Shown piece after piece: positions 1-62,972 of a DNA stretch of 62,972 nt. The notes beneath the pieces are model-generated. The model was not told the DNA's origin. It searched no databases and worked only from the letters and a program-made list of their open reading frames with translations. The position numbers and the translations under genes are program-made. The stretch is taken from positions 1 through 62,972 of the forward strand of contig SBBC01000020.1 of NCBI GenBank assembly GCA_005239865.1, written 5' to 3'. Origin of the DNA: Candidatus Microgenomatus auricola (GTDB lineage Bacteria > Patescibacteriota > Patescibacteriia > SBBC01). The number at the start of each line of letters is the position of its first letter. Position 1 is the stretch's first letter.

Positions 1-260
1 AGCGCGTACACCCAACCACAGTGCACATGGGGTTGTCAACAGTAAAAATCAGTAACCGACTCTGACAAGGCGGAACTGTTTAGTGCTGACTGGTTGACGC
101 AGTGGCCCTGTCCTTCGGGTATCGCTTCTTTAAGTAGGGGAGCACCCGATCGGCGCAGTGTGCTGCCCAGAGGGCGGCGGGTTTGTGGCGCGAGTGTAAA
201 TGAAAATTAGCAATACGTGCCATGTGCAGTGATTCGATTGGTCGGGGTTGGTGGACGACG

Positions 261-989
261 TTAGAACCTGGGTACAGGAGAATGGTTCTCTTCCTCTACC
301 GATAACGATGGCCCTCCAGTTACCTTCGGAGGTTGTGGCATTGGCGGCGTGATTGTTGGGGGCACTAACAGCTGGCCCGAACCACCAGCGTTCCTGCCTG
401 GCTGCTGACCGATCATGGGTTGAATAGGAATAACCTTCGCTCCGGTCGGGAAAAGCGATGGTTCAATTCGCGTCACAAGTCCCCACTGCTCTGCTTCTTG
501 GGGTGTAAGCGTCGTCCGATCGTGCATTGCTTTTCGAATGCTCCTTTCATCCTTTTTCCCTGCTGAAGCAATGACGCGCGCAATATTTGCCGAGTCTGTT
601 TTTACAGTACTGACCACTTCATCAAGTTGCAACTCTTCCATTCGCGCCCCTTGTGGGAAATTGGCCGCGACACCGTGTAATAGAAATCGGGCGTTGGGTA
701 CAGATAATCTCTCACTACCAGCGCAGAAAAGAATTACTCCGATGGAATCTACTTGACCAAAGTTATGAGTGATTACTTTGATCGGAGCACCTCTCAGATA
801 GTTATAGATTGACAATCCATGGAACACGGAGCCGCCTGGCGTAGAAAGTAGTAGGTGCAGTGTTTTAATTCCGCTAGTAATCGCCTGATCAATAATTTGC
901 ATAAGATATGCAGCACTAAAATCATCAACTCCAGCGAAGAATTTTATGTAGAGATCCTGAGGAGATGATGGCTGTTCCTTACCTTCCAT
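261..989 (-). CDS. ClpP-family (S14) serine protease-like protein
   Basis: ORF 261..1055. ClpP-like blocks are LSTPGGSV, a candidate nucleophile Ser in GQVDSIG and a His in RFLLHGV. Start trimmed to MEGKEQ (989) because the longer ORF overlaps gene 1030..1362. Visibly lower GC than the rest of the window. Confidence 0.65.
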   Translation of the reverse strand: MEGKEQPSSPQDLYIKFFAGVDDFSAAYLMQIIDQAITSGIKTLHLLLSTPGGSVFHGLSIYNYLRGAPIKVITHNFGQVDSIGVILFCAGSERLSVPNARFLLHGVAANFPQGARMEELQLDEVVSTVKTDSANIARVIASAGKKDERSIRKAMHDRTTLTPQEAEQWGLVTRIEPSLFPTGAKVIPIQPMIGQQPGRNAGGSGQLLVPPTITPPMPQPPKVTGGPSLSVEEENHSPVPRF

Positions 990-1029
990 ATCGTTAGCAA
1001 CCAATTTATTTACTGTAAGCGCCGCTTTT

Positions 1030-1362
1030 CTAAGTATACAGACGTGAGAATACAAACGTCGCTGCGATAACCGATAGGATGAAGACTATTAGGTCAGATG
1101 GAAACCAACTAAAATAAGCTTTTCGTTCTTCATCACTTTCAAAATCTTCATGCTTTGGAGAAAAGGGAAAGAATATCCACATTGAGAATATGGCTAGAAG
1201 GTAGATGCCAAAGCCCGCGAGAACAGAATTTAGAATAACATTGGCCAACTTTGAAACATAATCGCCCACATCATTAGAATCAAACCCTAACATAGTCAGA
1301 GTAGCCACCAAAACAGAGAAGGTCGGGAGGAGATATTTATGTCTCGTGAATAGAGCTTTCAC
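1030..1362 (-). CDS. small integral membrane protein, unknown function
   Basis: 110-aa ORF with about 3 hydrophobic helices, co-oriented with the ClpP-like gene, lower GC. Confidence 0.45.
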   Translation of the reverse strand: MKALFTRHKYLLPTFSVLVATLTMLGFDSNDVGDYVSKLANVILNSVLAGFGIYLLAIFSMWIFFPFSPKHEDFESDEERKAYFSWFPSDLIVFILSVIAATFVFSRLYT

Positions 1363-1505
1363 AATGGTGACGCTTTTTTAATGGGTTCAAGTGTCTATGT
1401 GGAGACCACACCGAATGTTTGAACTCTTCTTCGGTTAATATCCACCGGGCTGAAGTGGTGATTTTGGTAATCTTGTTTCACTTGGTCGGCGTAGAAGAAC
1501 TCGAA

Positions 1506-3266
1506 CTACGGCCCCAACTTCCTGTCCCGAATTTCTTTTACCAACCGCTCAACAAACGACTTCTTCGCCATCACGCTGACCGTTTTCTTGCCACGAACGC
1601 GGACGTGGAGCTTTGTTGATTTTGTTTCCTTGTCACCAATCACCAGCATGTACGGGACTTTCATTTTCTCGGCTTTGCGGATTTTGTAGCCGACCGTTTC
1701 ATTGGCGTCGTTCACGTGTGTGCGAATACCTGATTCGTTTAGGGTCTTGGAGAGTTTCATGCTCGGCTTCACGTGCCGTGAACCAACCGGAACGATGGCG
1801 ACTTGCACTGGCGCCAGCCAGGTCGGCAGCCGTCCGGCCAGGTGCTCGATCATGATGCCGATGAAGCGCTCGAACGAGCCAAAAATGGCGCGGTGGATGA
1901 CAACGGGGCGCTGCTTCTTCCCGTGCTCGTCTGTGTACTCGACGCCGGGCAGGCTCGGGACCATGACGAGGTCTGCTTGGATCGTGCAGAGCTGCCAGCG
2001 GCGGCCGAGGGAATCCGTGACGTCAATGTCTATCTTCGGCGCGTAGAACGTCCCTTCTTTCGGTTTCTCTTTGTACTCGAGCTTGTTCGCGCGGAGTGCT
2101 TGGGCGAGCGCTTCTTCCGCTTCTTTCCACCGTTTTGGGTCACCCATCGCATCATCGGGTTTTGTTGAGAGGTAAAAGCTCGGCGTAAACCCGAAGATCT
2201 TATAGATCGTTTTCGAGAGCTTCAGGAGGTTCGTGATCTCCGTTTCGAGTTGGTCGGGGCGGCAGTAGATATGGCAGTCGTCCTGCGTGATCTGCCGAAC
2301 GCGGAAGAGTCCGCCGAGCGTGCCGGAGAGTTCATTGCGATGGATTCGACCGATTTCCGCCAAACGAATCGGCAGGTCGCGGTAGCTGTGCGCTTTGACC
2401 GCGAAGATCACGGCTGACTCCGGACAGTTCATTGGCTTCAAGAAGAATTCTTCGCCCTTGCCCTCGACGCGGAACATGTTGGTCCGGTAGTGCTTGAGGT
2501 GGCCGGATCGGGCGAACAGCTCGGGCTTGACCATCAGCGGAGTTTGCACTTCTTGGTAACCGGCCGGAACCAGGTAATCACGCAGCAGTTTTTCCAGTTC
2601 GTTCCATACGACCATGCCATTGGGGTGCCAAAAGACCGCGCCGGGCGCGACCGCGTCAAAGCTGAACAGGTCGAGTTCCTGCCCAAGCTTGCGGTGATCA
2701 CGCGCTTCGGCTTCTTCTAGCACTTTCAGGTGGTGTTCGAGCTCGGGTTTGGTGGCAAAAGCCAGGCCGTAGACGCGCTGGAGCATCGGCTTCGATGAGT
2801 CGCCGCGCCAGTAAGCGCCAGCCACTTTGGTGAGCTTGAAGGCCTCGGGATTGATCTCGGACGTATTCTCGACGTGTCCGCCGCGGCAGAGGTCGACGAA
2901 TTTTCCGATTCGGTAGAAGCTGATGGCGGCGTTTTGCTTTTTCAGTTCATCAAACAGTTCGCGCTTGAACGGATTGCTGGCCAAGCGGCGGTCGGCCTGT
3001 TCAAGCGACGAGGCGTTGACTTGCGCCATGGTCAGTTTTTGCTGGACGAGTTCGCGCATTCGTTTCTCGAACTTTTGGAGGTCCTGAACAGTCAACGGCC
3101 GGTCAACCTTGAAGTCATAGTAAAAACCGTGCTCAATGGTCGGACCGATCGCCGGTTGGGCTTCAGGGAATTGTTCAAGCACCGCTTGCGCCAGCAGGTG
3201 GCTCAAGGTGTGGCGGATGCGATCAAGGATGTCAGGCTGGGGTTGGTGTGCCATACGGAACGCCAA
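1506..3266 (-). CDS. thrS: threonine--tRNA ligase (no N-terminal TGS domain)
   Basis: 586 aa. HTLSHLLAQAV editing-domain motif near the N-terminus, HRKLGQELDLFSF, class II motif 2 FRVRQITQDDCHIY, motif 3 GSFERFIGIMIEH, C-terminal anticodon-binding domain. Confidence 0.95.
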   Translation of the reverse strand: MAFRMAHQPQPDILDRIRHTLSHLLAQAVLEQFPEAQPAIGPTIEHGFYYDFKVDRPLTVQDLQKFEKRMRELVQQKLTMAQVNASSLEQADRRLASNPFKRELFDELKKQNAAISFYRIGKFVDLCRGGHVENTSEINPEAFKLTKVAGAYWRGDSSKPMLQRVYGLAFATKPELEHHLKVLEEAEARDHRKLGQELDLFSFDAVAPGAVFWHPNGMVVWNELEKLLRDYLVPAGYQEVQTPLMVKPELFARSGHLKHYRTNMFRVEGKGEEFFLKPMNCPESAVIFAVKAHSYRDLPIRLAEIGRIHRNELSGTLGGLFRVRQITQDDCHIYCRPDQLETEITNLLKLSKTIYKIFGFTPSFYLSTKPDDAMGDPKRWKEAEEALAQALRANKLEYKEKPKEGTFYAPKIDIDVTDSLGRRWQLCTIQADLVMVPSLPGVEYTDEHGKKQRPVVIHRAIFGSFERFIGIMIEHLAGRLPTWLAPVQVAIVPVGSRHVKPSMKLSKTLNESGIRTHVNDANETVGYKIRKAEKMKVPYMLVIGDKETKSTKLHVRVRGKKTVSVMAKKSFVERLVKEIRDRKLGP

Positions 3267-3372
3267 GAAGCAACGCTCTAAGTCTAGCGCGTCTGCTCGA
3301 TCTTGGCTACTCCAAGCACCCGTCCCTTGACCTGGTTCACCCTTCCTCGTCGCCGGTCCGCTTGAGGAGGGG

Positions 3373-4533
3373 TTATGGGGATGATGGTTGGACGGTCACC
3401 CTGACCATGATTTGGCTTGGCAGGGAGGGGCTGCGGGTCGCCCAGAATGGCGACATCCGGACGTCGGCGCTCTTGACGCCGGGCGTGCCGAGGAGCGTCT
3501 GGAGAATCTCGGCCCGAGTTTTCCGGGTGAATTTTTCAACCGCCAAGTGGTCACTCTCCGGTTTGAGCTGGACGGTCGCGGCCACGGTCAGTTCTAGGTT
3601 GGCCGTCCCGCGGCTTTCGTTCAACGTGAGCACACGCCAGGTGGTTTGAGTGGATGATCCGGTCACGGCCTCATCTTCCGTCAGCGTCGTTTCGAGCACG
3701 GCGGCGATTTTCTTCGTCATCTCCTCGGTCTCGACCGCCACCAAGAGGGTACGCACCGACCCGGCGGTGACGAAGCTGGGGACGACCTCGCCGGGTGTGG
3801 CGTTCGACGTGAGGCTTGACGTGACCAACTTTGGGTCGCCGACGACGGTCATGCCGTCCGGCACCGGTGGAGCAGTGGTTTTAAGTTTGGCCAGGAGTTC
3901 GCGTTCGAGATCTTCCCGGGCGTCGTCAAGGAGTGCTTGGGTGACGGCAGCTTCCGAACGGGTACCGCCGGTCATGGCTTGGTTGCTCTGACCGTAGATT
4001 TGGTCCTTCAATCCTGACCACAAGGCCACGATTTCAAAGCGGTCCGGCGGGATATTGCCGGCCGCCCCTTTTTTGTCAGCTACGACTTCAGCCACGACCG
4101 AACCGCCAGCCGGTACATCGACGCGCTTCGTCGTTCGGAAAATCAGGCCGCTCAAGCTAGCCCGGAGGCGCGTGGTCGCTGCCAACGGTTGCGGTTTTGT
4201 CCACTGGTTGTAAATCGTCACGAGGCCGCGGGCGTAATCCTCGACCACCGCGCCGCTCGTCGGGACGCTCGACGAAACATTCCCCTCGATGGTCTCGAAG
4301 AGGAGTTTTCCATGAAGATCGCTGCTGCCGGCCGTCGGTTGCTCGCTGATCGTCAGCTCGACGGTCTCGCGGACCTCGCGCGGACCGAGGGTGACGACAA
4401 TCGTCGTTCGCGAAAACGAAATTAGGGCGATAGCCGCGCCGACCAGCAGTGAGATGCCAACGAAAATGAAGGTGCCGGAGCGGTACAGCCGTGAAACACG
4501 CGGATGCTGGCGCGACGACGGTTTCGTCGTCAT
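3373..4533 (-). CDS. N-terminally membrane-anchored protein, unknown function
   Basis: 386-aa ORF with one TM helix (FIFVGISLLVGAAIALI) followed by a Thr/Val-rich extracytoplasmic region. 4-bp overlap with the dnaE stop suggests co-translation. Confidence 0.6.
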   Translation of the reverse strand: MTTKPSSRQHPRVSRLYRSGTFIFVGISLLVGAAIALISFSRTTIVVTLGPREVRETVELTISEQPTAGSSDLHGKLLFETIEGNVSSSVPTSGAVVEDYARGLVTIYNQWTKPQPLAATTRLRASLSGLIFRTTKRVDVPAGGSVVAEVVADKKGAAGNIPPDRFEIVALWSGLKDQIYGQSNQAMTGGTRSEAAVTQALLDDAREDLERELLAKLKTTAPPVPDGMTVVGDPKLVTSSLTSNATPGEVVPSFVTAGSVRTLLVAVETEEMTKKIAAVLETTLTEDEAVTGSSTQTTWRVLTLNESRGTANLELTVAATVQLKPESDHLAVEKFTRKTRAEILQTLLGTPGVKSADVRMSPFWATRSPSLPSQIMVRVTVQPSSP

Positions 4534-7500
4534 GACGCTGGTGTCAGTTGGACCGCGCCGTTCCCGAGGAGCTGCTCCAGCGCGCGGAGGAGATCATCGT
4601 GCCAACGGACGAGGTAGTTCGTCGTTATCCGTCGTTCCGACGCGCCGTCCACGACCAGGACAACCTTGGCCGATCCGGGATTCCGCCGGAACAGGTCTTT
4701 CAGTTTCTGCCACAATTTCTCGTCGGCAGCGTTGGGGATGCGGACGATGATGTTGAGCGGCGTGCGTTCCTCGTGCCGGAGTTCGCGCGCGTCGTCGACG
4801 AGGATTTTCGGCGTGCCGTCCTTGTCGCTCATTTTGCCCTGGATGATGACGATCCGGTCTTCCTGCCAAGGCGCTGGGTTGGCCTTGAGAACACTCGGGA
4901 AGACGAGTACTTCGACGCTGCCGCTCGGATCCTCGAGGCGCGCGAAGAGCATGGTTTCGGCGGTCCGCGTCAGCTTCCGCTGGACCGTGGTGATGACGCC
5001 GGAGATTTTCACGCGTTGCCCCGCTTTTAGTTCGCCGAGTTTCGCGCAGGTGATGACGCCCCAGTCCGCCAGGAGTGGACTGAACGGATCGAGCGGGTGA
5101 CTCGAAACATAGAATCCGAGGAGGTCCTTCTCCCAGGTAAGCCGCTCGCGCTCGCTCGCCGGGCGGCTGGTTTTCAGGCGAATTGACGGCGGATGGGCGA
5201 CGGGGAGCATTCCAAAAATATTCATCTGTCGCTGGTGGTGTTCGCGTTCCGCGCCGCGGTTGATGTCGAGGAGTTCGCCAATGCTCTCGAGCATCTGCTT
5301 TCGCTCGCCGAAAGGGTCAAGCGCGCCGGTCTTGATGAGTGACTCGAGGGATTTACGGTTGAGGTCCTTTGATTGGACGCGTCGGAGGAAATCCTCGAGC
5401 GAGGCGTACGGCCCGTTCGCCTTCCGTTCCTCGATGATCTTTGAAACCAGCTGGTCGCCGACGTTCTTGACCGCGCCGAGACCGAAACGGATCCGCGAGG
5501 GTGCCGCGCGGTCCGAGGCGGGAACGACCGCGAACGACGAGAACGATTCATTGATATCCGGCGGGAGGACGGCCAGTCCCATTTTTTTGCACTCGTTGAC
5601 TTCGAGTGCGATCCGGTCGGTATTCGCCTGGTCGGCGGTCAGGAGAGCGGCCATGAACTCGGCGGGGTAGTTGGCTTTCGCGTAGGCGGTTTGGTACGCG
5701 ATCAGGGCGTAGCAGACGGCGTGGGCGCGATTGAATCCATAACGCGCGAAGGGCTCAATGAACTCGAAGATTTTCTCGGCCGTTTCCTTTTTCAAACCAT
5801 TATTCACCCCACCCTCGACAAATTTCTTCCTCTGTTCTTTCAGGAGTTTGGCAATTTTCTTGCCGACCGCTTTGCGAAGAACGTCAGCTTCCGCCATCGT
5901 GAAGCCGGCCAGGTCGCGGGCCATCTGCATGACTTGTTCTTGATAGACGGCCACGCCGTAGGTCTTCTCGAGGATCGGTTTCAGGCGCGGGTCGAGGTAC
6001 TTCGGCTTGTACTTCCCGTGCTTGCCGGCGATGTACTGGGGGATGAGCTCCATCGGGCCGGGGCGATACAGCGAGATCATCGCCACGATGTCCTCGAACG
6101 TCGTCGGCTTGAGTTCGCGGAGGTACCGACGCATGCCCGACGACTCAAGCTGGAAGACGCCGGTCGTCTCGCCGGCCTGGAGCATGGCGAAGGTCTTGGC
6201 GTCGTCGAGGGGCAGGCGGTCAAGGTCAAGCTTGACGCCGCGGGCGGCCTGGAGGATCTTGACCGTTCGTTCGAGAATCGTCAGGTTCGACAGGCCGAGG
6301 AAGTCGATTTTGAGAATGCCGAGATCTTCGATTGGATGGAGCGAGTATTGAGTGACGAGCATGTCGGATTCATTCGAAGCGCGTTGGACGGGGACGGTGT
6401 GCGCGAGCGGTTCCTTGGTGATGACGAATCCGCAGGCATGCTGCGAGGCGTGCCGCGCGACGCCCTCGAGTTTTTTCGCGGTGGCGAGGAGTTTCCGTCC
6501 GGCCGGATCGCGCTCGGCAATTTCCTTGAGTTCCGGTACCGTTCTCATCGCCTCGTCGAGCGAGGTAAACATCGGAATGAGTTTCGCCACCCGGTCACAG
6601 TAGTTGTACGGCAGACCGAGCACCCGCCCAACGTCGCGGATGGCGGCTCGCGCCGCCATGGTGCCGAAGGTAATGATACCAGCCACGTGGTCGTGCCCAT
6701 ATTTTTCCTGGACGTAGCGGATGACTTCGTCGCGCCGGCTGTCGGCGAAGTCGATGTCGATGTCGGGCATCGCCACTCGGTCCGGATTCAAAAACCGTTC
6801 GAACAGGAGTTCGTACGCGATCGGGTCAACGCTGGTGATATTCAGGAGGTAGGAGACGATCGAGCCGGCGGCCGAGCCGCGCCCCGGTCCGACGACGATA
6901 CCGTGCTCTTTCGCCCAGTTGACGAAATCGCTGACAATCAGGAAGTAGGGAGCAAAACCAGTTTTCGTGATGACCCGAAGCTCGTTCTCAAGTCGGGCTC
7001 TGACCTCGGCCGTCGGCTGGTCGCCGTAGCGGTGCGGCAGCGCCGCCTCGCAGAGTTTACGTAAATACTCGTTCGGCGTCTGGTTGTTCGGAACGGTAAA
7101 ATGAGGGAGGACCGTTTTTCCGAACTCAAATTCGAAGTCGACCATCTCGGCAATCTTCGCCGCCCGTTCAACCGCACCCGGAAACTCTTCGAATTTTTCT
7201 TTCATCACCTCACCCGGCAACAATGACAAGTCCTCGTTTCGCATAGTCATTCGATCGGTGTTCTGGAGCTGCTTTTTCAGGTGAATGCAGAGCAAGACGT
7301 CCTGCGCCTCGGCATCCTCCGGCTTGAGGTAGTGGCTGTCGTTCGTGGCGACGAGCGGGACATCGAGCGCCCGCCCGAACTCCGCGAGTTTTTGGTTGAC
7401 GCGGGCCAGCACCGGAAGAGACGGATGATGCTGGAGCTCGAAGGCGAAGTGCTCCCGACCGAACAACTGTCGGAATTCCCGCGCTATCCGTTCGGCTTCG

Positions 7501-7955
7501 CGATCGTTGCCGTTCGCGATGAGCGACGGGACTGGACCGTTGAGACAGCCGGAGAGACAGGTCAGTCCGCGGTGGTAGCGGGCGAGAAGCTCCATGTCGA
7601 TCCGCGGTTTGCCGTAAAATCCCTCGAGGTGCGAGGCGGTGACGAGTTTGAGAAGGTTCGTGTATCCTTCTTGGTTCTCGACGAGGAGGATCAGGTGGTT
7701 CGGGCGCTCGTCGGCGTGACCAGAACGGTCATGGCGGCTGCCGCGGGTGAAATACGCTTCGATGCCGATGATCGGTTTCAGTCCGGCCGATTTCGATTGC
7801 TGGAAGAACTCGACCGCCCCGTAGAGGACGCCGTGGTCGGTCAGGGCCAGGCCAGTAAGCCCGATCTCGCGCGCATGGACGACTAACGCGTCTATCCGCG
7901 GCAGTCCATCGAGCAAGCTGTAGTGCGAATGGGTATGGAGATTGTAGAACCGCAT
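4530..7955 (-). CDS. dnaE: DNA polymerase III alpha subunit
   Basis: PHP motif LHTHSHYSLLDG, then GRGSAAGS, PDIDIDF and a C-terminal OB fold region. ORF extends to 7976, but MRFYNLHTHS (7955) matches the usual family N-terminus. Confidence 0.95.
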   Translation of the reverse strand: MRFYNLHTHSHYSLLDGLPRIDALVVHAREIGLTGLALTDHGVLYGAVEFFQQSKSAGLKPIIGIEAYFTRGSRHDRSGHADERPNHLILLVENQEGYTNLLKLVTASHLEGFYGKPRIDMELLARYHRGLTCLSGCLNGPVPSLIANGNDREAERIAREFRQLFGREHFAFELQHHPSLPVLARVNQKLAEFGRALDVPLVATNDSHYLKPEDAEAQDVLLCIHLKKQLQNTDRMTMRNEDLSLLPGEVMKEKFEEFPGAVERAAKIAEMVDFEFEFGKTVLPHFTVPNNQTPNEYLRKLCEAALPHRYGDQPTAEVRARLENELRVITKTGFAPYFLIVSDFVNWAKEHGIVVGPGRGSAAGSIVSYLLNITSVDPIAYELLFERFLNPDRVAMPDIDIDFADSRRDEVIRYVQEKYGHDHVAGIITFGTMAARAAIRDVGRVLGLPYNYCDRVAKLIPMFTSLDEAMRTVPELKEIAERDPAGRKLLATAKKLEGVARHASQHACGFVITKEPLAHTVPVQRASNESDMLVTQYSLHPIEDLGILKIDFLGLSNLTILERTVKILQAARGVKLDLDRLPLDDAKTFAMLQAGETTGVFQLESSGMRRYLRELKPTTFEDIVAMISLYRPGPMELIPQYIAGKHGKYKPKYLDPRLKPILEKTYGVAVYQEQVMQMARDLAGFTMAEADVLRKAVGKKIAKLLKEQRKKFVEGGVNNGLKKETAEKIFEFIEPFARYGFNRAHAVCYALIAYQTAYAKANYPAEFMAALLTADQANTDRIALEVNECKKMGLAVLPPDINESFSSFAVVPASDRAAPSRIRFGLGAVKNVGDQLVSKIIEERKANGPYASLEDFLRRVQSKDLNRKSLESLIKTGALDPFGERKQMLESIGELLDINRGAEREHHQRQMNIFGMLPVAHPPSIRLKTSRPASERERLTWEKDLLGFYVSSHPLDPFSPLLADWGVITCAKLGELKAGQRVKISGVITTVQRKLTRTAETMLFARLEDPSGSVEVLVFPSVLKANPAPWQEDRIVIIQGKMSDKDGTPKILVDDARELRHEERTPLNIIVRIPNAADEKLWQKLKDLFRRNPGSAKVVLVVDGASERRITTNYLVRWHDDLLRALEQLLGNGAVQLTPAS

Positions 7956-8022
7956 ACGACAGAGAGCAGCGCCCACGCTTCACGCGCCACGCGCTTCGGG
8001 CGACCAGCGTTGGAACGGCGCG

Positions 8023-8313
8023 CTACTCGTTGATTTCTTCAGCCGAACGTTTTGCCCGTCGGCGCTTCCAACCGCCAACCAGTTTCGAAAGGAGTTCCGT
8101 CAGGAGCGAGAGAACGGAGACAGAATCGCCAATCCGTTCTTTGATCGACTCAAGGATTCGGCCGACCTCGTCCACCTTGTCATGGATTGCGCGGGAGGTC
8201 TGTCGCAGATCGCGGACGATGGCGATGACGTAGTAGAGGAGCCGGGCCAGAAAGGCCGTTAACACGGCGGCCGAAACGGCCAGGACGATGTAGAGAATAT
8301 CCTGCGTGGTCAT
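8023..8313 (-). CDS. small membrane-anchored coiled-coil protein (DUF948/YtxH-like)
   Basis: 96 aa with an N-terminal TM helix, then a charged helical region and a basic tail. Confidence 0.5.
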   Translation of the reverse strand: MTTQDILYIVLAVSAAVLTAFLARLLYYVIAIVRDLRQTSRAIHDKVDEVGRILESIKERIGDSVSVLSLLTELLSKLVGGWKRRRAKRSAEEINE

Positions 8314-8407
8314 GGTGGAGAGCGAAGTTTCTCTAGCCGTAGGGTATCACGCCCTTCACCGAGATGTCTAGGTTGGGAAGGACGGCCGGAAAGCGTGAGT
8401 CTGACGT

Positions 8408-9310
8408 GTGACCAGACAACCCCCGAACGGTCAATCGTCACACGTCTCGACATATGCTACACTCGAAGCAATGGCGAAGCAGTCAGAAGACATTTTTCTA
8501 CGCATCGGCTACTGGGTTGCCATCCACCGCGACCAACTCCGGACGTGGTGGGCAATTTCCATTCTGGTCGTTGATTTGCTCTTGCTCGGATATTTCATCG
8601 TCAGTTTTACGCAGTATTCATTTTCGACGACCAAGACGGTGAGCCGCATCGCTGACCTGTCCGAGCCGCTGGTCAGTCGAGCGCTCCGCACCCACCTCTC
8701 ACCAGTCGCTCTCGAGTTCGGTGAAGCGGTGGCTCTGCCGCAGGAGAGAGGGAAGTACACCTTCGTGGCGCCGGTGACGAACCCGAATTCCTCGTGGGCG
8801 GCGGTTGAGGTCCGTTACCGCTTCGTGTACGGAACGACCAGCCGTGAGGAGAAAACCACACTCCCGCCGGCCAGCGAAGGATACGTCACACAGCTCAACG
8901 TAGTCATGAAAGAGCCGCCAGCCGGAACCCGAGCGTCGGTCGAGGTCACTGGCGTGAAGTGGGAGCGCCCGAGCGACCTGATGCTCTATTCCGACGTCAA
9001 GTTTCCGTTGAGCAATCCCACCCTTCGTCCGGTGACCGGACTTAAAACCGGTGTGGCCACCCGGCTGACGGCCAACATCAAGAACGATTCTGTATATTCG
9101 TTTCGGAGTGTGCGATTCCTGGCGGTCGTGAAGAGCGGTCGGTCGGTACTAGCAGTCGGTGAGGCGATTGTTGAGCGATGGCCGGGGCTCGAGGAACGCT
9201 CGATCGAGGTGACCTGGCCGTCGTCACTGCCGCTCGACGCCGAGGTAAGGGTTGAGCCGGTGCTGAACCTGCTCGACCGCGGCGTCTATCTGTCAAACAA
9301 CGCTCGATGA
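8408..9310 (+). CDS. membrane-anchored protein, unknown function
   Basis: 300-aa ORF with a TM helix (WWAISILVVDLLLLGYFIV) and a beta-rich C-terminal region. 4-bp overlap with the downstream SEDS gene. Start uncertain (alternative MAKQ). Confidence 0.55.
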   Translation: MTRQPPNGQSSHVSTYATLEAMAKQSEDIFLRIGYWVAIHRDQLRTWWAISILVVDLLLLGYFIVSFTQYSFSTTKTVSRIADLSEPLVSRALRTHLSPVALEFGEAVALPQERGKYTFVAPVTNPNSSWAAVEVRYRFVYGTTSREEKTTLPPASEGYVTQLNVVMKEPPAGTRASVEVTGVKWERPSDLMLYSDVKFPLSNPTLRPVTGLKTGVATRLTANIKNDSVYSFRSVRFLAVVKSGRSVLAVGEAIVERWPGLEERSIEVTWPSSLPLDAEVRVEPVLNLLDRGVYLSNNAR

Positions 9311-10407
9311 TCCTCGGCCGGCTGACCGAACTCCTCCGCCGCCTCGACTGGGTCCTGCTTGGCGTCACGCTGCTCCTCGTGGCCGTCGGTTTGGCCGCGC
9401 TCTTCAGCATCACCCTGAACGTCGAGCAGCCGCGGATCGATAAGTTTTACCGGCAACTGCTGTCCTTTGGTCTGGGCGTAGTCCTGCTGGTGTCGGCGAT
9501 CTCGTTCGATTACCGCATGCTGCGCTCTGGCGGCTGGTTGTTCTACACGATCGGGTTGTTTCTCCTGACCGCAGTCCTCATCATCGGCGCGACCTTCCGC
9601 GGAACGACGGGGTGGTTTGCCTTTCTCGGCCAGACGTTTCAGCCGGTCGAAATCGTGAAGATCATTCTCGTCATCGTCCTGGCGCGGTATTTCGCCCAGC
9701 ATATCGACCAGGGCGCGACCTGGCGCGTCATCGGCGTGTCGGCGGCGATCAGCGCGGTGCCGGCGGTGCTGATTCTCATCCAGCCCGACCTCGGGTCGGC
9801 CCTGCTTCTGCTCGCAACCTGGTTCGGAATGCTGATGTTCCTTCGTCTGTCGTGGCGACGACTGGCCGCGCTCGTCCTGGGCGTCATCATCATCGCCTTG
9901 ATCGGGTGGTTGACGCTCCAGGATTACCAGCGTGATCGCATTCTGACCTTCCTCGATCCGGGGCGCGATCCGCTACGAAGCGGCTACAACATCCGTCAGG
10001 CCATCGTCGCCGTCGGGTCGGGACAATTCTTCGGGCGGGGGCTGGGTCTCGGTACGCAGTCGCAGCTCAACTTCCTGCCGACGCAGGACACCGATTTCAT
10101 TTTCGCCGTTGTGGCCGAAGAGTTGGGACTCGTCGGCGTGGTGCTGTTGTTATCGTTGTTCGGGATTTTTCTGTCCCGGTTCGTCCGAGGATTGCGCTCC
10201 ACCCGGGATGTCTTCGGGGCCTTCCTCTTGGCCGGACTGTTCATCCTGTTTGCGGTCGAGATCATCCTGAACATCAGCGGCAATATCGGCTTGTTGCCGA
10301 TCACCGGGACGCCGCTGCCGTTTTTGAGTTTTGGTGGCAGTGCGCTTATCTCGAGCATGATCGGCGTCGGCCTCGCCTTAGGTATTATGTCACGTTCGGC
10401 GATCTAG
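9307..10407 (+). CDS. SEDS-family peptidoglycan polymerase (FtsW/RodA)
   Basis: 366 aa, about 10 TM helices. Conserved QPVEIVKI and GSGQFFGRGLGLGTQSQLNFLPTQDTDFIFAVVAEELG blocks. Confidence 0.9.
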   Translation: MILGRLTELLRRLDWVLLGVTLLLVAVGLAALFSITLNVEQPRIDKFYRQLLSFGLGVVLLVSAISFDYRMLRSGGWLFYTIGLFLLTAVLIIGATFRGTTGWFAFLGQTFQPVEIVKIILVIVLARYFAQHIDQGATWRVIGVSAAISAVPAVLILIQPDLGSALLLLATWFGMLMFLRLSWRRLAALVLGVIIIALIGWLTLQDYQRDRILTFLDPGRDPLRSGYNIRQAIVAVGSGQFFGRGLGLGTQSQLNFLPTQDTDFIFAVVAEELGLVGVVLLLSLFGIFLSRFVRGLRSTRDVFGAFLLAGLFILFAVEIILNISGNIGLLPITGTPLPFLSFGGSALISSMIGVGLALGIMSRSAI

Positions 10408-10626
10408 CCCTGGCGGACGACTGGGAAGGTGTGGAAAACTAGGGGAGCGGACGGACCAAGATCACGATTTTGGTCATTCATCCCTGCCTAGACAGTTTAT
10501 ACAGTGATCGGATTAACCACAGCGCCACTTTTGACTGGAGACAAATTTGTATCCCCAATGGTTTTTCCTAGAGAAATCCAAGGTCGCTCTTACGATTGTT
10601 TTGATTGTTTGAAAAGCGGTGCTGGG

Positions 10627-10655
10627 TTGACGGAGGGTCGCAATGATGCTATACT
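10627..10655 (+). promoter_or_regulatory. sigma70-like promoter candidate (TTGACG-17-TATACT)
   Basis: TTGACG at 10627-10632, a 17-nt spacer, TATACT at 10650-10655. GAGGAG and the ATG of ORF 10665 follow immediately. Confidence 0.4.
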
Positions 10656-10664
10656 TGAGGAGTA

Positions 10665-11036
10665 ATGGAGCGAACGCCAATGGGCAATCATTACCTTGAT
10701 GCATTTTTCTCCGGCGACGGCGACCTGCGGGTGTTGACCGCCTGCCCGTTTTGCAATACGGCGTACTCAATTCGCGCCGCCCGCGTCCTCGCCCAGAAGG
10801 ACGATGCGCATGTCGTCCACATCGAATGCCGAAATTGCGGCGGATCGATTGTGGCCCTGATTCTGTCTGGCGGCGTCGGCATGCAGTCCGTCGGCGTGGT
10901 GACCGATCTCAATCGTGACGAGGTGGTGAAATATTCTGCCGCCCATCGCATCAGTGCCGACGACATATTGGATCTCCATCGCGTCCTCAATTCCGAGACG
11001 TCGCAATCCTCACTTCTTTCTCGCCGCACTGCCTAA
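10665..11036 (+). CDS. zinc-ribbon-like protein, unknown function
   Basis: 123 aa with CPFC...CRNC cysteine pairs. Placed between the promoter candidate and rplY. Confidence 0.5.
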   Translation: MERTPMGNHYLDAFFSGDGDLRVLTACPFCNTAYSIRAARVLAQKDDAHVVHIECRNCGGSIVALILSGGVGMQSVGVVTDLNRDEVVKYSAAHRISADDILDLHRVLNSETSQSSLLSRRTA

Positions 11037-11043
11037 CGACCGT

Positions 11044-11757
11044 ATGTCCGCGTTCACAATTCAAGCCCAGCCGCGCGGCGCGCTGGGGAAGAAGACGAAA
11101 GCCCTGCGAAAATCAGGGACGCTCCCGGCGGTCCTCTATGGACACGGGGTGGCTTCGCGTCCCCTGACCGTCCGCGGCAACGACTTTCTCCGAGTTTACC
11201 GGGCGGCCGGCGCGAGTACGCTTGTCAATTTGGTCGTGGACGGCGAGCCGCCGGTCAAGGTCATTATCCAGGACGTCCAGCGCCATCCGGTTTCCGGGCA
11301 GCCGCTCCATGTCGATTTACACCAGGTGCGGATGACTGAAAAGATTCATGCCGACATACCCTTGAAGTTCAGCGGTGAGGCACCAGCAGTCAAAGAGCTC
11401 GGCGGCGTATTCTTGAAAAACCTCGATCACCTCAAGGTAGAAGCGTTGCCAGGCGACCTTATCCACGAGATCGTTGTTGATGTGGCCAAACTCAAAACAT
11501 TTGCAGACATGATTCACGTGCGCGACGTCGTCATGCCGCCGGGGATCACGGCCCTCGACAAAGCCGAGGAAGTCGTCTGTCTCGTGACCGAACCGCGGAG
11601 CGAGCAGGAATTGGCCGAACTTGAGACGACGGTCGAGGAGAAGGTCGAAGAGGTGGAGGGCGTGAAGAAGGAGGAAGTGGCGGCCGAAGCAAAGGTTGAA
11701 GCGGTTGAGCCGGCACCAGCCCCAGCCAAGGAGCAGGGCGATGGTAAAAAAGAATAA
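11044..11757 (+). CDS. rplY: 50S ribosomal protein L25 (Ctc form)
   Basis: MSAFTIQAQPRG...LRKSGTLPAVLYGHG N-terminus and an acidic C-terminal extension. The longer ORF from 10954 overlaps the upstream gene. Confidence 0.9.
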   Translation: MSAFTIQAQPRGALGKKTKALRKSGTLPAVLYGHGVASRPLTVRGNDFLRVYRAAGASTLVNLVVDGEPPVKVIIQDVQRHPVSGQPLHVDLHQVRMTEKIHADIPLKFSGEAPAVKELGGVFLKNLDHLKVEALPGDLIHEIVVDVAKLKTFADMIHVRDVVMPPGITALDKAEEVVCLVTEPRSEQELAELETTVEEKVEEVEGVKKEEVAAEAKVEAVEPAPAPAKEQGDGKKE

Positions 11758-12982
11758 GCGCGACGACCGCGAGGAAATAGTCAAGGCTCTGTCTGAAGCC
11801 GAGCAGGGCGAGGATGAAGCGGATGTGGTTGAGGTCGCGCCGAAGAGTCAGGCCGCGCCGGTTGCTCAAACCGGCAAGAAGGGCGGTCGGACGACGCCGG
11901 CCGAAACGACACGGTCGGCCAAAGCCGTATCACCATCACGGAAGAAGATTGTGGTCATCTTGACGGTCAGCGGCGCAGTGTTGCTGGCCATCGCGGTGGC
12001 CGGGTATTATCTGTTGAACCCGGCAACTCCCGGCACAAACGACGGCCCCGTCAATGACGGCGGCAGTGCTGACCTGCGCGTCGCGCGTCGAATCGACGGC
12101 GTCCTCGACGATACCGACGATCAGAACAAGTACCCGATTGGTATCATGGTTGAAAATCATACGGCTTCCCGTCCGCAATCCGGCCTGGACAAAGCGAACG
12201 TTGTGTTTGAGGCTTTAGCCGAAGGCGGGATTACTCGGTTTCTGGCGATCTATACATTGACCGACCCGGTCGAGGAAATTGGTCCTGTGCGTTCGGCTCG
12301 ACCTTACTACGTGGATTGGGCGCGCGGCTATAACGCGATGTATACGCACATTGGCGGGAGTCCGAAAGCGCTCGAGCGCATCGCGACGACGAACACTCTC
12401 GACCTCAATCAGTTTTTCAACAGTCAATATTTCTATCGTGACAAATCGCGTGAGGTGGCCAGCGAACACACGCTCTACACCAACGGTCGGCTGATGACGT
12501 TGGCCCTCCTCGATAAGAAGATACCAGCTTCAGGATCATACGAGGGTTGGGTGTTTAAGGCCCCGTCGCCGCCGGCCGAACGTCCGTCGAGCCAGCACCT
12601 GACCATCAATTATTCAACGTTCAGCTACAAGGTTGATTACGAATACGACCCGGTGGAAAACGACTATGTCCGTTCGCAGGCGGAACAACCGCACGTCATG
12701 CGCGACGGTACGCCGATTCGGCCGAAGAACGTCGTCGTCTTGACGGTCAAGCGACGGCTGGAACAGCCAGCGGACGGCAAAGGGCGATTAGAAATGGACA
12801 CCACCGGTGAAGGATCAGCGCGGTATTTTCTTGACGGGCAGGAAACGAAGGGGACGTGGAAGAAGGCATCGCCGTCGGAACAGGTGCGATTTTTCCTGGC
12901 CGACGGCAGCCAGCTGAAGCTCAACGCCGGTCAAACCTGGATCGAGATCGTCCCGCCCGAGCAGGAGGTCAGCGTGCGCTGA
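11741..12982 (+). CDS. DUF3048 domain protein (membrane-anchored)
   Basis: TM helix, then NVVFEALAEGGITRFLAIY and GPVRSARPYYVDWA blocks typical of DUF3048. Start MVKKNK at 11741 overlaps the rplY end. Confidence 0.8.
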   Translation: MVKKNKRDDREEIVKALSEAEQGEDEADVVEVAPKSQAAPVAQTGKKGGRTTPAETTRSAKAVSPSRKKIVVILTVSGAVLLAIAVAGYYLLNPATPGTNDGPVNDGGSADLRVARRIDGVLDDTDDQNKYPIGIMVENHTASRPQSGLDKANVVFEALAEGGITRFLAIYTLTDPVEEIGPVRSARPYYVDWARGYNAMYTHIGGSPKALERIATTNTLDLNQFFNSQYFYRDKSREVASEHTLYTNGRLMTLALLDKKIPASGSYEGWVFKAPSPPAERPSSQHLTINYSTFSYKVDYEYDPVENDYVRSQAEQPHVMRDGTPIRPKNVVVLTVKRRLEQPADGKGRLEMDTTGEGSARYFLDGQETKGTWKKASPSEQVRFFLADGSQLKLNAGQTWIEIVPPEQEVSVR

Positions 12983-13010
12983 CGGCTGACCGCTCGTTCA
13001 TTCGCATCAC

Positions 13011-14117
13011 ATGAAAACAAACACCAATTTCATTTCTCACTCATCGTTTGCGCCAACCTTTCTCGGCCTCTCGGTCATGGTCGCCGGCGCATTGTTGGCG
13101 AGCGCGCTGTTTGTGCAAACAGTTGAGGGTTGGCAGACGTTCATGCAGCCGCCGACCTCGGTGCTCGGGGCTGGCCGCGCGACGCCGGAGAAACCGAGCG
13201 TGGCGCCGCTGACGTTCACTCGACGCCTCGACGGCGTGGTCGTTGATACGCTCGCCGAAGCGGACGCAGTGCCGGTGGCGGTAGTGATTGAGAACATGGC
13301 GAGTACGCGCCCGCAATCAGGTTTGGGGAAAGCGCGAGTGGTGTACGAGACCTTGGTCGAAGGCGGCATTACGCGTTTTTTGGCGTTGTTTTTGCCTGAT
13401 GCCGGCATCGAGAAGATCGGTCCGGTCCGGTCGGCTCGGCACTACTTCGTTGATTGGGCCGAGGAATACGGATCGCCGTTCGTCCATGCTGGCGGATCGC
13501 CGCAGGGTTTAAGTCAAATCGCGCATGATCAAGTCCCGGACGTCAATGGCATTGGCCATGCCTGGCAGTACTTCTGGCGTGATCGGGCGGTGGCGGCGCC
13601 GCACAACCTGTTCACGAACAGCGCGCAGCTACAGCGGGCCGCGCTGGAGATGCATGTACCGACGCAGGCCAACTTCAAGGCTTGGGCGTTTGTTGACGGC
13701 GCGCCGCCAAATCCTGGCGGACGGCTCACCGCGAGCGTCAAGATTGACCTGGCCGGTGCGGCCTACGACATCCGCTTTGACTACGATGCCGCCACCAACA
13801 CCTACGGCCGGTTCAACGGTGGGCAGCCCCATCGTGATCGAGGCACGGATGAGCAACTTCACGTTGAGAACGTCATCGTCCAATTCGTCAAGCCGCCGAC
13901 GTCGCTCGGAGCGAACGGGAGGATTGATCTGACCACCGAAGGCGATGGTCGGGTCGTGATTTTTCGAAACGGCAGCGTTCAGGAAGGTACCTGGAAGAAG
14001 TCCGGCCGGGCCGAACGGACGCAGTGGTTGAACCATGACGGGTCGGTCCTGGCCCTTAACCGCGGGGCGACGTGGATCGTCGTCGTTCCACACGATCGGT
14101 CCGTCACGTGGGAGTGA
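13011..14117 (+). CDS. DUF3048 domain protein (paralog)
   Basis: VVYETLVEGGITRFLALF and GPVRSARHYFVDWA. Same architecture as the upstream gene. Confidence 0.8.
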   Translation: MKTNTNFISHSSFAPTFLGLSVMVAGALLASALFVQTVEGWQTFMQPPTSVLGAGRATPEKPSVAPLTFTRRLDGVVVDTLAEADAVPVAVVIENMASTRPQSGLGKARVVYETLVEGGITRFLALFLPDAGIEKIGPVRSARHYFVDWAEEYGSPFVHAGGSPQGLSQIAHDQVPDVNGIGHAWQYFWRDRAVAAPHNLFTNSAQLQRAALEMHVPTQANFKAWAFVDGAPPNPGGRLTASVKIDLAGAAYDIRFDYDAATNTYGRFNGGQPHRDRGTDEQLHVENVIVQFVKPPTSLGANGRIDLTTEGDGRVVIFRNGSVQEGTWKKSGRAERTQWLNHDGSVLALNRGATWIVVVPHDRSVTWE

Positions 14118-14118
14118 C

Positions 14119-14940
14119 ATGCGCCCACGCCTCGTCGTCATCGACCTCGACGAAACCCTGGTCGGTAGGGATCTGAAGATTTCCCGGGCGAATCAGCGGG
14201 CCATCGCCGCGGTGCAGCGGCAGGGTACGAAAGTTACGATTGCGACCGGTCGAACGTTCACAACGACGCGCCCGTTTGCGGAGAAACTCGGTCTTGACCA
14301 GCCCATCATTTGCTACCAGGGAGCAGTTGTTCGAACGGCGCGAAGGATCTTGCGGCTCCGTCGTCTTGACCCCGCGTTTCCTCGTTCGCTCATCCGTTAC
14401 GGGTTCCATGAACGGACACAGATCGCCGTCTACACCAACGAGCAGGTCTTTTTTCACAAACCCCTGTCGCATTGGGGCAAAGAGTACTTGAACCAAATCG
14501 AACAGGTCAAGGAGATCAACTTGGTTGACCTTCGCGCCTACGCTTTCCCCAGTCCGATCCTCAAAGTCATGTATATCAGCAACGCCCGAAAAATGGTTGG
14601 CCTCGAGGCGCGGGCCAAGCGCCGGTTCGGGGACGACATGGCCATCACCCGCTCCCGCGCCAACCTCCTCGAGTTCACCAACCGCCAAGCGTCAAAAGGC
14701 GAAGCGCTCGCCTACCTCGCCCGGTGGCTCAAGATTCCGCTCCGGCGGACCATGGCGATCGGCGACGGCTACAATGACATTTCGATGTTCCGAACCGCGG
14801 GCTTCAGTGTTGCAGTTGCCAACGCGCCAGCGGCGGTGGAAGCGGCGGCTGACGCCGTGACCGAGAGTCACTACCGAGACGGCGTGGCAATGGCGCTTGA
14901 GGCATTTGTGCTGCATCGCGGTAAGCCGCTGGCGTCATGA
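14119..14940 (+). CDS. HAD-superfamily Cof-type phosphatase
   Basis: Motif I VVIDLDETL and motif IV IGDGYNDISMF. Start MRPRLVV at 14119, directly after the DUF3048 stop. Confidence 0.85.
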   Translation: MRPRLVVIDLDETLVGRDLKISRANQRAIAAVQRQGTKVTIATGRTFTTTRPFAEKLGLDQPIICYQGAVVRTARRILRLRRLDPAFPRSLIRYGFHERTQIAVYTNEQVFFHKPLSHWGKEYLNQIEQVKEINLVDLRAYAFPSPILKVMYISNARKMVGLEARAKRRFGDDMAITRSRANLLEFTNRQASKGEALAYLARWLKIPLRRTMAIGDGYNDISMFRTAGFSVAVANAPAAVEAAADAVTESHYRDGVAMALEAFVLHRGKPLAS

Positions 14941-15715
14941 TGACGACCCGAGGCCAACCGGCGAGATCGCGCTGAATCGTCAGGGTTGCCCGCCAGAACG
15001 TCATGTGTGCGAGGGCGATGACGTCGGGCGCCCGGCGGGGGTCGATTTCGAGGATGAGCGTCGGCGTCATCCCGGCTGTTTGGAGTTGACGAAAGAATTT
15101 CCTGAAGACGGCCAGTCCGTCTCGACCGCCGACAATGGCGGATTTGGGCTCGGCGCGAACAGCGCGGTATTCTTCAGGAGTGGCGTAGGGAAGGTTGGCA
15201 ACAATCAGGTCAGGGATGAGGCGATCGTTGCGGAGAGGAGTGAGCAGATGGCCGGTCCGGAAACGAATACGCTGGAGAAGGTGGTACCGCTTCGCGTTGA
15301 CCTTAGCAAAATGGAGGGCGTGGCTTGACCGGTCAGTGGCGATCAGCCGGATGTTTGGTCGCTCCATCGCGAGGGTAATCGCGATGCAGCCGGAACCGGT
15401 ACCGATGTCAGCCACGGTCATGGTGGAACGTTCGGGAATGATCTTGAGGGCGGCTTCAATCAGGTGCTCGGTTTCCGGACGCGGCACGAGGACACCCCGT
15501 CCGACGGTGAACGATCGCCCGTAAAATTCTTTCGTCCGCGTGAGATAGGCCAGGGGTTCGCCTGCGCCTCGCCGACGGAGTAGCCGGTTGAGAGCACGAC
15601 TTTGGCGTGGCGTCAGCGAATGTTCGGGGTGAGCCAGTACCCAGGCCCGGTTTTTCCCGAGAACATGGGCGGTCAGGAGCTCGCGCTCGGGTGGTGGAAG
15701 GGAGGTTTCAGACAT
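14804..15715 (-). CDS. prmC: release-factor glutamine N5-methyltransferase
   Basis: SAM motif DIGTGSGCIAI and substrate motif NLPY (an NPPY variant). Lies downstream of prfA. The non-conserved C-terminal tail overlaps the convergent HAD gene by 137 bp. Confidence 0.85.
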   Translation of the reverse strand: MSETSLPPPERELLTAHVLGKNRAWVLAHPEHSLTPRQSRALNRLLRRRGAGEPLAYLTRTKEFYGRSFTVGRGVLVPRPETEHLIEAALKIIPERSTMTVADIGTGSGCIAITLAMERPNIRLIATDRSSHALHFAKVNAKRYHLLQRIRFRTGHLLTPLRNDRLIPDLIVANLPYATPEEYRAVRAEPKSAIVGGRDGLAVFRKFFRQLQTAGMTPTLILEIDPRRAPDVIALAHMTFWRATLTIQRDLAGWPRVVIMTPAAYRDAAQMPQAPLPRRLGSDSRSRRQPPLPPPLARWQLQH

Positions 15716-16745
15716 GCGACGTCCAGGTGACGAAAGCATAGAGCCAGGCGATCTGGACGGAGAAACTTAAGACAACCGCGATCAGTCGTGGGACGGGTTT
15801 CCATCGGGCGATGAGCATCGGAACGAGGAAGACGGGAAGGAGGTAGCGGGAAAGCGACATCCATGCTCCGCTCACCACCGCGACCAACATCAGAGTCAGC
15901 GAGGTCACGGCGAACCAGCGTTCGGTTCTCCAGAAGGCCTGAATCGCAATCCCCGCCAGGACAAGGTGGACGAAATGGGCGAGGAGCTGGAGTGCTCGAA
16001 GGGCGAGGGAGACGTTGTAGTGCGTTAAGTAGAGAAATCCGACTTGCCAAAAAGGTACGCCAGCGTAGATGGTAAACCCCTGCTGGGCCATTAGGAATCG
16101 TGACACCAGGCCGCTGGAAATAACGTAGACAGCAGTCAACACCATCAGGGTGATGGCCGCAGCGTGCCTGGCCTGTCGCGGCCGTCGGAGCAGAATGAGA
16201 AGCGCTATGAGGAAGAGGACACTACCGGTTGGATGCGTCAGGGCAGCCATACTACCGGAAACGCCGATGAGCAGTGGACGGCGCTCTTTAACGCCCAGCC
16301 AGGTGAGGAGCGTGAAAAGAACAAGCAGGGCCACGGGGTAGGGAGCGAGGAGGACGAAGCTCGTCGGAAGCGCGAGGAACGCAAGCGTCGGCCATTCAAG
16401 TGATGTGTCCTCGGTGGTGAAGCGTCGGAGGAGGGACGAGAAGAGGAAAACGTCGAGGAGTGTGACCAGGCTGTTGAGGACGCCGCTGACTGTTCCAAAC
16501 GACCAGCCGGAGATCGTCATTCCCGAACGGACGAGTGTCGGGAAGAGCGGAAAGAATGCGTCCCGTCGCTCGGCTGAAGCGTCGCCACCGGCAAGGGCAC
16601 GGTAGAAATTCGCATCCCAGCGATCGAGTGGGTTGCCTGAAGCCGGCGGTGGGCTCCCCGGTGCAGCCGGCGCGCGAGCGAAGAGAAGGGCAGCCGTCCA
16701 GACCACGAGCATCCAGACCGCGGCGATGAACAGCACGCGTTTCAT
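15708..16745 (-). CDS. polytopic membrane protein, GT-C/PIG-V-like mannosyltransferase candidate
   Basis: 345 aa, about 9 TM helices. N-terminal WDANFY...FFPLFP block resembles GT-C glycosyltransferases. Stop/start overlaps with prfA and prmC. Confidence 0.55.
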   Translation of the reverse strand: MKRVLFIAAVWMLVVWTAALLFARAPAAPGSPPPASGNPLDRWDANFYRALAGGDASAERRDAFFPLFPTLVRSGMTISGWSFGTVSGVLNSLVTLLDVFLFSSLLRRFTTEDTSLEWPTLAFLALPTSFVLLAPYPVALLVLFTLLTWLGVKERRPLLIGVSGSMAALTHPTGSVLFLIALLILLRRPRQARHAAAITLMVLTAVYVISSGLVSRFLMAQQGFTIYAGVPFWQVGFLYLTHYNVSLALRALQLLAHFVHLVLAGIAIQAFWRTERWFAVTSLTLMLVAVVSGAWMSLSRYLLPVFLVPMLIARWKPVPRLIAVVLSFSVQIAWLYAFVTWTSHV

Positions 16746-17824
16746 CAGCGGGCGTGTTCGCCAGCGAGCCTCTTCTCTTCCGCTTGTAGGCGTTTGACGA
16801 TCGGATCGAGATCGCCGTTAATGATTTTTGCGAGACCATGAAAACTTTCCCTCAAGCGGTGGTCAGTCAGGCGATCCTGCGGGAAGTTGTAGGTCCGAAT
16901 TTTTTCTGCCCGCTTGCCACCCCCAATTAGGGATTTGCGCGTGGCCGATGCCTGGCTTTGACGTCGCTCCTGCTGGTGGGCGAGAAGGCGGGCGCGCAGA
17001 ATCCGCAAGGCTTTCTCGCGATTCTGTGTTTGACTGCGTTCGTCCTGACAATTGACGATGATGCCGGTCGGTTTGTGGAGGACGCGGATCGCCGAGTAGG
17101 TCGTATTGACTGACTGTCCACCGTGACCGCGCGCGGTCGAAGCGGTGATGTCGAGGTCCTTCGGGTCGATCGTCAACTCCACCTCATCCGCTTCCGGCAG
17201 GACCACGACGGTCACGGTTGAGGTATGGACACGCCCCGATTTCTCGGTCACCGGCACGCGTTGCACACGATGGACGCCGCTCTCGAACTTCAGATAACGG
17301 TAGATCGGACCCCCGCTCAATTCAACAATGACCTCTTTGAATCCGCCGAGCGGCGTTGGCGATTCGCTGATGAGTTGGGATCTCCAGCCGTTTCGTTCGG
17401 CGTAACGAAGGTACATCCGGAAGAGTTCGGCGGCAAACAGCGCTGCCTCGCCGCCGCCAGCCCCGCTTCGAATCTCGATGACCACGTCTTTCCGATCGTT
17501 CGGATGAGGCGGATGGAGACCTGCGTTGAGGCGGTCACGAAGGGATTGGGCTTGTTCGGTTAAGGCCGCGAGCTCGCGTTCAGCTAAGACCCGGAGATCA
17601 TCATCGCTCGTTGTTTTTAGCTCACGTGCGGTCGCGGTCCGGGCCCGATCGACGAGCTCGAGTTCACGATGGAGACGGAGCAGACCATCGAGCTCTCGAT
17701 ACTCGCGCCCTAGCAGCGCAAAACGGTCCCGCGCGGCGATGACGGCGGGATCCTGGAGGAGACTTTGGAGTTCCTCGAATCGTTGCTGGGCGCGTCGAAT
17801 ATCTTCATTCATAGGCGTCGCCAT
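16745..17824 (-). CDS. prfA: peptide chain release factor 1
   Basis: GGQ motif (RGHGGQSVNTT) and PVT tripeptide (RF1 type). Start MATPMNEDI at 17824, because the longer ORF runs into rpmE. Confidence 0.95.
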   Translation of the reverse strand: MATPMNEDIRRAQQRFEELQSLLQDPAVIAARDRFALLGREYRELDGLLRLHRELELVDRARTATARELKTTSDDDLRVLAERELAALTEQAQSLRDRLNAGLHPPHPNDRKDVVIEIRSGAGGGEAALFAAELFRMYLRYAERNGWRSQLISESPTPLGGFKEVIVELSGGPIYRYLKFESGVHRVQRVPVTEKSGRVHTSTVTVVVLPEADEVELTIDPKDLDITASTARGHGGQSVNTTYSAIRVLHKPTGIIVNCQDERSQTQNREKALRILRARLLAHQQERRQSQASATRKSLIGGGKRAEKIRTYNFPQDRLTDHRLRESFHGLAKIINGDLDPIVKRLQAEEKRLAGEHAR

Positions 17825-17861
17825 ACCGTCCGGAGAAAACTCCTGGCGGTGCAGGTGATGG

Positions 17862-18110
17862 TTAACGGGCGGCGCTCTTTTTCGAGCGGGTCGGCCGAGC
17901 GGTCGCTCGTCGACTGACGATGCGCTTGAATCTTTCGACGCGTCCGGCGGTATCAACCAGGTGTTGGACGCCGGTATAGAAGGGGTGGCACTGCGAACAG
18001 ATTTCCACCCGCATCTCCTTGACGGTTGATCCGGTGTGCATGATCGAACCACAGGTCGAACAGACGATCGTGGCTGGCTCAAAGTACTGGGGATGGATGT
18101 CGGGTTTCAT
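17862..18110 (-). CDS. rpmE: 50S ribosomal protein L31
   Basis: [12 protein letters not shown]...CSTCGS...HPFYTG, with a basic C-terminal extension. Confidence 0.9.
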
Positions 18111-18421
18111 GTGGTTGAGGGGGCGGTGATCATCAAGCGTTATGAGTGTAGCACGCGGTTTCGATTTTCGCAAGGGCTTGCTGAATTTCCTGGGGTATGG
18201 TATGGTGGTTTTCTGCTGGACGGTGGTTGTTTCGCATGACATAATTTCAGCGGGGCTCAATCATTATCACCCATACCTCCGGACGCTCTCCGGTCCTGCC
18301 CAGCACCTTCTTTGTCCACGGTCGAACTGGCAATTTGGTAGCCCGCGAGGGGTGCGGACAAAGAAGGTGTTGGGTCTCGGTAGCGGTTGATGGAGGTAGA
18401 GGAGAAAGGACGTCAGACCTT

Positions 18422-19249
18422 ATGCGCGAACTTTCGTTAGTCGAATTGTTAAAGGCGGGTGTGCATTTTGGGCACCAGGTTTCCCGCTGGCACCCAAAGA
18501 TGCGTCCGTTCATTTTCTCGTCGCGCGGCGGCGTCTATATCATCGACCTCGAGAAAACGAGTGAGCAGCTCAAGCGCGCGCAATCGTTCGTCCACGACGT
18601 TGGCGCTAAAGGCGGAATCATCCTCTACGTCGGGACGAAACGTCAGGCCCGGTCGGCCATGCAAACCGCGGCCATGAGCGTCGGGATGCCGTACGTAGTC
18701 GAACGCTGGCTCGGCGGAACATTCACCAACTTCCCGACCATCATGAAGATGACGAAACGCCTGGCCCAGCTGAAGCAAGAACGGGCCCAAGGGACCCATG
18801 AGAAGTACACCAAGAAAGAGCAGTTGACGTTCAATGAGGAGATCGAACGGCTCGAACGCCTGATCGGCGGCATCGAGCACTTGACCCGGTTGCCGGACGC
18901 CGTCTTCATCGTCGATCTCAAAGAGGAGAAAATCGCCGTGCGGGAGGCGATGAAGGTGCGCGTGCCGATTGTTGCGCTCGTTGACACGAACATCAGCCCG
19001 GAGGGGATCGCCTATCCAATTCCGGCGAATGACGACGCGACGAAATCGATCCAGATCATGACCGCGGCCGTGACTGAAGCGTTCGCCGACGGTAAGAAGC
19101 TCTCGGACGCGCGCGCGGCTGAACAAGCGGCGGAGAAAACCGAGTCAGAAAAAGCCGCCCCCAATAACCCCCCGGCCCTGGCCACCGGGCGGGAGGTTGA
19201 GGCGATGTCCGAGAAGCTTCAGGCAGTGCCAAAGGAAGAGTCCGTATGA
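18422..19249 (+). CDS. rpsB: 30S ribosomal protein S2
   Basis: LLKAGVHFGHQVSRWHPKMRPFIF and VDLEKT blocks. Start MRELSLVE at 18422. Confidence 0.95.
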   Translation: MRELSLVELLKAGVHFGHQVSRWHPKMRPFIFSSRGGVYIIDLEKTSEQLKRAQSFVHDVGAKGGIILYVGTKRQARSAMQTAAMSVGMPYVVERWLGGTFTNFPTIMKMTKRLAQLKQERAQGTHEKYTKKEQLTFNEEIERLERLIGGIEHLTRLPDAVFIVDLKEEKIAVREAMKVRVPIVALVDTNISPEGIAYPIPANDDATKSIQIMTAAVTEAFADGKKLSDARAAEQAAEKTESEKAAPNNPPALATGREVEAMSEKLQAVPKEESV

Positions 19250-19833
19250 GGCCATTTTCGATTCATGAGGTGCAGAAGCTTCGTGAACGTACCGGCGTTG
19301 GTATTTTGACGGCGAAGAAGGCGCTGGAGGAGTCGGGCGGCGATCTTGAGCAGGCCGTTGATCTGCTGCGGAAGTCCGGGGAGAAGGTCGCGGCTAGCAA
19401 ATCCTCGCGGGCGACGCGGGAGGGGTCGATCGGACATTACATCCATGCCAACGGCAAGGTAGCGGCGCTGGTGGTGGTGGTGTGCGAGACCGATTTCGTT
19501 GCCCGGAGTACGCCGTTCCAAGACCTCGTTCACGATCTGGCGCTCCAGGTAGCGGCGATGAATCCGATCTACGTCAAACCGGAAGACGTTCCGGCCGACG
19601 TCTTGAAGAAGGAACAAGCGATCTACGAGGAACAAATCGGCGCAAAGAAGCCGGCGAAGGTTAGACAGCAGATAGTCGAGGGGAAACTTGAGAAATTCTT
19701 CGAGGAAACATGTCTCCTTCGGCAGCGCTTCGTGAAAGATGATTCACGGACCATTCACGACCTCATCACCGGGACAGTTCAGAAACTTGGAGAAAACATT
19801 CAAGTTCGGGAATTTATTCGTTTTCAGATATAA
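19246..19833 (+). CDS. tsf: elongation factor Ts (short form)
   Basis: N-terminal UBA-like VQKLRERTGVGILTAKKALEESGGDLEQAVDLLRKSG. ATGA overlap with rpsB. Confidence 0.9.
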   Translation: MRPFSIHEVQKLRERTGVGILTAKKALEESGGDLEQAVDLLRKSGEKVAASKSSRATREGSIGHYIHANGKVAALVVVVCETDFVARSTPFQDLVHDLALQVAAMNPIYVKPEDVPADVLKKEQAIYEEQIGAKKPAKVRQQIVEGKLEKFFEETCLLRQRFVKDDSRTIHDLITGTVQKLGENIQVREFIRFQI

Positions 19834-19835
19834 CC

Positions 19836-20780
19836 ATGGTTGATCTCGCCGTCAGCCTGCTCGCGCTCGCCTCGTTCGTCGGCGTTGTCACCATCGTGGC
19901 CCGACGATTTCCAACGCTGGCCGCCATCGATACGACGAGCATCCCGGTCGAACGGCAGGGCAAGCTTAAAACCCGCTTAATCGAGCAGCGGCTGAAGCGA
20001 AAGGTCGAACTGGCGCTGCGGGCCCTCCTGGCGGCGTTGAGACCGATGAGTCACGCTTTCACGTCGTTTCTGCGACAGCGTTACGAACGGCTCCTGGCTC
20101 TCGAACGGCAATACCGAACGCGGGTGACGACGCCAACCGCGTTGAGCCCCGAAGAACGCGAGAAAAAGGACTTCGAGATCGATCGTCTCTTAACGGCGGC
20201 GCACAGCGCCCTCGACCGGGGAGCGATTGAGGAAGCGGAACGAGACGCGATCGACGTCATCGCCAAAGACCCGCGGAACGTCAGGGCTTACCGCGTGTTG
20301 GCCTCGGTCTATCTCGAGAACAAGGACTACGAACACGCCCGCGAGACGCTTGAGTTTATTATCCAGCGCCTTCACGTTGAGGATGACGAGGTCTACGCCG
20401 AACTCGGACAAGTTGACTCCGGTGAAGGAAAACTTGAGGAGGCGAAGCGCGATCTTGAGAAATCGATTGCCGTTAACAGTCAGGCAGCCGAACATTTTCT
20501 CGACCTCTGTCGCGTCAACCTGGCGCTCGGCGATACCGCGAGCGCCTTCGAATCCTGCAAGCGCGCCGTCGAAATCGAACCGAATAATCCGAAGTTCCTT
20601 GACGCGCTTGTGGAAACTAGTATTGTGTCGGGGAAGAGGGAATGGGCCAGCGAGACCCTGGAAAAACTGCGCGCCGTAAATCCGGAGAATCAAAAACTCG
20701 AGGAATTCCAGGCCCGCATTGCCAATCTCCCTAAAAAACAAAATGTCAGGCCGCGATCTCATAAGCTGGTAAGATCATAG
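19836..20780 (+). CDS. TPR-repeat protein with N-terminal membrane anchor
   Basis: 314 aa with a TM helix followed by several 34-residue TPR-like repeats (AYRVLASVYLENKDYEHA, etc.). Confidence 0.7.
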   Translation: MVDLAVSLLALASFVGVVTIVARRFPTLAAIDTTSIPVERQGKLKTRLIEQRLKRKVELALRALLAALRPMSHAFTSFLRQRYERLLALERQYRTRVTTPTALSPEEREKKDFEIDRLLTAAHSALDRGAIEEAERDAIDVIAKDPRNVRAYRVLASVYLENKDYEHARETLEFIIQRLHVEDDEVYAELGQVDSGEGKLEEAKRDLEKSIAVNSQAAEHFLDLCRVNLALGDTASAFESCKRAVEIEPNNPKFLDALVETSIVSGKREWASETLEKLRAVNPENQKLEEFQARIANLPKKQNVRPRSHKLVRS

Positions 20781-20827
20781 TCACGTCGAGACAGCTTGGC
20801 TGGTACCCCGCACCAACTTTCGCCCGA

Positions 20828-20903
20828 GCCCACGTAGCTCAGATGGTAGAGCAACTCCATGGTAAGGAGTAGGTCCGCGGTTCAAATCCGCGCGTGGGCT
20901 CCA
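20828..20903 (+). tRNA. tRNA-Thr(GGU), CCA encoded
   Basis: Hand-folded cloverleaf: GCCCACG/CGTGGGC acceptor, GCTC-AGATGGTA-GAGC D arm, ACTCC-ATGGTAA-GGAGT anticodon arm, CGCGG-TTCAAAT-CCGCG T arm, then T-CCA. Confidence 0.9.
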
Positions 20904-20926
20904 GCGAGGGCAGGCGGGGAAGAAGA

Positions 20927-20957
20927 AGGTCCGCGGTTCAAATCCACCCAGCGGCTC
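20927..20957 (+). other. echo of the tRNA-Thr(GGU) 3' part (non-foldable)
   Basis: The 19-nt string AGGTCCGCGGTTCAAATCC at 20927-20945 is identical to 20871-20889 inside the tRNA. The following bases (ACCCAGCGGCTC) cannot close a T stem. Confidence 0.6.
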
Positions 20958-21045
20958 TCGAGTAGATGCCAAAATGATCAAGCGAGCCTGATGGTAAACC
21001 CTCCGGCCGAAGCCGAACATTACATTGTCGAGAACTTTCAAGATC

Positions 21046-21132
21046 GGGTGGGTACCGAAGCGGTCAAACGGGCCTGACTGTAAATCAGGTGGCCTCCGGC
21101 CTTCGTAGGTTCGAATCCTACTCCACCCACCA
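21046..21132 (+). tRNA. tRNA-Tyr(GUA), class II, CCA encoded
   Basis: GGGTGGG acceptor, CCTGA-CTGTAAA-TCAGG anticodon arm, 15-nt variable arm, GTAGG-TTCGAAT-CCTAC T arm, TCCACCC-A-CCA. Confidence 0.9.
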
Positions 21133-21191
21133 CGCGTCAGATTCGGAAAAAGGAATGTGGTGCGGGATGGCCACCGGTCCCCGATCCAGTC

Positions 21192-21219
21192 GGGGATTCG
21201 AATCCTATCCCACCCACCA
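21192..21219 (+). other. echo of the tRNA-Tyr 3' end (degenerate T arm plus CCCACCC-A-CCA)
   Basis: GGGGATTCGAATCCTATCCCACCCACCA repeats TTCGAATCCTA and CCACCCACCA of the tRNA 87 nt downstream. The T stem does not pair. Confidence 0.55.
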
Positions 21220-21286
21220 GTTGCAAAAAAGTAAAAAAAGTAGTACTCTACATCAGCTATTGCTGATTCCCGTTCGAGCTAATATC

Positions 21287-21524
21287 GCCGGAGTAGCTCA
21301 ATGGTAGAGCATCGCTTTTGTCCCGCTCAATAACGTGGTTATCTGGTAATCGCGGGATCCTCGAAGTTCTTACAAAATCTTGCCGGGATAGCTCAGTGGT
21401 AGAGCAGCTGTTTTGTAAACAGCAGGTCGCAGGTTCAAATCCTGTTCCCGGCTCCACCCGACAAGATTTTGAGAACTTCGGGATAAAGCGGTGGTTGGGG
21501 GTTCGAATCCTCTCTCCGGCTCCA
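21287..21524 (+). tRNA. interrupted tRNA gene (Thr-UGU-like if joined 21321/21485) with a 163-nt insert in the anticodon loop
   Basis: 5' part 21287-21321 and 3' part 21485-21524 join into a 75-nt cloverleaf. It has 7/7 acceptor pairs (GCCGGAG/CTCCGGC), 5/5 anticodon-stem pairs, a GGGGG-TTCGAAT-CCTCT T arm and T-CCA. See findings. Confidence 0.6.
21382..21456 (+). tRNA. tRNA-Thr(UGU), CCA encoded (nested inside the interrupted tRNA)
   Basis: GCCGGGA/TCCCGGC acceptor, GCTGT-TTTGTAA-ACAGC anticodon arm, GCAGG-TTCAAAT-CCTGT T arm, then T-CCA. Confidence 0.9.
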
Positions 21525-21553
21525 GGCATACTCGTCAGTAAACAACCTCTTCA

Positions 21554-21715
21554 ATGTCGCAAGAAAATTTAGTCGGTCTGGCATGCGCCGAGTGCAAGCG
21601 GGTCAATTACTTCACCACGCGGAATAAGAAAAAAATCAAGGCCAAGTTGTCACTCAAGAAGTATTGTCCATGGGACAAGAAGCATACCGTTCATACCGAG
21701 GCGAAGCTCAAATGA
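21554..21715 (+). CDS. rpmG: 50S ribosomal protein L33
   Basis: 53-aa ORF absent from the ORF track because it is under 60 aa: MSQENLVGLACAECKRVNYFTTRNKKKIKAKLSLKKYCPWDKKHTVHTEAKLK. This is the typical L33 pattern (CxxC...YxTxxNKK...KLxLKKYCP...H). Confidence 0.85.
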   Translation: MSQENLVGLACAECKRVNYFTTRNKKKIKAKLSLKKYCPWDKKHTVHTEAKLK

Positions 21716-21726
21716 CGCATCAGTTT

Positions 21727-21779
21727 GGGGGTGTAGTGTCAGTGGTTAGCACGGCGGTCTCCAATCCCGCCCCAATGCT
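21727..21779 (+). other. tRNA-Trp-like 5' half (acceptor strand, D arm, CCA anticodon arm)
   Basis: GGGGGTG-TA-GTGT-CAGTGGTTA-GCAC-G-GCGGT-CTCCAAT-CCCGC. There is no T arm of its own. Its acceptor strand pairs with CACCCCT at 21875-21881. Confidence 0.55.
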
Positions 21780-21853
21780 GGGGGCGTCGTTCAACGGCAG
21801 GACCCAGGTCTCCAAAACCTGTAATGGGGGTTCGATTCCCTCCGCCCCTGCCA
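21780..21853 (+). tRNA. tRNA-Trp(CCA), CCA encoded
   Basis: GGGGGCG/CGCCCCT acceptor, CAGGT-CTCCAAA-ACCTG anticodon arm, GGGGG-TTCGATT-CCCTC T arm, then G-CCA. Close to the E. coli tRNA-Trp layout. Confidence 0.9.
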
Positions 21854-21885
21854 TTGGGGCGGGACAAGTCCTAGCACCCCTGCCA
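21854..21885 (+). other. 3' shell of the tRNA-Trp-like outer element (helix arm plus acceptor 3' strand plus CCA)
   Basis: TTGGGGCGGG (21854-21863) is the perfect complement of CCCGCCCCAA (21766-21775). CACCCCT-G-CCA at 21875-21885 complements the outer 5' strand GGGGGTG. Confidence 0.55.
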
Positions 21886-21913
21886 GGAGTCTATCTGTAG
21901 TCTCCGTTTACTT

Positions 21914-21938
21914 CGGGGCATAGCGCAGTTGGTAGCTC
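21914..21938 (+). other. tRNA 5' fragment (acceptor strand plus D arm)
   Basis: CGGGGCA-TA-GCGC-AGTTGGTA-GCTC resembles the 5' end of the downstream tRNA-Pro (CGGGGAT-TG-GCGC-AGTTGGTA-GCGC). No proper anticodon arm follows. Confidence 0.45.
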
Positions 21939-21986
21939 CGCACCACATGAGTGGTTGTCCGACGATAATTATCATCAAACAATTGG

Positions 21987-22018
21987 GTGCGGGGCAAGCG
22001 CGCGCGGCTGCCCCGCAC
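21987..22018 (+). other. GC-rich hairpin with a 10-bp perfect stem
   Basis: GTGCGGGGCA (21987-21996) pairs with TGCCCCGCAC (22009-22018), loop AGCGCGCGCGGC. Its 3' arm overlaps the 5' arm of the helix flanking tRNA-Pro. Confidence 0.6.
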
Positions 22019-22029
22019 GTCCGCTGTCC

Positions 22030-22102
22030 CGGGGATTGGCGCAGTTGGTAGCGCGCACGGTTCGGGACCGTGAGGTCGGGAGTTCGAGTCTCCCATCCCC
22101 GA
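22030..22102 (+). tRNA. tRNA-Pro(CGG), CCA not encoded
   Basis: CGGGGAT/ATCCCCG acceptor, CACGG-TTCGGGA-CCGTG anticodon arm, GGGAG-TTCGAGT-CTCCC T arm, discriminator A. Confidence 0.9.
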
Positions 22103-22112
22103 CAGAGCGGAC

Positions 22113-22165
22113 GTGCGGGGTTCGGGCGCACGAGGTCACCGGTTCGAGTCCGGTATCCCCAACCA
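22113..22165 (+). other. tRNA-Pro-like 3' part (9-nt anticodon-like loop, T arm, acceptor strand, CCA)
   Basis: GTGCG-GGGTTCGGG-CGCAC-G-AGGTC-ACCGG-TTCGAGT-CCGGT-ATCCCCA-A-CCA. The T arm is perfect and the loop keeps TTCGGG, but it is 9 nt long. No matching 5' acceptor strand was found. Confidence 0.5.
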
Positions 22166-22181
22166 AATCCATACGTCATTC

Positions 22182-22877
22182 ATGACATCACACCACAAAG
22201 CGCCCCGACACGTTGCGATCATCATGGACGGCAACCGCAGATGGGCGCGGAAGCACGGGAAACCGACATTGGAAGGCCATCGCGTCGGTTACCAAACGCT
22301 GAAGAAGATCGGCGACGCAGCGCTCGAACGGGGAGTAAAAATCCTGTCGGTCTGGGCATTTTCGACGGACAATTGGAAGCGGGCCAAACGGGAAGTGACG
22401 TTTCTCATGGGCCTGCTCGAATGGGTGCTGAAAGAGGAAATTGCCGAGTTTCACCGAAAGGACGTCAAGCTCCTCGTGACCGGCCGGATCCACGAACTTT
22501 CAGCCCGACTCCAGAATCTGATCGCCGACGCGATGAATCTCACGCGCGAAAACACCCACGGGATTTTGAATGTGCTCTTGAACTACGGAGGCCGCGAAGA
22601 AATTGTCGATGCGGTTCGGGCCATTGTCCGTGCCAAACCAGAGGCCGAAAGCGTTGATGAGAGGTTGATTGAGAAGCACCTCTACCGCTCCGAACTTCCG
22701 GATCCGGATCTCATCATTCGCACCAGCGGAGAACAGCGGTTGTCCGGCTTCATGCCTTGGCAGCTCGCCTATAGCGAGTTGGTGTTCGTCGATAAACTCT
22801 GGCCTGACTTCACTCCAAAGGATCTCGATGCCGCGCTCGAGGAATTTCGGCGGCGCGAGCGGCGCTTCGGGAAGTAG
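22182..22877 (+). CDS. uppS: undecaprenyl-diphosphate synthase (cis-prenyltransferase)
   Basis: HVAIIMDGNRRWA and RTSGEQRLSGFMPWQLAYSE motifs. Start MTSHHK at 22182, since the upstream part of the ORF covers tRNA sequence. Confidence 0.95.
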   Translation: MTSHHKAPRHVAIIMDGNRRWARKHGKPTLEGHRVGYQTLKKIGDAALERGVKILSVWAFSTDNWKRAKREVTFLMGLLEWVLKEEIAEFHRKDVKLLVTGRIHELSARLQNLIADAMNLTRENTHGILNVLLNYGGREEIVDAVRAIVRAKPEAESVDERLIEKHLYRSELPDPDLIIRTSGEQRLSGFMPWQLAYSELVFVDKLWPDFTPKDLDAALEEFRRRERRFGK

Positions 22878-23059
22878 ATCGTCGCTATCTCAACGCGACC
22901 ACGCACCCTGACGAACGCGTCAGGTAAGTTGTGTTGTCTGGAAAAAGAAAAAGAGCAGGTTTCATCTAAGTTGGACTTGACTGCGAAGTCTCAACCGGGA
23001 ATCCGCCCGCTCTTAAGGGAGGAAGTTCCAAGGCGAAGCAGAGCCCTTCGGTTCGTATC

Positions 23060-23150
23060 CTGATGATGGGCAAACCGTCGGGAAGCATAGGTGGGTCGTC
23101 ACGCAGCAGATGCCCGGGTGTGACAGACCGGTGGCGGGGACCGATTGAGC
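23060..23150 (+). ncRNA. candidate structured RNA, weak resemblance to a c-di-GMP-I (GEMM) aptamer core
   Basis: It lies in a 435-nt intergenic gap. The blocks GGGCAAACC, ACGCAGCAGATGCC and CCGGTGGCGGGGACCGAT are colinear with remembered GEMM-I blocks. A 7-bp long-range helix (23029-23035 with 23164-23170) encloses it. Not verified. Confidence 0.3.
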
Positions 23151-23312
23151 CAGGTGTCCCTATCGCCTTGAGCCGGGCTGAAATCCCCTCTGCCTCGCCA
23201 TTGATCACTTTGTTGAAGGAACAATTCAGTCTACACCTTGGTGGAGATTTGTCAAGCTTTGGTGGAAGCCATTGGCCTGTTCGGCAATGGTCATGTTTGC
23301 TACAATCAACCG

Positions 23313-23969
23313 ATGAACGAACCCCAGCGAGCGCGGGGATGGCTCTGGAGCATGTGGCAGTATATGAAACTTTTCGCCCTCCGTCAGTCAGAGAACGATT
23401 GGGAGGAGATGTATCGCGGCTTTCCAGCGGAGAAGCTGCCGTGGGAAAGCAATAAGCCCTCGCCGTGGTTGGTGAAATTTGTTCACGACGGGGTGATGCG
23501 TGGGAAAGTCCTTGATGTGGGCTGTGGCGCCGGCACGCACAGCGTCTGGATGGCGGAACAAGGGCTGAACGTTTCCGGCATCGACGTTTCCGCCACGGCC
23601 ATCATGCTTGCCCGAGGACTGGCGACCGGGCACGAGGTAAACATCAATTTTCAGATTGGTGATGCCGTGCATTCACCATATCCTAACTCAAGTTTTGATG
23701 CGATCTTTGACCGCGGGACGTATCACCATCAGGATCGTCGAAAAACCGAGTATGTTCGTGAAATGACACGGCTCCTGAAACCCGGCGGAAAATATCTGCT
23801 GCTGGCGTTTTCGCCGAAGATGCATTGGCCGAAGAGCGTGACGCTGGCGGAGGTCGAACGAATGTTCGGCCGCGCGCTGGTGATTGACTGGACTGGCGAG
23901 GAAGTGCACGTCCAGCCGGACGGTCGGGAAGTTCGACTTGGTGCGTATCTCCTGACCAAACGTCCATGA
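23313..23969 (+). CDS. class I SAM-dependent methyltransferase
   Basis: VLDVGCGAGTHS glycine-rich SAM motif and a DAIFDRGTYHH post-II region. Start MNEPQR at 23313. Confidence 0.8.
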   Translation: MNEPQRARGWLWSMWQYMKLFALRQSENDWEEMYRGFPAEKLPWESNKPSPWLVKFVHDGVMRGKVLDVGCGAGTHSVWMAEQGLNVSGIDVSATAIMLARGLATGHEVNINFQIGDAVHSPYPNSSFDAIFDRGTYHHQDRRKTEYVREMTRLLKPGGKYLLLAFSPKMHWPKSVTLAEVERMFGRALVIDWTGEEVHVQPDGREVRLGAYLLTKRP

Positions 23970-25294
23970 AGGATCTTTTTGATATCCAGCTTGAACGAGA
24001 CGTCGCGGAGAACGCGCCGCTGGCGGATCGGATGCGACCGCACCGGCTTGAGGAATTCGTCGGTCAGGAGGAGGTGGTTGGTCCGGGAACTATTTTGCGG
24101 AAGGCGGTCGAGAATGACGAATTGTTCTCCATCATCTTCTGGGGTCCGCCGGGGTCGGGCAAGACCACGCTGGCGGCGATTGTCGCGCACCTGACGAAGT
24201 CCGCGTTCATCCGACTCTCCGGCGTCGACAGCGGGAAGGACGATTTGCGACGCGTCATCAGGGAGGCGCGGGATAACCGGAAGCTTCACCGCCGGCGGAC
24301 CATCTTGTTTATTGACGAAATCCACCGCTGGAACAAAGCCCAGCAGGACGCGCTCCTGCCGTACGTCGAGCAGGGAATTGTGACGCTCATCGGCGCGACG
24401 ACTGAGAATCCAAGTTTTGAGGTGATTTCGCCGCTTTTATCGCGTTGCCGAGTCATCGTGCTGAAACGTCTCGAGCCAGAACACCTTGAAGTTATTGTCC
24501 AGCGCGCTCTCCGCGACAAGGGGCGCGGTTATGGAAACATGTCCGGCGTAGTCGGATCTGGCTCCGCCAACCGACGCGTGACCGTTGAACCGAAAGCGAT
24601 GCGCCTGCTTACCACCGTGGCGAACGGAGATGCTCGGACCGCACTCAATGCTCTCGAAATCAGCGTCAAAGCCACGCAGCCGGATGCCACAGGCGTTCGT
24701 GTCATCACATTGAAGACCGCAGCCGAGGCGCTCCAGCACCGGGCGTTGCTTTACGACAAAAAGGGCGAGGAGCATTACAACATCATCAGCGCGTTCATCA
24801 AATCATTGCGCGGCAGCAATCCCGATGCGGCCTTGTACTACCTCGGCCGCATGCTCGAGGCCGGCGAAGATCCCTTATTCGTCGCCCGGCGGATGGTGAT
24901 CCTCGCGTCCGAGGATATTGGCATGGCCGATCCCCACGCGCTCCCTTTGGCGGTGGCCGGCATGGAAGCGGTTGATCTTATCGGCATGCCCGAGTGCGCC
25001 ATAAATCTTTCGCACGTGGCCGTGTACTTAGCGACCGCACCCAAGTCGAACGCCACCTACGTCGCCTACGGGAAAGCGTTGGCTGACGTCAAGGAAACGT
25101 TGAACGAGCCGGTGCCGTTGAATCTCCGGAACGCGCCGACTGACTTAATGAAAGAATTGGGGTACGGGAAGGGGTACAAGTATTCTCATGATTATCAACG
25201 AGGATCGGCTGAAAGCGAGCAGCAGTACCTTCCGGACAAACTCGCCGACCGGACGTACTACGAGAATAAAGAGAAGAAGAGGAAGAAATCATGA
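23966..25294 (+). CDS. rarA: replication-associated recombination protein A (MgsA/RarA AAA+ ATPase)
   Basis: Walker [12 protein letters not shown], Walker B/sensor [21 protein letters not shown], and a C-terminal MgsA domain ([20 protein letters not shown]). Confidence 0.95.
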
Positions 25295-25575
25295 AACGCT
25301 ATCTCGTGACTGCCGGCGTCTTGTTCTTGCTGGCGTCAGCATACTCGACGTGGAGCGAGAATTGTCGTCAGGGATGCGGCTTCGAGGTGGTGACGCTCGG
25401 TTGGCCAGTCGTGTTGACGACACCGACATCGCCGGACAGCGGTCGGCCAGCAGAATTCTTTTTCGTGCCGTTGCTCTGGAATATCTTGTGGACGGCGTTC
25501 GGGGCCGTGAGTTTCTGGGCGGTGGTGGAGACGCTCGAACGATGGCAGGATCGGCGACGCCAACCGCCGTTCTGA
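25291..25575 (+). CDS. small membrane protein, unknown function
   Basis: 94 aa, 2-3 hydrophobic helices, ATGA overlap with rarA. Confidence 0.5.
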   Translation: MKRYLVTAGVLFLLASAYSTWSENCRQGCGFEVVTLGWPVVLTTPTSPDSGRPAEFFFVPLLWNILWTAFGAVSFWAVVETLERWQDRRRQPPF

Positions 25576-25649
25576 AAAGTGATTGGACCGTGGCTTTACT
25601 CCGTCTGCCGACTATGCTATACTGAAGTCAGGAAATCAAGATAAAGACC

Positions 25650-26390
25650 ATGGCCTCGTTATTTCGAAAGCTCGCAACCATTGGCGTGAGCGAGTTCGTG
25701 TTGGTCTTTCTCCTCGTCGTGATGCTCGGCGGGGTCTTTGCGCTTTCCTCGACGAACGTCAACTTTCAGATGGTCATCCTTCCGCCGCCGCCTCCGATCA
25801 TCACTTCGATTCTTGGGGATAGCCAAACGCGCGCCGTTTTGGTCCTCGGCTCGACCACGCTGCCTGAATCCAAGCAGCGCGTCTACGCCTTCAGCGATCC
25901 GTTGGTCGTTGAGACGACGGCCAACGAAGAGGGGATCTTCTTTAGCGTTTTCACGGCTGACGTGTTGCCGCCCGGACCGCATGAGTTTAGCGCGGCCACC
26001 GTGCTCACGGAAAACCAAACGACAGATTCGTCCTCAAAAGTTGCGGTCACGGTCCAAGACGACTACACGGTGGGGCTGGCCGACAACGCGACTACGTCAA
26101 CCGTCAAAGTTGGCAACGCCGACGCCGCGACCAGCGAACTCATTCGGAGCATCGCCCGCAATCAGGAGTTGGCAAAGACCACAACTTCAGCCGAGATTCC
26201 CGGAGAAAACACGCGCGCCACTCGCGCGCGGGTCATTCAATTGGCATTGTTGCTCATCATCGTTCTCGAGACCGTTGTGCTTCTCCGCCAACGCGCCAAG
26301 CGCAAGGCCCTTGAAGGACGCGGTTTCTTCCATCTCGGCCGCGGTTTCTATCGGCTCCACCGCGACGCTGAACGCCGCGCCGCCCGCTGA
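25650..26390 (+). CDS. bitopic membrane protein with extracytoplasmic beta-rich domain
   Basis: 246 aa with N-terminal and C-terminal TM helices, a PPPPP linker and a basic tail. Confidence 0.55.
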   Translation: MASLFRKLATIGVSEFVLVFLLVVMLGGVFALSSTNVNFQMVILPPPPPIITSILGDSQTRAVLVLGSTTLPESKQRVYAFSDPLVVETTANEEGIFFSVFTADVLPPGPHEFSAATVLTENQTTDSSSKVAVTVQDDYTVGLADNATTSTVKVGNADAATSELIRSIARNQELAKTTTSAEIPGENTRATRARVIQLALLLIIVLETVVLLRQRAKRKALEGRGFFHLGRGFYRLHRDAERRAAR

Positions 26391-26403
26391 CGTTGTCGCA
26401 ACC

Positions 26404-26751
26404 TTAGCCGAATAGCTTGGTCCGGACGACCGTCGCTAAGACGACGGCGAGGGTCACCGCAACGATCGAAAGGAGGGCCAGGCCAACCGTGAATTGAACA
26501 GCTTGCTTGAAGCGGGTGTACGAATCAACGTACGTCTTTTCGTGTCGCCTGGCGTACCGTTCAAAAGCTGTTTGCGGCGAGCTAGTTAGGTAGATCGGTA
26601 AGCTCAACAGGTAGATAATCAAGCCGAGCCACCAGTCCGCCACCCACCGTCCAAACGTCATCGGTCCCTGACTTTTGAGGCGGTCGCGTTCGTCGAGCAG
26701 CACCCACCGGACTTGGCGCAAATGTCGGTGAACCGGATGGCGATTGTCCAT
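26404..26751 (-). CDS. small membrane protein, unknown function
   Basis: 115 aa with two TM helices. Confidence 0.5.
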   Translation of the reverse strand: MDNRHPVHRHLRQVRWVLLDERDRLKSQGPMTFGRWVADWWLGLIIYLLSLPIYLTSSPQTAFERYARRHEKTYVDSYTRFKQAVQFTVGLALLSIVAVTLAVVLATVVRTKLFG

Positions 26752-26759
26752 CTGTCTTG

Positions 26760-27809
26760 TTAGCTAGCGACGACGCTGACCGTCATGTTGATGTCGTAGT
26801 CCGAGGCCACCGGCTGCTCCTCGGGAATCGTTTGGGAAATCGCCACGCCGGTTAGGTCCCAGTAGCAATTCGTTCCGGCCGAGGCGCCGGCAGTAATGAG
26901 GGTGACGGAGTTAGTCACGCCTTCGTTGAACGCTGTGGACGAGCCGAGGGTCAGGCCGGTCGTATTGCAGCCGGATTGCGGCGTGATCGTGCCGCCGGAC
27001 GGATTGACCGTCATCTGCCCGCCGACTAAATCCGTGTCTCCGCCATCACCGGCATTTGCGGTCGGGTCGTTGAAGTCGTAGTCCGTGCCGACGCTATCCC
27101 AGACCGCGGTGGGAGCTGAAGCAGCCACGCTCAAGGTCCAGGTAGCAGTGGCCGTTGTGTTGGTAACGCGGATTTTTTCCGATGACACGCCGAAGGTGCC
27201 AGTGGAGGTCTGAACGGCAAACGACAGGCTCAAGGTGCTCATGACCAGAGAGGGGCTGGCGACCGGGGCGCCGCTGGCATCAACGATATCAACGGTCAAG
27301 GAGCCGGCCGCTCCGGCCGCGGTGCCGCAGATCTTGGTGGTGTACGCCGTGCCGTCGCCGACATGGGCGTTCGTGGTGCCGGACATCGAACCGAGCGTGG
27401 TATCGAAACCAGTGCAGTTCGAGGCCTGATATCCGATCGAGACAGAACCGCCGCTGGGAACTGAAATGCAGGCGCTGTTGGCGTAGTTGCTCTGACTGTT
27501 CTGTTCGACGTGAGCATTCGTCGTGCCGGACAATTTCAGGGCGGTGGCAAACGTGCCGCTGCAGGATGTGCCAAGCCCGGTTACTCCGCTGCAACACACA
27601 ACATTATTAGCATACGCCGGGGTTGATTGACTTGGCAGTTCAGCATGGGCATTTGACGCGCCGGACATCCGCCAGATCACTGTGCCGGTGCAGGCCGCGG
27701 CGGTGGTGATTGAACACGACAACGTGCCAGCCAAAACTGACCGGACGAAAAAAAATGAGCCAAGCATTAACAGGCTGACTAAAAAAGTTTTATTTTCAGA
27801 CATTTTCAT
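26760..27809 (-). CDS. secreted WxL-like surface protein with Cys-rich N-terminal repeats
   Basis: Signal peptide, then three roughly 45-aa repeats carrying SG(A/T)(S/T)NAH. The C-terminal 200 aa are paralogous to 30711..31415 and 32804..33436 (TWTLSVAASAPTAVWDSVGTDYDFND ... YWDLTGVAISQTIPEEQ ... YDINMTVSVVAS). Confidence 0.7.
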   Translation of the reverse strand: MKMSENKTFLVSLLMLGSFFFVRSVLAGTLSCSITTAAACTGTVIWRMSGASNAHAELPSQSTPAYANNVVCCSGVTGLGTSCSGTFATALKLSGTTNAHVEQNSQSNYANSACISVPSGGSVSIGYQASNCTGFDTTLGSMSGTTNAHVGDGTAYTTKICGTAAGAAGSLTVDIVDASGAPVASPSLVMSTLSLSFAVQTSTGTFGVSSEKIRVTNTTATATWTLSVAASAPTAVWDSVGTDYDFNDPTANAGDGGDTDLVGGQMTVNPSGGTITPQSGCNTTGLTLGSSTAFNEGVTNSVTLITAGASAGTNCYWDLTGVAISQTIPEEQPVASDYDINMTVSVVAS

Positions 27810-27833
27810 ACATGACTATGAAAACGTCGACCG

Positions 27834-28724
27834 CTAGTTCAAATTATCTAATTCCGCTTGAACGAGCTGCACCGTCCAAGACGCCGACGTACCGCCGTTC
27901 ACGCTGACACCGATGATGCTATTGGCCACCGACGTATCAAAAGCGCCGGAGGTTACCTGCAACGTCGTGCCGGGTTGATTTTGCAACCCAGTGGTGGATA
28001 ATCTATGCCGGGCTTGAGCAGTCCCTTGCATCACGCCAGACGCTCCGACCGCTCGAAACGTAATCCAGACCTCAAATGTTCCAATGTCAGCGGCTGCGGT
28101 TTGGGCTAAAAACGTAAATGTCAGGCGGGCCGTATCAGCCGTGCTGCCGTTGGTGCCGAAACGAACGGTTATGACCGGGGTAGCTGTGCCAGCCGCAGTT
28201 TTGGAAACATCGAAAATCAGGTGGTATCTTGTGCCGACCTTCAGTCCGCCGGATGGGATCGCGATTGACGATCCGGTCAAATAGGTGTCCGTGGCAAAAC
28301 CAGCTCCTTGGGCCGCAGTGCTTTGATTGAAGACTCTGACATTTTTCCACGTACCGTCGCCGCGCCAAAACGTGGAAGCAGAGGCGCCAGTGCCGCTGCC
28401 TAGATTTGTCACTGGCAGGTTGCCGGTCACGCCGTTGGAAAGATCGACCTGGGCCCAAGCCGGATTATTGCTGGCGCCGGTGTTAGAAAGATAACGCGTG
28501 GCGGTAATGTTTTTGGCCAGCGCGGACAGCGTATCAACGGCCGAGCCGTACAGCAGATCTCCTTGGGCCACGCTGCCGGAGACCGAAGTAAAGTCATGGC
28601 CGGGGTTGGGCGCGGCGGCAAAAATGACCCGGAAAACGGCCAGGACAATGGCTCCAAGCAATATCACTCCAAGCACGATATTGAACAGCTTCAAGGATTT
28701 GGTTTTCGGGATGATGTTTTTCAT
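27834..28724 (-). CDS. membrane-anchored beta-rich protein, unknown function
   Basis: 296 aa with an N-terminal TM helix and the motif GNLPVTNLGSGTGASASTFWRGDGTWKNV. Separated by only 24 nt from the downstream WxL-like gene. Confidence 0.55.
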   Translation of the reverse strand: MKNIIPKTKSLKLFNIVLGVILLGAIVLAVFRVIFAAAPNPGHDFTSVSGSVAQGDLLYGSAVDTLSALAKNITATRYLSNTGASNNPAWAQVDLSNGVTGNLPVTNLGSGTGASASTFWRGDGTWKNVRVFNQSTAAQGAGFATDTYLTGSSIAIPSGGLKVGTRYHLIFDVSKTAAGTATPVITVRFGTNGSTADTARLTFTFLAQTAAADIGTFEVWITFRAVGASGVMQGTAQARHRLSTTGLQNQPGTTLQVTSGAFDTSVANSIIGVSVNGGTSASWTVQLVQAELDNLN

Positions 28725-28818
28725 AAGGTCATGCCTTATAATACTTCAGTCAAAGAAATGGGGCCTTTTATGCTGGGATCATACCATAACTTGGAAAATT
28801 ATCCATCGGCGCGTCGGT

Positions 28819-29178
28819 TTACCAGGAAATTACGGAAACCGTTTCTTGCCACTGTCCGTTCGATTGTCGGTCGAGCGTTCGCGCCACGGTTTGGTTTTGG
28901 TCGGTTCGTTCAAGCGTTCGCAGGTACTGACCGGTCTGCTCCAAGAGATTGTCGCTGGCCTGCAAGGCCGGGCCGGTCAGCTCGTTGAGGCGAAACAATA
29001 ACGTGTACTCGTCGTCGGCCGCCGAAAGATTATTCCAGTCGCCGACGATTTGCAGCGACGCGTCGACAATCATAATTCGGACCGGTATAATCGTCATCGA
29101 GAACGATACTGTGGCGGCCTGGGTGAAGGTGGGGAGGAGACCGATGATTGCGATAACGAAGAGGGTTATAAGACGCAT
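28819..29178 (-). CDS. small secreted protein, unknown function
   Basis: 119 aa with a signal peptide (LITLFVIAIIGLLPTFTQA). A 10-bp hairpin abuts its start codon, so its reality is less certain. Confidence 0.4.
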   Translation of the reverse strand: MRLITLFVIAIIGLLPTFTQAATVSFSMTIIPVRIMIVDASLQIVGDWNNLSAADDEYTLLFRLNELTGPALQASDNLLEQTGQYLRTLERTDQNQTVARTLDRQSNGQWQETVSVISW

Positions 29179-29229
29179 ACACCAACAGGCGAGTAGCTGT
29201 TGGTGTTTGTTTTTGGTTGGGATCGAGCG

Positions 29230-30594
29230 TTATGATTTCTTTCGTGGTGACCGCTGGCGACGGTGTGGTTTCCTGACTGGAGCAGACGGCGGAACTAAGA
29301 TTGCAGTACCGCGCTTGAGTTCATAGGGCGGCCGCAGTTTGTTGACTCTGGCCAGCAGTTTCCAGGAAACGTTCCGAGCTTTGGCCAGCGCCTGAACAGT
29401 GTCGTTGGATCTGACCACGTAGCGTACCCATGTTTTCTTGATTAGCTGACGGCGTTTGAGCGTCAGCCAAGCGAGCAGTCCCAAGCCGAGGAGGATGATC
29501 AGGATGGCGGCGTAGATCGCCCAGGCCAAGGGTGACGGCGGGAGGAAAAAGCCGACTGCCGGTTGGCTGATGACCGCCTGTTTCGTATCTGTTTTACCGA
29601 GCTCAACCGCGGGATTAGCGTCATAAGCAACGGTCAGCCGCGAACGGTACCAGCCGCCCCAGAACGTCGGCGCTAGTTCAAAGTTCCATTCTGAAGTGCT
29701 TTCCCGCAGGATGGCGTACTCGCCGCCGTGTCGGATGAGTTCGCGGCCAAAGAGGTTGGTGGTGACTACGCGAACGTCAGCATCAATCGAGACATTGCCG
29801 TCGTTCCGAACAACCGGGTGGAGAATCTTTCCGCCCTGGGCGCGCGGGAGAACGTCAAGGCGGACGATGGAAAGTTTCCGAGTGACATTGCCCGGGATCG
29901 TGACCGCCACGCGGATGCCGGTTCGCGTGGAGATAGCAATGCCTTGATCCGCGCCGCTCGCATCTTTTTTCTCCTGAATCAGGATGCAGCCGTTGTGCTC
30001 ACCAACACTGGCGGTCGGCGGCACGTTGATGGTAAAAGGCACGAGGACTTTCTTTTCCGGATCAATGGTCACGACCACAGGTTGCAGTGGATCGGTGCCA
30101 CTGTCAATTTCATTTTTGTCCGAGGCGCCGTCGCCATCAGTGTCCGGCTCGCTTGGGTTGGTTTTGCGATTTTGCTCGTCTTGATTGGTCAGGCCATCGC
30201 CGTCTTCGTCCTTGTTTGGAAGTAAGGCGGCGGCTTGGTCTCGATCCTGCCCGGGCCAGCCAAAGGTGATCCACGCGCCAACATCGTCACGCGGTTCTGA
30301 CAGTTGCTCGCAGGCGTATCCACCCTCGGTCGACGGCGTCGAGTCGGCCGCGTAGACCATCAGCGTCTTGGCCGCGGTTCCATTGTTGATGACATCAACA
30401 CCCTCGGGTTGAGTTGTCCCGGGTTCAAGCGTGTGAACGAAGATGTCGCTGGTGCGTGGATTGTCCGCGCGAGGGTATGCCGGTCGGCCGCCAATGCCGC
30501 CGTAGGTGATGGCCTGGGCCGGCAGGGCGAATGGCCAGGTTACTATGGAGACGAGCAGCAGACTGCCAAGCAGAACATTTTTGGGAAAGCGCAT
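29230..30594 (-). CDS. DUF916-like (WxL-partner) surface protein with TSP3-type Ca-binding repeats, C-terminal TM and LysM domain
   Basis: Signal peptide, then YGGIGGRPAYP...LEPGTTQPEGVDVINNGTAAKTLMVYAADSTPSTEGGYA (DUF916-like). Next DEDGDGLTNQDE...DTDGDGASDKNE (thrombospondin type 3-like) and a TM helix (AIYAAILIILLGLGLLAWL). The C-terminus has a LysM-like YVVRSNDTVQALAKARNVSWKLLARVN...GTAILVP. Confidence 0.7.
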   Translation of the reverse strand: MRFPKNVLLGSLLLVSIVTWPFALPAQAITYGGIGGRPAYPRADNPRTSDIFVHTLEPGTTQPEGVDVINNGTAAKTLMVYAADSTPSTEGGYACEQLSEPRDDVGAWITFGWPGQDRDQAAALLPNKDEDGDGLTNQDEQNRKTNPSEPDTDGDGASDKNEIDSGTDPLQPVVVTIDPEKKVLVPFTINVPPTASVGEHNGCILIQEKKDASGADQGIAISTRTGIRVAVTIPGNVTRKLSIVRLDVLPRAQGGKILHPVVRNDGNVSIDADVRVVTTNLFGRELIRHGGEYAILRESTSEWNFELAPTFWGGWYRSRLTVAYDANPAVELGKTDTKQAVISQPAVGFFLPPSPLAWAIYAAILIILLGLGLLAWLTLKRRQLIKKTWVRYVVRSNDTVQALAKARNVSWKLLARVNKLRPPYELKRGTAILVPPSAPVRKPHRRQRSPRKKS

Positions 30595-30710
30595 GGGGAT
30601 AAAAGATGGATGTTTGTTCGTCTTTCAGTATATCGTAGTGGCGCCTACAATGCCAACGATACGAAAAACCCCGAGCTCGGCGCCCGGGGCAGTTGTGTAC
30701 GACAGGCTTT

Positions 30711-31415
30711 TTAGGAGGCGACGATTGACAGCACCATGTTGATGTCGTAGTCGGTGGCGGGCACCTGTTCCTCGGGAATCTTCTGGCTGACTGAGACTCC
30801 GGTCAGCTTCCAGTCGCCGATGTCGTTCGAAGCGGCGGCGCCGGTGAGGACCGTGATGCTGTTCGTGGTGCCCTCGACGTAGGCGGTGGAAGAACCTTTG
30901 GTGACGTTGGTGGTAACGCAGGAGTTGCACTGTCCAACCGCCAGCGTCCCGACTGACGGATCAACGGTCATCTGTCCGCCGAGTGTGTCGACGTCAACAC
31001 CGCTGTCAGCGCAACCGGATGTGCCGTTGTCATTGAAGTCGTAGTCAGTGCCAACGCTATCCCAGACCGCGGTCGTGGCCGAGGCCGCCAGCGAAGCGGT
31101 CCAGCCGTTATCAGCCGCGTCGGGATTGGAAACGTAAATGTTTTGGCTGGCCGTGCCAAAGGTACCGGTAATCGTTTGGCAGGCGAAGCTGAACGTGGCC
31201 GTAGACATCACGACCGACGGGCTGGCGACAGTGACGTAGCTAGCGTCAACAATGTCAATCGCCAGCGTGCCGATGTTAATGGTCTGCTGGAAGTTCGAAG
31301 TTGAGCTGGCGTAGACGTAGGTGCCAACACCACTGGCCAAAACCAAAATCCCCACGGTCGCGATGACCGCCTGGAGATTCATTTTCCACAAGAGTACGTG
31401 TAAGAGCTTGTTCAT
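30711..31415 (-). CDS. secreted WxL-like surface protein
   Basis: Signal/anchor sequence, then GTLAIDIVDAS, GWTASLAASATTAVWDSVGTDYDFND and a C-terminal DWKLTGVSVSQKIPEEQ...YDINMVLSIVAS. Confidence 0.7.
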   Translation of the reverse strand: MNKLLHVLLWKMNLQAVIATVGILVLASGVGTYVYASSTSNFQQTINIGTLAIDIVDASYVTVASPSVVMSTATFSFACQTITGTFGTASQNIYVSNPDAADNGWTASLAASATTAVWDSVGTDYDFNDNGTSGCADSGVDVDTLGGQMTVDPSVGTLAVGQCNSCVTTNVTKGSSTAYVEGTTNSITVLTGAAASNDIGDWKLTGVSVSQKIPEEQVPATDYDINMVLSIVAS

Positions 31416-31469
31416 GGTTTTATTTGGTATTTTTTTGGCCAGCGCCGGTTTTCAGCGTTCCTATAGGCC

Positions 31470-31498
31470 AGTATAGCATAAAAAATAAGCCTTGTCAA
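31470..31498 (-). promoter_or_regulatory. sigma70-like promoter (TTGACA-17-TATACT) for the WxL-like gene 30711..31415
   Basis: On the minus strand, TTGACA sits at 31498-31493, followed by a 17-nt spacer and TATACT at 31475-31470. The -35 box overlaps the stop codon of gene 31495..32760. Confidence 0.55.
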
Positions 31499-32760
31499 TG
31501 ATTTTTACGGCTTGTGGAGCGAGTTCTAGAAGTTTTTTGTTTGGGGATGATAAGGACCTGCCCTGGGGTTAGCCGGTACGGTGGTTTGAGTTGATTGAGC
31601 TTGGCCAGCTGCTGCCAGGAAAGGTGAAAACGATCGGCAATCGCGCTGACATCTTCATGCGCCTTAACCGTGTAGCGTGTTGTTTCTTGGTTGGAATGAG
31701 CCCGTCTTCGCTTGATGAGCATGCCGCCGATACTAATCAGGACGAGTACCAGGATGATCAGTAGTGACCAGTGAACGTTCGTGACGTGGATGATACGGCT
31801 GGTGATTAACTGCGGTTGGCCATCCACGTCGTAGGTTACGGTTGCTTGCAACCGCAGCCGACCGAGGAACGGCTTTTTTAGCGGAAAGTTGATGACGAGC
31901 TCATCGTCGTGCAGCACCTGGCCGGGCCGTTCGATAGTTTGATGCTGTCTGGTCCAGAGGTTCGTGATTGAGATACGACTGAGCTGGTTAAGACTGACGC
32001 TACTGCCATTACTCAGACTAAGCGTAACTGTGTAATACCCTGGTTGGGCAGCTGGGCTAATGTTGAACCCTGAGATCCGTAGTTCTTTTTTGACGGTGCC
32101 TGGCACGGTCTGGTAGATGCGAACGCCAACGCGGGTGGTAATCTGGATACCGGATTCGGTCAGGTCGGCGGTGGGCTGCTTTTTTTGAATCACGATGCCG
32201 CCGGTGTGTTCGCCGACTGACAAACCCGGTGGAGCGGACATGATAAACGGTAGGGAAATTTCTCGGCCACCCTCGATGGTCAGCTCGTGGTTAGCAACAC
32301 CGCGGCACCAGGCAATCAGCTCGAGTTTCTGAGTGGGCGTCAGTCGATTGGCTCGTGATCCATTTCCGTCGAGCGACGATCCGCACCATTCAATGATACT
32401 CGTATTTGAGCCAGCCGCAAAAGTTGGACGGTCGTTGGGGTACAGTCGGACCCACGATCCGACGCCGGTCATGGTTTCGGTCTGCTGCTTCAAGGCAAAA
32501 CCTCCGTCCGAACTGCGGGTGGCGTCGGCGGGATAGATCAGGGCGGTGACCGGTTCAGTTCCGCCGTTGGAAATTATGACTGCGTCTTCTTTGACCGTGC
32601 CAGCGGCCAATTCATAGATGAACCAGTTTTGGCTGTTTGGGATGGCTGGATTCGGATTGGCTGGTCGTCCGCCTAAGCCACCGTACTCCAGGCCGCGGAG
32701 GTTCAACGGCAGTGTCAGCAGGACGGCGGCCGTAGAGATGATTAAAAAAAGTCGTTGCAC
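31495..32760 (-). CDS. DUF916-like (WxL-partner) surface protein with C-terminal TM and LysM domain
   Basis: YGGLGGRPANP...LAAGTVKEDAVIISNGGTEPVTALIYPADATRSSDGGFAL, a TM helix (LLIILVLVLISIGGMLI), and LysM-like YTVKAHEDVSAIADRFHLSWQQLAKLN...GQVLIIP. Paralog of 29230..30594. Confidence 0.7.
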   Translation of the reverse strand: MQRLFLIISTAAVLLTLPLNLRGLEYGGLGGRPANPNPAIPNSQNWFIYELAAGTVKEDAVIISNGGTEPVTALIYPADATRSSDGGFALKQQTETMTGVGSWVRLYPNDRPTFAAGSNTSIIEWCGSSLDGNGSRANRLTPTQKLELIAWCRGVANHELTIEGGREISLPFIMSAPPGLSVGEHTGGIVIQKKQPTADLTESGIQITTRVGVRIYQTVPGTVKKELRISGFNISPAAQPGYYTVTLSLSNGSSVSLNQLSRISITNLWTRQHQTIERPGQVLHDDELVINFPLKKPFLGRLRLQATVTYDVDGQPQLITSRIIHVTNVHWSLLIILVLVLISIGGMLIKRRRAHSNQETTRYTVKAHEDVSAIADRFHLSWQQLAKLNQLKPPYRLTPGQVLIIPKQKTSRTRSTSRKNH

Positions 32761-32803
32761 CTTGTCAGCATACCAACAAAATGAGCGTGCGGACAGAGCT
32801 GAA

Positions 32804-33436
32804 TCAGCTGGCGGTCAGGACGAGGGTTAGGGTGTAGGTGCCCGGCGGTTGAGTAGCGGGAATGGTGTTGGATAAGGACACGCCGGTCAGATCCCAGCGA
32901 CCCGGTTGGCTGGCCGAGGTACTGCCCTGGAGAACGGTCAGGCTGTCGCGGGTGCCTTGGAGAAACGTGTTCGAGCTGCCCAAGGTCACACCGGTACTGG
33001 TGTAACTGTTCGTCGGCGTAATGGTTCCGGTGCCAGGGTTGACCGTCATGATGCCATTGGCGGCGGTGGCATTATTAAAATCAAAGGTGTCGCCGCCACT
33101 GGTCCACAGGGCGGAAGGTGCCGAACCGGCGACCGACAGGGTCCAGGCGGCGGCGGGTGGTTGGCGGCCGTTACTCAGCCGGATTTTTTGCGACGAGGCG
33201 CCGAGCGTGCCCGAACCGGACTGTTGATCGAACGAAAATGTCACGGCTCCGAAACCGACGGTTGGACTGGCCACGCTGTTGCCGGAGCTGTCAACGATGT
33301 CGACGCCGAGTGTCCCGGCGTTGATGGTCTGGGATAGTTGTGTGGTGTTGGCAGCATACGCAATATCCGTGCTAGGCCCGGTAGCCACCACGGTACTCAA
33401 GAGCACAACCAACAGATTGCGACTAAGTCTGTTCAT
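32804..33436 (-). CDS. secreted WxL-like surface protein
   Basis: Signal peptide, then GTLGVDIVDSS, AAWTLSVAGSAPSALWTSGGDTFDFNN and a C-terminal RWDLTGVSLSNTIPATQ...YTLTLVLTAS. Confidence 0.7.
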   Translation of the reverse strand: MNRLSRNLLVVLLSTVVATGPSTDIAYAANTTQLSQTINAGTLGVDIVDSSGNSVASPTVGFGAVTFSFDQQSGSGTLGASSQKIRLSNGRQPPAAAWTLSVAGSAPSALWTSGGDTFDFNNATAANGIMTVNPGTGTITPTNSYTSTGVTLGSSNTFLQGTRDSLTVLQGSTSASQPGRWDLTGVSLSNTIPATQPPGTYTLTLVLTAS

Positions 33437-33564
33437 TGAGTGTTTGTTTTTCGATCTTCTTTTTGTGTTGGTACCATCAGCATAGCATAAAATTCCTGCG
33501 GCGTCAATGATGTGGGTTGTTTTTTCTACGCGCTCAGCCGTCAGTTGTGGTATGCTGAGGTGGT

Positions 33565-34614
33565 ATGACGCTCCAGGAGTTGATGACGAAAGCCGTCGAA
33601 GCGCGCGCCTCCGACCTCCACCTGATCGTAGGCGAGCCGCCGACCCTGCGCATTGACGGCGAACTCGAAGCGCTCAAAGGGTACCCAAAGTTGACGCCGA
33701 ACGATACCAAGGCGTTGATTTACAGTATTCTCGCGCCAGAACAAATCAAGCGCTTTGAGAATGAACAGGAATTCGACACCGCCTACGACCTTCCCGGGGT
33801 CAGCCGGTTTCGCATCAATCTTCACTACGAACTCCGGAACGTCGGCGTTTCGATCCGCGTCGTTCCACACAAGATTCCGACTCCCAAGGAACTTGGTTTC
33901 GATGAGACCATTTACGAAATCACGCACATCAACGCCGGTCTCGTCCTCGTCACCGGCCCCTCGGGATCGGGGAAGTCGACGACGATCGCCTCAGTGATCG
34001 ACATCATCAACACCGAGCGCCGCGCCCACATCATCACCATTGAGGATCCGGTGGAGTTCGTCTTCACGCCGAAACAGAGCATCATTGAGCAACGAGAGGT
34101 CGACATCGACACCAAGTCGTTCTCCGCCGCCCTCAAACGGGTACTCCGGCAGGACCCGAATGTCATCTTCGTTGGAGAGATGCGTGACCTCGAGACGTTC
34201 CAGGCGACCCTGACGGCAGCGGAGACCGGCCACCTCGTTTTTTCGACGCTCCACACGCCGAACGCCGCCCAAACCGTTGATCGGATCATCGACATGTTCC
34301 CGCCGCACCAGCAGGACGAAGCGCGTCTGGAGTTGGCCGGCGTCCTGCGCGCGATCATTGCGCAACAACTCGTTCCCCGTGAGGGCGGCGGCCGGGTGGC
34401 CGTCCGGGAGCTCCTCATTAACTCTCCAGCCATTGCCAATCTTATTCGTGAGAATCAAATTGCCCAGATCCCATCAGCCATGCAGATGGGCGGGCAGGAA
34501 GGGATGCGAACGATGGATATGTCGCTGCGGCAGCTTTATCTGGCCGGTGAGATCAGCGAAACGACGGCACGGAATCGAATGCTTGATCCGGAAAAACTCA
34601 CCACGTATTTCTAA
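33565..34614 (+). CDS. pilT: type IV pilus retraction ATPase PilT
   Basis: Walker A GPSGSGKSTT, IFVGEMRDLET, and the TGHLVFSTLHT His box, in 349 aa. Confidence 0.9.
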   Translation: MTLQELMTKAVEARASDLHLIVGEPPTLRIDGELEALKGYPKLTPNDTKALIYSILAPEQIKRFENEQEFDTAYDLPGVSRFRINLHYELRNVGVSIRVVPHKIPTPKELGFDETIYEITHINAGLVLVTGPSGSGKSTTIASVIDIINTERRAHIITIEDPVEFVFTPKQSIIEQREVDIDTKSFSAALKRVLRQDPNVIFVGEMRDLETFQATLTAAETGHLVFSTLHTPNAAQTVDRIIDMFPPHQQDEARLELAGVLRAIIAQQLVPREGGGRVAVRELLINSPAIANLIRENQIAQIPSAMQMGGQEGMRTMDMSLRQLYLAGEISETTARNRMLDPEKLTTYF

Positions 34615-34651
34615 AGGGGAAGTATTAAGAACGAATTACTAATGACGGCGC

Positions 34652-34984
34652 ATGAATGACGAGCAGTGGCGAGAGACGATCGGAAGAATTCAGGACACCT
34701 TCAAAGTGCTGAATCATGAGATCGTCCGTGGGGATGAGGTGAGCGGCGATATCGAGCATATCGAATTCGAGACGCCGCAAGGAAAAATGAAGCTCGAGCG
34801 TGTGAGCAAGCCGCGGGTGGTTGGGAAGTCGGCCCTCGGCTCGAAGCGAATCGGCGGATCGGTCAGCGTGCGCTACGAGTACTCGGCGACCGAGAAAATC
34901 CACACGGTCAGGGCCTTCCGCTGGGACGATCAATCAGGGGAATGGAAGGAAATTGTCATGAAAGGGGACAGATTTCATGGCTAA
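34652..34984 (+). CDS. hypothetical protein
   Basis: 110-aa ORF with a plausible composition that overlaps the next gene start by 8 bp. No family recognised. Confidence 0.45.
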   Translation: MNDEQWRETIGRIQDTFKVLNHEIVRGDEVSGDIEHIEFETPQGKMKLERVSKPRVVGKSALGSKRIGGSVSVRYEYSATEKIHTVRAFRWDDQSGEWKEIVMKGDRFHG

Positions 34985-36281
34985 GCAATTGCGGATAGCG
35001 CCGGCGCGCGGCAAACTCGGCGTCCTCCTGCCCGGACTCGGCGCAGTCGCGACGACGTACATTACCGGCGTGCTGGCGGTGCGGCAGGGCCGCGGGAAGC
35101 CGTTTGGTTCGGTCGCGGAACTTGGACACATCCGACTCGGTAAGCGAGCCGAACGTCGTAACCCAACCATTCGTGAGGTCGTGCCGCTGGCCAGTCTCAA
35201 CGATCTGACGTTTGCGGGTTGGGATATTTTTCCGGATAACGCGTTCGAGGCGGCCCAGAAAGCCGGCGTGCTTCGCGCTGAACACCTTGAGCCGCTACAG
35301 GCAGAACTAGAAAGGATTCAGCCGATGCCCGGAGCATTCGATCGCGATTTCGTCAAGAAGCTCGACGGTACCCACGTCAAGCGCGGCGGTCGGCGCGAAC
35401 TGGCCGAGGCCTTAATCAATGACATCCATCGCTTCCGGGAAGGTGAGCGCTGCGACCGGCTGGTCATGGTCTGGTGCGGCAGCACCGAGGTCTACCATGA
35501 ACCAGTCGCCGTTCATCGCTCGCTCTCGGCATTCGAGGAGGGGCTCGACCGCAACGATCGCGACATCAGTCCGAGTATGTTGTATGCTTACGCGGCCCTA
35601 AAACTCGGCATCCCATATGCCAACGGTGCGCCGCACCTCAACTGCGAGATTCCGGCTCTGCGCGAACTGGCGGACAAGACCAAGACGCCGATAGTGGGCA
35701 AAGACTTCAAGACCGGACAGACACTACTAAAAACCATCATTGCGCCGGGGTTGAAAGCGCGGATGCTTGGGGTGCGCGGCTGGTTCTCTTCGAACATTCT
35801 GGGCAATCGTGACGGCGAGGTGCTCGACGATCCCGGTTCGTTTCGTTCGAAGGAGGTGACGAAGGGCTCGGTGCTCGACACCATTCTGCAGCCCGACGTC
35901 TATCCCGAGCTCTACCGCGACCTCTACCATAAAATCCGGATTAACTACTACCCGCCGCGCGGGGATGAAAAGGAGAGTTGGGACAACGTTGACGTCATCG
36001 GCTGGCTGGGTTACCCGATGCAGATCAAAGTCAACTTCCTCTGCCGCGACTCGATTCTGGCCGCGCCGATCGTTCATGACCTGGTGCTGTTTCTTGACCT
36101 GGCAGGGCGGGTCGGCCTGCGCGGCGTTCAAGAGTGGCTGGGTTTCTACTTCAAGTCGCCGCTGATGATTGATGCCAAGATCTTGCCCGAACACGACCTG
36201 TTCATCCAGCAGTTGAAATTCAAGAATACGATTCGGACCCTCGCCGGCGAGCGTCCGATTACCCATCTTGAGGATCGGTAA
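34977..36281 (+). CDS. inositol-3-phosphate synthase (myo-inositol-1-phosphate synthase family)
   Basis: N-terminal Rossmann LGVLLPGLGAVATT and conserved SNILGNRDG and KESWDN-type blocks. The 434-aa length fits bacterial/archaeal MIPS. Confidence 0.85.
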   Translation: MAKQLRIAPARGKLGVLLPGLGAVATTYITGVLAVRQGRGKPFGSVAELGHIRLGKRAERRNPTIREVVPLASLNDLTFAGWDIFPDNAFEAAQKAGVLRAEHLEPLQAELERIQPMPGAFDRDFVKKLDGTHVKRGGRRELAEALINDIHRFREGERCDRLVMVWCGSTEVYHEPVAVHRSLSAFEEGLDRNDRDISPSMLYAYAALKLGIPYANGAPHLNCEIPALRELADKTKTPIVGKDFKTGQTLLKTIIAPGLKARMLGVRGWFSSNILGNRDGEVLDDPGSFRSKEVTKGSVLDTILQPDVYPELYRDLYHKIRINYYPPRGDEKESWDNVDVIGWLGYPMQIKVNFLCRDSILAAPIVHDLVLFLDLAGRVGLRGVQEWLGFYFKSPLMIDAKILPEHDLFIQQLKFKNTIRTLAGERPITHLEDR

Positions 36282-37476
36282 CGTGAGCGGTGCTCTCCGG
36301 TTCCCGGAGGGGTTCCTCTGGGGTGCCGCCACGTCGGCGCATCAGGTCGAGGGCGGTCAGGACAACGATTGGACCGAGTGGGAACGTCGCGGCAAGATCC
36401 GCGACGGTTCGGTGTCCGGTCGCGCTTGCGATCAGTGGAACCGCTACGAAGAAGATTTTGAGATGGCCAAAGCGCTGGAGCATAACGCTCACCGCCTGTC
36501 GCTGGAATGGAGTCGGATCGAGCCACGCGCCGAGGAATGGGACGAATCGGCGCTCCAGCACTACCGTGACGTGGTCCAGGCCCTGCGCCAGCGCGGCCTA
36601 GAACCGTTTGTCACGTTGTGGCATTTTACCAACCCCCGTTGGTTAGCCGAGCGAGGGGGCTGGGAGTGGCCCGAGGCGCCAGCCCGGTTTGCTCGCTACG
36701 CCGAGCGCGTTGCCCGGGCGCTACCGGACGTCCGCTTCTGGACGACCGTCAATGAATCTAACGTCTATGCGCTGCTGGGCTACGTGGTGGGCGAGTGGCC
36801 GCCGGAAGTCAAGCGCCCGCTGCGAGCGTACCGCGTCTTTCGAAACTTGGCAGCTGCTCACCGGGCCGCCTACCGTGCTATCAAGCATGTTCGTCAAGCC
36901 GCGCAGGTTGGGCCAGCTATCAATTTCGTGTACTTTCAAGCCAAAACCGACGCGCTCCTTAGCCGATGGATGAAGGGCCTGGCCGATGACTGGTACAATC
37001 GCCGCTGGCTGAGTTGGATTGACTCGACCGCCGACTGGATTGGCGTCAACCACTATGTCCGGACGCTGATCTCGTTCGGATCGCTTTTTCGACCGATGGT
37101 CCAGGAGCAAGGACCAGGCACAAAGACTGACTTCGGCTGGGAGATATTTCCCGAGGCAATGTACCGGGCGCTGAAATTGGTCAACCAGTTTGGCAAACCG
37201 ATCTACATCACCGAGAATGGACTGGCCGACTCGGAGGATCGGTGGCGCCGGCAATTTCTTCACGACTATCTGCGTCAAGTTCATCGCGCCATCCTTAACG
37301 GCATTAACGTTCGCGGCTATTTCTACTGGTCATTGCTTGATAACTTTGAGTGGCGTGAAGGGTTCAACAAGCGCTTCGGGTTGATTGAAGTTGACTTCAA
37401 GACGCAGCAACGTCGGATTCGGCCGAGCGCCGAGTACTATGCGCAAATTTGCCGTGCCAACGCATTGGAGGTTTAA
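36268..37476 (+). CDS. glycoside hydrolase family 1 (beta-glucosidase-like)
   Basis: FLWGAATSAHQVEG, acid/base region TVNESNVY (an NEP variant), nucleophile YITENG. The start is either TTG 36268 or GTG 36283, the latter just after the upstream stop. Confidence 0.9.
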   Translation: MRIGNVSGALRFPEGFLWGAATSAHQVEGGQDNDWTEWERRGKIRDGSVSGRACDQWNRYEEDFEMAKALEHNAHRLSLEWSRIEPRAEEWDESALQHYRDVVQALRQRGLEPFVTLWHFTNPRWLAERGGWEWPEAPARFARYAERVARALPDVRFWTTVNESNVYALLGYVVGEWPPEVKRPLRAYRVFRNLAAAHRAAYRAIKHVRQAAQVGPAINFVYFQAKTDALLSRWMKGLADDWYNRRWLSWIDSTADWIGVNHYVRTLISFGSLFRPMVQEQGPGTKTDFGWEIFPEAMYRALKLVNQFGKPIYITENGLADSEDRWRRQFLHDYLRQVHRAILNGINVRGYFYWSLLDNFEWREGFNKRFGLIEVDFKTQQRRIRPSAEYYAQICRANALEV

Positions 37477-37478
37477 TC

Positions 37479-38345
37479 GTGCCCGAGCTCCCGGAAGTTG
37501 AAACCATCCGCCGCGAGCTGCGAGAAGTGCTGCCCGGACGACGCCTGGTCGACATTCGCATTGGCCTGCCAAAGATAGTAAAACTGCCGGAGCGGAAATT
37601 CGTCAGCACGATCAAACGGGCTAAAATCCTTGATGTCCGGCGACGGGCCAAGCTCGTGCTTATCGACCTGGCCAACGGCTGGACGATCGTCATCCATCTG
37701 AAAATGTCAGGGCAACTCATCTGGCAACCTGTCCGCGGGCAGCTGCGGGTCGGCGGCCATCCAATCCCCGGCGGTTTGGATGACTTGCCGAACAAGTACA
37801 GCCATGTTATTTTCCGAACTGACCGTGGAACGCTGTTCTTCAACGACCAGCGGCAATTCGGATTTGTTAAACTGTTCCGGACCGCTGACTTGAACGATTG
37901 GTTGATTGCGCAAGGGTATGGTCCGGAGCCGCTGGAAGACAGCTTTCGGCTTGATGATTTTCTGGGCTTGCTGCGACGTCACCGGATGAAACGCGTCAAG
38001 CCGACGCTCATAGATCAAACCGTGCTGGCCGGCGTCGGCAATATCTACGCGGACGAAGCCTGTCACTTTGCCAAAGTCAGACCGACTCGGCGGATCATGA
38101 CCATGACGAAGCGCGAACAGTCGGCTCTCTATTACGGGCTCCGCCATGTCATGAACTTGTCGCTCAAGCACCGCGGTACGTCGGCCTATACCTACCGGCG
38201 GGTGAGCGGTGAGAAGGGCGCGATGGAGAGCTTTTTGCGGGTCTACGGCCGCAGCGGCGAGCGGTGCAAGCGCTGCGGAGGTACCATCCAAAAAACCGTC
38301 CTGGCCGGCCGGGGCACGCACTTTTGTCCGAGCTGTCAGCGCTAA
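37479..38345 (+). CDS. mutM: formamidopyrimidine-DNA glycosylase
   Basis: GTG start gives (M)PELPEVETIRREL with the catalytic N-terminal Pro. H2TH region and C-terminal zinc finger CKRCGGTIQKTVLAGRGTHFCPSCQ. Confidence 0.9.
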   Translation: MPELPEVETIRRELREVLPGRRLVDIRIGLPKIVKLPERKFVSTIKRAKILDVRRRAKLVLIDLANGWTIVIHLKMSGQLIWQPVRGQLRVGGHPIPGGLDDLPNKYSHVIFRTDRGTLFFNDQRQFGFVKLFRTADLNDWLIAQGYGPEPLEDSFRLDDFLGLLRRHRMKRVKPTLIDQTVLAGVGNIYADEACHFAKVRPTRRIMTMTKREQSALYYGLRHVMNLSLKHRGTSAYTYRRVSGEKGAMESFLRVYGRSGERCKRCGGTIQKTVLAGRGTHFCPSCQR

Positions 38346-38355
38346 GGCCAGAGGG

Positions 38356-38796
38356 TCAGGGCAGGATCAGCCACAGGATGAGGGTCGCGGTCACACCAAT
38401 CAGCCCGCCGATGACGGCTTCGATTGACGTATGCCCGATGCGTTCAATGACATGGCGAGGAAACTTCGGTTTTTCCTTTGCCGGAAGTTCGCGGATGATG
38501 GTGTTGAGGATGTGCGCGTGTTCGCCGAGGTACATACGGAAGCCGATCGCGTCTCGGACGGTGATGAAGGAAAAAACAAAGGCAATCGCGAAGGCAGCCG
38601 AGTAAATCCCTTCGACAATTGCAACGATGGTCGTCAACGAGGTCACCAGGGCGGTGTGGGACGAAGGCATGCCGCCGTAGGAATTGATCACCCGGAGGTC
38701 AATGCGCTTATTCCGGACGGCCTCGACAAGGACTTTTGAGGCTTGTGCTATCAAGCCGGCCAGCAGCGGGATGACAATGATCTTCGGTACCTCCAT
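38356..38796 (-). CDS. DUF212 / divergent PAP2-like membrane protein
   Basis: SYGGMPSSHTALVTSL motif and about 4 TM helices. Start MEVPKII at 38796. Confidence 0.75.
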   Translation of the reverse strand: MEVPKIIVIPLLAGLIAQASKVLVEAVRNKRIDLRVINSYGGMPSSHTALVTSLTTIVAIVEGIYSAAFAIAFVFSFITVRDAIGFRMYLGEHAHILNTIIRELPAKEKPKFPRHVIERIGHTSIEAVIGGLIGVTATLILWLILP

Positions 38797-38955
38797 GCGA
38801 CGTACTATAGCATACTGTCGTGGTTGCCACACCACCCCGCTCCTTGCGATCCCCGATGAAATCGGGGACGGGGACGACGGGGTGGATAATCTCTGTTTTT
38901 CAGAGGTACTCGCAAGGGCGCTTCCAGCGACAGTCCTTGGTCCTCGAGAAGACGT

Positions 38956-39972
38956 TTACAGTTTGTTTGGTTCCGTCCGCTGCCAATTGTACCAGGAGGC
39001 GGCGACGATTCCGGCGATGATGATGAGGTAGGGAAGCGCCGGGTAGACCGGGTAGCAGCGGTACTGGAAGTAAAACCATAGCGCCAGAATCGTGAGCACG
39101 AGCGGTCCAATCCACCACCAGGCGATCCTCGATTTCCTGATCGGGTAGACGCTCAAAACGAGGAGCACGACGTAGCCGATGTAGAACCAGACCCAGCTGG
39201 CGCGTTGCAACGGCGTGCAGGGCTTGGTCGTGTCCGTTGTTTCGGGTGGTGTCGCGGCCGCTGCGCTTTCGTTTGTGAGCGTCGGGGCGTTGGTATTCGT
39301 TGTTGGCGTTAAGCTGGTCGAGGCATTGGTGTTCCCGGCCGAGCTGGGAGCGTTGACGTTGGAGACAAAGGGAGCTTGTTCGACGAGCACCTCGACCGAT
39401 GACGATTCGTCAGCGCTTCGGGCGATGACCTTGCCTCGGCCGGCGGCGCTGGCGGTGAAGGTGGCGCTTGTTTTTCCAGTTGACGCGATCGTACCGATTT
39501 TCCCCTCGACACTCCACCGGACGGTGAAGTCGGTGACGACATTGTCAAAGGCATCAAACGCCTCGGCGCTGAACGTCAGTGTTTCGCCGTTGTACAGTCG
39601 TTCTGGATCGGAGTTCGGGTTGACCGTTAGGTCAGTCACCGGTCCTGGCCTGACCGTAACCGTGGCACTCGACGTCAAATTATTGTAGTTCGCCGTGATG
39701 ACCCAGTTGCCAGTTTTTCCGGCGGTCAAGACGTTCGCCTTGGTCGTCCCTCGAGGATCGGTCGTTGTGAAGACGCTATTGGTAGTGAGATCGGCTGGTT
39801 CACCGGCGGCGTCAACGCCGGAGACCGTGAAGATCCGCGTTGAACCAGCGGCGGCGGTTACGCTCGAGGGACTGATGGCGATACTCACAATCGGACCGAC
39901 CGCGAAGGCAGGCGGTGTGCCAACGACGAGCATCGCCAGAAGAGCAATCCCTCCAAGGATGCGCGTAGACAT
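38956..39972 (-). CDS. secreted Ig-like (Big_2-type) repeat protein with C-terminal polytopic membrane region
   Basis: Signal peptide, two roughly 90-aa Ig-like repeats (ITANYNNLTSSATVTV), a Thr/Asn-rich linker, then about 4 Trp/Tyr-rich TM helices. Confidence 0.6.
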   Translation of the reverse strand: MSTRILGGIALLAMLVVGTPPAFAVGPIVSIAISPSSVTAAAGSTRIFTVSGVDAAGEPADLTTNSVFTTTDPRGTTKANVLTAGKTGNWVITANYNNLTSSATVTVRPGPVTDLTVNPNSDPERLYNGETLTFSAEAFDAFDNVVTDFTVRWSVEGKIGTIASTGKTSATFTASAAGRGKVIARSADESSSVEVLVEQAPFVSNVNAPSSAGNTNASTSLTPTTNTNAPTLTNESAAAATPPETTDTTKPCTPLQRASWVWFYIGYVVLLVLSVYPIRKSRIAWWWIGPLVLTILALWFYFQYRCYPVYPALPYLIIIAGIVAASWYNWQRTEPNKL

Positions 39973-39983
39973 GGGTGACCTCG

Positions 39984-40667
39984 TTAGGTGGTAAGTGGCT
40001 CGGCGAAGAGGACTAAGCGTTGTTTCGTGGAGAAGATGGGTGTGCAGGTGAAGATCGTAAGTTGCGGTGCTTTGGTATTGTCGAGGATTTCGACCGCGTC
40101 CGGATTCACCACTTTTCGCTTAGTAACTCGGTAATCGTACTCTTTTCCTTGCCAGTAGACAATGATGATCTCGCCTGGCTGCATCCGGTCAAGGAGATAG
40201 AGGGTTTTTGGTCCGGATAGGTATTGGAAGCGGTGACCGGTGAGGACGGTATTGCCGCCCCGATCCGGCGTGGAGGTGTCGGGGAGGTGCCAAATTCCGC
40301 GGTAGAGCGCGCGTTCGTCTTTGCCTTCAACGATTGCCACGTCGACGCCGATCTTAGGAATGACTAGGCGGTTGCCCTTTGGCGGTTCCGGTTTCTTGAC
40401 ATCAGGGATGTCCGGCAGAACGCTCGTGCCGGCGAGCTTTGTCTGGTACGGGTAGACCGGTGCTGGTTTGAAGGTCTCGTAGATGATCCACGGCGAGAAG
40501 GGGATGGCAAGGATGACGAGACCGACGACAATCGCCGCGATTGAGGCAGGTTTCCGGAACCTTGACCACCCTGACCCGGCCCTCGTTCTTCGTGCACCAG
40601 GCCGCCGCTTCGAAGGCGAAGCGGCGGTCGTGCGCTTATTTGTGATTCGCTTCCGGCTCCGTCCCAT
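39984..40667 (-). CDS. sortase (class E-like, predicted LAxTG specificity)
   Basis: Basic N-terminus plus TM anchor, catalytic His in VLTGHRF, and Cys in QLTIFTCTP (TLxTC motif). All neighbouring substrates end in LA(A/T)TG. Confidence 0.85.
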   Translation of the reverse strand: MGRSRKRITNKRTTAASPSKRRPGARRTRAGSGWSRFRKPASIAAIVVGLVILAIPFSPWIIYETFKPAPVYPYQTKLAGTSVLPDIPDVKKPEPPKGNRLVIPKIGVDVAIVEGKDERALYRGIWHLPDTSTPDRGGNTVLTGHRFQYLSGPKTLYLLDRMQPGEIIIVYWQGKEYDYRVTKRKVVNPDAVEILDNTKAPQLTIFTCTPIFSTKQRLVLFAEPLTT

Positions 40668-40696
40668 CCGTTCTTCAGGATGTCCGAGAGCGGAGC

Positions 40697-41347
40697 TTAG
40701 GAGGCGCGGCGGCGAAGTCCGACGAGGCCGGCGCCGGCCAGACCGAGACCTGCCAGGGCAATCAGGAGATCGAGCGCGCCCGGACCAGTCGCAGCTAGTT
40801 CGTCTTCGGCACCGAGGACTGTTCCCGAACTTTCTTGGCCACGTTCTTCAGTTGTCACACCTTGCACAACCGGAATGTTGACGTTGACGGTCGAACGCAC
40901 CGTGACTGGATCGTGATTGCTGGCGGCTACCGTGGCGACGTTGACGTACTCACCATTGGCCGTCACGTTGACGACTTTCGCAGAGTACGACGTGCTCGTC
41001 GTTTGTCCGGGGTCGAGTTGACCCAAAAAGGTGAAGTCGTAGGTATTGGCGTTATTGGTCGTGACGGTGAATCCGATCGGCAGGATGTCGCTGACCTTTA
41101 AGCCAGTGGCCGCGGCCGTACCGGTGTTCTTGATCGTGACCGTATAGGTAACGACGTCGCCGGGCTTGGCCGAGGTGCGGTCAGCGGTCTTCGTCACCTC
41201 GAGGGCCGGCTTCGTCAGCTGAACCGGTTCCTGTGGGCTCGGACCGACGACCTGCGCTCCGGCCAGACGGGCCAGGGCCAGGGCGGCGACCGTCACGCCG
41301 GCTGTCAGCGAGACGCGGAACGGGCGCTTGTGGAGAAGGGTGTTCAT
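40697..41347 (-). CDS. DUF11-repeat surface protein with LAATG sorting signal
   Basis: Signal peptide and a DUF11 repeat (KTADRTSAKPGDVVTYTVTIKNTGTAAATGLKVSD). The C-terminus is LAATG, then a hydrophobic stretch, then RRRAS. Confidence 0.8.
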   Translation of the reverse strand: MNTLLHKRPFRVSLTAGVTVAALALARLAGAQVVGPSPQEPVQLTKPALEVTKTADRTSAKPGDVVTYTVTIKNTGTAAATGLKVSDILPIGFTVTTNNANTYDFTFLGQLDPGQTTSTSYSAKVVNVTANGEYVNVATVAASNHDPVTVRSTVNVNIPVVQGVTTEERGQESSGTVLGAEDELAATGPGALDLLIALAGLGLAGAGLVGLRRRAS

Positions 41348-41413
41348 AGCTTCCTCCCTAGATTATGAGCTTGTTTTGTGAGTAAGGTGGTCATGGGGAC
41401 GCTTGTCTCGATA

Positions 41414-44400
41414 CTACCAAATCTGCCCTGGGTTGCCAACTGCGGATTTGTCCGCTGCCAACGGCCGGCGACGCAGACCGAGCAAGCCGAGCGCCACCAA
41501 CGCGAACCCCAGCATGGCGATGACGAAGTCGATGGTTCCCGGACCGGTGGTCGCCAGACCGCGCACCTTTGGCACGCGGACAGTCAGTTTTGCCTGCGTT
41601 TCCTTCGCCGGCAGTTCATCGGCGGCGACGGTCGCAACGTTGACGTAGTCGCCGTTCTTGGCGTCGGACTCGACGCGGACATCGACGTCAATGACGCGGC
41701 TGCGACCAGGTTCCAGAGTTCCGAGTTCCCAGGTCATCGTCCGGCCCTTGGCATGGACGAAGGAGAGGTCCGGCGGGAGGGTATCAGTGATCACCACGTT
41801 GGTCGCATCGGCGTCGCCCGTGTTGCGTACGGTGATCGTGTAGGTGACGATGTCGCCGGGCTTGGCCGTGGTTGGGCTGACGGTTTTGGCAATCGTCAGG
41901 TCGGGGAGCGCTTCGATGCCGAGGACGACCGGGACGCGGACTTCGACCGGTGCCACCGCACTGACTTCGTTGGTGTTATCGCCCTTGGCTTTGGCCAGGT
42001 TGTCGAAGGTGCCGGCGGCTTGCGTACCGCTGATGTTGACGAGGTAGGTGATGGTGGCGGACTGCCCGGGCGTCAGGTTGCCGACGACGAACGACTTGGT
42101 CGTTGCGCCATCAACCGCGAAGGTGAAGCCGGCTGGCAGCTTGTCCGTCAGGACGACGTTCTTCGCCGTGTCAGTGGCCGTTGCCTTGTTGGTGACAGTG
42201 ACAGAGTAGGTGATGGCCTTGCCTGGATTCGTGAAGGTCTGGACGTCACTGACTTTCGCGACTGTCAGATCGGGCGCTGACGTTACGGTGACGCTGGCCG
42301 AGGCGCTCAAGGGCGGGTCAGTTTCGGCCGAGTCGATGGTCGCGGTGTTCGTGACGATGGTGTTGTTGGTGATTGGCCTGACAGCCCGCGTCACAAAGTG
42401 GACTTCACCGGAGGCGCCCGGCGCTTGAGTTCCGAGGTTCCAGAAGAGACTGTTTGTGGTTGGATTGTAGATGCCGCCGTCTGCGGCCGAGTGGAAGATC
42501 ATATTGGTCGGGATGGGGTCGACAATGGTGAGAGCGGTCGCGTTAGTATTTCCGCTGACCGTCCACTTGATTGTCCAGGTCGTGGTTGTGTCAGCTGGGA
42601 CTGTGGCGGGATTGGCGCTCTTCTGGAGACCGAGAACCGGTAATGCGGCGACGGTTGTCGTGACGGTGTCCGAGACCGGATCGGTTTGGTCAGTATCGAA
42701 GGTGCCAGTGTTCGTGATCATCGTTCCGTTCGGGAGTGGTGAATTTGTTTTCACCGTTACGGTCACGTTCCCGGACTCACCAGGATTCCGCGACCCGAGG
42801 TTCCAGGAGATAGTGTTGGTTGCCGAGTTGATCGTGCAAGCACCAGCGGTCGTACCACAGCCGGCCGAAACGAACGCCGTGTTCGCCGGTACGGTATCCG
42901 TGACTATCGCGTTCGTGACCGGCGCTGGGCCAACCGTCCAGGCGAGGGTATAGGCGAGGTTCTCGCCAGCGACCACAGTCGCCGGACCGGTTTTGTCAAC
43001 GGTAATGACCGGACCGATGTCGTCGTTAGTGATAGTGCAGGTCTTCGTCGCACCAGCTTCGACCGCAACGACGTTGGTCGGTTGTCCATTACACACGATG
43101 CTCGTCTGGATATAGCCCGATGGCAGACCAGTCTCGCTCACCTCATAGATTCCGGCGGGGAGGGTCGAGGTGGTACCACTTTCCGAGCCAGCGAATGGCG
43201 TCACCACGTCGCTGCCGTTCTGCTGGACGTGCATGGTGAAGTCGGAGGCCGTGGCTGTACCGAGGTTGTCGTTGATAACGTGCTTGATAATTTTGAGATC
43301 ACCGCTCGTGACCGAGTTCACGAAGCGGCAAGAGATAGTTTCATCGGTGCCTATGTTGAGGTTAGAGACCGTGCGGTTCACGAGGTCAACCGTCCCGACG
43401 CTCTGGTCGCTCTTGAGGCATTCGATCGAGGTCAGTTTGGTGTTGGGCTTCTGGTTGAGCTCGATCAAACTGTAGGTGCCGTTGAGCACCTCGAACTCCA
43501 AACTGCCGCTGTTGGTCGTGGTTTGGGCGGTCGGCGGGTCCGCTGACGGCGAGTGGTGGATGTCGAACTCCCAGCCGGCCAACCGGTGATCAGGCGTTGA
43601 GCCGTCGAGGTCAGCTGTGCCATCGTTGTTGGTGTCGAACTGTTTCTGAACGATAATCTTGCCGCCGCACAGTGCTTTGGCTAGTTGTGACATCGAAGAG
43701 CTTAGTTGGTCGAAGTCCGTCTTGATAACGTCAGTTGTGACAGCGACGGCGTTCGGTGGAGCGATGTTCAGTCCGGAAATGGCGGCCAGTTTCGGATTGT
43801 TCCAGGTTGGATCTACTGGATTGAAGTCCGGGTCAGTTTCATCCTGGCCAATGCCGATAACGACGATGCGTGTACCGGCGTTCTTCACCAGGTTGGCCTG
43901 TTCGGTCGCTTGTCCTAGTGCATTACCGTCGGTCCAACTGAAGTTCGTACCGCCAGAAGTGTTGTAAGTGTTTGGGCTACCGTCGGTGGCGACGACCAGC
44001 AGGTTCGGTTTGGCTGGTCGGGGATCAAAGGTGCCGAAGCTTTCGGATAAGGCATCTTCCCAGTTGGTCGTGCCACTCCCCAAGCTGTTGAGTTCACTGT
44101 TGATTGCGGTCTTGGCCGCTGCGATATTCGACGTGAACGGTTGGATCACCGAGGCGGTCGTGGAGAACTCAACGACGCTGATGTCTGTCGGGGTTCCGGT
44201 GAAAGCATCGACGAAGCCGACGAGCGCATCCCGCATCGGCGTGACCTCATTGCTCATGCTGTCCATGCTGCCGGAGCGGTCAATGACTAAGCTGATATCA
44301 AGACCGCACGATTGACCGAGCGGAGGGTTGGGAACCGGTTGCGGATTGCAGTTTGGGCCGTCGCCCACAAGCTCCTGTAGCTTCGAGTTGCCGGCTTTGA

Positions 44401-45289
44401 TGGTGGCCGTGGCTGTCCCGGTCGACGGGGATGATTCGTTGAAAGTCAGGGTGAGCGTGGTCGGCAGGCTGGTGTCTTGCAGGCTGTCAATCTTGACCGA
44501 GCCGTCAGCATTAAAGACCAGCGTGCCGTCAGTGCTGCTGGAAGCGGCCTGATTGATGTCGCTTAAACTCCAACAACCAGCGATGTCAACGTGACTGATT
44601 TCTTTGCCGCTGGCTGGCTTGGAACCGTCGATGGTCCAGACGTAGGTCTGACTGGCAGCTGGCGGAGTTGGGGAGTTAATCTCGAAGGTGTAACCGCCGT
44701 AGTGCACTTTGACGGCCACATGGTCGACACCGACCGTGCCTGAGCTGAAGTCATTCTGGATACGAACAGCAAAGTTGGCATTCGAGATTTCTGACGCGTC
44801 CCAAGCCGTTCGACCCCACAGATCGGACGAACCGCCGAGCGTCACAGTGCTGTACGAGCCGCCGAAGCCGTCGGCGTTCTTGCTTGACCCCCAGGAGCTG
44901 CCGTTGTTGTCGGTCAGGTAGACGTTAAGGTTTTTGGTCCCGCTGCCGCTGGCTCGCTTCGCACGAACCTTGACTTCAATCCCGACAACCGATTGGCCAG
45001 GCGGGACTGAAATGTTGAAACCACCGTAACGGTGATTACTCGTATCGTTGAACACGGCATCCGCATCATTTTGGGTGTTGGCATTAGCCGGGTTGGTGAC
45101 CGTTGGATTGAGGTTGGCGTTGGTCGATGGGTTGAGGTAGCCGGTATCAGATAATGCTTGAGCTGGCAGTGGGCGGATTAAGGATCCGACCAAGCTAACG
45201 TTCAAAATCGTGGTCACCCCGACGATGATGTTGAGGGTTTTCCACACTTTCTGCTTGAAGGACTTCCGCTGGATAAAATTGATGGTCAT
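41414..45289 (-). CDS. giant surface adhesin: vWA domain, prealbumin/Cna-B-like domain, multiple DUF11 repeats, LATTG sorting signal
   Basis: 1291 aa from MTINFIQRK. vWA MIDAS-like DISLVIDRSGSM, SpaA/Cna-B-like region (GWEFDI...TYSLIE), at least six DUF11 repeats, and a C-terminal LATTG plus TM plus RRRP. Confidence 0.85.
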   Translation of the reverse strand: MTINFIQRKSFKQKVWKTLNIIVGVTTILNVSLVGSLIRPLPAQALSDTGYLNPSTNANLNPTVTNPANANTQNDADAVFNDTSNHRYGGFNISVPPGQSVVGIEVKVRAKRASGSGTKNLNVYLTDNNGSSWGSSKNADGFGGSYSTVTLGGSSDLWGRTAWDASEISNANFAVRIQNDFSSGTVGVDHVAVKVHYGGYTFEINSPTPPAASQTYVWTIDGSKPASGKEISHVDIAGCWSLSDINQAASSSTDGTLVFNADGSVKIDSLQDTSLPTTLTLTFNESSPSTGTATATIKAGNSKLQELVGDGPNCNPQPVPNPPLGQSCGLDISLVIDRSGSMDSMSNEVTPMRDALVGFVDAFTGTPTDISVVEFSTTASVIQPFTSNIAAAKTAINSELNSLGSGTTNWEDALSESFGTFDPRPAKPNLLVVATDGSPNTYNTSGGTNFSWTDGNALGQATEQANLVKNAGTRIVVIGIGQDETDPDFNPVDPTWNNPKLAAISGLNIAPPNAVAVTTDVIKTDFDQLSSSMSQLAKALCGGKIIVQKQFDTNNDGTADLDGSTPDHRLAGWEFDIHHSPSADPPTAQTTTNSGSLEFEVLNGTYSLIELNQKPNTKLTSIECLKSDQSVGTVDLVNRTVSNLNIGTDETISCRFVNSVTSGDLKIIKHVINDNLGTATASDFTMHVQQNGSDVVTPFAGSESGTTSTLPAGIYEVSETGLPSGYIQTSIVCNGQPTNVVAVEAGATKTCTITNDDIGPVITVDKTGPATVVAGENLAYTLAWTVGPAPVTNAIVTDTVPANTAFVSAGCGTTAGACTINSATNTISWNLGSRNPGESGNVTVTVKTNSPLPNGTMITNTGTFDTDQTDPVSDTVTTTVAALPVLGLQKSANPATVPADTTTTWTIKWTVSGNTNATALTIVDPIPTNMIFHSAADGGIYNPTTNSLFWNLGTQAPGASGEVHFVTRAVRPITNNTIVTNTATIDSAETDPPLSASASVTVTSAPDLTVAKVSDVQTFTNPGKAITYSVTVTNKATATDTAKNVVLTDKLPAGFTFAVDGATTKSFVVGNLTPGQSATITYLVNISGTQAAGTFDNLAKAKGDNTNEVSAVAPVEVRVPVVLGIEALPDLTIAKTVSPTTAKPGDIVTYTITVRNTGDADATNVVITDTLPPDLSFVHAKGRTMTWELGTLEPGRSRVIDVDVRVESDAKNGDYVNVATVAADELPAKETQAKLTVRVPKVRGLATTGPGTIDFVIAMLGFALVALGLLGLRRRPLAADKSAVGNPGQIW

Positions 45290-45524
45290 ACTATTTTCCT
45301 CACATTCCTTAAGGTAAAAGAAGAGCAACGAGCGTCGCACCCTATCAATGACGGGGTGTGCGATGTGAGCGCCGTACCGGATGCCCTCTGAATTGCCATG
45401 ATTAGCGATAATTTGTTGAACAGGTGAGGATAGAATAGGTGCCTAGTTCTTGTCAAGTCCTGCTCGAAGGAGGGAGGATTTTCGTCTTTCCCCCCTCCCT
45501 CTACCTGGGTTCGAGCGAATAGGT

Positions 45525-48113
45525 TTACCAGGGAAGCATGAGCTGAATTGGTGGGGACCGTCGGCGGAGCCCAATAAGGCCAAGTCCGAGCAGACCCGCG
45601 CCGGCCAGCGCGATCATGTAATCGAGCATCCCAACCCCGGTCGTGGCCAGCCCGAGGACCCGTGGCGTTTTGACCGTCAGCGTAGCGGTCGCCTTTTTTT
45701 GCTCCACCCCGTCGGCCACGGCAGTCGCGACATTGAGGTGATCGCCTGGCTTCGCGTCTGATTCGACGCGGACATCAACTGTGATCGTGCGACTGTCGCC
45801 GACGTTGATCGTGCCAAGATTCCAGGTAGCGGTGCGGCTCGCGAAGTCGACGAAGGACAGGTCTTTCGGCAGCGTATCAGCGACGACGACGGTGTGGGCG
45901 TCTTCGGTCCCCGTGCTCTTGACGGTCAAGGTGTAGGTCACCACGTCGCCGGGCTTAGCGGTGCTCTGGTTGACTGATTTTGTGATCGACAGGTCGGGCT
46001 GGGTGGCCGCGCCGAGAACCTGCGGAATGACGACCGTCACCGTGGCTGCGGCGGTGACGGGCGGATCGGTTTCGGTTGAATCGATGGCGGCCGTGTTGAC
46101 GATTTGACCGGCGGACGCGTCGGTCGCGATCTGACCGACCCACGTCACCTGACCGTTGCTGCCCGGCGCTTTCGTGCCGAGGTTCCAGGTTATCGTCTTC
46201 GTTGCCGCGTCGTACGCGCCCCCGTCAGCCGCCGAGACGAACGTGACGTTCGTCGGCACCGGATCAGTGATGACGACGTTGGTGGCGTTGGCATTGCCGC
46301 CGACCGACCAGCTGATCGTGTAGGTGACGTTCGTCAGTGGATTGACGGTGGTTGGGTCGGCTTGCTTGGTGAGTCCAAGGGTCGGGGCCGACTGGACCGT
46401 CGTGCTGACCGAATCGCTGACCGGATTCGTCTGGTCAGTATCTAACACGCCGGTGTTCGTGATGACCGTGCCGTTGGTGAGCGGTGAATTGGACTTGACC
46501 GTCAGGGTGACGTTGCCGGACTCGCCGGGGTTGCGGGTCCCGAGGTTCCAGGCAATCGTGCCGGTCGACGAGTCAATCGTGCACGTGCCGGTGGTTGTGC
46601 CGCAGCCCGCCGAAACAAAGGTGGTGTTGGCCGGAAGCGCATCCGTCACGACCGCGGTGGTGGCCGCTGTATTGCCGTTGACCGACCAGGCCAGGGTGTA
46701 CGTGAGATTGTTACCAGCGCTGACGGTTGCCACTCCCTGTTTGTCCATCGCAATGGTCGTCAGTTTTTTGGTGTTCGCGAAGCTGCAGGTCAGGGTTTGC
46801 CCTTTGGCGACGCTGGCATTTAATGTCGTTCCGCTGCCGTTGGTTTGGTCCGAGCAGCTCCACGTCGTGATATAGTTGGCTTCGGCGTTTTCGCTGATCG
46901 TGTACGTGCCGGTGACGAGTCCGAGACCGGCGCCGCCGGCGTTGTCCTGGCTGCCACCAGCGACGTCCCAGGTCCAGCCCTGGGGGTTGGTCCGATCAAC
47001 CACGCCGTCGCTGTTATCATCGTACTGTTTGTTGACGACGAGGGTGCCCGTATCGCGGGCGTTTGTGAAGGTGCACGTCAATCCTGGGATTTCACCGTCC
47101 GACTTGGTGACTTGGGCTGATAGGCCGGTGCCGGTCCCAGACGACTGGTCGGAGCACGACCAACTCGAGCTGTAGTTTGCGATTGCTTCTTCGGTGACTC
47201 TGTAGGCATCGGTGAAAAGCTTCAGGGTTGAACCGCCGACGTTGTCCTGGCTGCCACCAGCGATGTCCCAGGTCCAGCCCTGGGGGTTGGTCCGGTCAAT
47301 CACGCCGTCGCCATTGTCGTCGAAGTTCTTGTTGACCGTCAGGGTACCGGTGTCGCGGGTGTTGGTAACGGTGCAGGAGACAGTCGGTTCCTGGGCGACG
47401 GTGACAGTGTGACTCGTACCGGATGAGCTCGACTCGTCGCTGCAGACCCAGGTCGCGGAGTAACCGGTGATCGGATCTTCCTGAACAGTGACTGATCCTG
47501 TCGGCACCATGACCGTTTGCCCGCCGACGTTGTCCTGGCTGCCACCAGCGATGTCCCAGGTCCAGCCCTGGGGGTTGGTCCGGTCAACCACGCCGTCGCC
47601 ATTGTCGTCGAAGTTCTTGTTGACAGTAATCAATCCCGTATCGTGGACATTGCAGAGTGTGATGACCGTTTCTTGATCCATGGTTACGGGTACCACGACG
47701 AACGGCTCCGGCAGCGGAATTACCGGAAAAGCACAGGTCGCCTGATCCGGACCGCCGAAGCTCCACCCAGTGAACTGATAGCCCGCCGGACCGGTTTCAG
47801 AAACAATCACTCCGCCGACCGGGATGATGCGACTGGCGCCCATGTCGTAGTGCGCCCCGGGATCACTCATGAGAAACCACTTGAAGGAAGCGGGATCAAC
47901 GCTTTCAAAGGTCCCGTCGCCATTAGCGTCAGCCAGCTTGTGGACGGTTAACGTGCCGGTTGGAATCTGGGCCTGGGCCGCAGTCGGACCAGCCAGGAAT
48001 GTACCGGCAAAACTGAGGTTCAGCACGGTCACAATCCCCACCACCCCATTCAGGGTTTTCCAGACGACCTGTCGCGTTGAACGTTGGACGATGAAACGGA
48101 TAAATTGTTGCAT
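45525..48113 (-). CDS. surface adhesin with three tandem ~96-100-aa repeats, DUF11 repeats and LATTG sorting signal
   Basis: 862 aa. Three repeats of TVNKNFDDNGDGV(V/I)DRTNPQGWTWD(I/V)AGGSQDN, then DUF11 modules paralogous to the 1291-aa protein, then a C-terminal LATTG plus TM plus RRRS. Confidence 0.85.
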   Translation of the reverse strand: MQQFIRFIVQRSTRQVVWKTLNGVVGIVTVLNLSFAGTFLAGPTAAQAQIPTGTLTVHKLADANGDGTFESVDPASFKWFLMSDPGAHYDMGASRIIPVGGVIVSETGPAGYQFTGWSFGGPDQATCAFPVIPLPEPFVVVPVTMDQETVITLCNVHDTGLITVNKNFDDNGDGVVDRTNPQGWTWDIAGGSQDNVGGQTVMVPTGSVTVQEDPITGYSATWVCSDESSSSGTSHTVTVAQEPTVSCTVTNTRDTGTLTVNKNFDDNGDGVIDRTNPQGWTWDIAGGSQDNVGGSTLKLFTDAYRVTEEAIANYSSSWSCSDQSSGTGTGLSAQVTKSDGEIPGLTCTFTNARDTGTLVVNKQYDDNSDGVVDRTNPQGWTWDVAGGSQDNAGGAGLGLVTGTYTISENAEANYITTWSCSDQTNGSGTTLNASVAKGQTLTCSFANTKKLTTIAMDKQGVATVSAGNNLTYTLAWSVNGNTAATTAVVTDALPANTTFVSAGCGTTTGTCTIDSSTGTIAWNLGTRNPGESGNVTLTVKSNSPLTNGTVITNTGVLDTDQTNPVSDSVSTTVQSAPTLGLTKQADPTTVNPLTNVTYTISWSVGGNANATNVVITDPVPTNVTFVSAADGGAYDAATKTITWNLGTKAPGSNGQVTWVGQIATDASAGQIVNTAAIDSTETDPPVTAAATVTVVIPQVLGAATQPDLSITKSVNQSTAKPGDVVTYTLTVKSTGTEDAHTVVVADTLPKDLSFVDFASRTATWNLGTINVGDSRTITVDVRVESDAKPGDHLNVATAVADGVEQKKATATLTVKTPRVLGLATTGVGMLDYMIALAGAGLLGLGLIGLRRRSPPIQLMLPW
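46931..47624. repeat. intragenic tandem DNA repeats (3 copies, period 288-300 bp)
   Basis: The 104-bp cores at 47233-47336 and 47521-47624 differ at a single base. A third, more diverged copy lies at about 46931-47036. Confidence 0.85.
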
Positions 48114-48429
48114 GGGTGCTCCTTAAAATGACTTTTCGGTTCCTGCTGGGTCAGGAACGATCTTATGTTAGGAGAGTAATGAAAAAGCCAGCAAAACCAC
48201 ATAAAGTTATTGCCCACGAGCAATTTTGAGCTCGTGAAGGACCCTTATAGTGTTTTGTTGGCTTTCTGCTTGACCCCTCTCTCAAGATGTGGCGAACGAA
48301 CGGTTTGACGTAAGGGAACGAACGACACTCCATAGAGCGAGTGAAAAGGGGCGACCTCCCTCTTGGTATTAACGAGCGACAGTTTTGGACGGTCTTTTTT
48401 TGGGTTTTTTGAAGATGAGTTTCGAAAGA

Positions 48430-48458
48430 ACTTTATTGAGAACGGTGACTTTTGTCAA
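48430..48458 (-). promoter_or_regulatory. sigma70-like promoter candidate (TTGACA-17-TAAAGT) upstream of the adhesin operon
   Basis: On the minus strand, TTGACA sits at 48458-48453, followed by a 17-nt spacer and TAAAGT at 48435-48430. This implies a roughly 310-nt leader before the 48113 start. Confidence 0.35.
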
Positions 48459-48671
48459 GGACTACACTACTACAATGACGCAGCCAAAGTGTACAAGGTT
48501 TTACCCTGCCGGGCAAGGAAAATGTTGGAAGCACGAGGATAGCGCTAAAAATCGTTATTGAAGAGGGATGGAATGGACTTATCCACAGCCCTGTGCACTT
48601 TTTTCGGTAAACAGGGATTTTGAAGATTGAAGTCCATCATTTCTGGAGTGTTCTGCTATACTGTAAAGAAC

Positions 48672-49289
48672 ATGAAGGAACTGATTAAACGCCTGAAAGC
48701 CGAAGGCATTTTGCGGACGCCCCGCATCATCCAGGCGTTTGAGAAGGTCAACCGGGAGGGATTTGTGACGCCAGAGTACCTCGGCGAGGCGAGTGTTAAC
48801 GAACCGCTACCGATCGGTTACGGGCAGACGATTTCCCAGCCGCTGACAGTGGCGTTCATGTTGGAACTCCTGCAGCCGGAACCGGGGAATCGAGTGCTTG
48901 ATGTCGGTGCCGGCTCGGGGTGGACGGCGGCGCTCTTGGCGGACGTCGTTGGACCGGAGGGGAAAGTCTACGCGGTTGAACGTATTCCGCAATTGAAGAA
49001 GTTCTGCAGCGACAACGTCAGACGCGCCGGGTACACGAACGTCGAGGTTCTGACGAGCGACGGGAGCAGGGGACTTTCCGAACAGGCGCCGTTCGATCGG
49101 ATTGAGGTCGCCGCCGCGGCCAAAGAAATTCCGCCTGCCCTGATTGATCAGCTCGCGGTCGGCGGGAAACTCGTCATTCCGGTCGGCGAATACGTCCAGG
49201 ACGTCGTGCTCGTCGAAAAACTTCGACGCGGCCAGTACCGCGAACGCCGGTTTCCTGGTTTTCAATTCGTACCACTGGTTACCGAGTGA
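48672..49289 (+). CDS. pcm: protein-L-isoaspartate O-methyltransferase
   Basis: GQTISQP and VLDVGAGSGWTAA motifs. Start MKELIKRL at 48672. Confidence 0.9.
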   Translation: MKELIKRLKAEGILRTPRIIQAFEKVNREGFVTPEYLGEASVNEPLPIGYGQTISQPLTVAFMLELLQPEPGNRVLDVGAGSGWTAALLADVVGPEGKVYAVERIPQLKKFCSDNVRRAGYTNVEVLTSDGSRGLSEQAPFDRIEVAAAAKEIPPALIDQLAVGGKLVIPVGEYVQDVVLVEKLRRGQYRERRFPGFQFVPLVTE

Positions 49290-49393
49290 GTGTGGTAGGA
49301 TGCAAGACGTGAATCCCGTTAGAACGTCCTTCGAAAGCTGGCATTACTACCGTAGAGGTCTTGAGATGTTGAAGATTCTAACTTTCTAACGGG

Positions 49394-50470
49394 ATGAAAG
49401 CCGTCATCATGGCTGGTGGCAGCGGCACCCGCTTGTGGCCGCTCTCGCGGAAGTTTACGCCGAAGCAAGGACAGCCGTTTGGCGACCACCAGACGTTGTT
49501 GCAGAAGACGTATCGTCGTCTCCGCCATGGGTGGACGAATCGCGACATCATCGTCTCGACGAGCGTCGAACTGTTCCCGCGCTTACGGTCGCAGTTGCCG
49601 GCGCTGCGACGGAACAACTTCGTCCTCGAAACCGAACGCCGTGACACGGCACCCGCGATCGGTCTGGTCGCGACCTACCTCCATCGGCAGGATCCTCAAG
49701 CCATCATGTTTACCGCTAATGCGGATGCGTACCTCAAAGAAACTGATGAGTACATCCGGGTCGTGCGCGCCGCTGGCGAGGCGGTTTTGCGATATCCAAA
49801 CCAGACCGTGCTGGTCGGCATTAAACCGAGATTTCCCGATACCGGGCTCGGATACATCAAGATGAAGCGACAAGTTGACACGATCAAGAAGTACGAACTC
49901 TTTCTGGTCGACCGATTCGTGGAAAAACCGGATGCCAGAACAGCCGAGCGCTACATCGCGAGTTGGCAGTACCTCTGGAACCCAGCCATGTTTGTTTTCC
50001 GCGTTGACGCGATGCTCGATAAGTTCCGACAGTGGTTACCGCCGACCTATAAGCTCTTGATGAAGATCAAAGATGCGATCGGGACCTCTCGCGAACGCGC
50101 GGCCATTAAACGTCTGTATCCGAAGATGCAGAAAATTTCGATTGACTATGGCATCATGGAGAAAGATCCGTCGATGCTCGTCATTCCGGCTGATCTGACG
50201 TGGTCGGATATCGGTAATTGGGGGGCGGTCTACGAGATGCTGGCGCCGCACGATCGAGCGAACGTTGTCCGTGGTTTGCATGTGACGCACGATTCCCAGG
50301 GAAACATCATTTATAGTCACACCGGTAAACTCATCGCGACGGCGGGCGTCAAGAACATGATCATCATCGAGACGGACGACGCGATTCTCGTCTGTCCGCG
50401 GGACCGTGCGCACGATGTCAAAAAGCTCGTGACCGAACTAGAAAAACACAATCTTCACCGTTATCTCTGA
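49394..50470 (+). CDS. mannose-1-phosphate guanylyltransferase (NDP-sugar pyrophosphorylase)
   Basis: N-terminal AVIMAGGSGTRLWPLSR and EKP (FVEKPD) motifs, 358 aa. Confidence 0.85.
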   Translation: MKAVIMAGGSGTRLWPLSRKFTPKQGQPFGDHQTLLQKTYRRLRHGWTNRDIIVSTSVELFPRLRSQLPALRRNNFVLETERRDTAPAIGLVATYLHRQDPQAIMFTANADAYLKETDEYIRVVRAAGEAVLRYPNQTVLVGIKPRFPDTGLGYIKMKRQVDTIKKYELFLVDRFVEKPDARTAERYIASWQYLWNPAMFVFRVDAMLDKFRQWLPPTYKLLMKIKDAIGTSRERAAIKRLYPKMQKISIDYGIMEKDPSMLVIPADLTWSDIGNWGAVYEMLAPHDRANVVRGLHVTHDSQGNIIYSHTGKLIATAGVKNMIIIETDDAILVCPRDRAHDVKKLVTELEKHNLHRYL

Positions 50471-50471
50471 T

Positions 50472-51509
50472 ATGTCGAAGCGCCGTCAACACCTGCTCGC
50501 CACCGCCGCGTTGGTCCTGTCCATTGCCGCGGTGGTGGCTGGCGCCGTCTGGTTTTTTGCCGAATTGCGGCCGGTGAATGGGGGCGCCGAGCAACGCGTG
50601 ACCGTGACTGTCCTTGCTGGCAGCGGTGTCCGGCAGATCTCGCAGCAACTCGAAGCCGCCGGCCTTCTTCGGAGTCGTCTGGCCTTCGAATTGGCTGTTG
50701 GGCTGGCCGGTTTCAGCCAGCAGCTTCAAGCCGGAACATTTGAACTCTCACGCTCGATGAGCGCGAGCGAGATCGCCCGCTCGATCGCTCAAGGGGCTGG
50801 CGTGAAGGAAGTCGTCATCACGGTTCGGGAGGGATGGACCTCGCGCCAGATCGGCGAAGAATTGGAAAAGCAGGGTTTGGGCAGGATGGCTGATTTTGTG
50901 GTCGCGGCCAGCAGTCACGACTCGCGGACGATTCTGCCCGATGAGAGTTTTGACTTCCTGGCCGGCCGTTCATCTCAAGCGACCCTCGAAGGGTATCTTT
51001 TCCCAGATACCTATCGTTTCTTTCCGGAGGCGCGAGCGGTTGACGTCATCCGCAAGATGCTAGCGAACTTCGGTAAGAAATTAACGCCGGATCTCCGTAT
51101 CGTCGTCACGCAGCAAGGGCGAACGCTTTTTGACGCCGTGACGTTGGCCTCGATCATTGAGCGAGAGGTGGTGAGTGATATCGATCGTCGAAAGGTAGCG
51201 GACATCTTCTGGCGTCGCTTGGACGCCGGCATCCCGCTGCAGTCGGACGCCACAGTCAACTACGTCACCGGAAAGAATCTGCTCCAGCCGACGTTGGCGG
51301 ACACCGAGGTTGATTCGCCGTACAACACCTACAAATACCGCGGTTTGCCGCCTGGACCGATTGGCAATCCGGGGCTCGCGAGTATCACGGCCGTCATTCG
51401 TCCGGAAGCAAACACTGACCTGTATTTTCTGACTGATGCAGCTGGCAATGTCCACTACGCCAAGACGTTTGAGGAGCATCTCGAGAACAAGCGGAAGTAT
51501 CTCCCATGA
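50472..51509 (+). CDS. mltG: endolytic peptidoglycan transglycosylase MltG (YceG family)
   Basis: N-terminal TM, then TLASIIEREV, LQSDATVNY and SPYNTYKYRGLPPGPIGNPG. Confidence 0.9.
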   Translation: MSKRRQHLLATAALVLSIAAVVAGAVWFFAELRPVNGGAEQRVTVTVLAGSGVRQISQQLEAAGLLRSRLAFELAVGLAGFSQQLQAGTFELSRSMSASEIARSIAQGAGVKEVVITVREGWTSRQIGEELEKQGLGRMADFVVAASSHDSRTILPDESFDFLAGRSSQATLEGYLFPDTYRFFPEARAVDVIRKMLANFGKKLTPDLRIVVTQQGRTLFDAVTLASIIEREVVSDIDRRKVADIFWRRLDAGIPLQSDATVNYVTGKNLLQPTLADTEVDSPYNTYKYRGLPPGPIGNPGLASITAVIRPEANTDLYFLTDAAGNVHYAKTFEEHLENKRKYLP

Positions 51510-52177
51510 GTCAACCGCCGCTGGTCATCTCGCTCGGCGGGTCTGTGGTGGTTCCGGACCAGATTGACGTTGATTTCTTGCGAGCGTTTCGGTCGCTCGC
51601 GCGTTTATTGTCCCGACGCCAACGCGTCGTCGTCGTGTGCGGTGGGGGGTCGGTGGCGCGATCCTACGTCGCCCAGGCACGAAGACTGGGTGTGACCGAG
51701 GTCAATGCTCTTCACCGGCTCGGCGTGCGGGCCTGTCAACTTAACGCCGAACTGGTGCGTACCACTCTCGGCGTTCGGATACCATTGTTCTTAGGACGGC
51801 GCCGGTCGGAGATTCCGGCCACCCGACTGTTCGTTGCTGCACCCTACCGCATCGGCGCGACGAGCGACCTGGCGAGCGTCCGTTTGGCCAGACTGCTCCG
51901 CGCACCAGTGATCGTGAACATGACCGACGTTGACGGCGTGTACACGGCTGATCCCCGAAAAGTTGGCCACCCTCGACTGTTTGATACGCTGTCGTGGTCG
52001 GAGTACCGTCGGCTTTTTGCCGCGGTTGTCCGGCCAGGCATGCATGTGCCCTTCGATCCGGCTGCGGCCAGACGCGCCGAGCGACTCCGACTCCGGGTGG
52101 TGGTGCTTTCAGGCAACGTCGGCAACCTTCGCCGCTGGGCTTTAGGAAAAGCCTTTCGCGGCACCGTCTTGGGTTGA
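51506..52177 (+). CDS. pyrH: UMP kinase, archaeal-type (amino-acid kinase fold)
   Basis: LVISLGGSVVVP, VVVCGGGSVAR, and NMTDVDGVYTADPRK, which closely matches archaeal PyrH. Confidence 0.8.
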   Translation: MSQPPLVISLGGSVVVPDQIDVDFLRAFRSLARLLSRRQRVVVVCGGGSVARSYVAQARRLGVTEVNALHRLGVRACQLNAELVRTTLGVRIPLFLGRRRSEIPATRLFVAAPYRIGATSDLASVRLARLLRAPVIVNMTDVDGVYTADPRKVGHPRLFDTLSWSEYRRLFAAVVRPGMHVPFDPAAARRAERLRLRVVVLSGNVGNLRRWALGKAFRGTVLG

Positions 52178-52202
52178 CACGACTTTCCCCGTACGATATA
52201 CT
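52174..52202 (+). promoter_or_regulatory. sigma70-like promoter (TTGACA-17-TATACT) for rplJ-rplL
   Basis: TTGACA at 52174-52179 overlaps the pyrH stop. A 17-nt spacer precedes TATACT at 52197-52202. Confidence 0.6.
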
Positions 52203-52403
52203 TTTTTTGACTCCGTTTGAGATCCCAAGACCGTCGGTCCCCAGTACTATTCGATAACGCTCAGGTACAGGGCCTGCCCTGAACCCGGCGAGCGCAGCAA
52301 GGAATGGTTCGGAGATAATGCCAGAAACGGCGCCGACGCAGGAAAACGGAGGATGAGTTCTTGGGGTCTTGGCGGACCCGTATTTTGTATCAAGGTAACG
52401 GCA
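52203..52403 (+). promoter_or_regulatory. long 5' leader of rplJ (possible L10 autoregulatory leader)
   Basis: About 200 nt lie between the consensus promoter and the rplJ ATG. The position matches the L10(L12)4-binding leader known in other bacteria, but the structure was not verified. Confidence 0.3.
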
Positions 52404-52940
52404 ATGGCGAAGACGCGACACAAGAAGGAGACTGAAGCCGCCGGATTGGCGAAAAAATTTCAGCGGATGAGCGTGGCCGTGTTTTCGTCGACCGCCGGTT
52501 TGAAGGTGAAGGACGTCAACACCTTGCGATCAACACTTCGCGCGGCTGGCATTGATCATCGAGTTGCAAAGAAAACGATTATCCGTCGGGCCTTGGCAAG
52601 CGCCGGATTGGAGAAGATTGACCTCGGAGCAGTAACTGAAAGCTTCAGCGTGACTTTCGGCTACGCCGATGAAGTCGCACCAGCGCAACTTCTAGCGCAG
52701 TTTGCCAAAACGCACGAGTCTTTGAAATTCCTTGGCGGGATCATGGGTGGTACGTTCATGACGGCGGAGCGGGTACAAGCGCTGTCGCGGCTGCCGTCGC
52801 GCGATGAACTGCGCGGCCAACTCGTCGGGACCATCGCCGCGCCGCTGTCGGGCTTTGTGTCGGTGCTGGTCGGCAACGTACGCGGACTGGTCAGAACTAT
52901 TGATGGCTATCGTCAACAGCGAGTAGTAACAGGCTTATAA
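52404..52940 (+). CDS. rplJ: 50S ribosomal protein L10
   Basis: Start MAKTRHKKE. The L10 pattern is [24 protein letters not shown] ... [24 protein letters not shown]. Lies upstream of rplL. Confidence 0.9.
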
Positions 52941-52974
52941 TTTTTATTGTCTAAGGCAATTCAAGGGAGTATCT

Positions 52975-53385
52975 ATGGCAGATGAAGAAAAGAAATCGGT
53001 GGAGGTGCCGGAGAAATTCAAGGCAATGGTCGATCAGATCGAGAAGCTCTCCGTTCTCGATTTGGCTGAGCTCGTGAAGGTGCTCGAGGATAAGTTCGGC
53101 GTGTCAGCGGCCGCACCGGCTATGGTCGCAACCGCTCCGGTGGCCGGTAGTGAGGCCGCGCCAGCCGAAGAAAAGACCGCTTTCAACGTTGAACTGACGA
53201 GCGCCGGCGGTAACAAGATCGCGGTCATTAAGGTCGTCCGCGAAGTAACCGGCAAGGGCTTGAAGGAAGCGAAGGACCTGGTTGACGCCGCGCCGAAAGT
53301 CGTTAAGGAAGGCGCGACGAAGGACGAAGCGGAAGACTTGAAGAAAAAGCTCGAAGCCGCCGGCGCCCAAGTTGCGCTGAAGTAA
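52975..53385 (+). CDS. rplL: 50S ribosomal protein L7/L12
   Basis: [12 protein letters not shown] hinge and [25 protein letters not shown]-terminal domain. Confidence 0.95.
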
Positions 53386-53546
53386 CTTTCATCAACCATG
53401 CGTCGCCGGCGTTGGCGATCTGTGAGTGGCTTTATTCGTGTACCAATCCCGCCCGTCTTTGCGTACGCGGGGACGGAAGCGTGTGGGTCTTGTCTCCTGA
53501 AAGCCGAAAGGGGTCTCCTCCCTCGAAGGTCAGTCCGGGGAGCGCT

Positions 53547-55784
53547 TCACGATTTCTCGAATTTGAGTATGCTGTTCCGCGTGAGAAGGTAAATCGTTGA
53601 CGTCCGTTCATTGACCGTCAGGGCCAGGGCGTCGCGAAATTCGTCGGCGACGTACTGCGCTTGAAGGCTCCGGGACGATTTTCGGAAGACGAGGAGGCGG
53701 CGCTCGCTCGGTTCAAGCACGTAAAGCGACGCCGAGAGTTCATTCGTCCAGATATCGGTCGGCGACCTCAATACCGGATCGACGCTCTCGAAGGCGACAT
53801 CGTCGCGTAGCCCGGCGGACAGTTTCAGGATTGTACCCGAACTGGTAGCCACGTAGATGCTGCCGTCGACGGCGATACCGGTCCCGTCACGAACGCTCAC
53901 GTCCGAACTCTTCAACCACTGGACGGTCGGACCGAATGATGTTCCGGCTCGATTCGCGCGCAGGATCGAGTTATTCTTCGGGTCGAGGAGGTAGAGGCGG
54001 GATTGAAAAACCGCGGCGGCGGTGAGGTCTCGATCAACGTTGGTCAACGGGACGTCGAGAGTCCGTACCGCATTTCCGCGCAGAGAATATTCGAAGAGTT
54101 CGTCATTTGACGTGCCGAGCATGACAGTCTGCGTATCGAGTGGAACAGCAAAATGCACTCCAGCGGTTGTCTCCGTGACCGTTGTTATCTCTCCATCGAT
54201 CGGGTCGACTCGCAGCAGGGTTCCCGCCGCGCCAGTCGTTGCGACGAGGGTTGAGCCGACAAGGGCGATGCTCGTCGGGGTGGTACCCGCGAGCATGTGG
54301 GTGAGGTCGGCGACGGTGCTGATATTAGGCGTGACGATGCGACGCGTCAGGGTGCGGACCTCCTCGAGCTTCGCGGCCAGGGCGGTCCGCGTGTTTTTTT
54401 CCGACCGCTTCCGTTTTGGGAGTTTTTCCAGAAGCGCAGTGGAATCGTTGAGGAGCTGCCGCGCGCTGGAGTAATCCTCATAGGTCAGGGCAGCGCGTGC
54501 CTGGCTGATGTTGTCTTCAATGGTCAGGATCGCGTCTTTCGCTTCCTGTCCGCGAAGTTGCTGTTGTCGATTTTTGCTCAGGGAGACAACGCTTTGACTC
54601 AAGAGGAAGAGCGCGACCACCGCTGCCAGAAGAATGCCTTTTTGCATCGGCGGGAGAAGGCGGAACCAGCGGATGAAACGGCGCGTCCTTCCCAGCGCCT
54701 GCTGCGGCATCCCCTGGACGGAATCCGTGATCCTCCGGCGGCGCTGACCCATTCGCCCGAGTCCGCGAACGGCCGCCAGGATTGCCAGGAGGACGCGGAT
54801 GCCGATTCGTTGGAGCGTCGGCGCAGCCCTCCGCGGAGCGGCCACAGTTCCGAAGCGGGTCGAATCGTACAGGGTGGGCGGCGGCCGCCGCCGTGGCGGG
54901 AGACGCAAAATTCTCGTCCGAATGAAACTTGAGAGGCTGGCTGAAGAGGTTTTCGTCAGCGCCTTGATTGTCGGCATGATCGAGGGCGAGAGGAGTTGCT
55001 CGGTCGTCCGTTCCTTGGCGATGAGTTCGTCCATTGAACGTTGTGGGGCGCTGGCGGTGCTACTCGTCATCGGCAGCGGGGTCGGCTGTGGTTCGAGACG
55101 CTGATCGGCCGAGAGAAAGGCGAAGAGCAGCGCCCCGAACGCCACGGCCGGGGGGTGGATTAGGAGGGAGTGCTCGAGCTTTGCGACGGCTGCCGCCGGG
55201 AGGTCTTCAATGACCAGGCGTTTCAACTTTTCCTGTGAGAAATAGTCGAGGAGCGAGGAGGTACAGAAGAGCAGCCGATCGTTCGCTTCAAGGTGACCAG
55301 TTAAGATGCTGGAGAAAATCTTCAGCGGATTGCGCTTTGGTTCCGGGGAGACGCTTTTCCCAGTGACATCGGTAATCCGGTTGCCACGGAAGAGGAAGGC
55401 GTGGATCCGACCGACGTGACCAAAGCTGACGGTGTCATTTTTTACGACTACCACCATTGCGTTGAAACCGTCGAGCCACGCCGTTGCACCGTCAGTGATG
55501 AAGCGGTGAAGGCGGTTGTTGGCGCGCTGAAGCGCCGATTCGAAGGCGGCCTCGACCGAGAACTCCGTCGAGTGGTAGTAGGCGGTTTTCAGTTCTTCCT
55601 GAAGGGCGCCGATGATCTCATGGTTGAGACGATCGGGTGAATCGATTTCCACCACCAGAAAGAGCTTCCCGAGCGCAGCTTCTTCAAGCGGCGTCGGGTG
55701 GGCCACTCCAACGTGAACCGTACTCCGCGTCTGCTGGGGGTCCGCGAGCAGGAGTGATTCGACTTCAAGTTTCAGTGTGGGCAT
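53547..55784 (-). CDS. membrane protein with N-terminal PP2C/SpoIIE-like domain and C-terminal beta-propeller-like domain
   Basis: 745 aa. The N-terminal roughly 220 aa resemble PP2C-fold phosphatases (FNAMVVVVKNDTVSFGHVGRIHAFLF...NDRLLFCTSSLLD). There is a central TM helix and a repeat-rich C-terminus. Confidence 0.5.
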   Translation of the reverse strand: MPTLKLEVESLLLADPQQTRSTVHVGVAHPTPLEEAALGKLFLVVEIDSPDRLNHEIIGALQEELKTAYYHSTEFSVEAAFESALQRANNRLHRFITDGATAWLDGFNAMVVVVKNDTVSFGHVGRIHAFLFRGNRITDVTGKSVSPEPKRNPLKIFSSILTGHLEANDRLLFCTSSLLDYFSQEKLKRLVIEDLPAAAVAKLEHSLLIHPPAVAFGALLFAFLSADQRLEPQPTPLPMTSSTASAPQRSMDELIAKERTTEQLLSPSIMPTIKALTKTSSASLSSFIRTRILRLPPRRRPPPTLYDSTRFGTVAAPRRAAPTLQRIGIRVLLAILAAVRGLGRMGQRRRRITDSVQGMPQQALGRTRRFIRWFRLLPPMQKGILLAAVVALFLLSQSVVSLSKNRQQQLRGQEAKDAILTIEDNISQARAALTYEDYSSARQLLNDSTALLEKLPKRKRSEKNTRTALAAKLEEVRTLTRRIVTPNISTVADLTHMLAGTTPTSIALVGSTLVATTGAAGTLLRVDPIDGEITTVTETTAGVHFAVPLDTQTVMLGTSNDELFEYSLRGNAVRTLDVPLTNVDRDLTAAAVFQSRLYLLDPKNNSILRANRAGTSFGPTVQWLKSSDVSVRDGTGIAVDGSIYVATSSGTILKLSAGLRDDVAFESVDPVLRSPTDIWTNELSASLYVLEPSERRLLVFRKSSRSLQAQYVADEFRDALALTVNERTSTIYLLTRNSILKFEKS

Positions 55785-55930
55785 ACAACCCTTCCATCAT
55801 TCGGCTCTTTCAGTATACCCCGTCGGACAACTGCGAACAATTCCCCAAAAGAAAATGTCGAATGACGCGTTGGACGAACGTTGTTTCGCAGGGTATACTT
55901 GAGTGTGGAAAAAGCACGCAATGAACTCCC

Positions 55931-56515
55931 ATGCTTGAACAACTTTTGAGTTCACGGACGAGGGTCAAGCTGCTGAAGCTTTTTTTTCTCAACCCGGAGC
56001 AGGCCTACTTCATTCGGCAAATGGTGCGGAAGACCGCTGAGCACCTCAATTCCATCCGGCGGGAACTGAAAAACCTCTTGGCACTCGAACTGGTGAAGGA
56101 AACGGAAGAGGGGAAGAAGAAATTTTACCGCGTCAACATCGAGCATCCACTCCACCCGGAAATGAAGGCGCTCCTGTTCAAGGCGCAGGTGTGGCAGCAA
56201 AAACGCACGCTCCGCGACCTCCAGCGGGTAGGGCGGATTAAATATCTGGCATTAACCGGTTTCTTCGTCGGGCTCGATTTCACGATGACCGATATGCTTA
56301 TCGTCGGCAGCGTCAACCGTCTCAAGCTCAAGCGGATTCTCCAACGTTTTCAATCGGATTTTGACCGGCAGTTGAACTACACCGTCATGACACCATCCGA
56401 GTTTAAGTATCGGAACGACCTGACTGACCGCTTTCTCTACACGATTTTGGAAAATCCAAAAATTGTGATTGTCGACAAACTGCGTCCGCGGGACGTCGTC
56501 ACCGGCCTGGTCTAG
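55931..56515 (+). CDS. winged-helix DNA-binding protein
   Basis: The N-terminal SSRTRVKLLKLFFLNPEQAYFIRQMVRKTAEHLNSIRRELKNL segment is wHTH-like, in a 194-aa protein. Confidence 0.6.
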   Translation: MLEQLLSSRTRVKLLKLFFLNPEQAYFIRQMVRKTAEHLNSIRRELKNLLALELVKETEEGKKKFYRVNIEHPLHPEMKALLFKAQVWQQKRTLRDLQRVGRIKYLALTGFFVGLDFTMTDMLIVGSVNRLKLKRILQRFQSDFDRQLNYTVMTPSEFKYRNDLTDRFLYTILENPKIVIVDKLRPRDVVTGLV

Positions 56516-57129
56516 CGGAGGCCGAACAACGGCGCTGGTCGGAGCGACCGAGGAGGGTTCTCTCTTGCAAATAACGTGAGGAGTGACCGCCGACCCTTGA
56601 GATGAGGGCGTCGTGGTCGTTGCGGTAAGACCTCCCGGGGATCGGCACCCTGACTGAATTCGCGCAGCACGATGCCAGAGATACCGAAGAGCTGAACAGC
56701 CGCGGTTTGAGGAAGCTGGCTGAATTTGCCGATGGTCGTGACGCCGCGATGACGAAGGTACGTGGCCGTGCGACGGCCGATGCCGGGGAGCAGATCGATG
56801 ACCATCCCTTCGAGGAAGCGTTTCTCCGTGCCTGGTCGGACCATGGTTATTCCACCCGGAGCACTTTGCCGCGCGGCAATGATGCTGACGCTCTTGCTGG
56901 CACTCGCGCCGAGGCGAATCGCCGTGTTGAGCAGCGCCTGCAGCGTGGCGCGGAGGAACAGCAGCTTTCGCTTCAGACGTTTCTCATGAAATTCCGGACC
57001 GGCATCGAGGTACGCGACGGATGAAGTCGGCAGCTCAACCACACCCGAACGCTCGAGAAAGGGAAGGGCGCGCTGGAGATCGATTCCCGGCGGGGCTTGG
57101 ATCGCGATGATGGTTTTGTAGAACGGCAT
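56512..57129 (-). pseudogene. truncated, degenerate Y-family DNA polymerase-like ORF downstream of lexA
   Basis: The 205 aa align to about residues 68-260 of the intact DinB in this window (VELPTSSVAYLDAG vs IETYSIDEAFVNLTG; LPGIGRRTATYLRHRGVTTIGKF HhH). It lacks the N-terminal catalytic DxD block and the little finger. Confidence 0.55.
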
Positions 57130-57195
57130 CGGTATACACCGAAGAATTACCGAAGGTAGAAGCCAAGGTATAAAACGGCGCGGAAGCTTTTCATC

Positions 57196-57828
57196 TTATG
57201 CCGGATGATACGATCGCAGCACGCCAAGCACGCGGCCTTGAATCACGACATTCGGCACGTCAATCGGCTTATATGCTTTGTTGGCCGGTTGCAACCGGAT
57301 AAAGTTCTTCTTACGGAACAGTTTTTTGAGGGTGGCTGTGCCGTCGTCGAGCATAGCCACGACCATGTCGCCGTCGCGAGCGTAGTCAGTCTTCTCCACC
57401 ACGATGTAATCGCCATCAGCGATGAGCGACTCGATCATGGAATCGCCTCGGACTTTCAGTACGTAGGCGTTCTTTTTACGCACAATCTCCTGTGGAACGC
57501 TGATCGTTTCATCAGGACGCTCAATTGCTTCAATGGGTTTGCCGGCAGTGATGACGCCGACGAGGGGAAGTGTAATGCTCGGCTGCCATGCGCGGTCGGG
57601 CTCCTCGCGCTTCGGTTCTAAAAACTTGATGCCGCGTTCCTCACCGGCAATCCGGCGGATAAAACCGCGGTCTTCGAGAAAGCCGAGGTGTTCGTGTACC
57701 GTCGCAAGAGATGAGAGTTTGAATTCACGAGCAATTTCCGTGAGCGTAGGGGCGTAGTTATGCTCGGCAATGTAATCTTTCAAGTACTGAAGGATTTTTT
57801 GTTTTTGGCGGGGGAGGATGGGAGCCAT
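57196..57828 (-). CDS. lexA: LexA repressor
   Basis: N-terminal wHTH (PTLTEIAREFKLSSLATVHEHL), a cleavage-site region, an S24 peptidase Ser in VRGDSM, and a downstream Lys. Confidence 0.95.
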   Translation of the reverse strand: MAPILPRQKQKILQYLKDYIAEHNYAPTLTEIAREFKLSSLATVHEHLGFLEDRGFIRRIAGEERGIKFLEPKREEPDRAWQPSITLPLVGVITAGKPIEAIERPDETISVPQEIVRKKNAYVLKVRGDSMIESLIADGDYIVVEKTDYARDGDMVVAMLDDGTATLKKLFRKKNFIRLQPANKAYKPIDVPNVVIQGRVLGVLRSYHPA

Positions 57829-57925
57829 ATAGGTAGCTTTTAGCTTATAGCTGTTAGCTTGTTAGGAGTTAGGGATTAGGGGGTTGAGGGAATTGAGTTC
57901 GTTAGCTTTTAGCTTGCGTAGGAGA

Positions 57926-58333
57926 TTATGTTGGCTTTTTATTTTGTTGGACTACAATTTCAGAAGAGAAATCGAGTTGGTGAGCGGGAATACCGCGTTT
58001 GACTCCGTAGGCAGTGACGGCGGCGTATTCATGGGGCTTTGATCGGTCAAGGCGAAAAATCTTGTTCCGGAAAATGATGAAATGTCTTTTATCATTCTTG
58101 AAATCCGCGTACCAACTCGATTGGTGTTGCTGGTCAAGGGAATGACTAAGCGCGGTGGCCACCTCTTTCGCCCGTTCATGCGGAATCTCGACGGTATGGA
58201 GCGTCCACTGCTTGAGCCATGGCGTCTTTTCACGTTCGGTTACGGGTTTGACCTTCGTTTCCAGGATATTGACCGATTTCAATACTTCTTTGTTTTCCAA
58301 GCTTTCTTTGATGATGACGCCGCGGTAGTTCAT
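57926..58333 (-). CDS. hypothetical protein
   Basis: 135-aa ORF with lower GC than its surroundings and no recognised family. Confidence 0.5.
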   Translation of the reverse strand: MNYRGVIIKESLENKEVLKSVNILETKVKPVTEREKTPWLKQWTLHTVEIPHERAKEVATALSHSLDQQHQSSWYADFKNDKRHFIIFRNKIFRLDRSKPHEYAAVTAYGVKRGIPAHQLDFSSEIVVQQNKKPT

Positions 58334-58474
58334 GAAGAGGCGAGGGGTTAGGGGTTAGTATTTGGTAGTTGGTATGTGGTATTGCGTATTTAGGGAGCAG
58401 GGGAGGGAAATCGTGGTTTCGGGACCTTACGTCGTCCGGCCGATCCGATTCAGGAGGGTGTACCCCCCTTCCGT

Positions 58475-58717
58475 CCCCCTTGTGAGAGGGGGCAGTATAC
58501 CCCTCTCCGCTTCGTGACTGCGTTGCGCTTGTCACTTTGCTCCCCTCCCCTTAGTCCCCGCGTACGCGGGGAGGGGAGGTGTATCTTGCCCCCGATCTAG
58601 TCGGGGGTTGACCCCAGGCCGTGATCGCGGTACTGTTATGATATACCGAAGAAAAACCGAAGTCAAGATACAGCTCCCCTATGCAAGGGGAGCGGAGGAA
58701 GTCCCGCGTAGCGGGAC
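58475..58717. repeat. cluster of GC-rich hairpin (REP-like) elements
   Basis: Hairpins at 58475-58492, 58544-58579, 58589-58607, 58674-58692 and 58701-58717. Two share the core CCCGCGTA(C)GCGGG followed by GGGGAGG. Confidence 0.7.
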
Positions 58718-58904
58718 GACGGGGAGGGGTTTTAGGCCCAAAATTAGAGAAAATTTTTATCCTCTCGCCCTTTTAATGATTCAACAGGAAAAGTCCGTCC
58801 TTCGGTTTTTCCACATAGAACTAGATGCGAAGCAGGGTACCGGAGCAAAGCGACTGGTACCCTGTGGATAACTTCGGGTTTTATTCGGTGACGCCGCGCC
58901 GTTG

Positions 58905-58983
58905 CTGTCACCCTGAGCGAAGCGAAGAGTCTCCAAAAGACTATGGTCTGTTTGGAGATTCCTCGCTGCGCTCGGAATGACGG
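58905..58983. repeat. palindromic REP/MITE-like element, copy A
   Basis: CTGTCACCCTGAGCGAAGCGAAGAGTCTCC, a loop, then GGAGATTCCTCGCTGCGCTCGGAATGAC. The arms pair over about 28 positions. Confidence 0.8.
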
Positions 58984-59006
58984 CGCGGCGGTAGTCAGAA
59001 AGTATT

Positions 59007-59255
59007 ATGGACATCCAGAAAGTCAACGAACCAATCCGGGTGTTTGTGGACTTTAAGATGCAACAAGTCCGGCCAGTGGCGTTTCTGCGGGCTGGCAGGC
59101 GGTATGACGTGCAGCGCGTGAACCTTGTGTACAAGCGCCGGCTTGGATCGCGGCACGTGTGGTGCTTTGCAGTGTCGGATGCTGGGAACAACTTTATTCT
59201 GATGTATGATCCGGAGAGCTTGCAGTGGATGTTGGAAGAAGTAAGCGCATTGTAG
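59007..59255 (+). CDS. hypothetical protein
   Basis: 82-aa ORF with a plausible composition, located between REP copy A and the glycosylase gene. Confidence 0.45.
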   Translation: MDIQKVNEPIRVFVDFKMQQVRPVAFLRAGRRYDVQRVNLVYKRRLGSRHVWCFAVSDAGNNFILMYDPESLQWMLEEVSAL

Positions 59256-59293
59256 CGTGCCGATTCATCGGCGCTACTTGATCTTGGCCTGTT

Positions 59294-60262
59294 ATGAAAT
59301 TATCTCATCACGCATCGTTCACCTTGTACCCAAAACCGCCATTTCATTTTGATGGAACATTCCATAAGCCGTCGCATTTTCCCAATGCGCTGAAGCTTGA
59401 AGATTGGGTTCCGGGAAAGTACTGGCAGACGCTGCGCATGGGAAAGCGGCTGTACGGATTGGTCTTTGAAAGCAAGGGAACATCGCGAAAACCGAGTATA
59501 CGGGCTTCTGTGTTTTCCCGAAAACCATTTGCTGGGAGTGAACTGGACGCGGTTCGGAACGAAATAGTATATCGTTTTGAATTGGATAAAGATTTACGTG
59601 GATTTAACGCCCTGGCAAGGAAGGACCATCGGTTCTTCCCGGTGTTCAAAGAGTGGATGGGCATGCGGAATGCCGGGCAGTACAACCTCTACGAATTGTT
59701 AGTGATTGGTCTTGTACTCCAGAATGCAACGGTGCGGCGGAGTGCGCAGATGCTGGATGCATTGCTGAAAAAGTTTGGCACCAAGGTTGTGTTCGGGAGC
59801 AAGACGTTGCACGCGATCTGGTTACCGAAGCGGTTGAGTCGCGTATCAGAAGACGACCTCCGTCGCCTGAAGATCGGTTACCGCGCGAAGTTCCTGAAAC
59901 GATTGTCGAGCGATTTTGCCCGGGGCATGGTTGATGAAATGGCATTGCGGCATGCCTCAGCAGAAGAAGCGAAGCAAGCGCTCATGCGGTTGTACGGCGT
60001 CGGACCGGAAACCGTCCGCATTCTGCTGTTTGAGGCGTTTCATCACGACGGGACGTTCGACCACATTGCGCCGTGGCAGCAGAAGATTTACTCGCGGTTG
60101 TTTTACGGCCGGCCGCTCGTCGCCGCAGCCAGGATTCAACGCGACATTCAGCGCCGTTACGGGAAATACGCAATGTTGGCCGTTCATTACATCTGGGAAG
60201 ACGTGTTCTGGCGCAGGAAGCACGAGCGCATTCCGTGGCTGGAGAAGGAGATACGGATGTGA
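59294..60262 (+). CDS. HhH-GPD superfamily DNA glycosylase (AlkA/Ogg-like)
   Basis: Helix-hairpin-helix LMRLYGVGPETVRILLFEAF followed by an Asp-containing loop (HHDGTFDHI). The 322-aa protein has an AlkA-like N-terminal domain. Confidence 0.7.
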   Translation: MKLSHHASFTLYPKPPFHFDGTFHKPSHFPNALKLEDWVPGKYWQTLRMGKRLYGLVFESKGTSRKPSIRASVFSRKPFAGSELDAVRNEIVYRFELDKDLRGFNALARKDHRFFPVFKEWMGMRNAGQYNLYELLVIGLVLQNATVRRSAQMLDALLKKFGTKVVFGSKTLHAIWLPKRLSRVSEDDLRRLKIGYRAKFLKRLSSDFARGMVDEMALRHASAEEAKQALMRLYGVGPETVRILLFEAFHHDGTFDHIAPWQQKIYSRLFYGRPLVAAARIQRDIQRRYGKYAMLAVHYIWEDVFWRRKHERIPWLEKEIRM

Positions 60263-60502
60263 TACTCGGAGGGAAAACCCTAGCGGTTTTCCCTTCCGAT
60301 ACCTCCCTTTCCGTATACGGTGTCGCGCCTCCGCGCTCGCCTAGGGGCCCGTCCCCGCTAAGCGGGGCCACCCTGATTCTCGCTCGTTCGGCGCGACGGG
60401 TCATTAGCAAAAGGACAGGGAGACGAGGGTTCTATCGCACCGGGCGTTAATCGGTTTTGACAGATCTCGTTCCCTGTCCAAAGATCGTACTGATGGGCTG
60501 GG

Positions 60503-60778
60503 TCAACTGATCGGATCGTCCGAGCCCTTTCTTCGGAGTCTGGCTGAGCACCAACCCCAGAATCCAACTGAGCTGACGGCGAGCGTACTAATGACTAGCA
60601 TCGTGTCCCTTGGCCACTGCAGCAGTATCCCGCCGAGGGTAGCGGGTACGGAGATGAACATGGCGGCGGCGCTGAAGAAGAGCCGGTTGGGATTCGCACA
60701 GAGCCTGGTGAATCTCCAGCACTGAATGAAGATGAAGGTGACGCCGCTGATGGTCAAGGCACCGAAGAGCATCTCCAT
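60503..60778 (-). CDS. small membrane protein
   Basis: 91 aa, about 3 TM helices. Preceded by GAAAGTGAGGTGATGG, the same RBS-like string as its neighbour. Confidence 0.45.
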   Translation of the reverse strand: MEMLFGALTISGVTFIFIQCWRFTRLCANPNRLFFSAAAMFISVPATLGGILLQWPRDTMLVISTLAVSSVGFWGWCSARLRRKGSDDPIS

Positions 60779-60839
60779 TTACCATCACCTCACTTTCGGG
60801 GTGGCAAGACAACAGATATCGTTCCCTGTTCAAAGGGCG

Positions 60840-61127
60840 TCAGCGTCGTGGGGGTGAATGGGCGGGTCGAAACGCTCCGCCGAAGAACAGCAGGGCGGAA
60901 AGGACGAAGCCCGCGAAGGCTACCAGCTGGATGGGCGTCGTCCACGGAATGAAGTGGTCGTAGAGCATAGCGCCGACGAGAAAGCCTGGCGCGCCGAGTC
61001 CGAAACTTCGGTCAGCCCAGCGGCGCCAATCCAGGTACAGGTACAGATTAAGCAGGATCGTGCAGAGTACCAGAACGATGAACGTCCAGGAGATTACCAG
61101 TACCGCCAGTTCGACGTTCAAGCTCAT
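60840..61127 (-). CDS. small membrane protein
   Basis: 95 aa from ATG 61127 (GTG 61130 is also possible), about 3 TM helices. Preceded by GAAAGTGAGGTG. Confidence 0.45.
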   Translation of the reverse strand: MSLNVELAVLVISWTFIVLVLCTILLNLYLYLDWRRWADRSFGLGAPGFLVGAMLYDHFIPWTTPIQLVAFAGFVLSALLFFGGAFRPAHSPPRR

Positions 61128-61296
61128 CACCTCACTTTCTGTGTGAACTTCAGGAACAGCGTGTCAGTGCACGAATTTGGAAGGTGCGGCCCGCCTGCCT
61201 CGGCTTGGCCGCGGAGATGGCGGGCAGGCAATCCCTCCGTTGCGATGCGGTCAATCTATACCGTATCAGGTCAAAATGTCAAAGCCAAACTGCTCT

Positions 61297-61377
61297 CTGT
61301 CATTCCGAGCCGAAGGCGAGGAATCTCCAATTCAGCTGCAGTCTATCGGAGACCCTTCGCTTCGCTCAGGGTGACAG
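61297..61377. repeat. palindromic REP/MITE-like element, copy B (inverted relative to copy A)
   Basis: The reverse complement of 61297-61377 aligns with 58905-58983. Both arms are near-identical (for example CTGTCACCCTGAGCGAAGCGAAG(A/G)GTCTCC), while the loops differ. Confidence 0.8.
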
Positions 61378-61409
61378 AAACAGAGAGCGGTTTGGATCCT
61401 CAACATACT

Positions 61410-61508
61410 ATGCAACGGACCATCCTCCATCTCGATCTCAATTCCTACCTCGCCTCGGTTGAGCAGCCCCGCACCACGCGTCGTTTCGCTCCTTGGGTAC
61501 GGGGTTAA
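61410..61508 (+). pseudogene. N-terminal remnant of a second DinB-like gene
   Basis: The 32 codons MQRTILHLDLNSYLASVEQ... parallel MQQRIILHLDVNSYFASVEQ of the intact dinB 110 bp downstream. They then diverge and stop. Many synonymous differences argue against a recent duplicate. Confidence 0.55.
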
Positions 61509-61519
61509 TCTAGAGTCAT

Positions 61520-62839
61520 ATGCAGCAGCGTATTATTCTGCATCTTGATGTGAATAGCTATTTCGCTTCGGTTGAGCAACAAGCCAATCCGTTTTACCGT
61601 GGCAAGCCATTAGGCGTGGCCGCCACGATGACGCCGTACGGCTGCCTAATTGCGACGTCCAAGGAAGCCAAGGCCAAAGGGATTGTTACTGGCGTACGGG
61701 TTAAGGACGGGTTGGCGCTCGATCCAAACTTGATCGTGGTCGAAGTTGATCCGCCGAAATATCGCTCAACGACCGAAAAGATTTTTTCGATTCTGGCTGA
61801 ATATTCCGAAGACATTGAGACGTACTCGATTGACGAGGCCTTTGTGAATTTGACCGGCTTTGTGAGGAGTTTTGATGAGGCAGTTAAGGTTGGACGGATC
61901 ATCAAACAGCGTATCTTCGAAGAGGTTGGCGAATGGCTGACGTGTTCCATGGGCATTGCCCAGACGCGATGGTTAGCCAAGTTTGCGAGTGACACGGCGC
62001 CGAAAGGCGAGCTGGTCGTACTGACGCGGGATAACCTTGATGATTACGTGCGCGGTCGGGAATTGACCGAAGCCTGGGGAATCGCAGAACGTATGGAAGC
62101 GCGATTGCTGGATTTGGGAATCAGTAATCTCTGGGAGTTGAAGCATTACCCAGTGACGAATCTCATGGAGGCGTTTGGTATTAAGGGGTATGAATTGTGG
62201 GCCAATTTAAACGGCGTTGAATTGTCAGGCGTGCAGACCCCGCGACCGCCGAAGTCAGTCGGTCATTCGCACGTGCTGCGCAGACGAACCATGGATCGTC
62301 GTTTCCATGAAGCCGTGCTCATGAAGTTGTGTGAAAAAACTGGACGACGGCTGCGCGGGCTAGATATGGAAGCCGGCGGATTCTGGCTGGGATTTGGGAC
62401 AACGTTGGGCGGGGGAGGTGATTCAATCCGGTTTCCAAATCGAACGGCTGACAGTCAAATGTTGTTCAAAACCGCGGTGGACATTTTCCGGCAGCAGCAC
62501 AAAGCCGGTGTGCCAACACACTTTGCCGTGGGCTGTTTTGATCTCGCGCCGGTGAGCAGGCAGTTGTCGCTGTTTGCCAACCCACGCGCCATGCGGTACG
62601 GGGCAGGGCCGAAGGACTACGGTTTGGCAAAGGCGTTGGACGAGATCAATGACAAATACGGCGAGTACGTGGTGGCGCCGGGTGCGATGTTCGGGTTGGC
62701 CAAGCATCATGCTGATGACCGGATCGGATTCAGAAAAACCGTGTCCTGGGACGTGGCGGCGTTGGACAAGGCGTTGATGGGGAAGGGTTGGGTTGGGGCT
62801 GAACCTGATGGCGTTGAAGTGGTACGGGAGGAAGCTTGA
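61520..62839 (+). CDS. dinB: DNA polymerase IV (Y-family)
   Basis: HLDVNSYFASVEQ, YSIDEAFVNLTG, SMGIAQTRWLAKFASD, and HhH and little-finger regions, in 439 aa. Confidence 0.9.
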   Translation: MQQRIILHLDVNSYFASVEQQANPFYRGKPLGVAATMTPYGCLIATSKEAKAKGIVTGVRVKDGLALDPNLIVVEVDPPKYRSTTEKIFSILAEYSEDIETYSIDEAFVNLTGFVRSFDEAVKVGRIIKQRIFEEVGEWLTCSMGIAQTRWLAKFASDTAPKGELVVLTRDNLDDYVRGRELTEAWGIAERMEARLLDLGISNLWELKHYPVTNLMEAFGIKGYELWANLNGVELSGVQTPRPPKSVGHSHVLRRRTMDRRFHEAVLMKLCEKTGRRLRGLDMEAGGFWLGFGTTLGGGGDSIRFPNRTADSQMLFKTAVDIFRQQHKAGVPTHFAVGCFDLAPVSRQLSLFANPRAMRYGAGPKDYGLAKALDEINDKYGEYVVAPGAMFGLAKHHADDRIGFRKTVSWDVAALDKALMGKGWVGAEPDGVEVVREEA

Positions 62840-62972
62840 CGAAGTAATCACTCACCTCTAAAGGGTATTAAGCAAGGGTCAAGACTAGTTTAGAGGGGTA
62901 GTCCCTTGACAAGTTTCATGAGTGTTCGAAAGAGATTTGCGTGTCGGTAGTTGAAGCGGAACTCGCATTCCT

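Follow-up and report, generated by a model that had tools for sequence, protein, structure and literature searches.

A Patescibacteria gene cluster that is probably a counterpart of the WxL/WxLIP surface-display cluster of Bacilli

We analyzed a window of 62,972 nucleotides (the whole stretch of DNA under study) and found a gene cluster that probably corresponds, in Patescibacteria (Kerfeldbacteria-type), to the WxL/WxLIP (Csc) surface-display cluster of Bacilli. Seven co-oriented minus-strand open reading frames span positions 26760-33436, and hydrophobicity and inspection indicated that the N-terminus of all seven proteins is hydrophobic and resembles a signal peptide or signal anchor. B1 and B2 each contain one additional transmembrane (TM) helix. 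The original prediction of seven co-oriented genes for signal-peptide or membrane-anchored proteins was confirmed, down to the position of each reading frame. The source organism is a Candidatus Kerfeldbacteria-like member of Patescibacteria whose closest relatives are Candidatus Kerfeldbacteria MAGs, in agreement with the expectation of a very different and probably ultra-small lineage. The features are as follows.

32804..33436, minus strand: A3, 210 aa, domain-only small protein with a predicted signal peptide and a WxL-like C-terminal module
31495..32760, minus strand: B2, 421 aa, WxLIP homologue with a TM helix and LysM
31470..31498, minus strand: promoter-like site upstream of A2 (consensus scan, pattern match only)
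30711..31415, minus strand: A2, 234 aa, domain-only small WxL-like protein
30668..30690, minus strand: terminator-like hairpin immediately after A2 (consensus scan, pattern match only)
29230..30594, minus strand: B1, 454 aa, second WxLIP homologue with TSP3 repeats, a TM helix and LysM
28819..29178, minus strand: Y, 119 aa, small protein predicted to be secreted
27834..28724, minus strand: X, 296 aa, predicted to be N-terminally membrane-anchored
26760..27809, minus strand: A1, 349 aa, large-type protein with a C-terminal WxL-like module
26404..26751, minus strand: membrane protein of 115 aa, encoded immediately downstream of A1

WxLIP (CscA) proteins consist of a DUF916 (PF06030) PGBD, a DUF3324 (PF11797) HBD and a TM helix, and are found in Lactobacillales, Listeria and Bacillus. 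B1 and B2, which are related over their full length (E=5e-50, 29% identity), are true, distant WxLIP homologues. When 84 B-family proteins were compared with 8 bona fide WxLIPs in hhalign, the alignment covered 259 columns spanning PGBD and HBD (Prob 98.6, E=1.2e-15). Reciprocal HMMER searches gave the same result, with the B HMM matching Firmicutes WxLIPs at E values down to 4e-16 and the WxLIP HMM matching Patescibacteria B proteins at E values down to 2e-10. B1 matched the B-family HMM at E=3e-137, and the B profile matched EfmWxLIP1 in the PDB at E=2.6e-9. The AF2 model of B2 (pLDDT 91) had 9i1y_A, 9i1y_B and 9i25_C as its top three Foldseek matches (E=4-6e-13; next match 7e-8). PDB 9i1y is the E. 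faecium WxLIP, and 9i25 is the E. faecium WxLIP in complex with a long WxL protein. These comparisons bear out the original claim of two paralogues with a DUF916-like block. Among the Pfam profiles, PF06030 was sub-threshold (E=0.019 in B2; its C-terminal part at residues 173-207 in B1) and PF11797 matched neither protein. PF06030 is nonetheless precomputed on many B homologues, and the tail of the homologue search includes entries annotated as 'DUF916 / WxL protein peptidoglycan domain'.

Both B proteins are Sec-exported and membrane-anchored, with PGBD-like domain, HBD-like domain and TM helix in the Firmicutes order. B2 consists of a predicted signal peptide, PGBD-like and HBD-like beta-sandwich domains, a TM helix (~331-352) and LysM (363-406; PF01476, E=1.5e-12), and has a helical insert of ~45 aa (~108-152). 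In B1, TSP3 repeats (PF18884, TSP3_bac, E=5.5e-9) lie inside the PGBD-like domain and are followed by the TM helix (~351-372) and LysM (392-435; PF01476, E=3.6e-7). Bacterial TSP3 repeats are of the Asp-rich, Ca-binding type. Both LysM matches are above the Pfam threshold; as predicted, each protein ends in LysM and one carries TSP3 repeats. B1 orthologues with TSP3 occur in loci L001 and L020, and identity among B2 orthologues falls to ~35%. The B proteins share with WxLIPs a signal peptide, the order of two Ig-like beta-sandwich domains, and one TM helix with a positively charged segment after it. As with WxLIPs, neighbouring genes encode proteins, both small and large, with a C-terminal module in common. 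Unlike WxLIPs, they have YGGxGGRPAxP...SWFIYxLxPG instead of the NQIDKxxxYFDLK motif, an insert of ~45 aa in the first domain (helical in B2, TSP3 in B1), and a tail of 60-85 aa with LysM rather than a short cytoplasmic tail; relatives add a second TM helix and LytR_C.

A1, A2 and A3 are paralogues with a common C-terminal module of ~190 aa. A2 is 44% identical to A3 (BLASTP, E=7e-45) and 54% identical to the C-terminal part of A1, and the A-module HMM matched A1 (E=8e-86) and A3 (E=3e-61). The motifs GTLxxDIVD, WT(L/A)S(V/L)A, DYDFN and W(D/K)LTGV...IP..Q...Y were found in these proteins, and the similarity is far above chance, as expected from the prediction of three paralogues sharing a module of roughly 200 aa. 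The further claim of two literal W-x-L motifs per protein holds for A1 and A3; in A2 the first site is W-T-A. Neither A2 nor A3 had a match in Pfam. A1 consists of a predicted signal peptide, three Cys-containing repeats of ~47 aa, each with SG(A/T)(S/T)NAH, and the WxL-like module. Locus L019 contains a full-length A1 orthologue (E=1e-136), and in loci L001 and L020 the equivalent proteins are longer, at 669 aa and 1,114 aa; both of these loci also have an A3 orthologue at the equivalent position. Clustered at 50% identity, the module family comprises ~700 clusters. The module ends at most five residues from the C-terminus in 147 of 150 representatives; of the 150, 45 are small and 105 are large, including 33 of >1,000 aa. 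The N-terminal passengers vary and in relatives include lectin-like, Ig, PATR and unassigned domains.

The A module is probably a divergent WxL-like domain. WxL proteins occur in small (CscB/Swp) and large (CscC/Lwp) forms, with 9i25_A as the solved long-WxL structure. In hhalign the module was collinear end to end, over ~170 columns, with 13 Pfam-verified small WxL proteins. The global score was 18.6, compared with 4.5±2.6 (maximum 14.1) for block-shuffled nulls, and the local score was 25.0, compared with 16.6±2.5 (maximum 21.9); none of 200 nulls reached either value. A Firmicutes WxL HMM matched 58-85 of 158 A modules at P<0.01, compared with 6-13 reversed or shuffled modules, and its matches were located on motif 1 and the VP...Y strand. 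Sixteen columns reach 70% conservation or more in each of the two families, and the consensus residue is identical in 10 of them, among which are W1, L(W1+2), the FG Phe, the VP Pro and the motif-2 Tyr; re-optimized shuffles had a mean of 1.2 identical columns and a maximum of 8, and 0 of 120 reached 10. Motif 1 of the A module, V-x-N-x7-W-x-L, fits the published structural hallmarks of WxL spacing at W1-10, W1-8 and W1+4 (PMC9772566), and the W1-1 hallmark is also present in A2 of this window.

Differences from WxL domains (PF13731) were also apparent. The original prediction had counted a second literal W-x-L in each protein. In A2 the Trp of this second site (W202) falls on the 'G.GtW' that is conserved in real WxL domains, and the canonical motif 2 (Y.a.l.W.L) corresponds to Y-D-I-N-M-V-L-S-I, so we rejected this W-x-L as motif 2. 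The canonical second Trp is Leu, Ile, Val or Met in nearly all members of the A family and Trp in none, Asp(W1-8) is replaced by an invariant Asn and Arg(W1-6) mostly by Thr, there is no proline-rich N-terminal linker such as small WxL proteins have, and the family is much more conserved. Like WxL domains, the A module lies at the extreme C-terminus and is predicted to be all-beta, occurs beside WxLIP-type genes in domain-only small and passenger-bearing large forms, and keeps the FG, VP and Tyr positions and the motif 1 spacing (hydrophobic W1-10, polar W1-8, W, L at +2, hydrophobic +4). This pattern suggests a strongly diverged WxL-type domain in which motif 1 and the VP...Y strand were kept and the second Trp was replaced.

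Neighbourhood conservation was found in relatives, as predicted. At least two A genes and at least one B gene are adjacent in seven of nine Patescibacteria loci, in Kerfeldbacteria, Dojkabacteria and Saccharimonadales, and both small and large module forms recur; the arrangement thus extends over several classes of Patescibacteria. Thus some DUF916 signal and a conserved neighbourhood were both present, the two points on which the prediction had been staked. Provided that A counts as WxL, these loci contain the at least one WxLIP and at least two WxL genes within four genes by which WxL clusters have been defined (PMC10599100). As in the csc clusters of Lactiplantibacillus plantarum (Siezen et al. 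2006, PMC1534035) and the WxL loci of E. faecium and E. faecalis, the genes are co-oriented and encode secreted products, with DUF916-type membrane protein(s) and at least two module-sharing proteins. Unlike csc clusters, the Patescibacteria cluster has two WxLIP paralogues, additional genes (Y, X and the 115-aa membrane protein) and no CscD-type small LPXTG protein. A sortase/LAxTG locus does lie 5.5 kb away, as noted originally, but the sortase has LAxTG substrates of its own. The host phylum also sets the cluster apart, since Firmicutes account for more than 91% of the WxL sequences known (PMC9772566); we found no literature tying WxL or WxLIP to Patescibacteria.

We infer physical interaction, surface location and adhesion for the A and B proteins. 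By analogy with the solved E. faecium complex (9i25), the A module would bind non-covalently to B1 or B2, docking on their PGBD-like domain, and the small A proteins and the A1 passenger would thereby be held outside the monoderm envelope. The variable N-terminal passengers may serve in adhesion; host cells or substrates are plausible targets, as Patescibacteria are episymbiotic. This is a testable idea of how ultra-small bacteria hold surface proteins.

Two other readings concern the A proteins. One is that only the B proteins are WxLIP homologues and that a Patescibacteria-specific, unrelated C-terminal domain independently came to act as cargo or partner for WxLIP-like anchors; the motif likeness would then reflect composition and the constraints of beta-rich proteins. 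A PF13731 search, proposed with the original prediction, found nothing in A1, A2 or A3 even at E<=1, nor did NCBIfam models; the hhalign probability was 6-7% (P~0.001-0.005); and an exhaustive HMMER search with the A profile stayed inside the family and did not reach canonical WxL proteins. The missing second Trp also fits, and a fold search with the unreliable all-beta AF2 model of A2 (pLDDT 49.5) did not recover 9i25_A. WxLIP-like genes without A modules occur in Patescibacteria loci L007 and L018 and in Streptomyces (L006), indicating that WxLIP-like proteins can have other partners. We nevertheless consider this reading quite unlikely, given an alignment that exceeds all shuffled and reversed controls, the ten identical columns, and a C-terminal-only rule and small/large dichotomy common to both families. 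In addition, a genuine large WxL protein from Listeria matched PF13731 at only E=0.018, so divergent members are poorly detected by the Pfam model. The other reading agrees with the module being either homologous or unrelated to WxL. In it, the small A proteins, chiefly A2, would not be adhesin docking modules but abundant structural subunits that self-assemble into an S-layer-like or fibre-like layer, which the B proteins would hold to the membrane. Conservation of A2 is exceptional within Patescibacteria: among the 120 listed of its 546 homologues, from many classes, identity is 62-88% (compared with ~35% for B2), and all are named 'hypothetical' with no Pfam domain. The promoter-like site of A2 is near consensus (TTGACA-17-TATACT, TG-extended, 11 of 12 matches), its terminator-like hairpin is strong (9 bp stem, 7 GC pairs, then a T-run), and there are reports or predictions of S-layers for Patescibacteria (bioRxiv 10.1101/2024.05.28.596244). 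Yet both elements are pattern matches only, and the module is an appendage of very different large proteins in 105 of 150 representatives, as would be expected of an anchoring or docking module more than of a lattice subunit; we regard such a layer as unlikely.

A similar choice arises for the LysM tail. The fusion to LysM that the original prediction singled out is not peculiar to the source genome, as most of ~80 full-length Patescibacteria B homologues carry it. In the great majority of cases LysM is extracytoplasmic and binds peptidoglycan or chitin, and PDB matches and partial NCBIfam matches to extracytoplasmic LysM proteins favour an outward-facing LysM that adds a peptidoglycan anchor, the positive-inside rule failing here. 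However, a single TM helix separates the Sec-exported ectodomain from LysM, which is on the positively charged side (net charge +3.7 after and +0.3 before the helix in 84 homologues). Firmicutes WxLIPs, whose tail is cytoplasmic, are biased in the same direction. Relatives with two TM helices have LysM and a Lys-rich linker between them, and an acidic linker and LytR_C after the second. From the charge bias and this position LysM of B1 and B2 is predicted to be cytoplasmic, in which case it would not bind the wall or serve as an additional wall anchor; an outward orientation appears unlikely. Coupling of a cytoplasmic LysM to peptidoglycan precursors or a cytoplasmic partner is speculation.

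The remaining genes differ in their conservation. X is a variable component that is missing from L001 and adjoins B and an A1-like gene in L019. Its family, which has tail-fibre-like features, is very large in Patescibacteria (>2,300 homologues, all hypothetical), and some homologues have collagen (PF01391) or phage-tail-repeat (PF12789) domains. Y had no LPXTG motif and no match in Pfam, NCBIfam or PHROG, and is a conserved component: it is homologous to a 120-aa gene product in L001 (E=2e-22) and to the N-terminus of a 378-aa one in L003 (E=6e-10), both at the equivalent position. The gene for the 115-aa membrane protein, which lies beyond the interval originally described, is possibly an eighth operon member; a family-match search with its product found none, and a clear homologue occupies the equivalent position in L001 (15981-16328).

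Seven open reading frames (ORFs) were found on the minus strand at positions 26760-33436, exactly where the original prediction had placed them. An additional ORF that encodes a predicted membrane protein of 115 aa may be an eighth operon member beyond the reported interval, and it is conserved at the equivalent position (15981-16328) of L001, a Kerfeldbacteria locus.

Genes of the cluster in transcription order. A1, A2 and A3 share a C-terminal module; B1 and B2 combine an ectodomain, a transmembrane (TM) helix and a LysM domain.
32804-33436, minus strand, A3, 210 aa, first
31495-32760, minus strand, B2, 421 aa, second
30711-31415, minus strand, A2, 234 aa, third
29230-30594, minus strand, B1, 454 aa, fourth
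28819-29178, minus strand, Y, 119 aa, fifth
27834-28724, minus strand, X, 296 aa, sixth
26760-27809, minus strand, A1, 349 aa, seventh
26404-26751, minus strand, 115-aa predicted membrane protein, directly downstream of A1

Three of the proteins had been proposed to be paralogues of one another, and two others to form a second paralogous pair. Both proposals held: A2 and A3 are 44% identical (E=7e-45), A1 shares 54% identity with A2 over its C-terminal ~190 residues, and B1 aligned with B2 over the full length (E=5e-50). Pfam agreed with the LysM domains assigned to B1 and B2 and with the bacterial TSP3 repeats assigned to B1. All seven proteins have a hydrophobic N-terminal segment resembling a signal peptide or signal anchor, in keeping with their description as secreted or membrane proteins, and B1 and B2 each contain one extra TM helix beyond this segment. 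Searches of Pfam, NCBIfam and PHROGs gave no meaningful match for A1, A2, A3, X, Y or the 115-aa ORF. The Csc cluster includes a small LPXTG-anchored protein, CscD (Siezen 2006), whereas the cluster in the window has no counterpart; on inspection of the sequences, an LPXTG or LAxTG motif with a TM tail was absent from Y and the other cluster proteins. Local GC content is ~56-58%, and the nearest relatives of every cluster gene are in Candidatus Kerfeldbacteria and other Patescibacteria MAGs.

Residues ~40-165 of A1 comprise three Cys-containing repeats of ~47 aa, each with SG(A/T)(S/T)NAH, for which we found no family match; the same repeat architecture recurs in a 343-aa gene of L019 (3877-4908), another Kerfeldbacteria locus. 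X belongs to a very large Patescibacteria family of more than 2,300 homologues, all hypothetical. A TM segment anchors it at the N-terminus, and its sequence contains two motifs, 'NPGH' and the tail-fibre-like 'LPVxNxGxGxG'. Some of its relatives bear collagen or phage-tail-repeat domains. X is missing from L001, the closest syntenic relative, and adjoins the A1-like gene in L019. Y is conserved in Kerfeldbacteria and Dojkabacteria clusters, and in its place Saccharimonadia-type clusters carry proteins of 164-166 aa that have a signal peptide and are anchored by a TM segment at the C-terminus (L005, 4909-5403; L017, 8156-8656). By eye, the mature N-termini of Y and these proteins resemble the first strand of the A module, without statistical support; as a copy of that strand, the Y N-terminus scored P~0.01-0.05 against both HMMs, which is the level of unrelated sequences, and was not accepted as evidence.

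Profile and structure comparisons identify B1 and B2 as homologues of WxLIP, a protein composed of DUF916, DUF3324 and a TM helix (Hassan et al. 2023, PMC10599100). The PF06030 profile (WxLIP_PGBD, formerly DUF916) aligned through positions 8-67 with residues 36-95 of B2 (15.4 bits, E=0.019) and through positions 86-120 with residues 173-207 of B1 (11.8 bits, E=0.25), both single sequences falling below the gathering cut-off of 27.3 bits. Because the two fragments are complementary, an insertion within the domain is implied. A large-database search with a B protein returned ~100 homologues, almost all from Patescibacteria. For most, the sole annotation is 'LysM peptidoglycan-binding domain-containing protein'; PF06030 assignments had been precomputed for many, and the tail of the search reached Streptomyces proteins named 'DUF916 / WxL protein peptidoglycan domain'. 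As controls we took eight genuine WxLIP genes together with the adjacent WxL genes, all verified by Pfam, from Enterococcus, Listeria, Lactiplantibacillus, Bacillus, Lactococcus and Melissococcus plasmids. When the B family was aligned with WxLIP by hhalign, the match extended over 259 columns and both extracellular domains (Prob 98.6, E=1.2e-15), and HMMER joined the two families in both directions. The B-family profile also matched the PDB chains of EfmWxLIP1 (E=2.6e-9). The AlphaFold model of B2 (pLDDT 91, pTM 0.73) had as its three best Foldseek matches in the PDB 9i1y_A, 9i1y_B and 9i25_C (E=4-6e-13), which led the next match by five orders of magnitude; the last of these is entered as 'WxLIP from Enterococcus faecium ... 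bound to long WxL'. The hhalign result, the two-way HMMER matches and a best PDB match to WxLIP together substantiate the proposal that both long proteins are DUF916-like.

A second Ig-like domain (HBD) following the PGBD was detected in the B proteins by profile and structure, not by Pfam. PF11797 (HBD/DUF3324) had no match in B1 or B2 at E<=1. The hhalign alignment reached template position 272 of 340 (the HBD of the control occupies 158-293), the B profile match to the PDB WxLIP chain covered residues 3-263, and Foldseek aligned B2 with 9i1y and 9i25_C over 309-320 columns (target-normalised TM-score 0.60-0.67). Hydropathy and charge further indicate that the B proteins, like WxLIP, have a signal peptide and only one C-terminal TM helix, positively charged on its cytoplasmic side, the helix of B2 lying at 331-356 in the AlphaFold model. 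The B family differs from Firmicutes WxLIP in three respects. The NQIDKxxxYFDLK motif is replaced by YGGxGGRPAxP...SWFIYxLxPG, such that the aligned region reads P..S.SWFIY.L.PG and retains only an aromatic-hydrophobic strand pattern; the first domain contains an insert of ~45 residues, which forms helices in B2 and consists of TSP3 repeats in B1; and the C-terminal tail is long and includes LysM.

We next describe the A module as a family. A1, A2 and A3 had no match at E<=1 to any Pfam or NCBIfam model, PF13731 included. The A2 family comprised 546 matches; among the 120 that were listed, identity ranges over 62-88%, every entry is 'hypothetical', and many Patescibacteria classes are represented. 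Where these orthologues keep such identity, the neighbouring B2 falls to ~35%. An exhaustive HMMER search with the A profile across 1.84 billion representatives identified 710 clusters at E<=1e-3, counted at 50% identity. Among the best 150 representatives there is a single module per protein, and it ends no more than 5 residues from the C-terminus in 147. Forty-five of the 150 are at most 300 aa long (domain only) and 105 are longer, including 33 of more than 1,000 aa and up to 2,069 aa. The passenger regions of the large proteins are mostly without annotation, with occasional lectin-like, beta-propeller, PATR and Ig domains. This architecture is shared with WxL domains, which are always C-terminal and occur in small and large forms (PMC9772566). 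Pattern matching identified a near-consensus promoter-like site for A2 (31470-31498, minus strand) and a strong terminator-like hairpin (30668-30690, minus strand), and these signals together with its conservation suggest that A2 is an abundant, structurally constrained protein.

Family alignments indicate that the A module is probably a divergent domain of WxL type; membership in PF13731 cannot be demonstrated. When the module was compared with 13 verified small WxL domains, the signal was weak but consistent, and the hhalign alignment was collinear over ~170 columns. The near-invariant Trp (W105 in A2, in the context V-S-N-P-D-A-A-D-N-G-W-T-A-S-L) aligned with canonical motif 1 (V-x-D-x-R-G-x-x-x-G-W-x-L-x-V), the A-family 'GDW' with the conserved WxL 'G.GtW', 'IP' with 'VP', and Y-D-I-N-M-V-L-S-I of A2 with canonical motif 2 ('Y-t-a-t-l-t-W-x-L', also Y.a.l.W.L). 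The published hallmarks of motif 1 are a hydrophobic residue at W1-10, Asp at W1-8, Arg at W1-6, Gly at W1-1 and a hydrophobic residue at W1+4 (PMC9772566). The motif 1 Trp was present in 154 of 158 A modules, with L at +2 in 118 and V, I, M or A in the remainder. V, I or L occupies W1-10 and I, L, V or M occupies W1+4, so that the spacing agrees with the hallmarks at W1-10, W1-8 and W1+4; W1-8 is an invariant Asn rather than Asp, W1-6 is mostly Thr rather than Arg, and A2 additionally has Gly at W1-1. The motif 1 pattern is present, with substitutions at the hydrogen-bonding pair. At motif 2 the Tyr is kept in 156 of the 158 modules, and the Trp position is never Trp, being L, I, V or M in 156. 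Two literal W-x-L motifs per protein had been noted originally; the first does fall on canonical motif 1, whereas the second, W(D/K)L at residue 202 of A2, aligns with G.GtW and not with motif 2.

The hhalign probability for the A module against WxL was only 6-7%. Its global and local scores (18.6 and 25.0) exceeded those of all 200 column- or block-shuffled nulls; block shuffling gave 4.5±2.6 (maximum 14.1) and 16.6±2.5 (maximum 21.9), and the reversed profile gave 3.2 and 13.5. An HMM built exclusively from Firmicutes WxL domains recognized 58-85 of the 158 modules at P<0.01, compared with 6-13 reversed or shuffled sequences, and the aligned segments were motif 1 and the VP...Y strand. Column conservation was not significantly correlated between the two families (Spearman rho=0.08), and the only informative conservation test was that of identical residues at jointly conserved columns. 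Sixteen aligned columns were at least 70% conserved in both families, 10 of them with the same residue, a number reached in 0 of 120 re-optimised shuffles (mean 1.2, maximum 8).

Other searches did not connect the families. The best 150 matches of the A profile in HMMER were all family members, leaving A and canonical WxL families unbridged, and a profile rebuilt on 158 diverse modules scored no higher in hhalign. Against PDB sequences the A-family profile found nothing at E<=10, and a search with a real small WxL protein yielded no solved structure of that type; 9i25_A, the chain of the long WxL, was recovered only by a large-WxL profile. With PF13731 the controls scored between E=1e-27 and E=1e-57, but an authentic large WxL protein of Listeria reached only E=0.018, indicating that this model is insensitive to divergent members. 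In the WxL fold the strands that bear the two motifs lie side by side in antiparallel orientation. The AlphaFold2 model of A2, built on a 13-sequence alignment, was all-beta with low confidence (pLDDT 49.5). Because this model is unreliable, the fold search was uninformative: Foldseek gave no match at E<=1e-3, 9i25_A was outside the top 50, and the matches to a luteovirus readthrough domain (E~3e-3) and to pilins and adhesins (E>0.1) were treated as meaningless. A 194-aa secreted protein of the Patescibacteria locus L007 ('DTRGNGAATVVISATATGF ... TLTYSIV') resembles a WxL domain devoid of both Trp residues; considered as an intermediate between the A and WxL families, this 'DTRG...TLTYSIV' protein scored at the level of unrelated sequences against both HMMs (P~0.01-0.05) and was rejected.

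The gene neighbourhood is conserved, as the original prediction required, and the A-B arrangement recurred in Kerfeldbacteria, Dojkabacteria and Saccharimonadales loci.

Gene order in related loci.
L001, Kerfeldbacteria: A3-B2-A2-B1-Y-large A (669 aa)-115 aa
L020, Kerfeldbacteria: A-B-A2-B1(TSP3)-98 aa-346 aa-large A (1,114 aa)
L019, Kerfeldbacteria: A-A-B-X-A1-like
L003, Dojkabacteria: large A (585 aa, Gly_rich_2)-B-Y-like-A-A
L005, Saccharimonadales: A-B-large A (412 aa)
L017, Patescibacteria: A-B-166 aa, then large A (818 aa) on the opposite strand

A WxL cluster has been defined as one or more WxLIP genes together with two or more WxL genes in a stretch of four genes (PMC10599100). The window, with two B and three A genes, and the six loci listed contain such a cluster, making seven of nine Patescibacteria loci, on condition that the A module is counted as WxL-like. 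As this synteny is conserved, chance adjacency of the A and B genes was ruled out. WxLIP-like genes without an A module or WxL domain were found in the Patescibacteria loci L007 and L018 and in L006, a locus of Streptomyces sp. (GCA_040650575.1). L007 is a short contig with three tandem WxLIP-like genes at 160-3716, one full-length and two PGBD-only. L006 (6306-13076) encodes a 607-aa DUF916-type protein, two Big_3_5 proteins and a sortase; since neither a WxL domain nor an A module lies nearby, anchors of the DUF916 type seem to work with different partners beyond Firmicutes and Patescibacteria.

PF01476 recognized the LysM of B1 (30.5 bits) and B2 (47.7 bits) above its cut-off of 20.9, and the beta-alpha-alpha-beta element is visible in the B2 model. 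The original prediction had implied that this domain is an extra wall anchor. Among 84 B-family proteins, the mean net charge was +3.7 in the 12 residues after the TM helix and +0.3 before it; Firmicutes WxLIP, with a cytoplasmic tail of 7-20 residues, has the same charge bias. B relatives of 650-700 aa (including P0010, P0013, P0030 and P0041) have two TM helices, with LysM, in one or two copies, and a Lys-rich linker between them, and with an acidic linker and LytR_C after the second. LytR_C is normally extracytoplasmic. On the basis of the positive-inside bias and these two-TM relatives, the LysM of B1 and B2 is predicted to be cytoplasmic, which is unusual and argues against the wall-anchor role. 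Kbp of E. coli is a precedent for a cytoplasmic LysM.

The mechanism that we propose builds on three points established by these comparisons: that B is homologous to WxLIP, that the A module has the architecture and distribution described above, and that the adjacency of the genes is conserved. B1 and B2 would be anchored in the membrane with their ectodomains outside. WxLIP binds the WxL domain through its PGBD by beta-hairpin insertion (complex 9i25), and by analogy the C-terminal module of A2, A3 and A1 would dock non-covalently on the PGBD-like domain of B. The Cys-containing repeats of A1, and much larger passengers in relatives, would be displayed for adhesion, and the conservation of A2 together with its promoter-like and terminator-like signals is compatible with A2 being a structural subunit in a lattice or fibre. 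A more speculative reading, which we consider improbable, is that the WxLIP-like proteins are transmembrane couplers rather than passive anchors: outside they would dock variable adhesins and an unusually conserved, WxL-derived A2-type subunit that builds a major envelope layer or fibre of Patescibacteria, and inside their LysM would sense or recruit peptidoglycan-precursor sugars or another partner. If this coupler reading were true, surface-layer assembly would be linked to wall synthesis, and LysM would have a new use in a core, phylum-wide envelope module of CPR bacteria.

WxL/WxLIP clusters have been regarded as a speciality of Bacilli, where adhesion and virulence depend on them in part. 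Much of bacterial diversity belongs to Patescibacteria, mostly uncultivated episymbionts whose surface proteins are mostly 'hypothetical' and for which little has been described of surface decoration and host attachment. More than 91% of known WxL sequences are from Firmicutes (PMC9772566). No paper in the literature searched tied WxL, WxLIP or DUF916 to Patescibacteria, CPR or Saccharibacteria: DUF916 appears only as a gene neighbour in a 2025 'signal-strapping' paper, and the A-module family was not identified in an S-layer preprint (bioRxiv 10.1101/2024.05.28.596244). In this phylum, where the WxL system was not known before, the cluster combines a WxLIP homologue that has a novel tail with a divergent WxL-like partner family lacking the second Trp. 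Databases list the B proteins as 'LysM domain proteins' and the A proteins as 'hypothetical'. The locus gives a testable role to two very large hypothetical-protein families, one with about 700 A-module clusters (50% identity) and proteins of up to ~2,000 aa, the other consisting of 'LysM peptidoglycan-binding domain-containing protein' entries that are in fact WxLIP homologues. If docking holds, the C-terminal module would be an address tag for surface-displayed adhesins in CPR genomes, and the WxL system would be much older or more mobile than believed. The predicted cytoplasmic LysM is a separate oddity.

Two neighbouring loci, both syntenic in L001, lie outside the cluster.

Neighbouring features.
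38956-45340, minus strand, sortase locus, apart from the cluster
39984-40667, minus strand, sortase (PF04203)
33565-34614, plus strand, PilT/T2SSE-type ATPase, divergent from the cluster

The sortase has LAxTG substrates of its own beside it, with which it spans 39984-45340. One is a DUF11/CLIPPER protein of 216 aa that ends in LAATG, a TM segment and RRRAS, and another is a 1,308-aa protein with VWA and four DUF11 domains ending in LATTG and a TM segment. The same locus encodes a 338-aa Big_1-like membrane protein.
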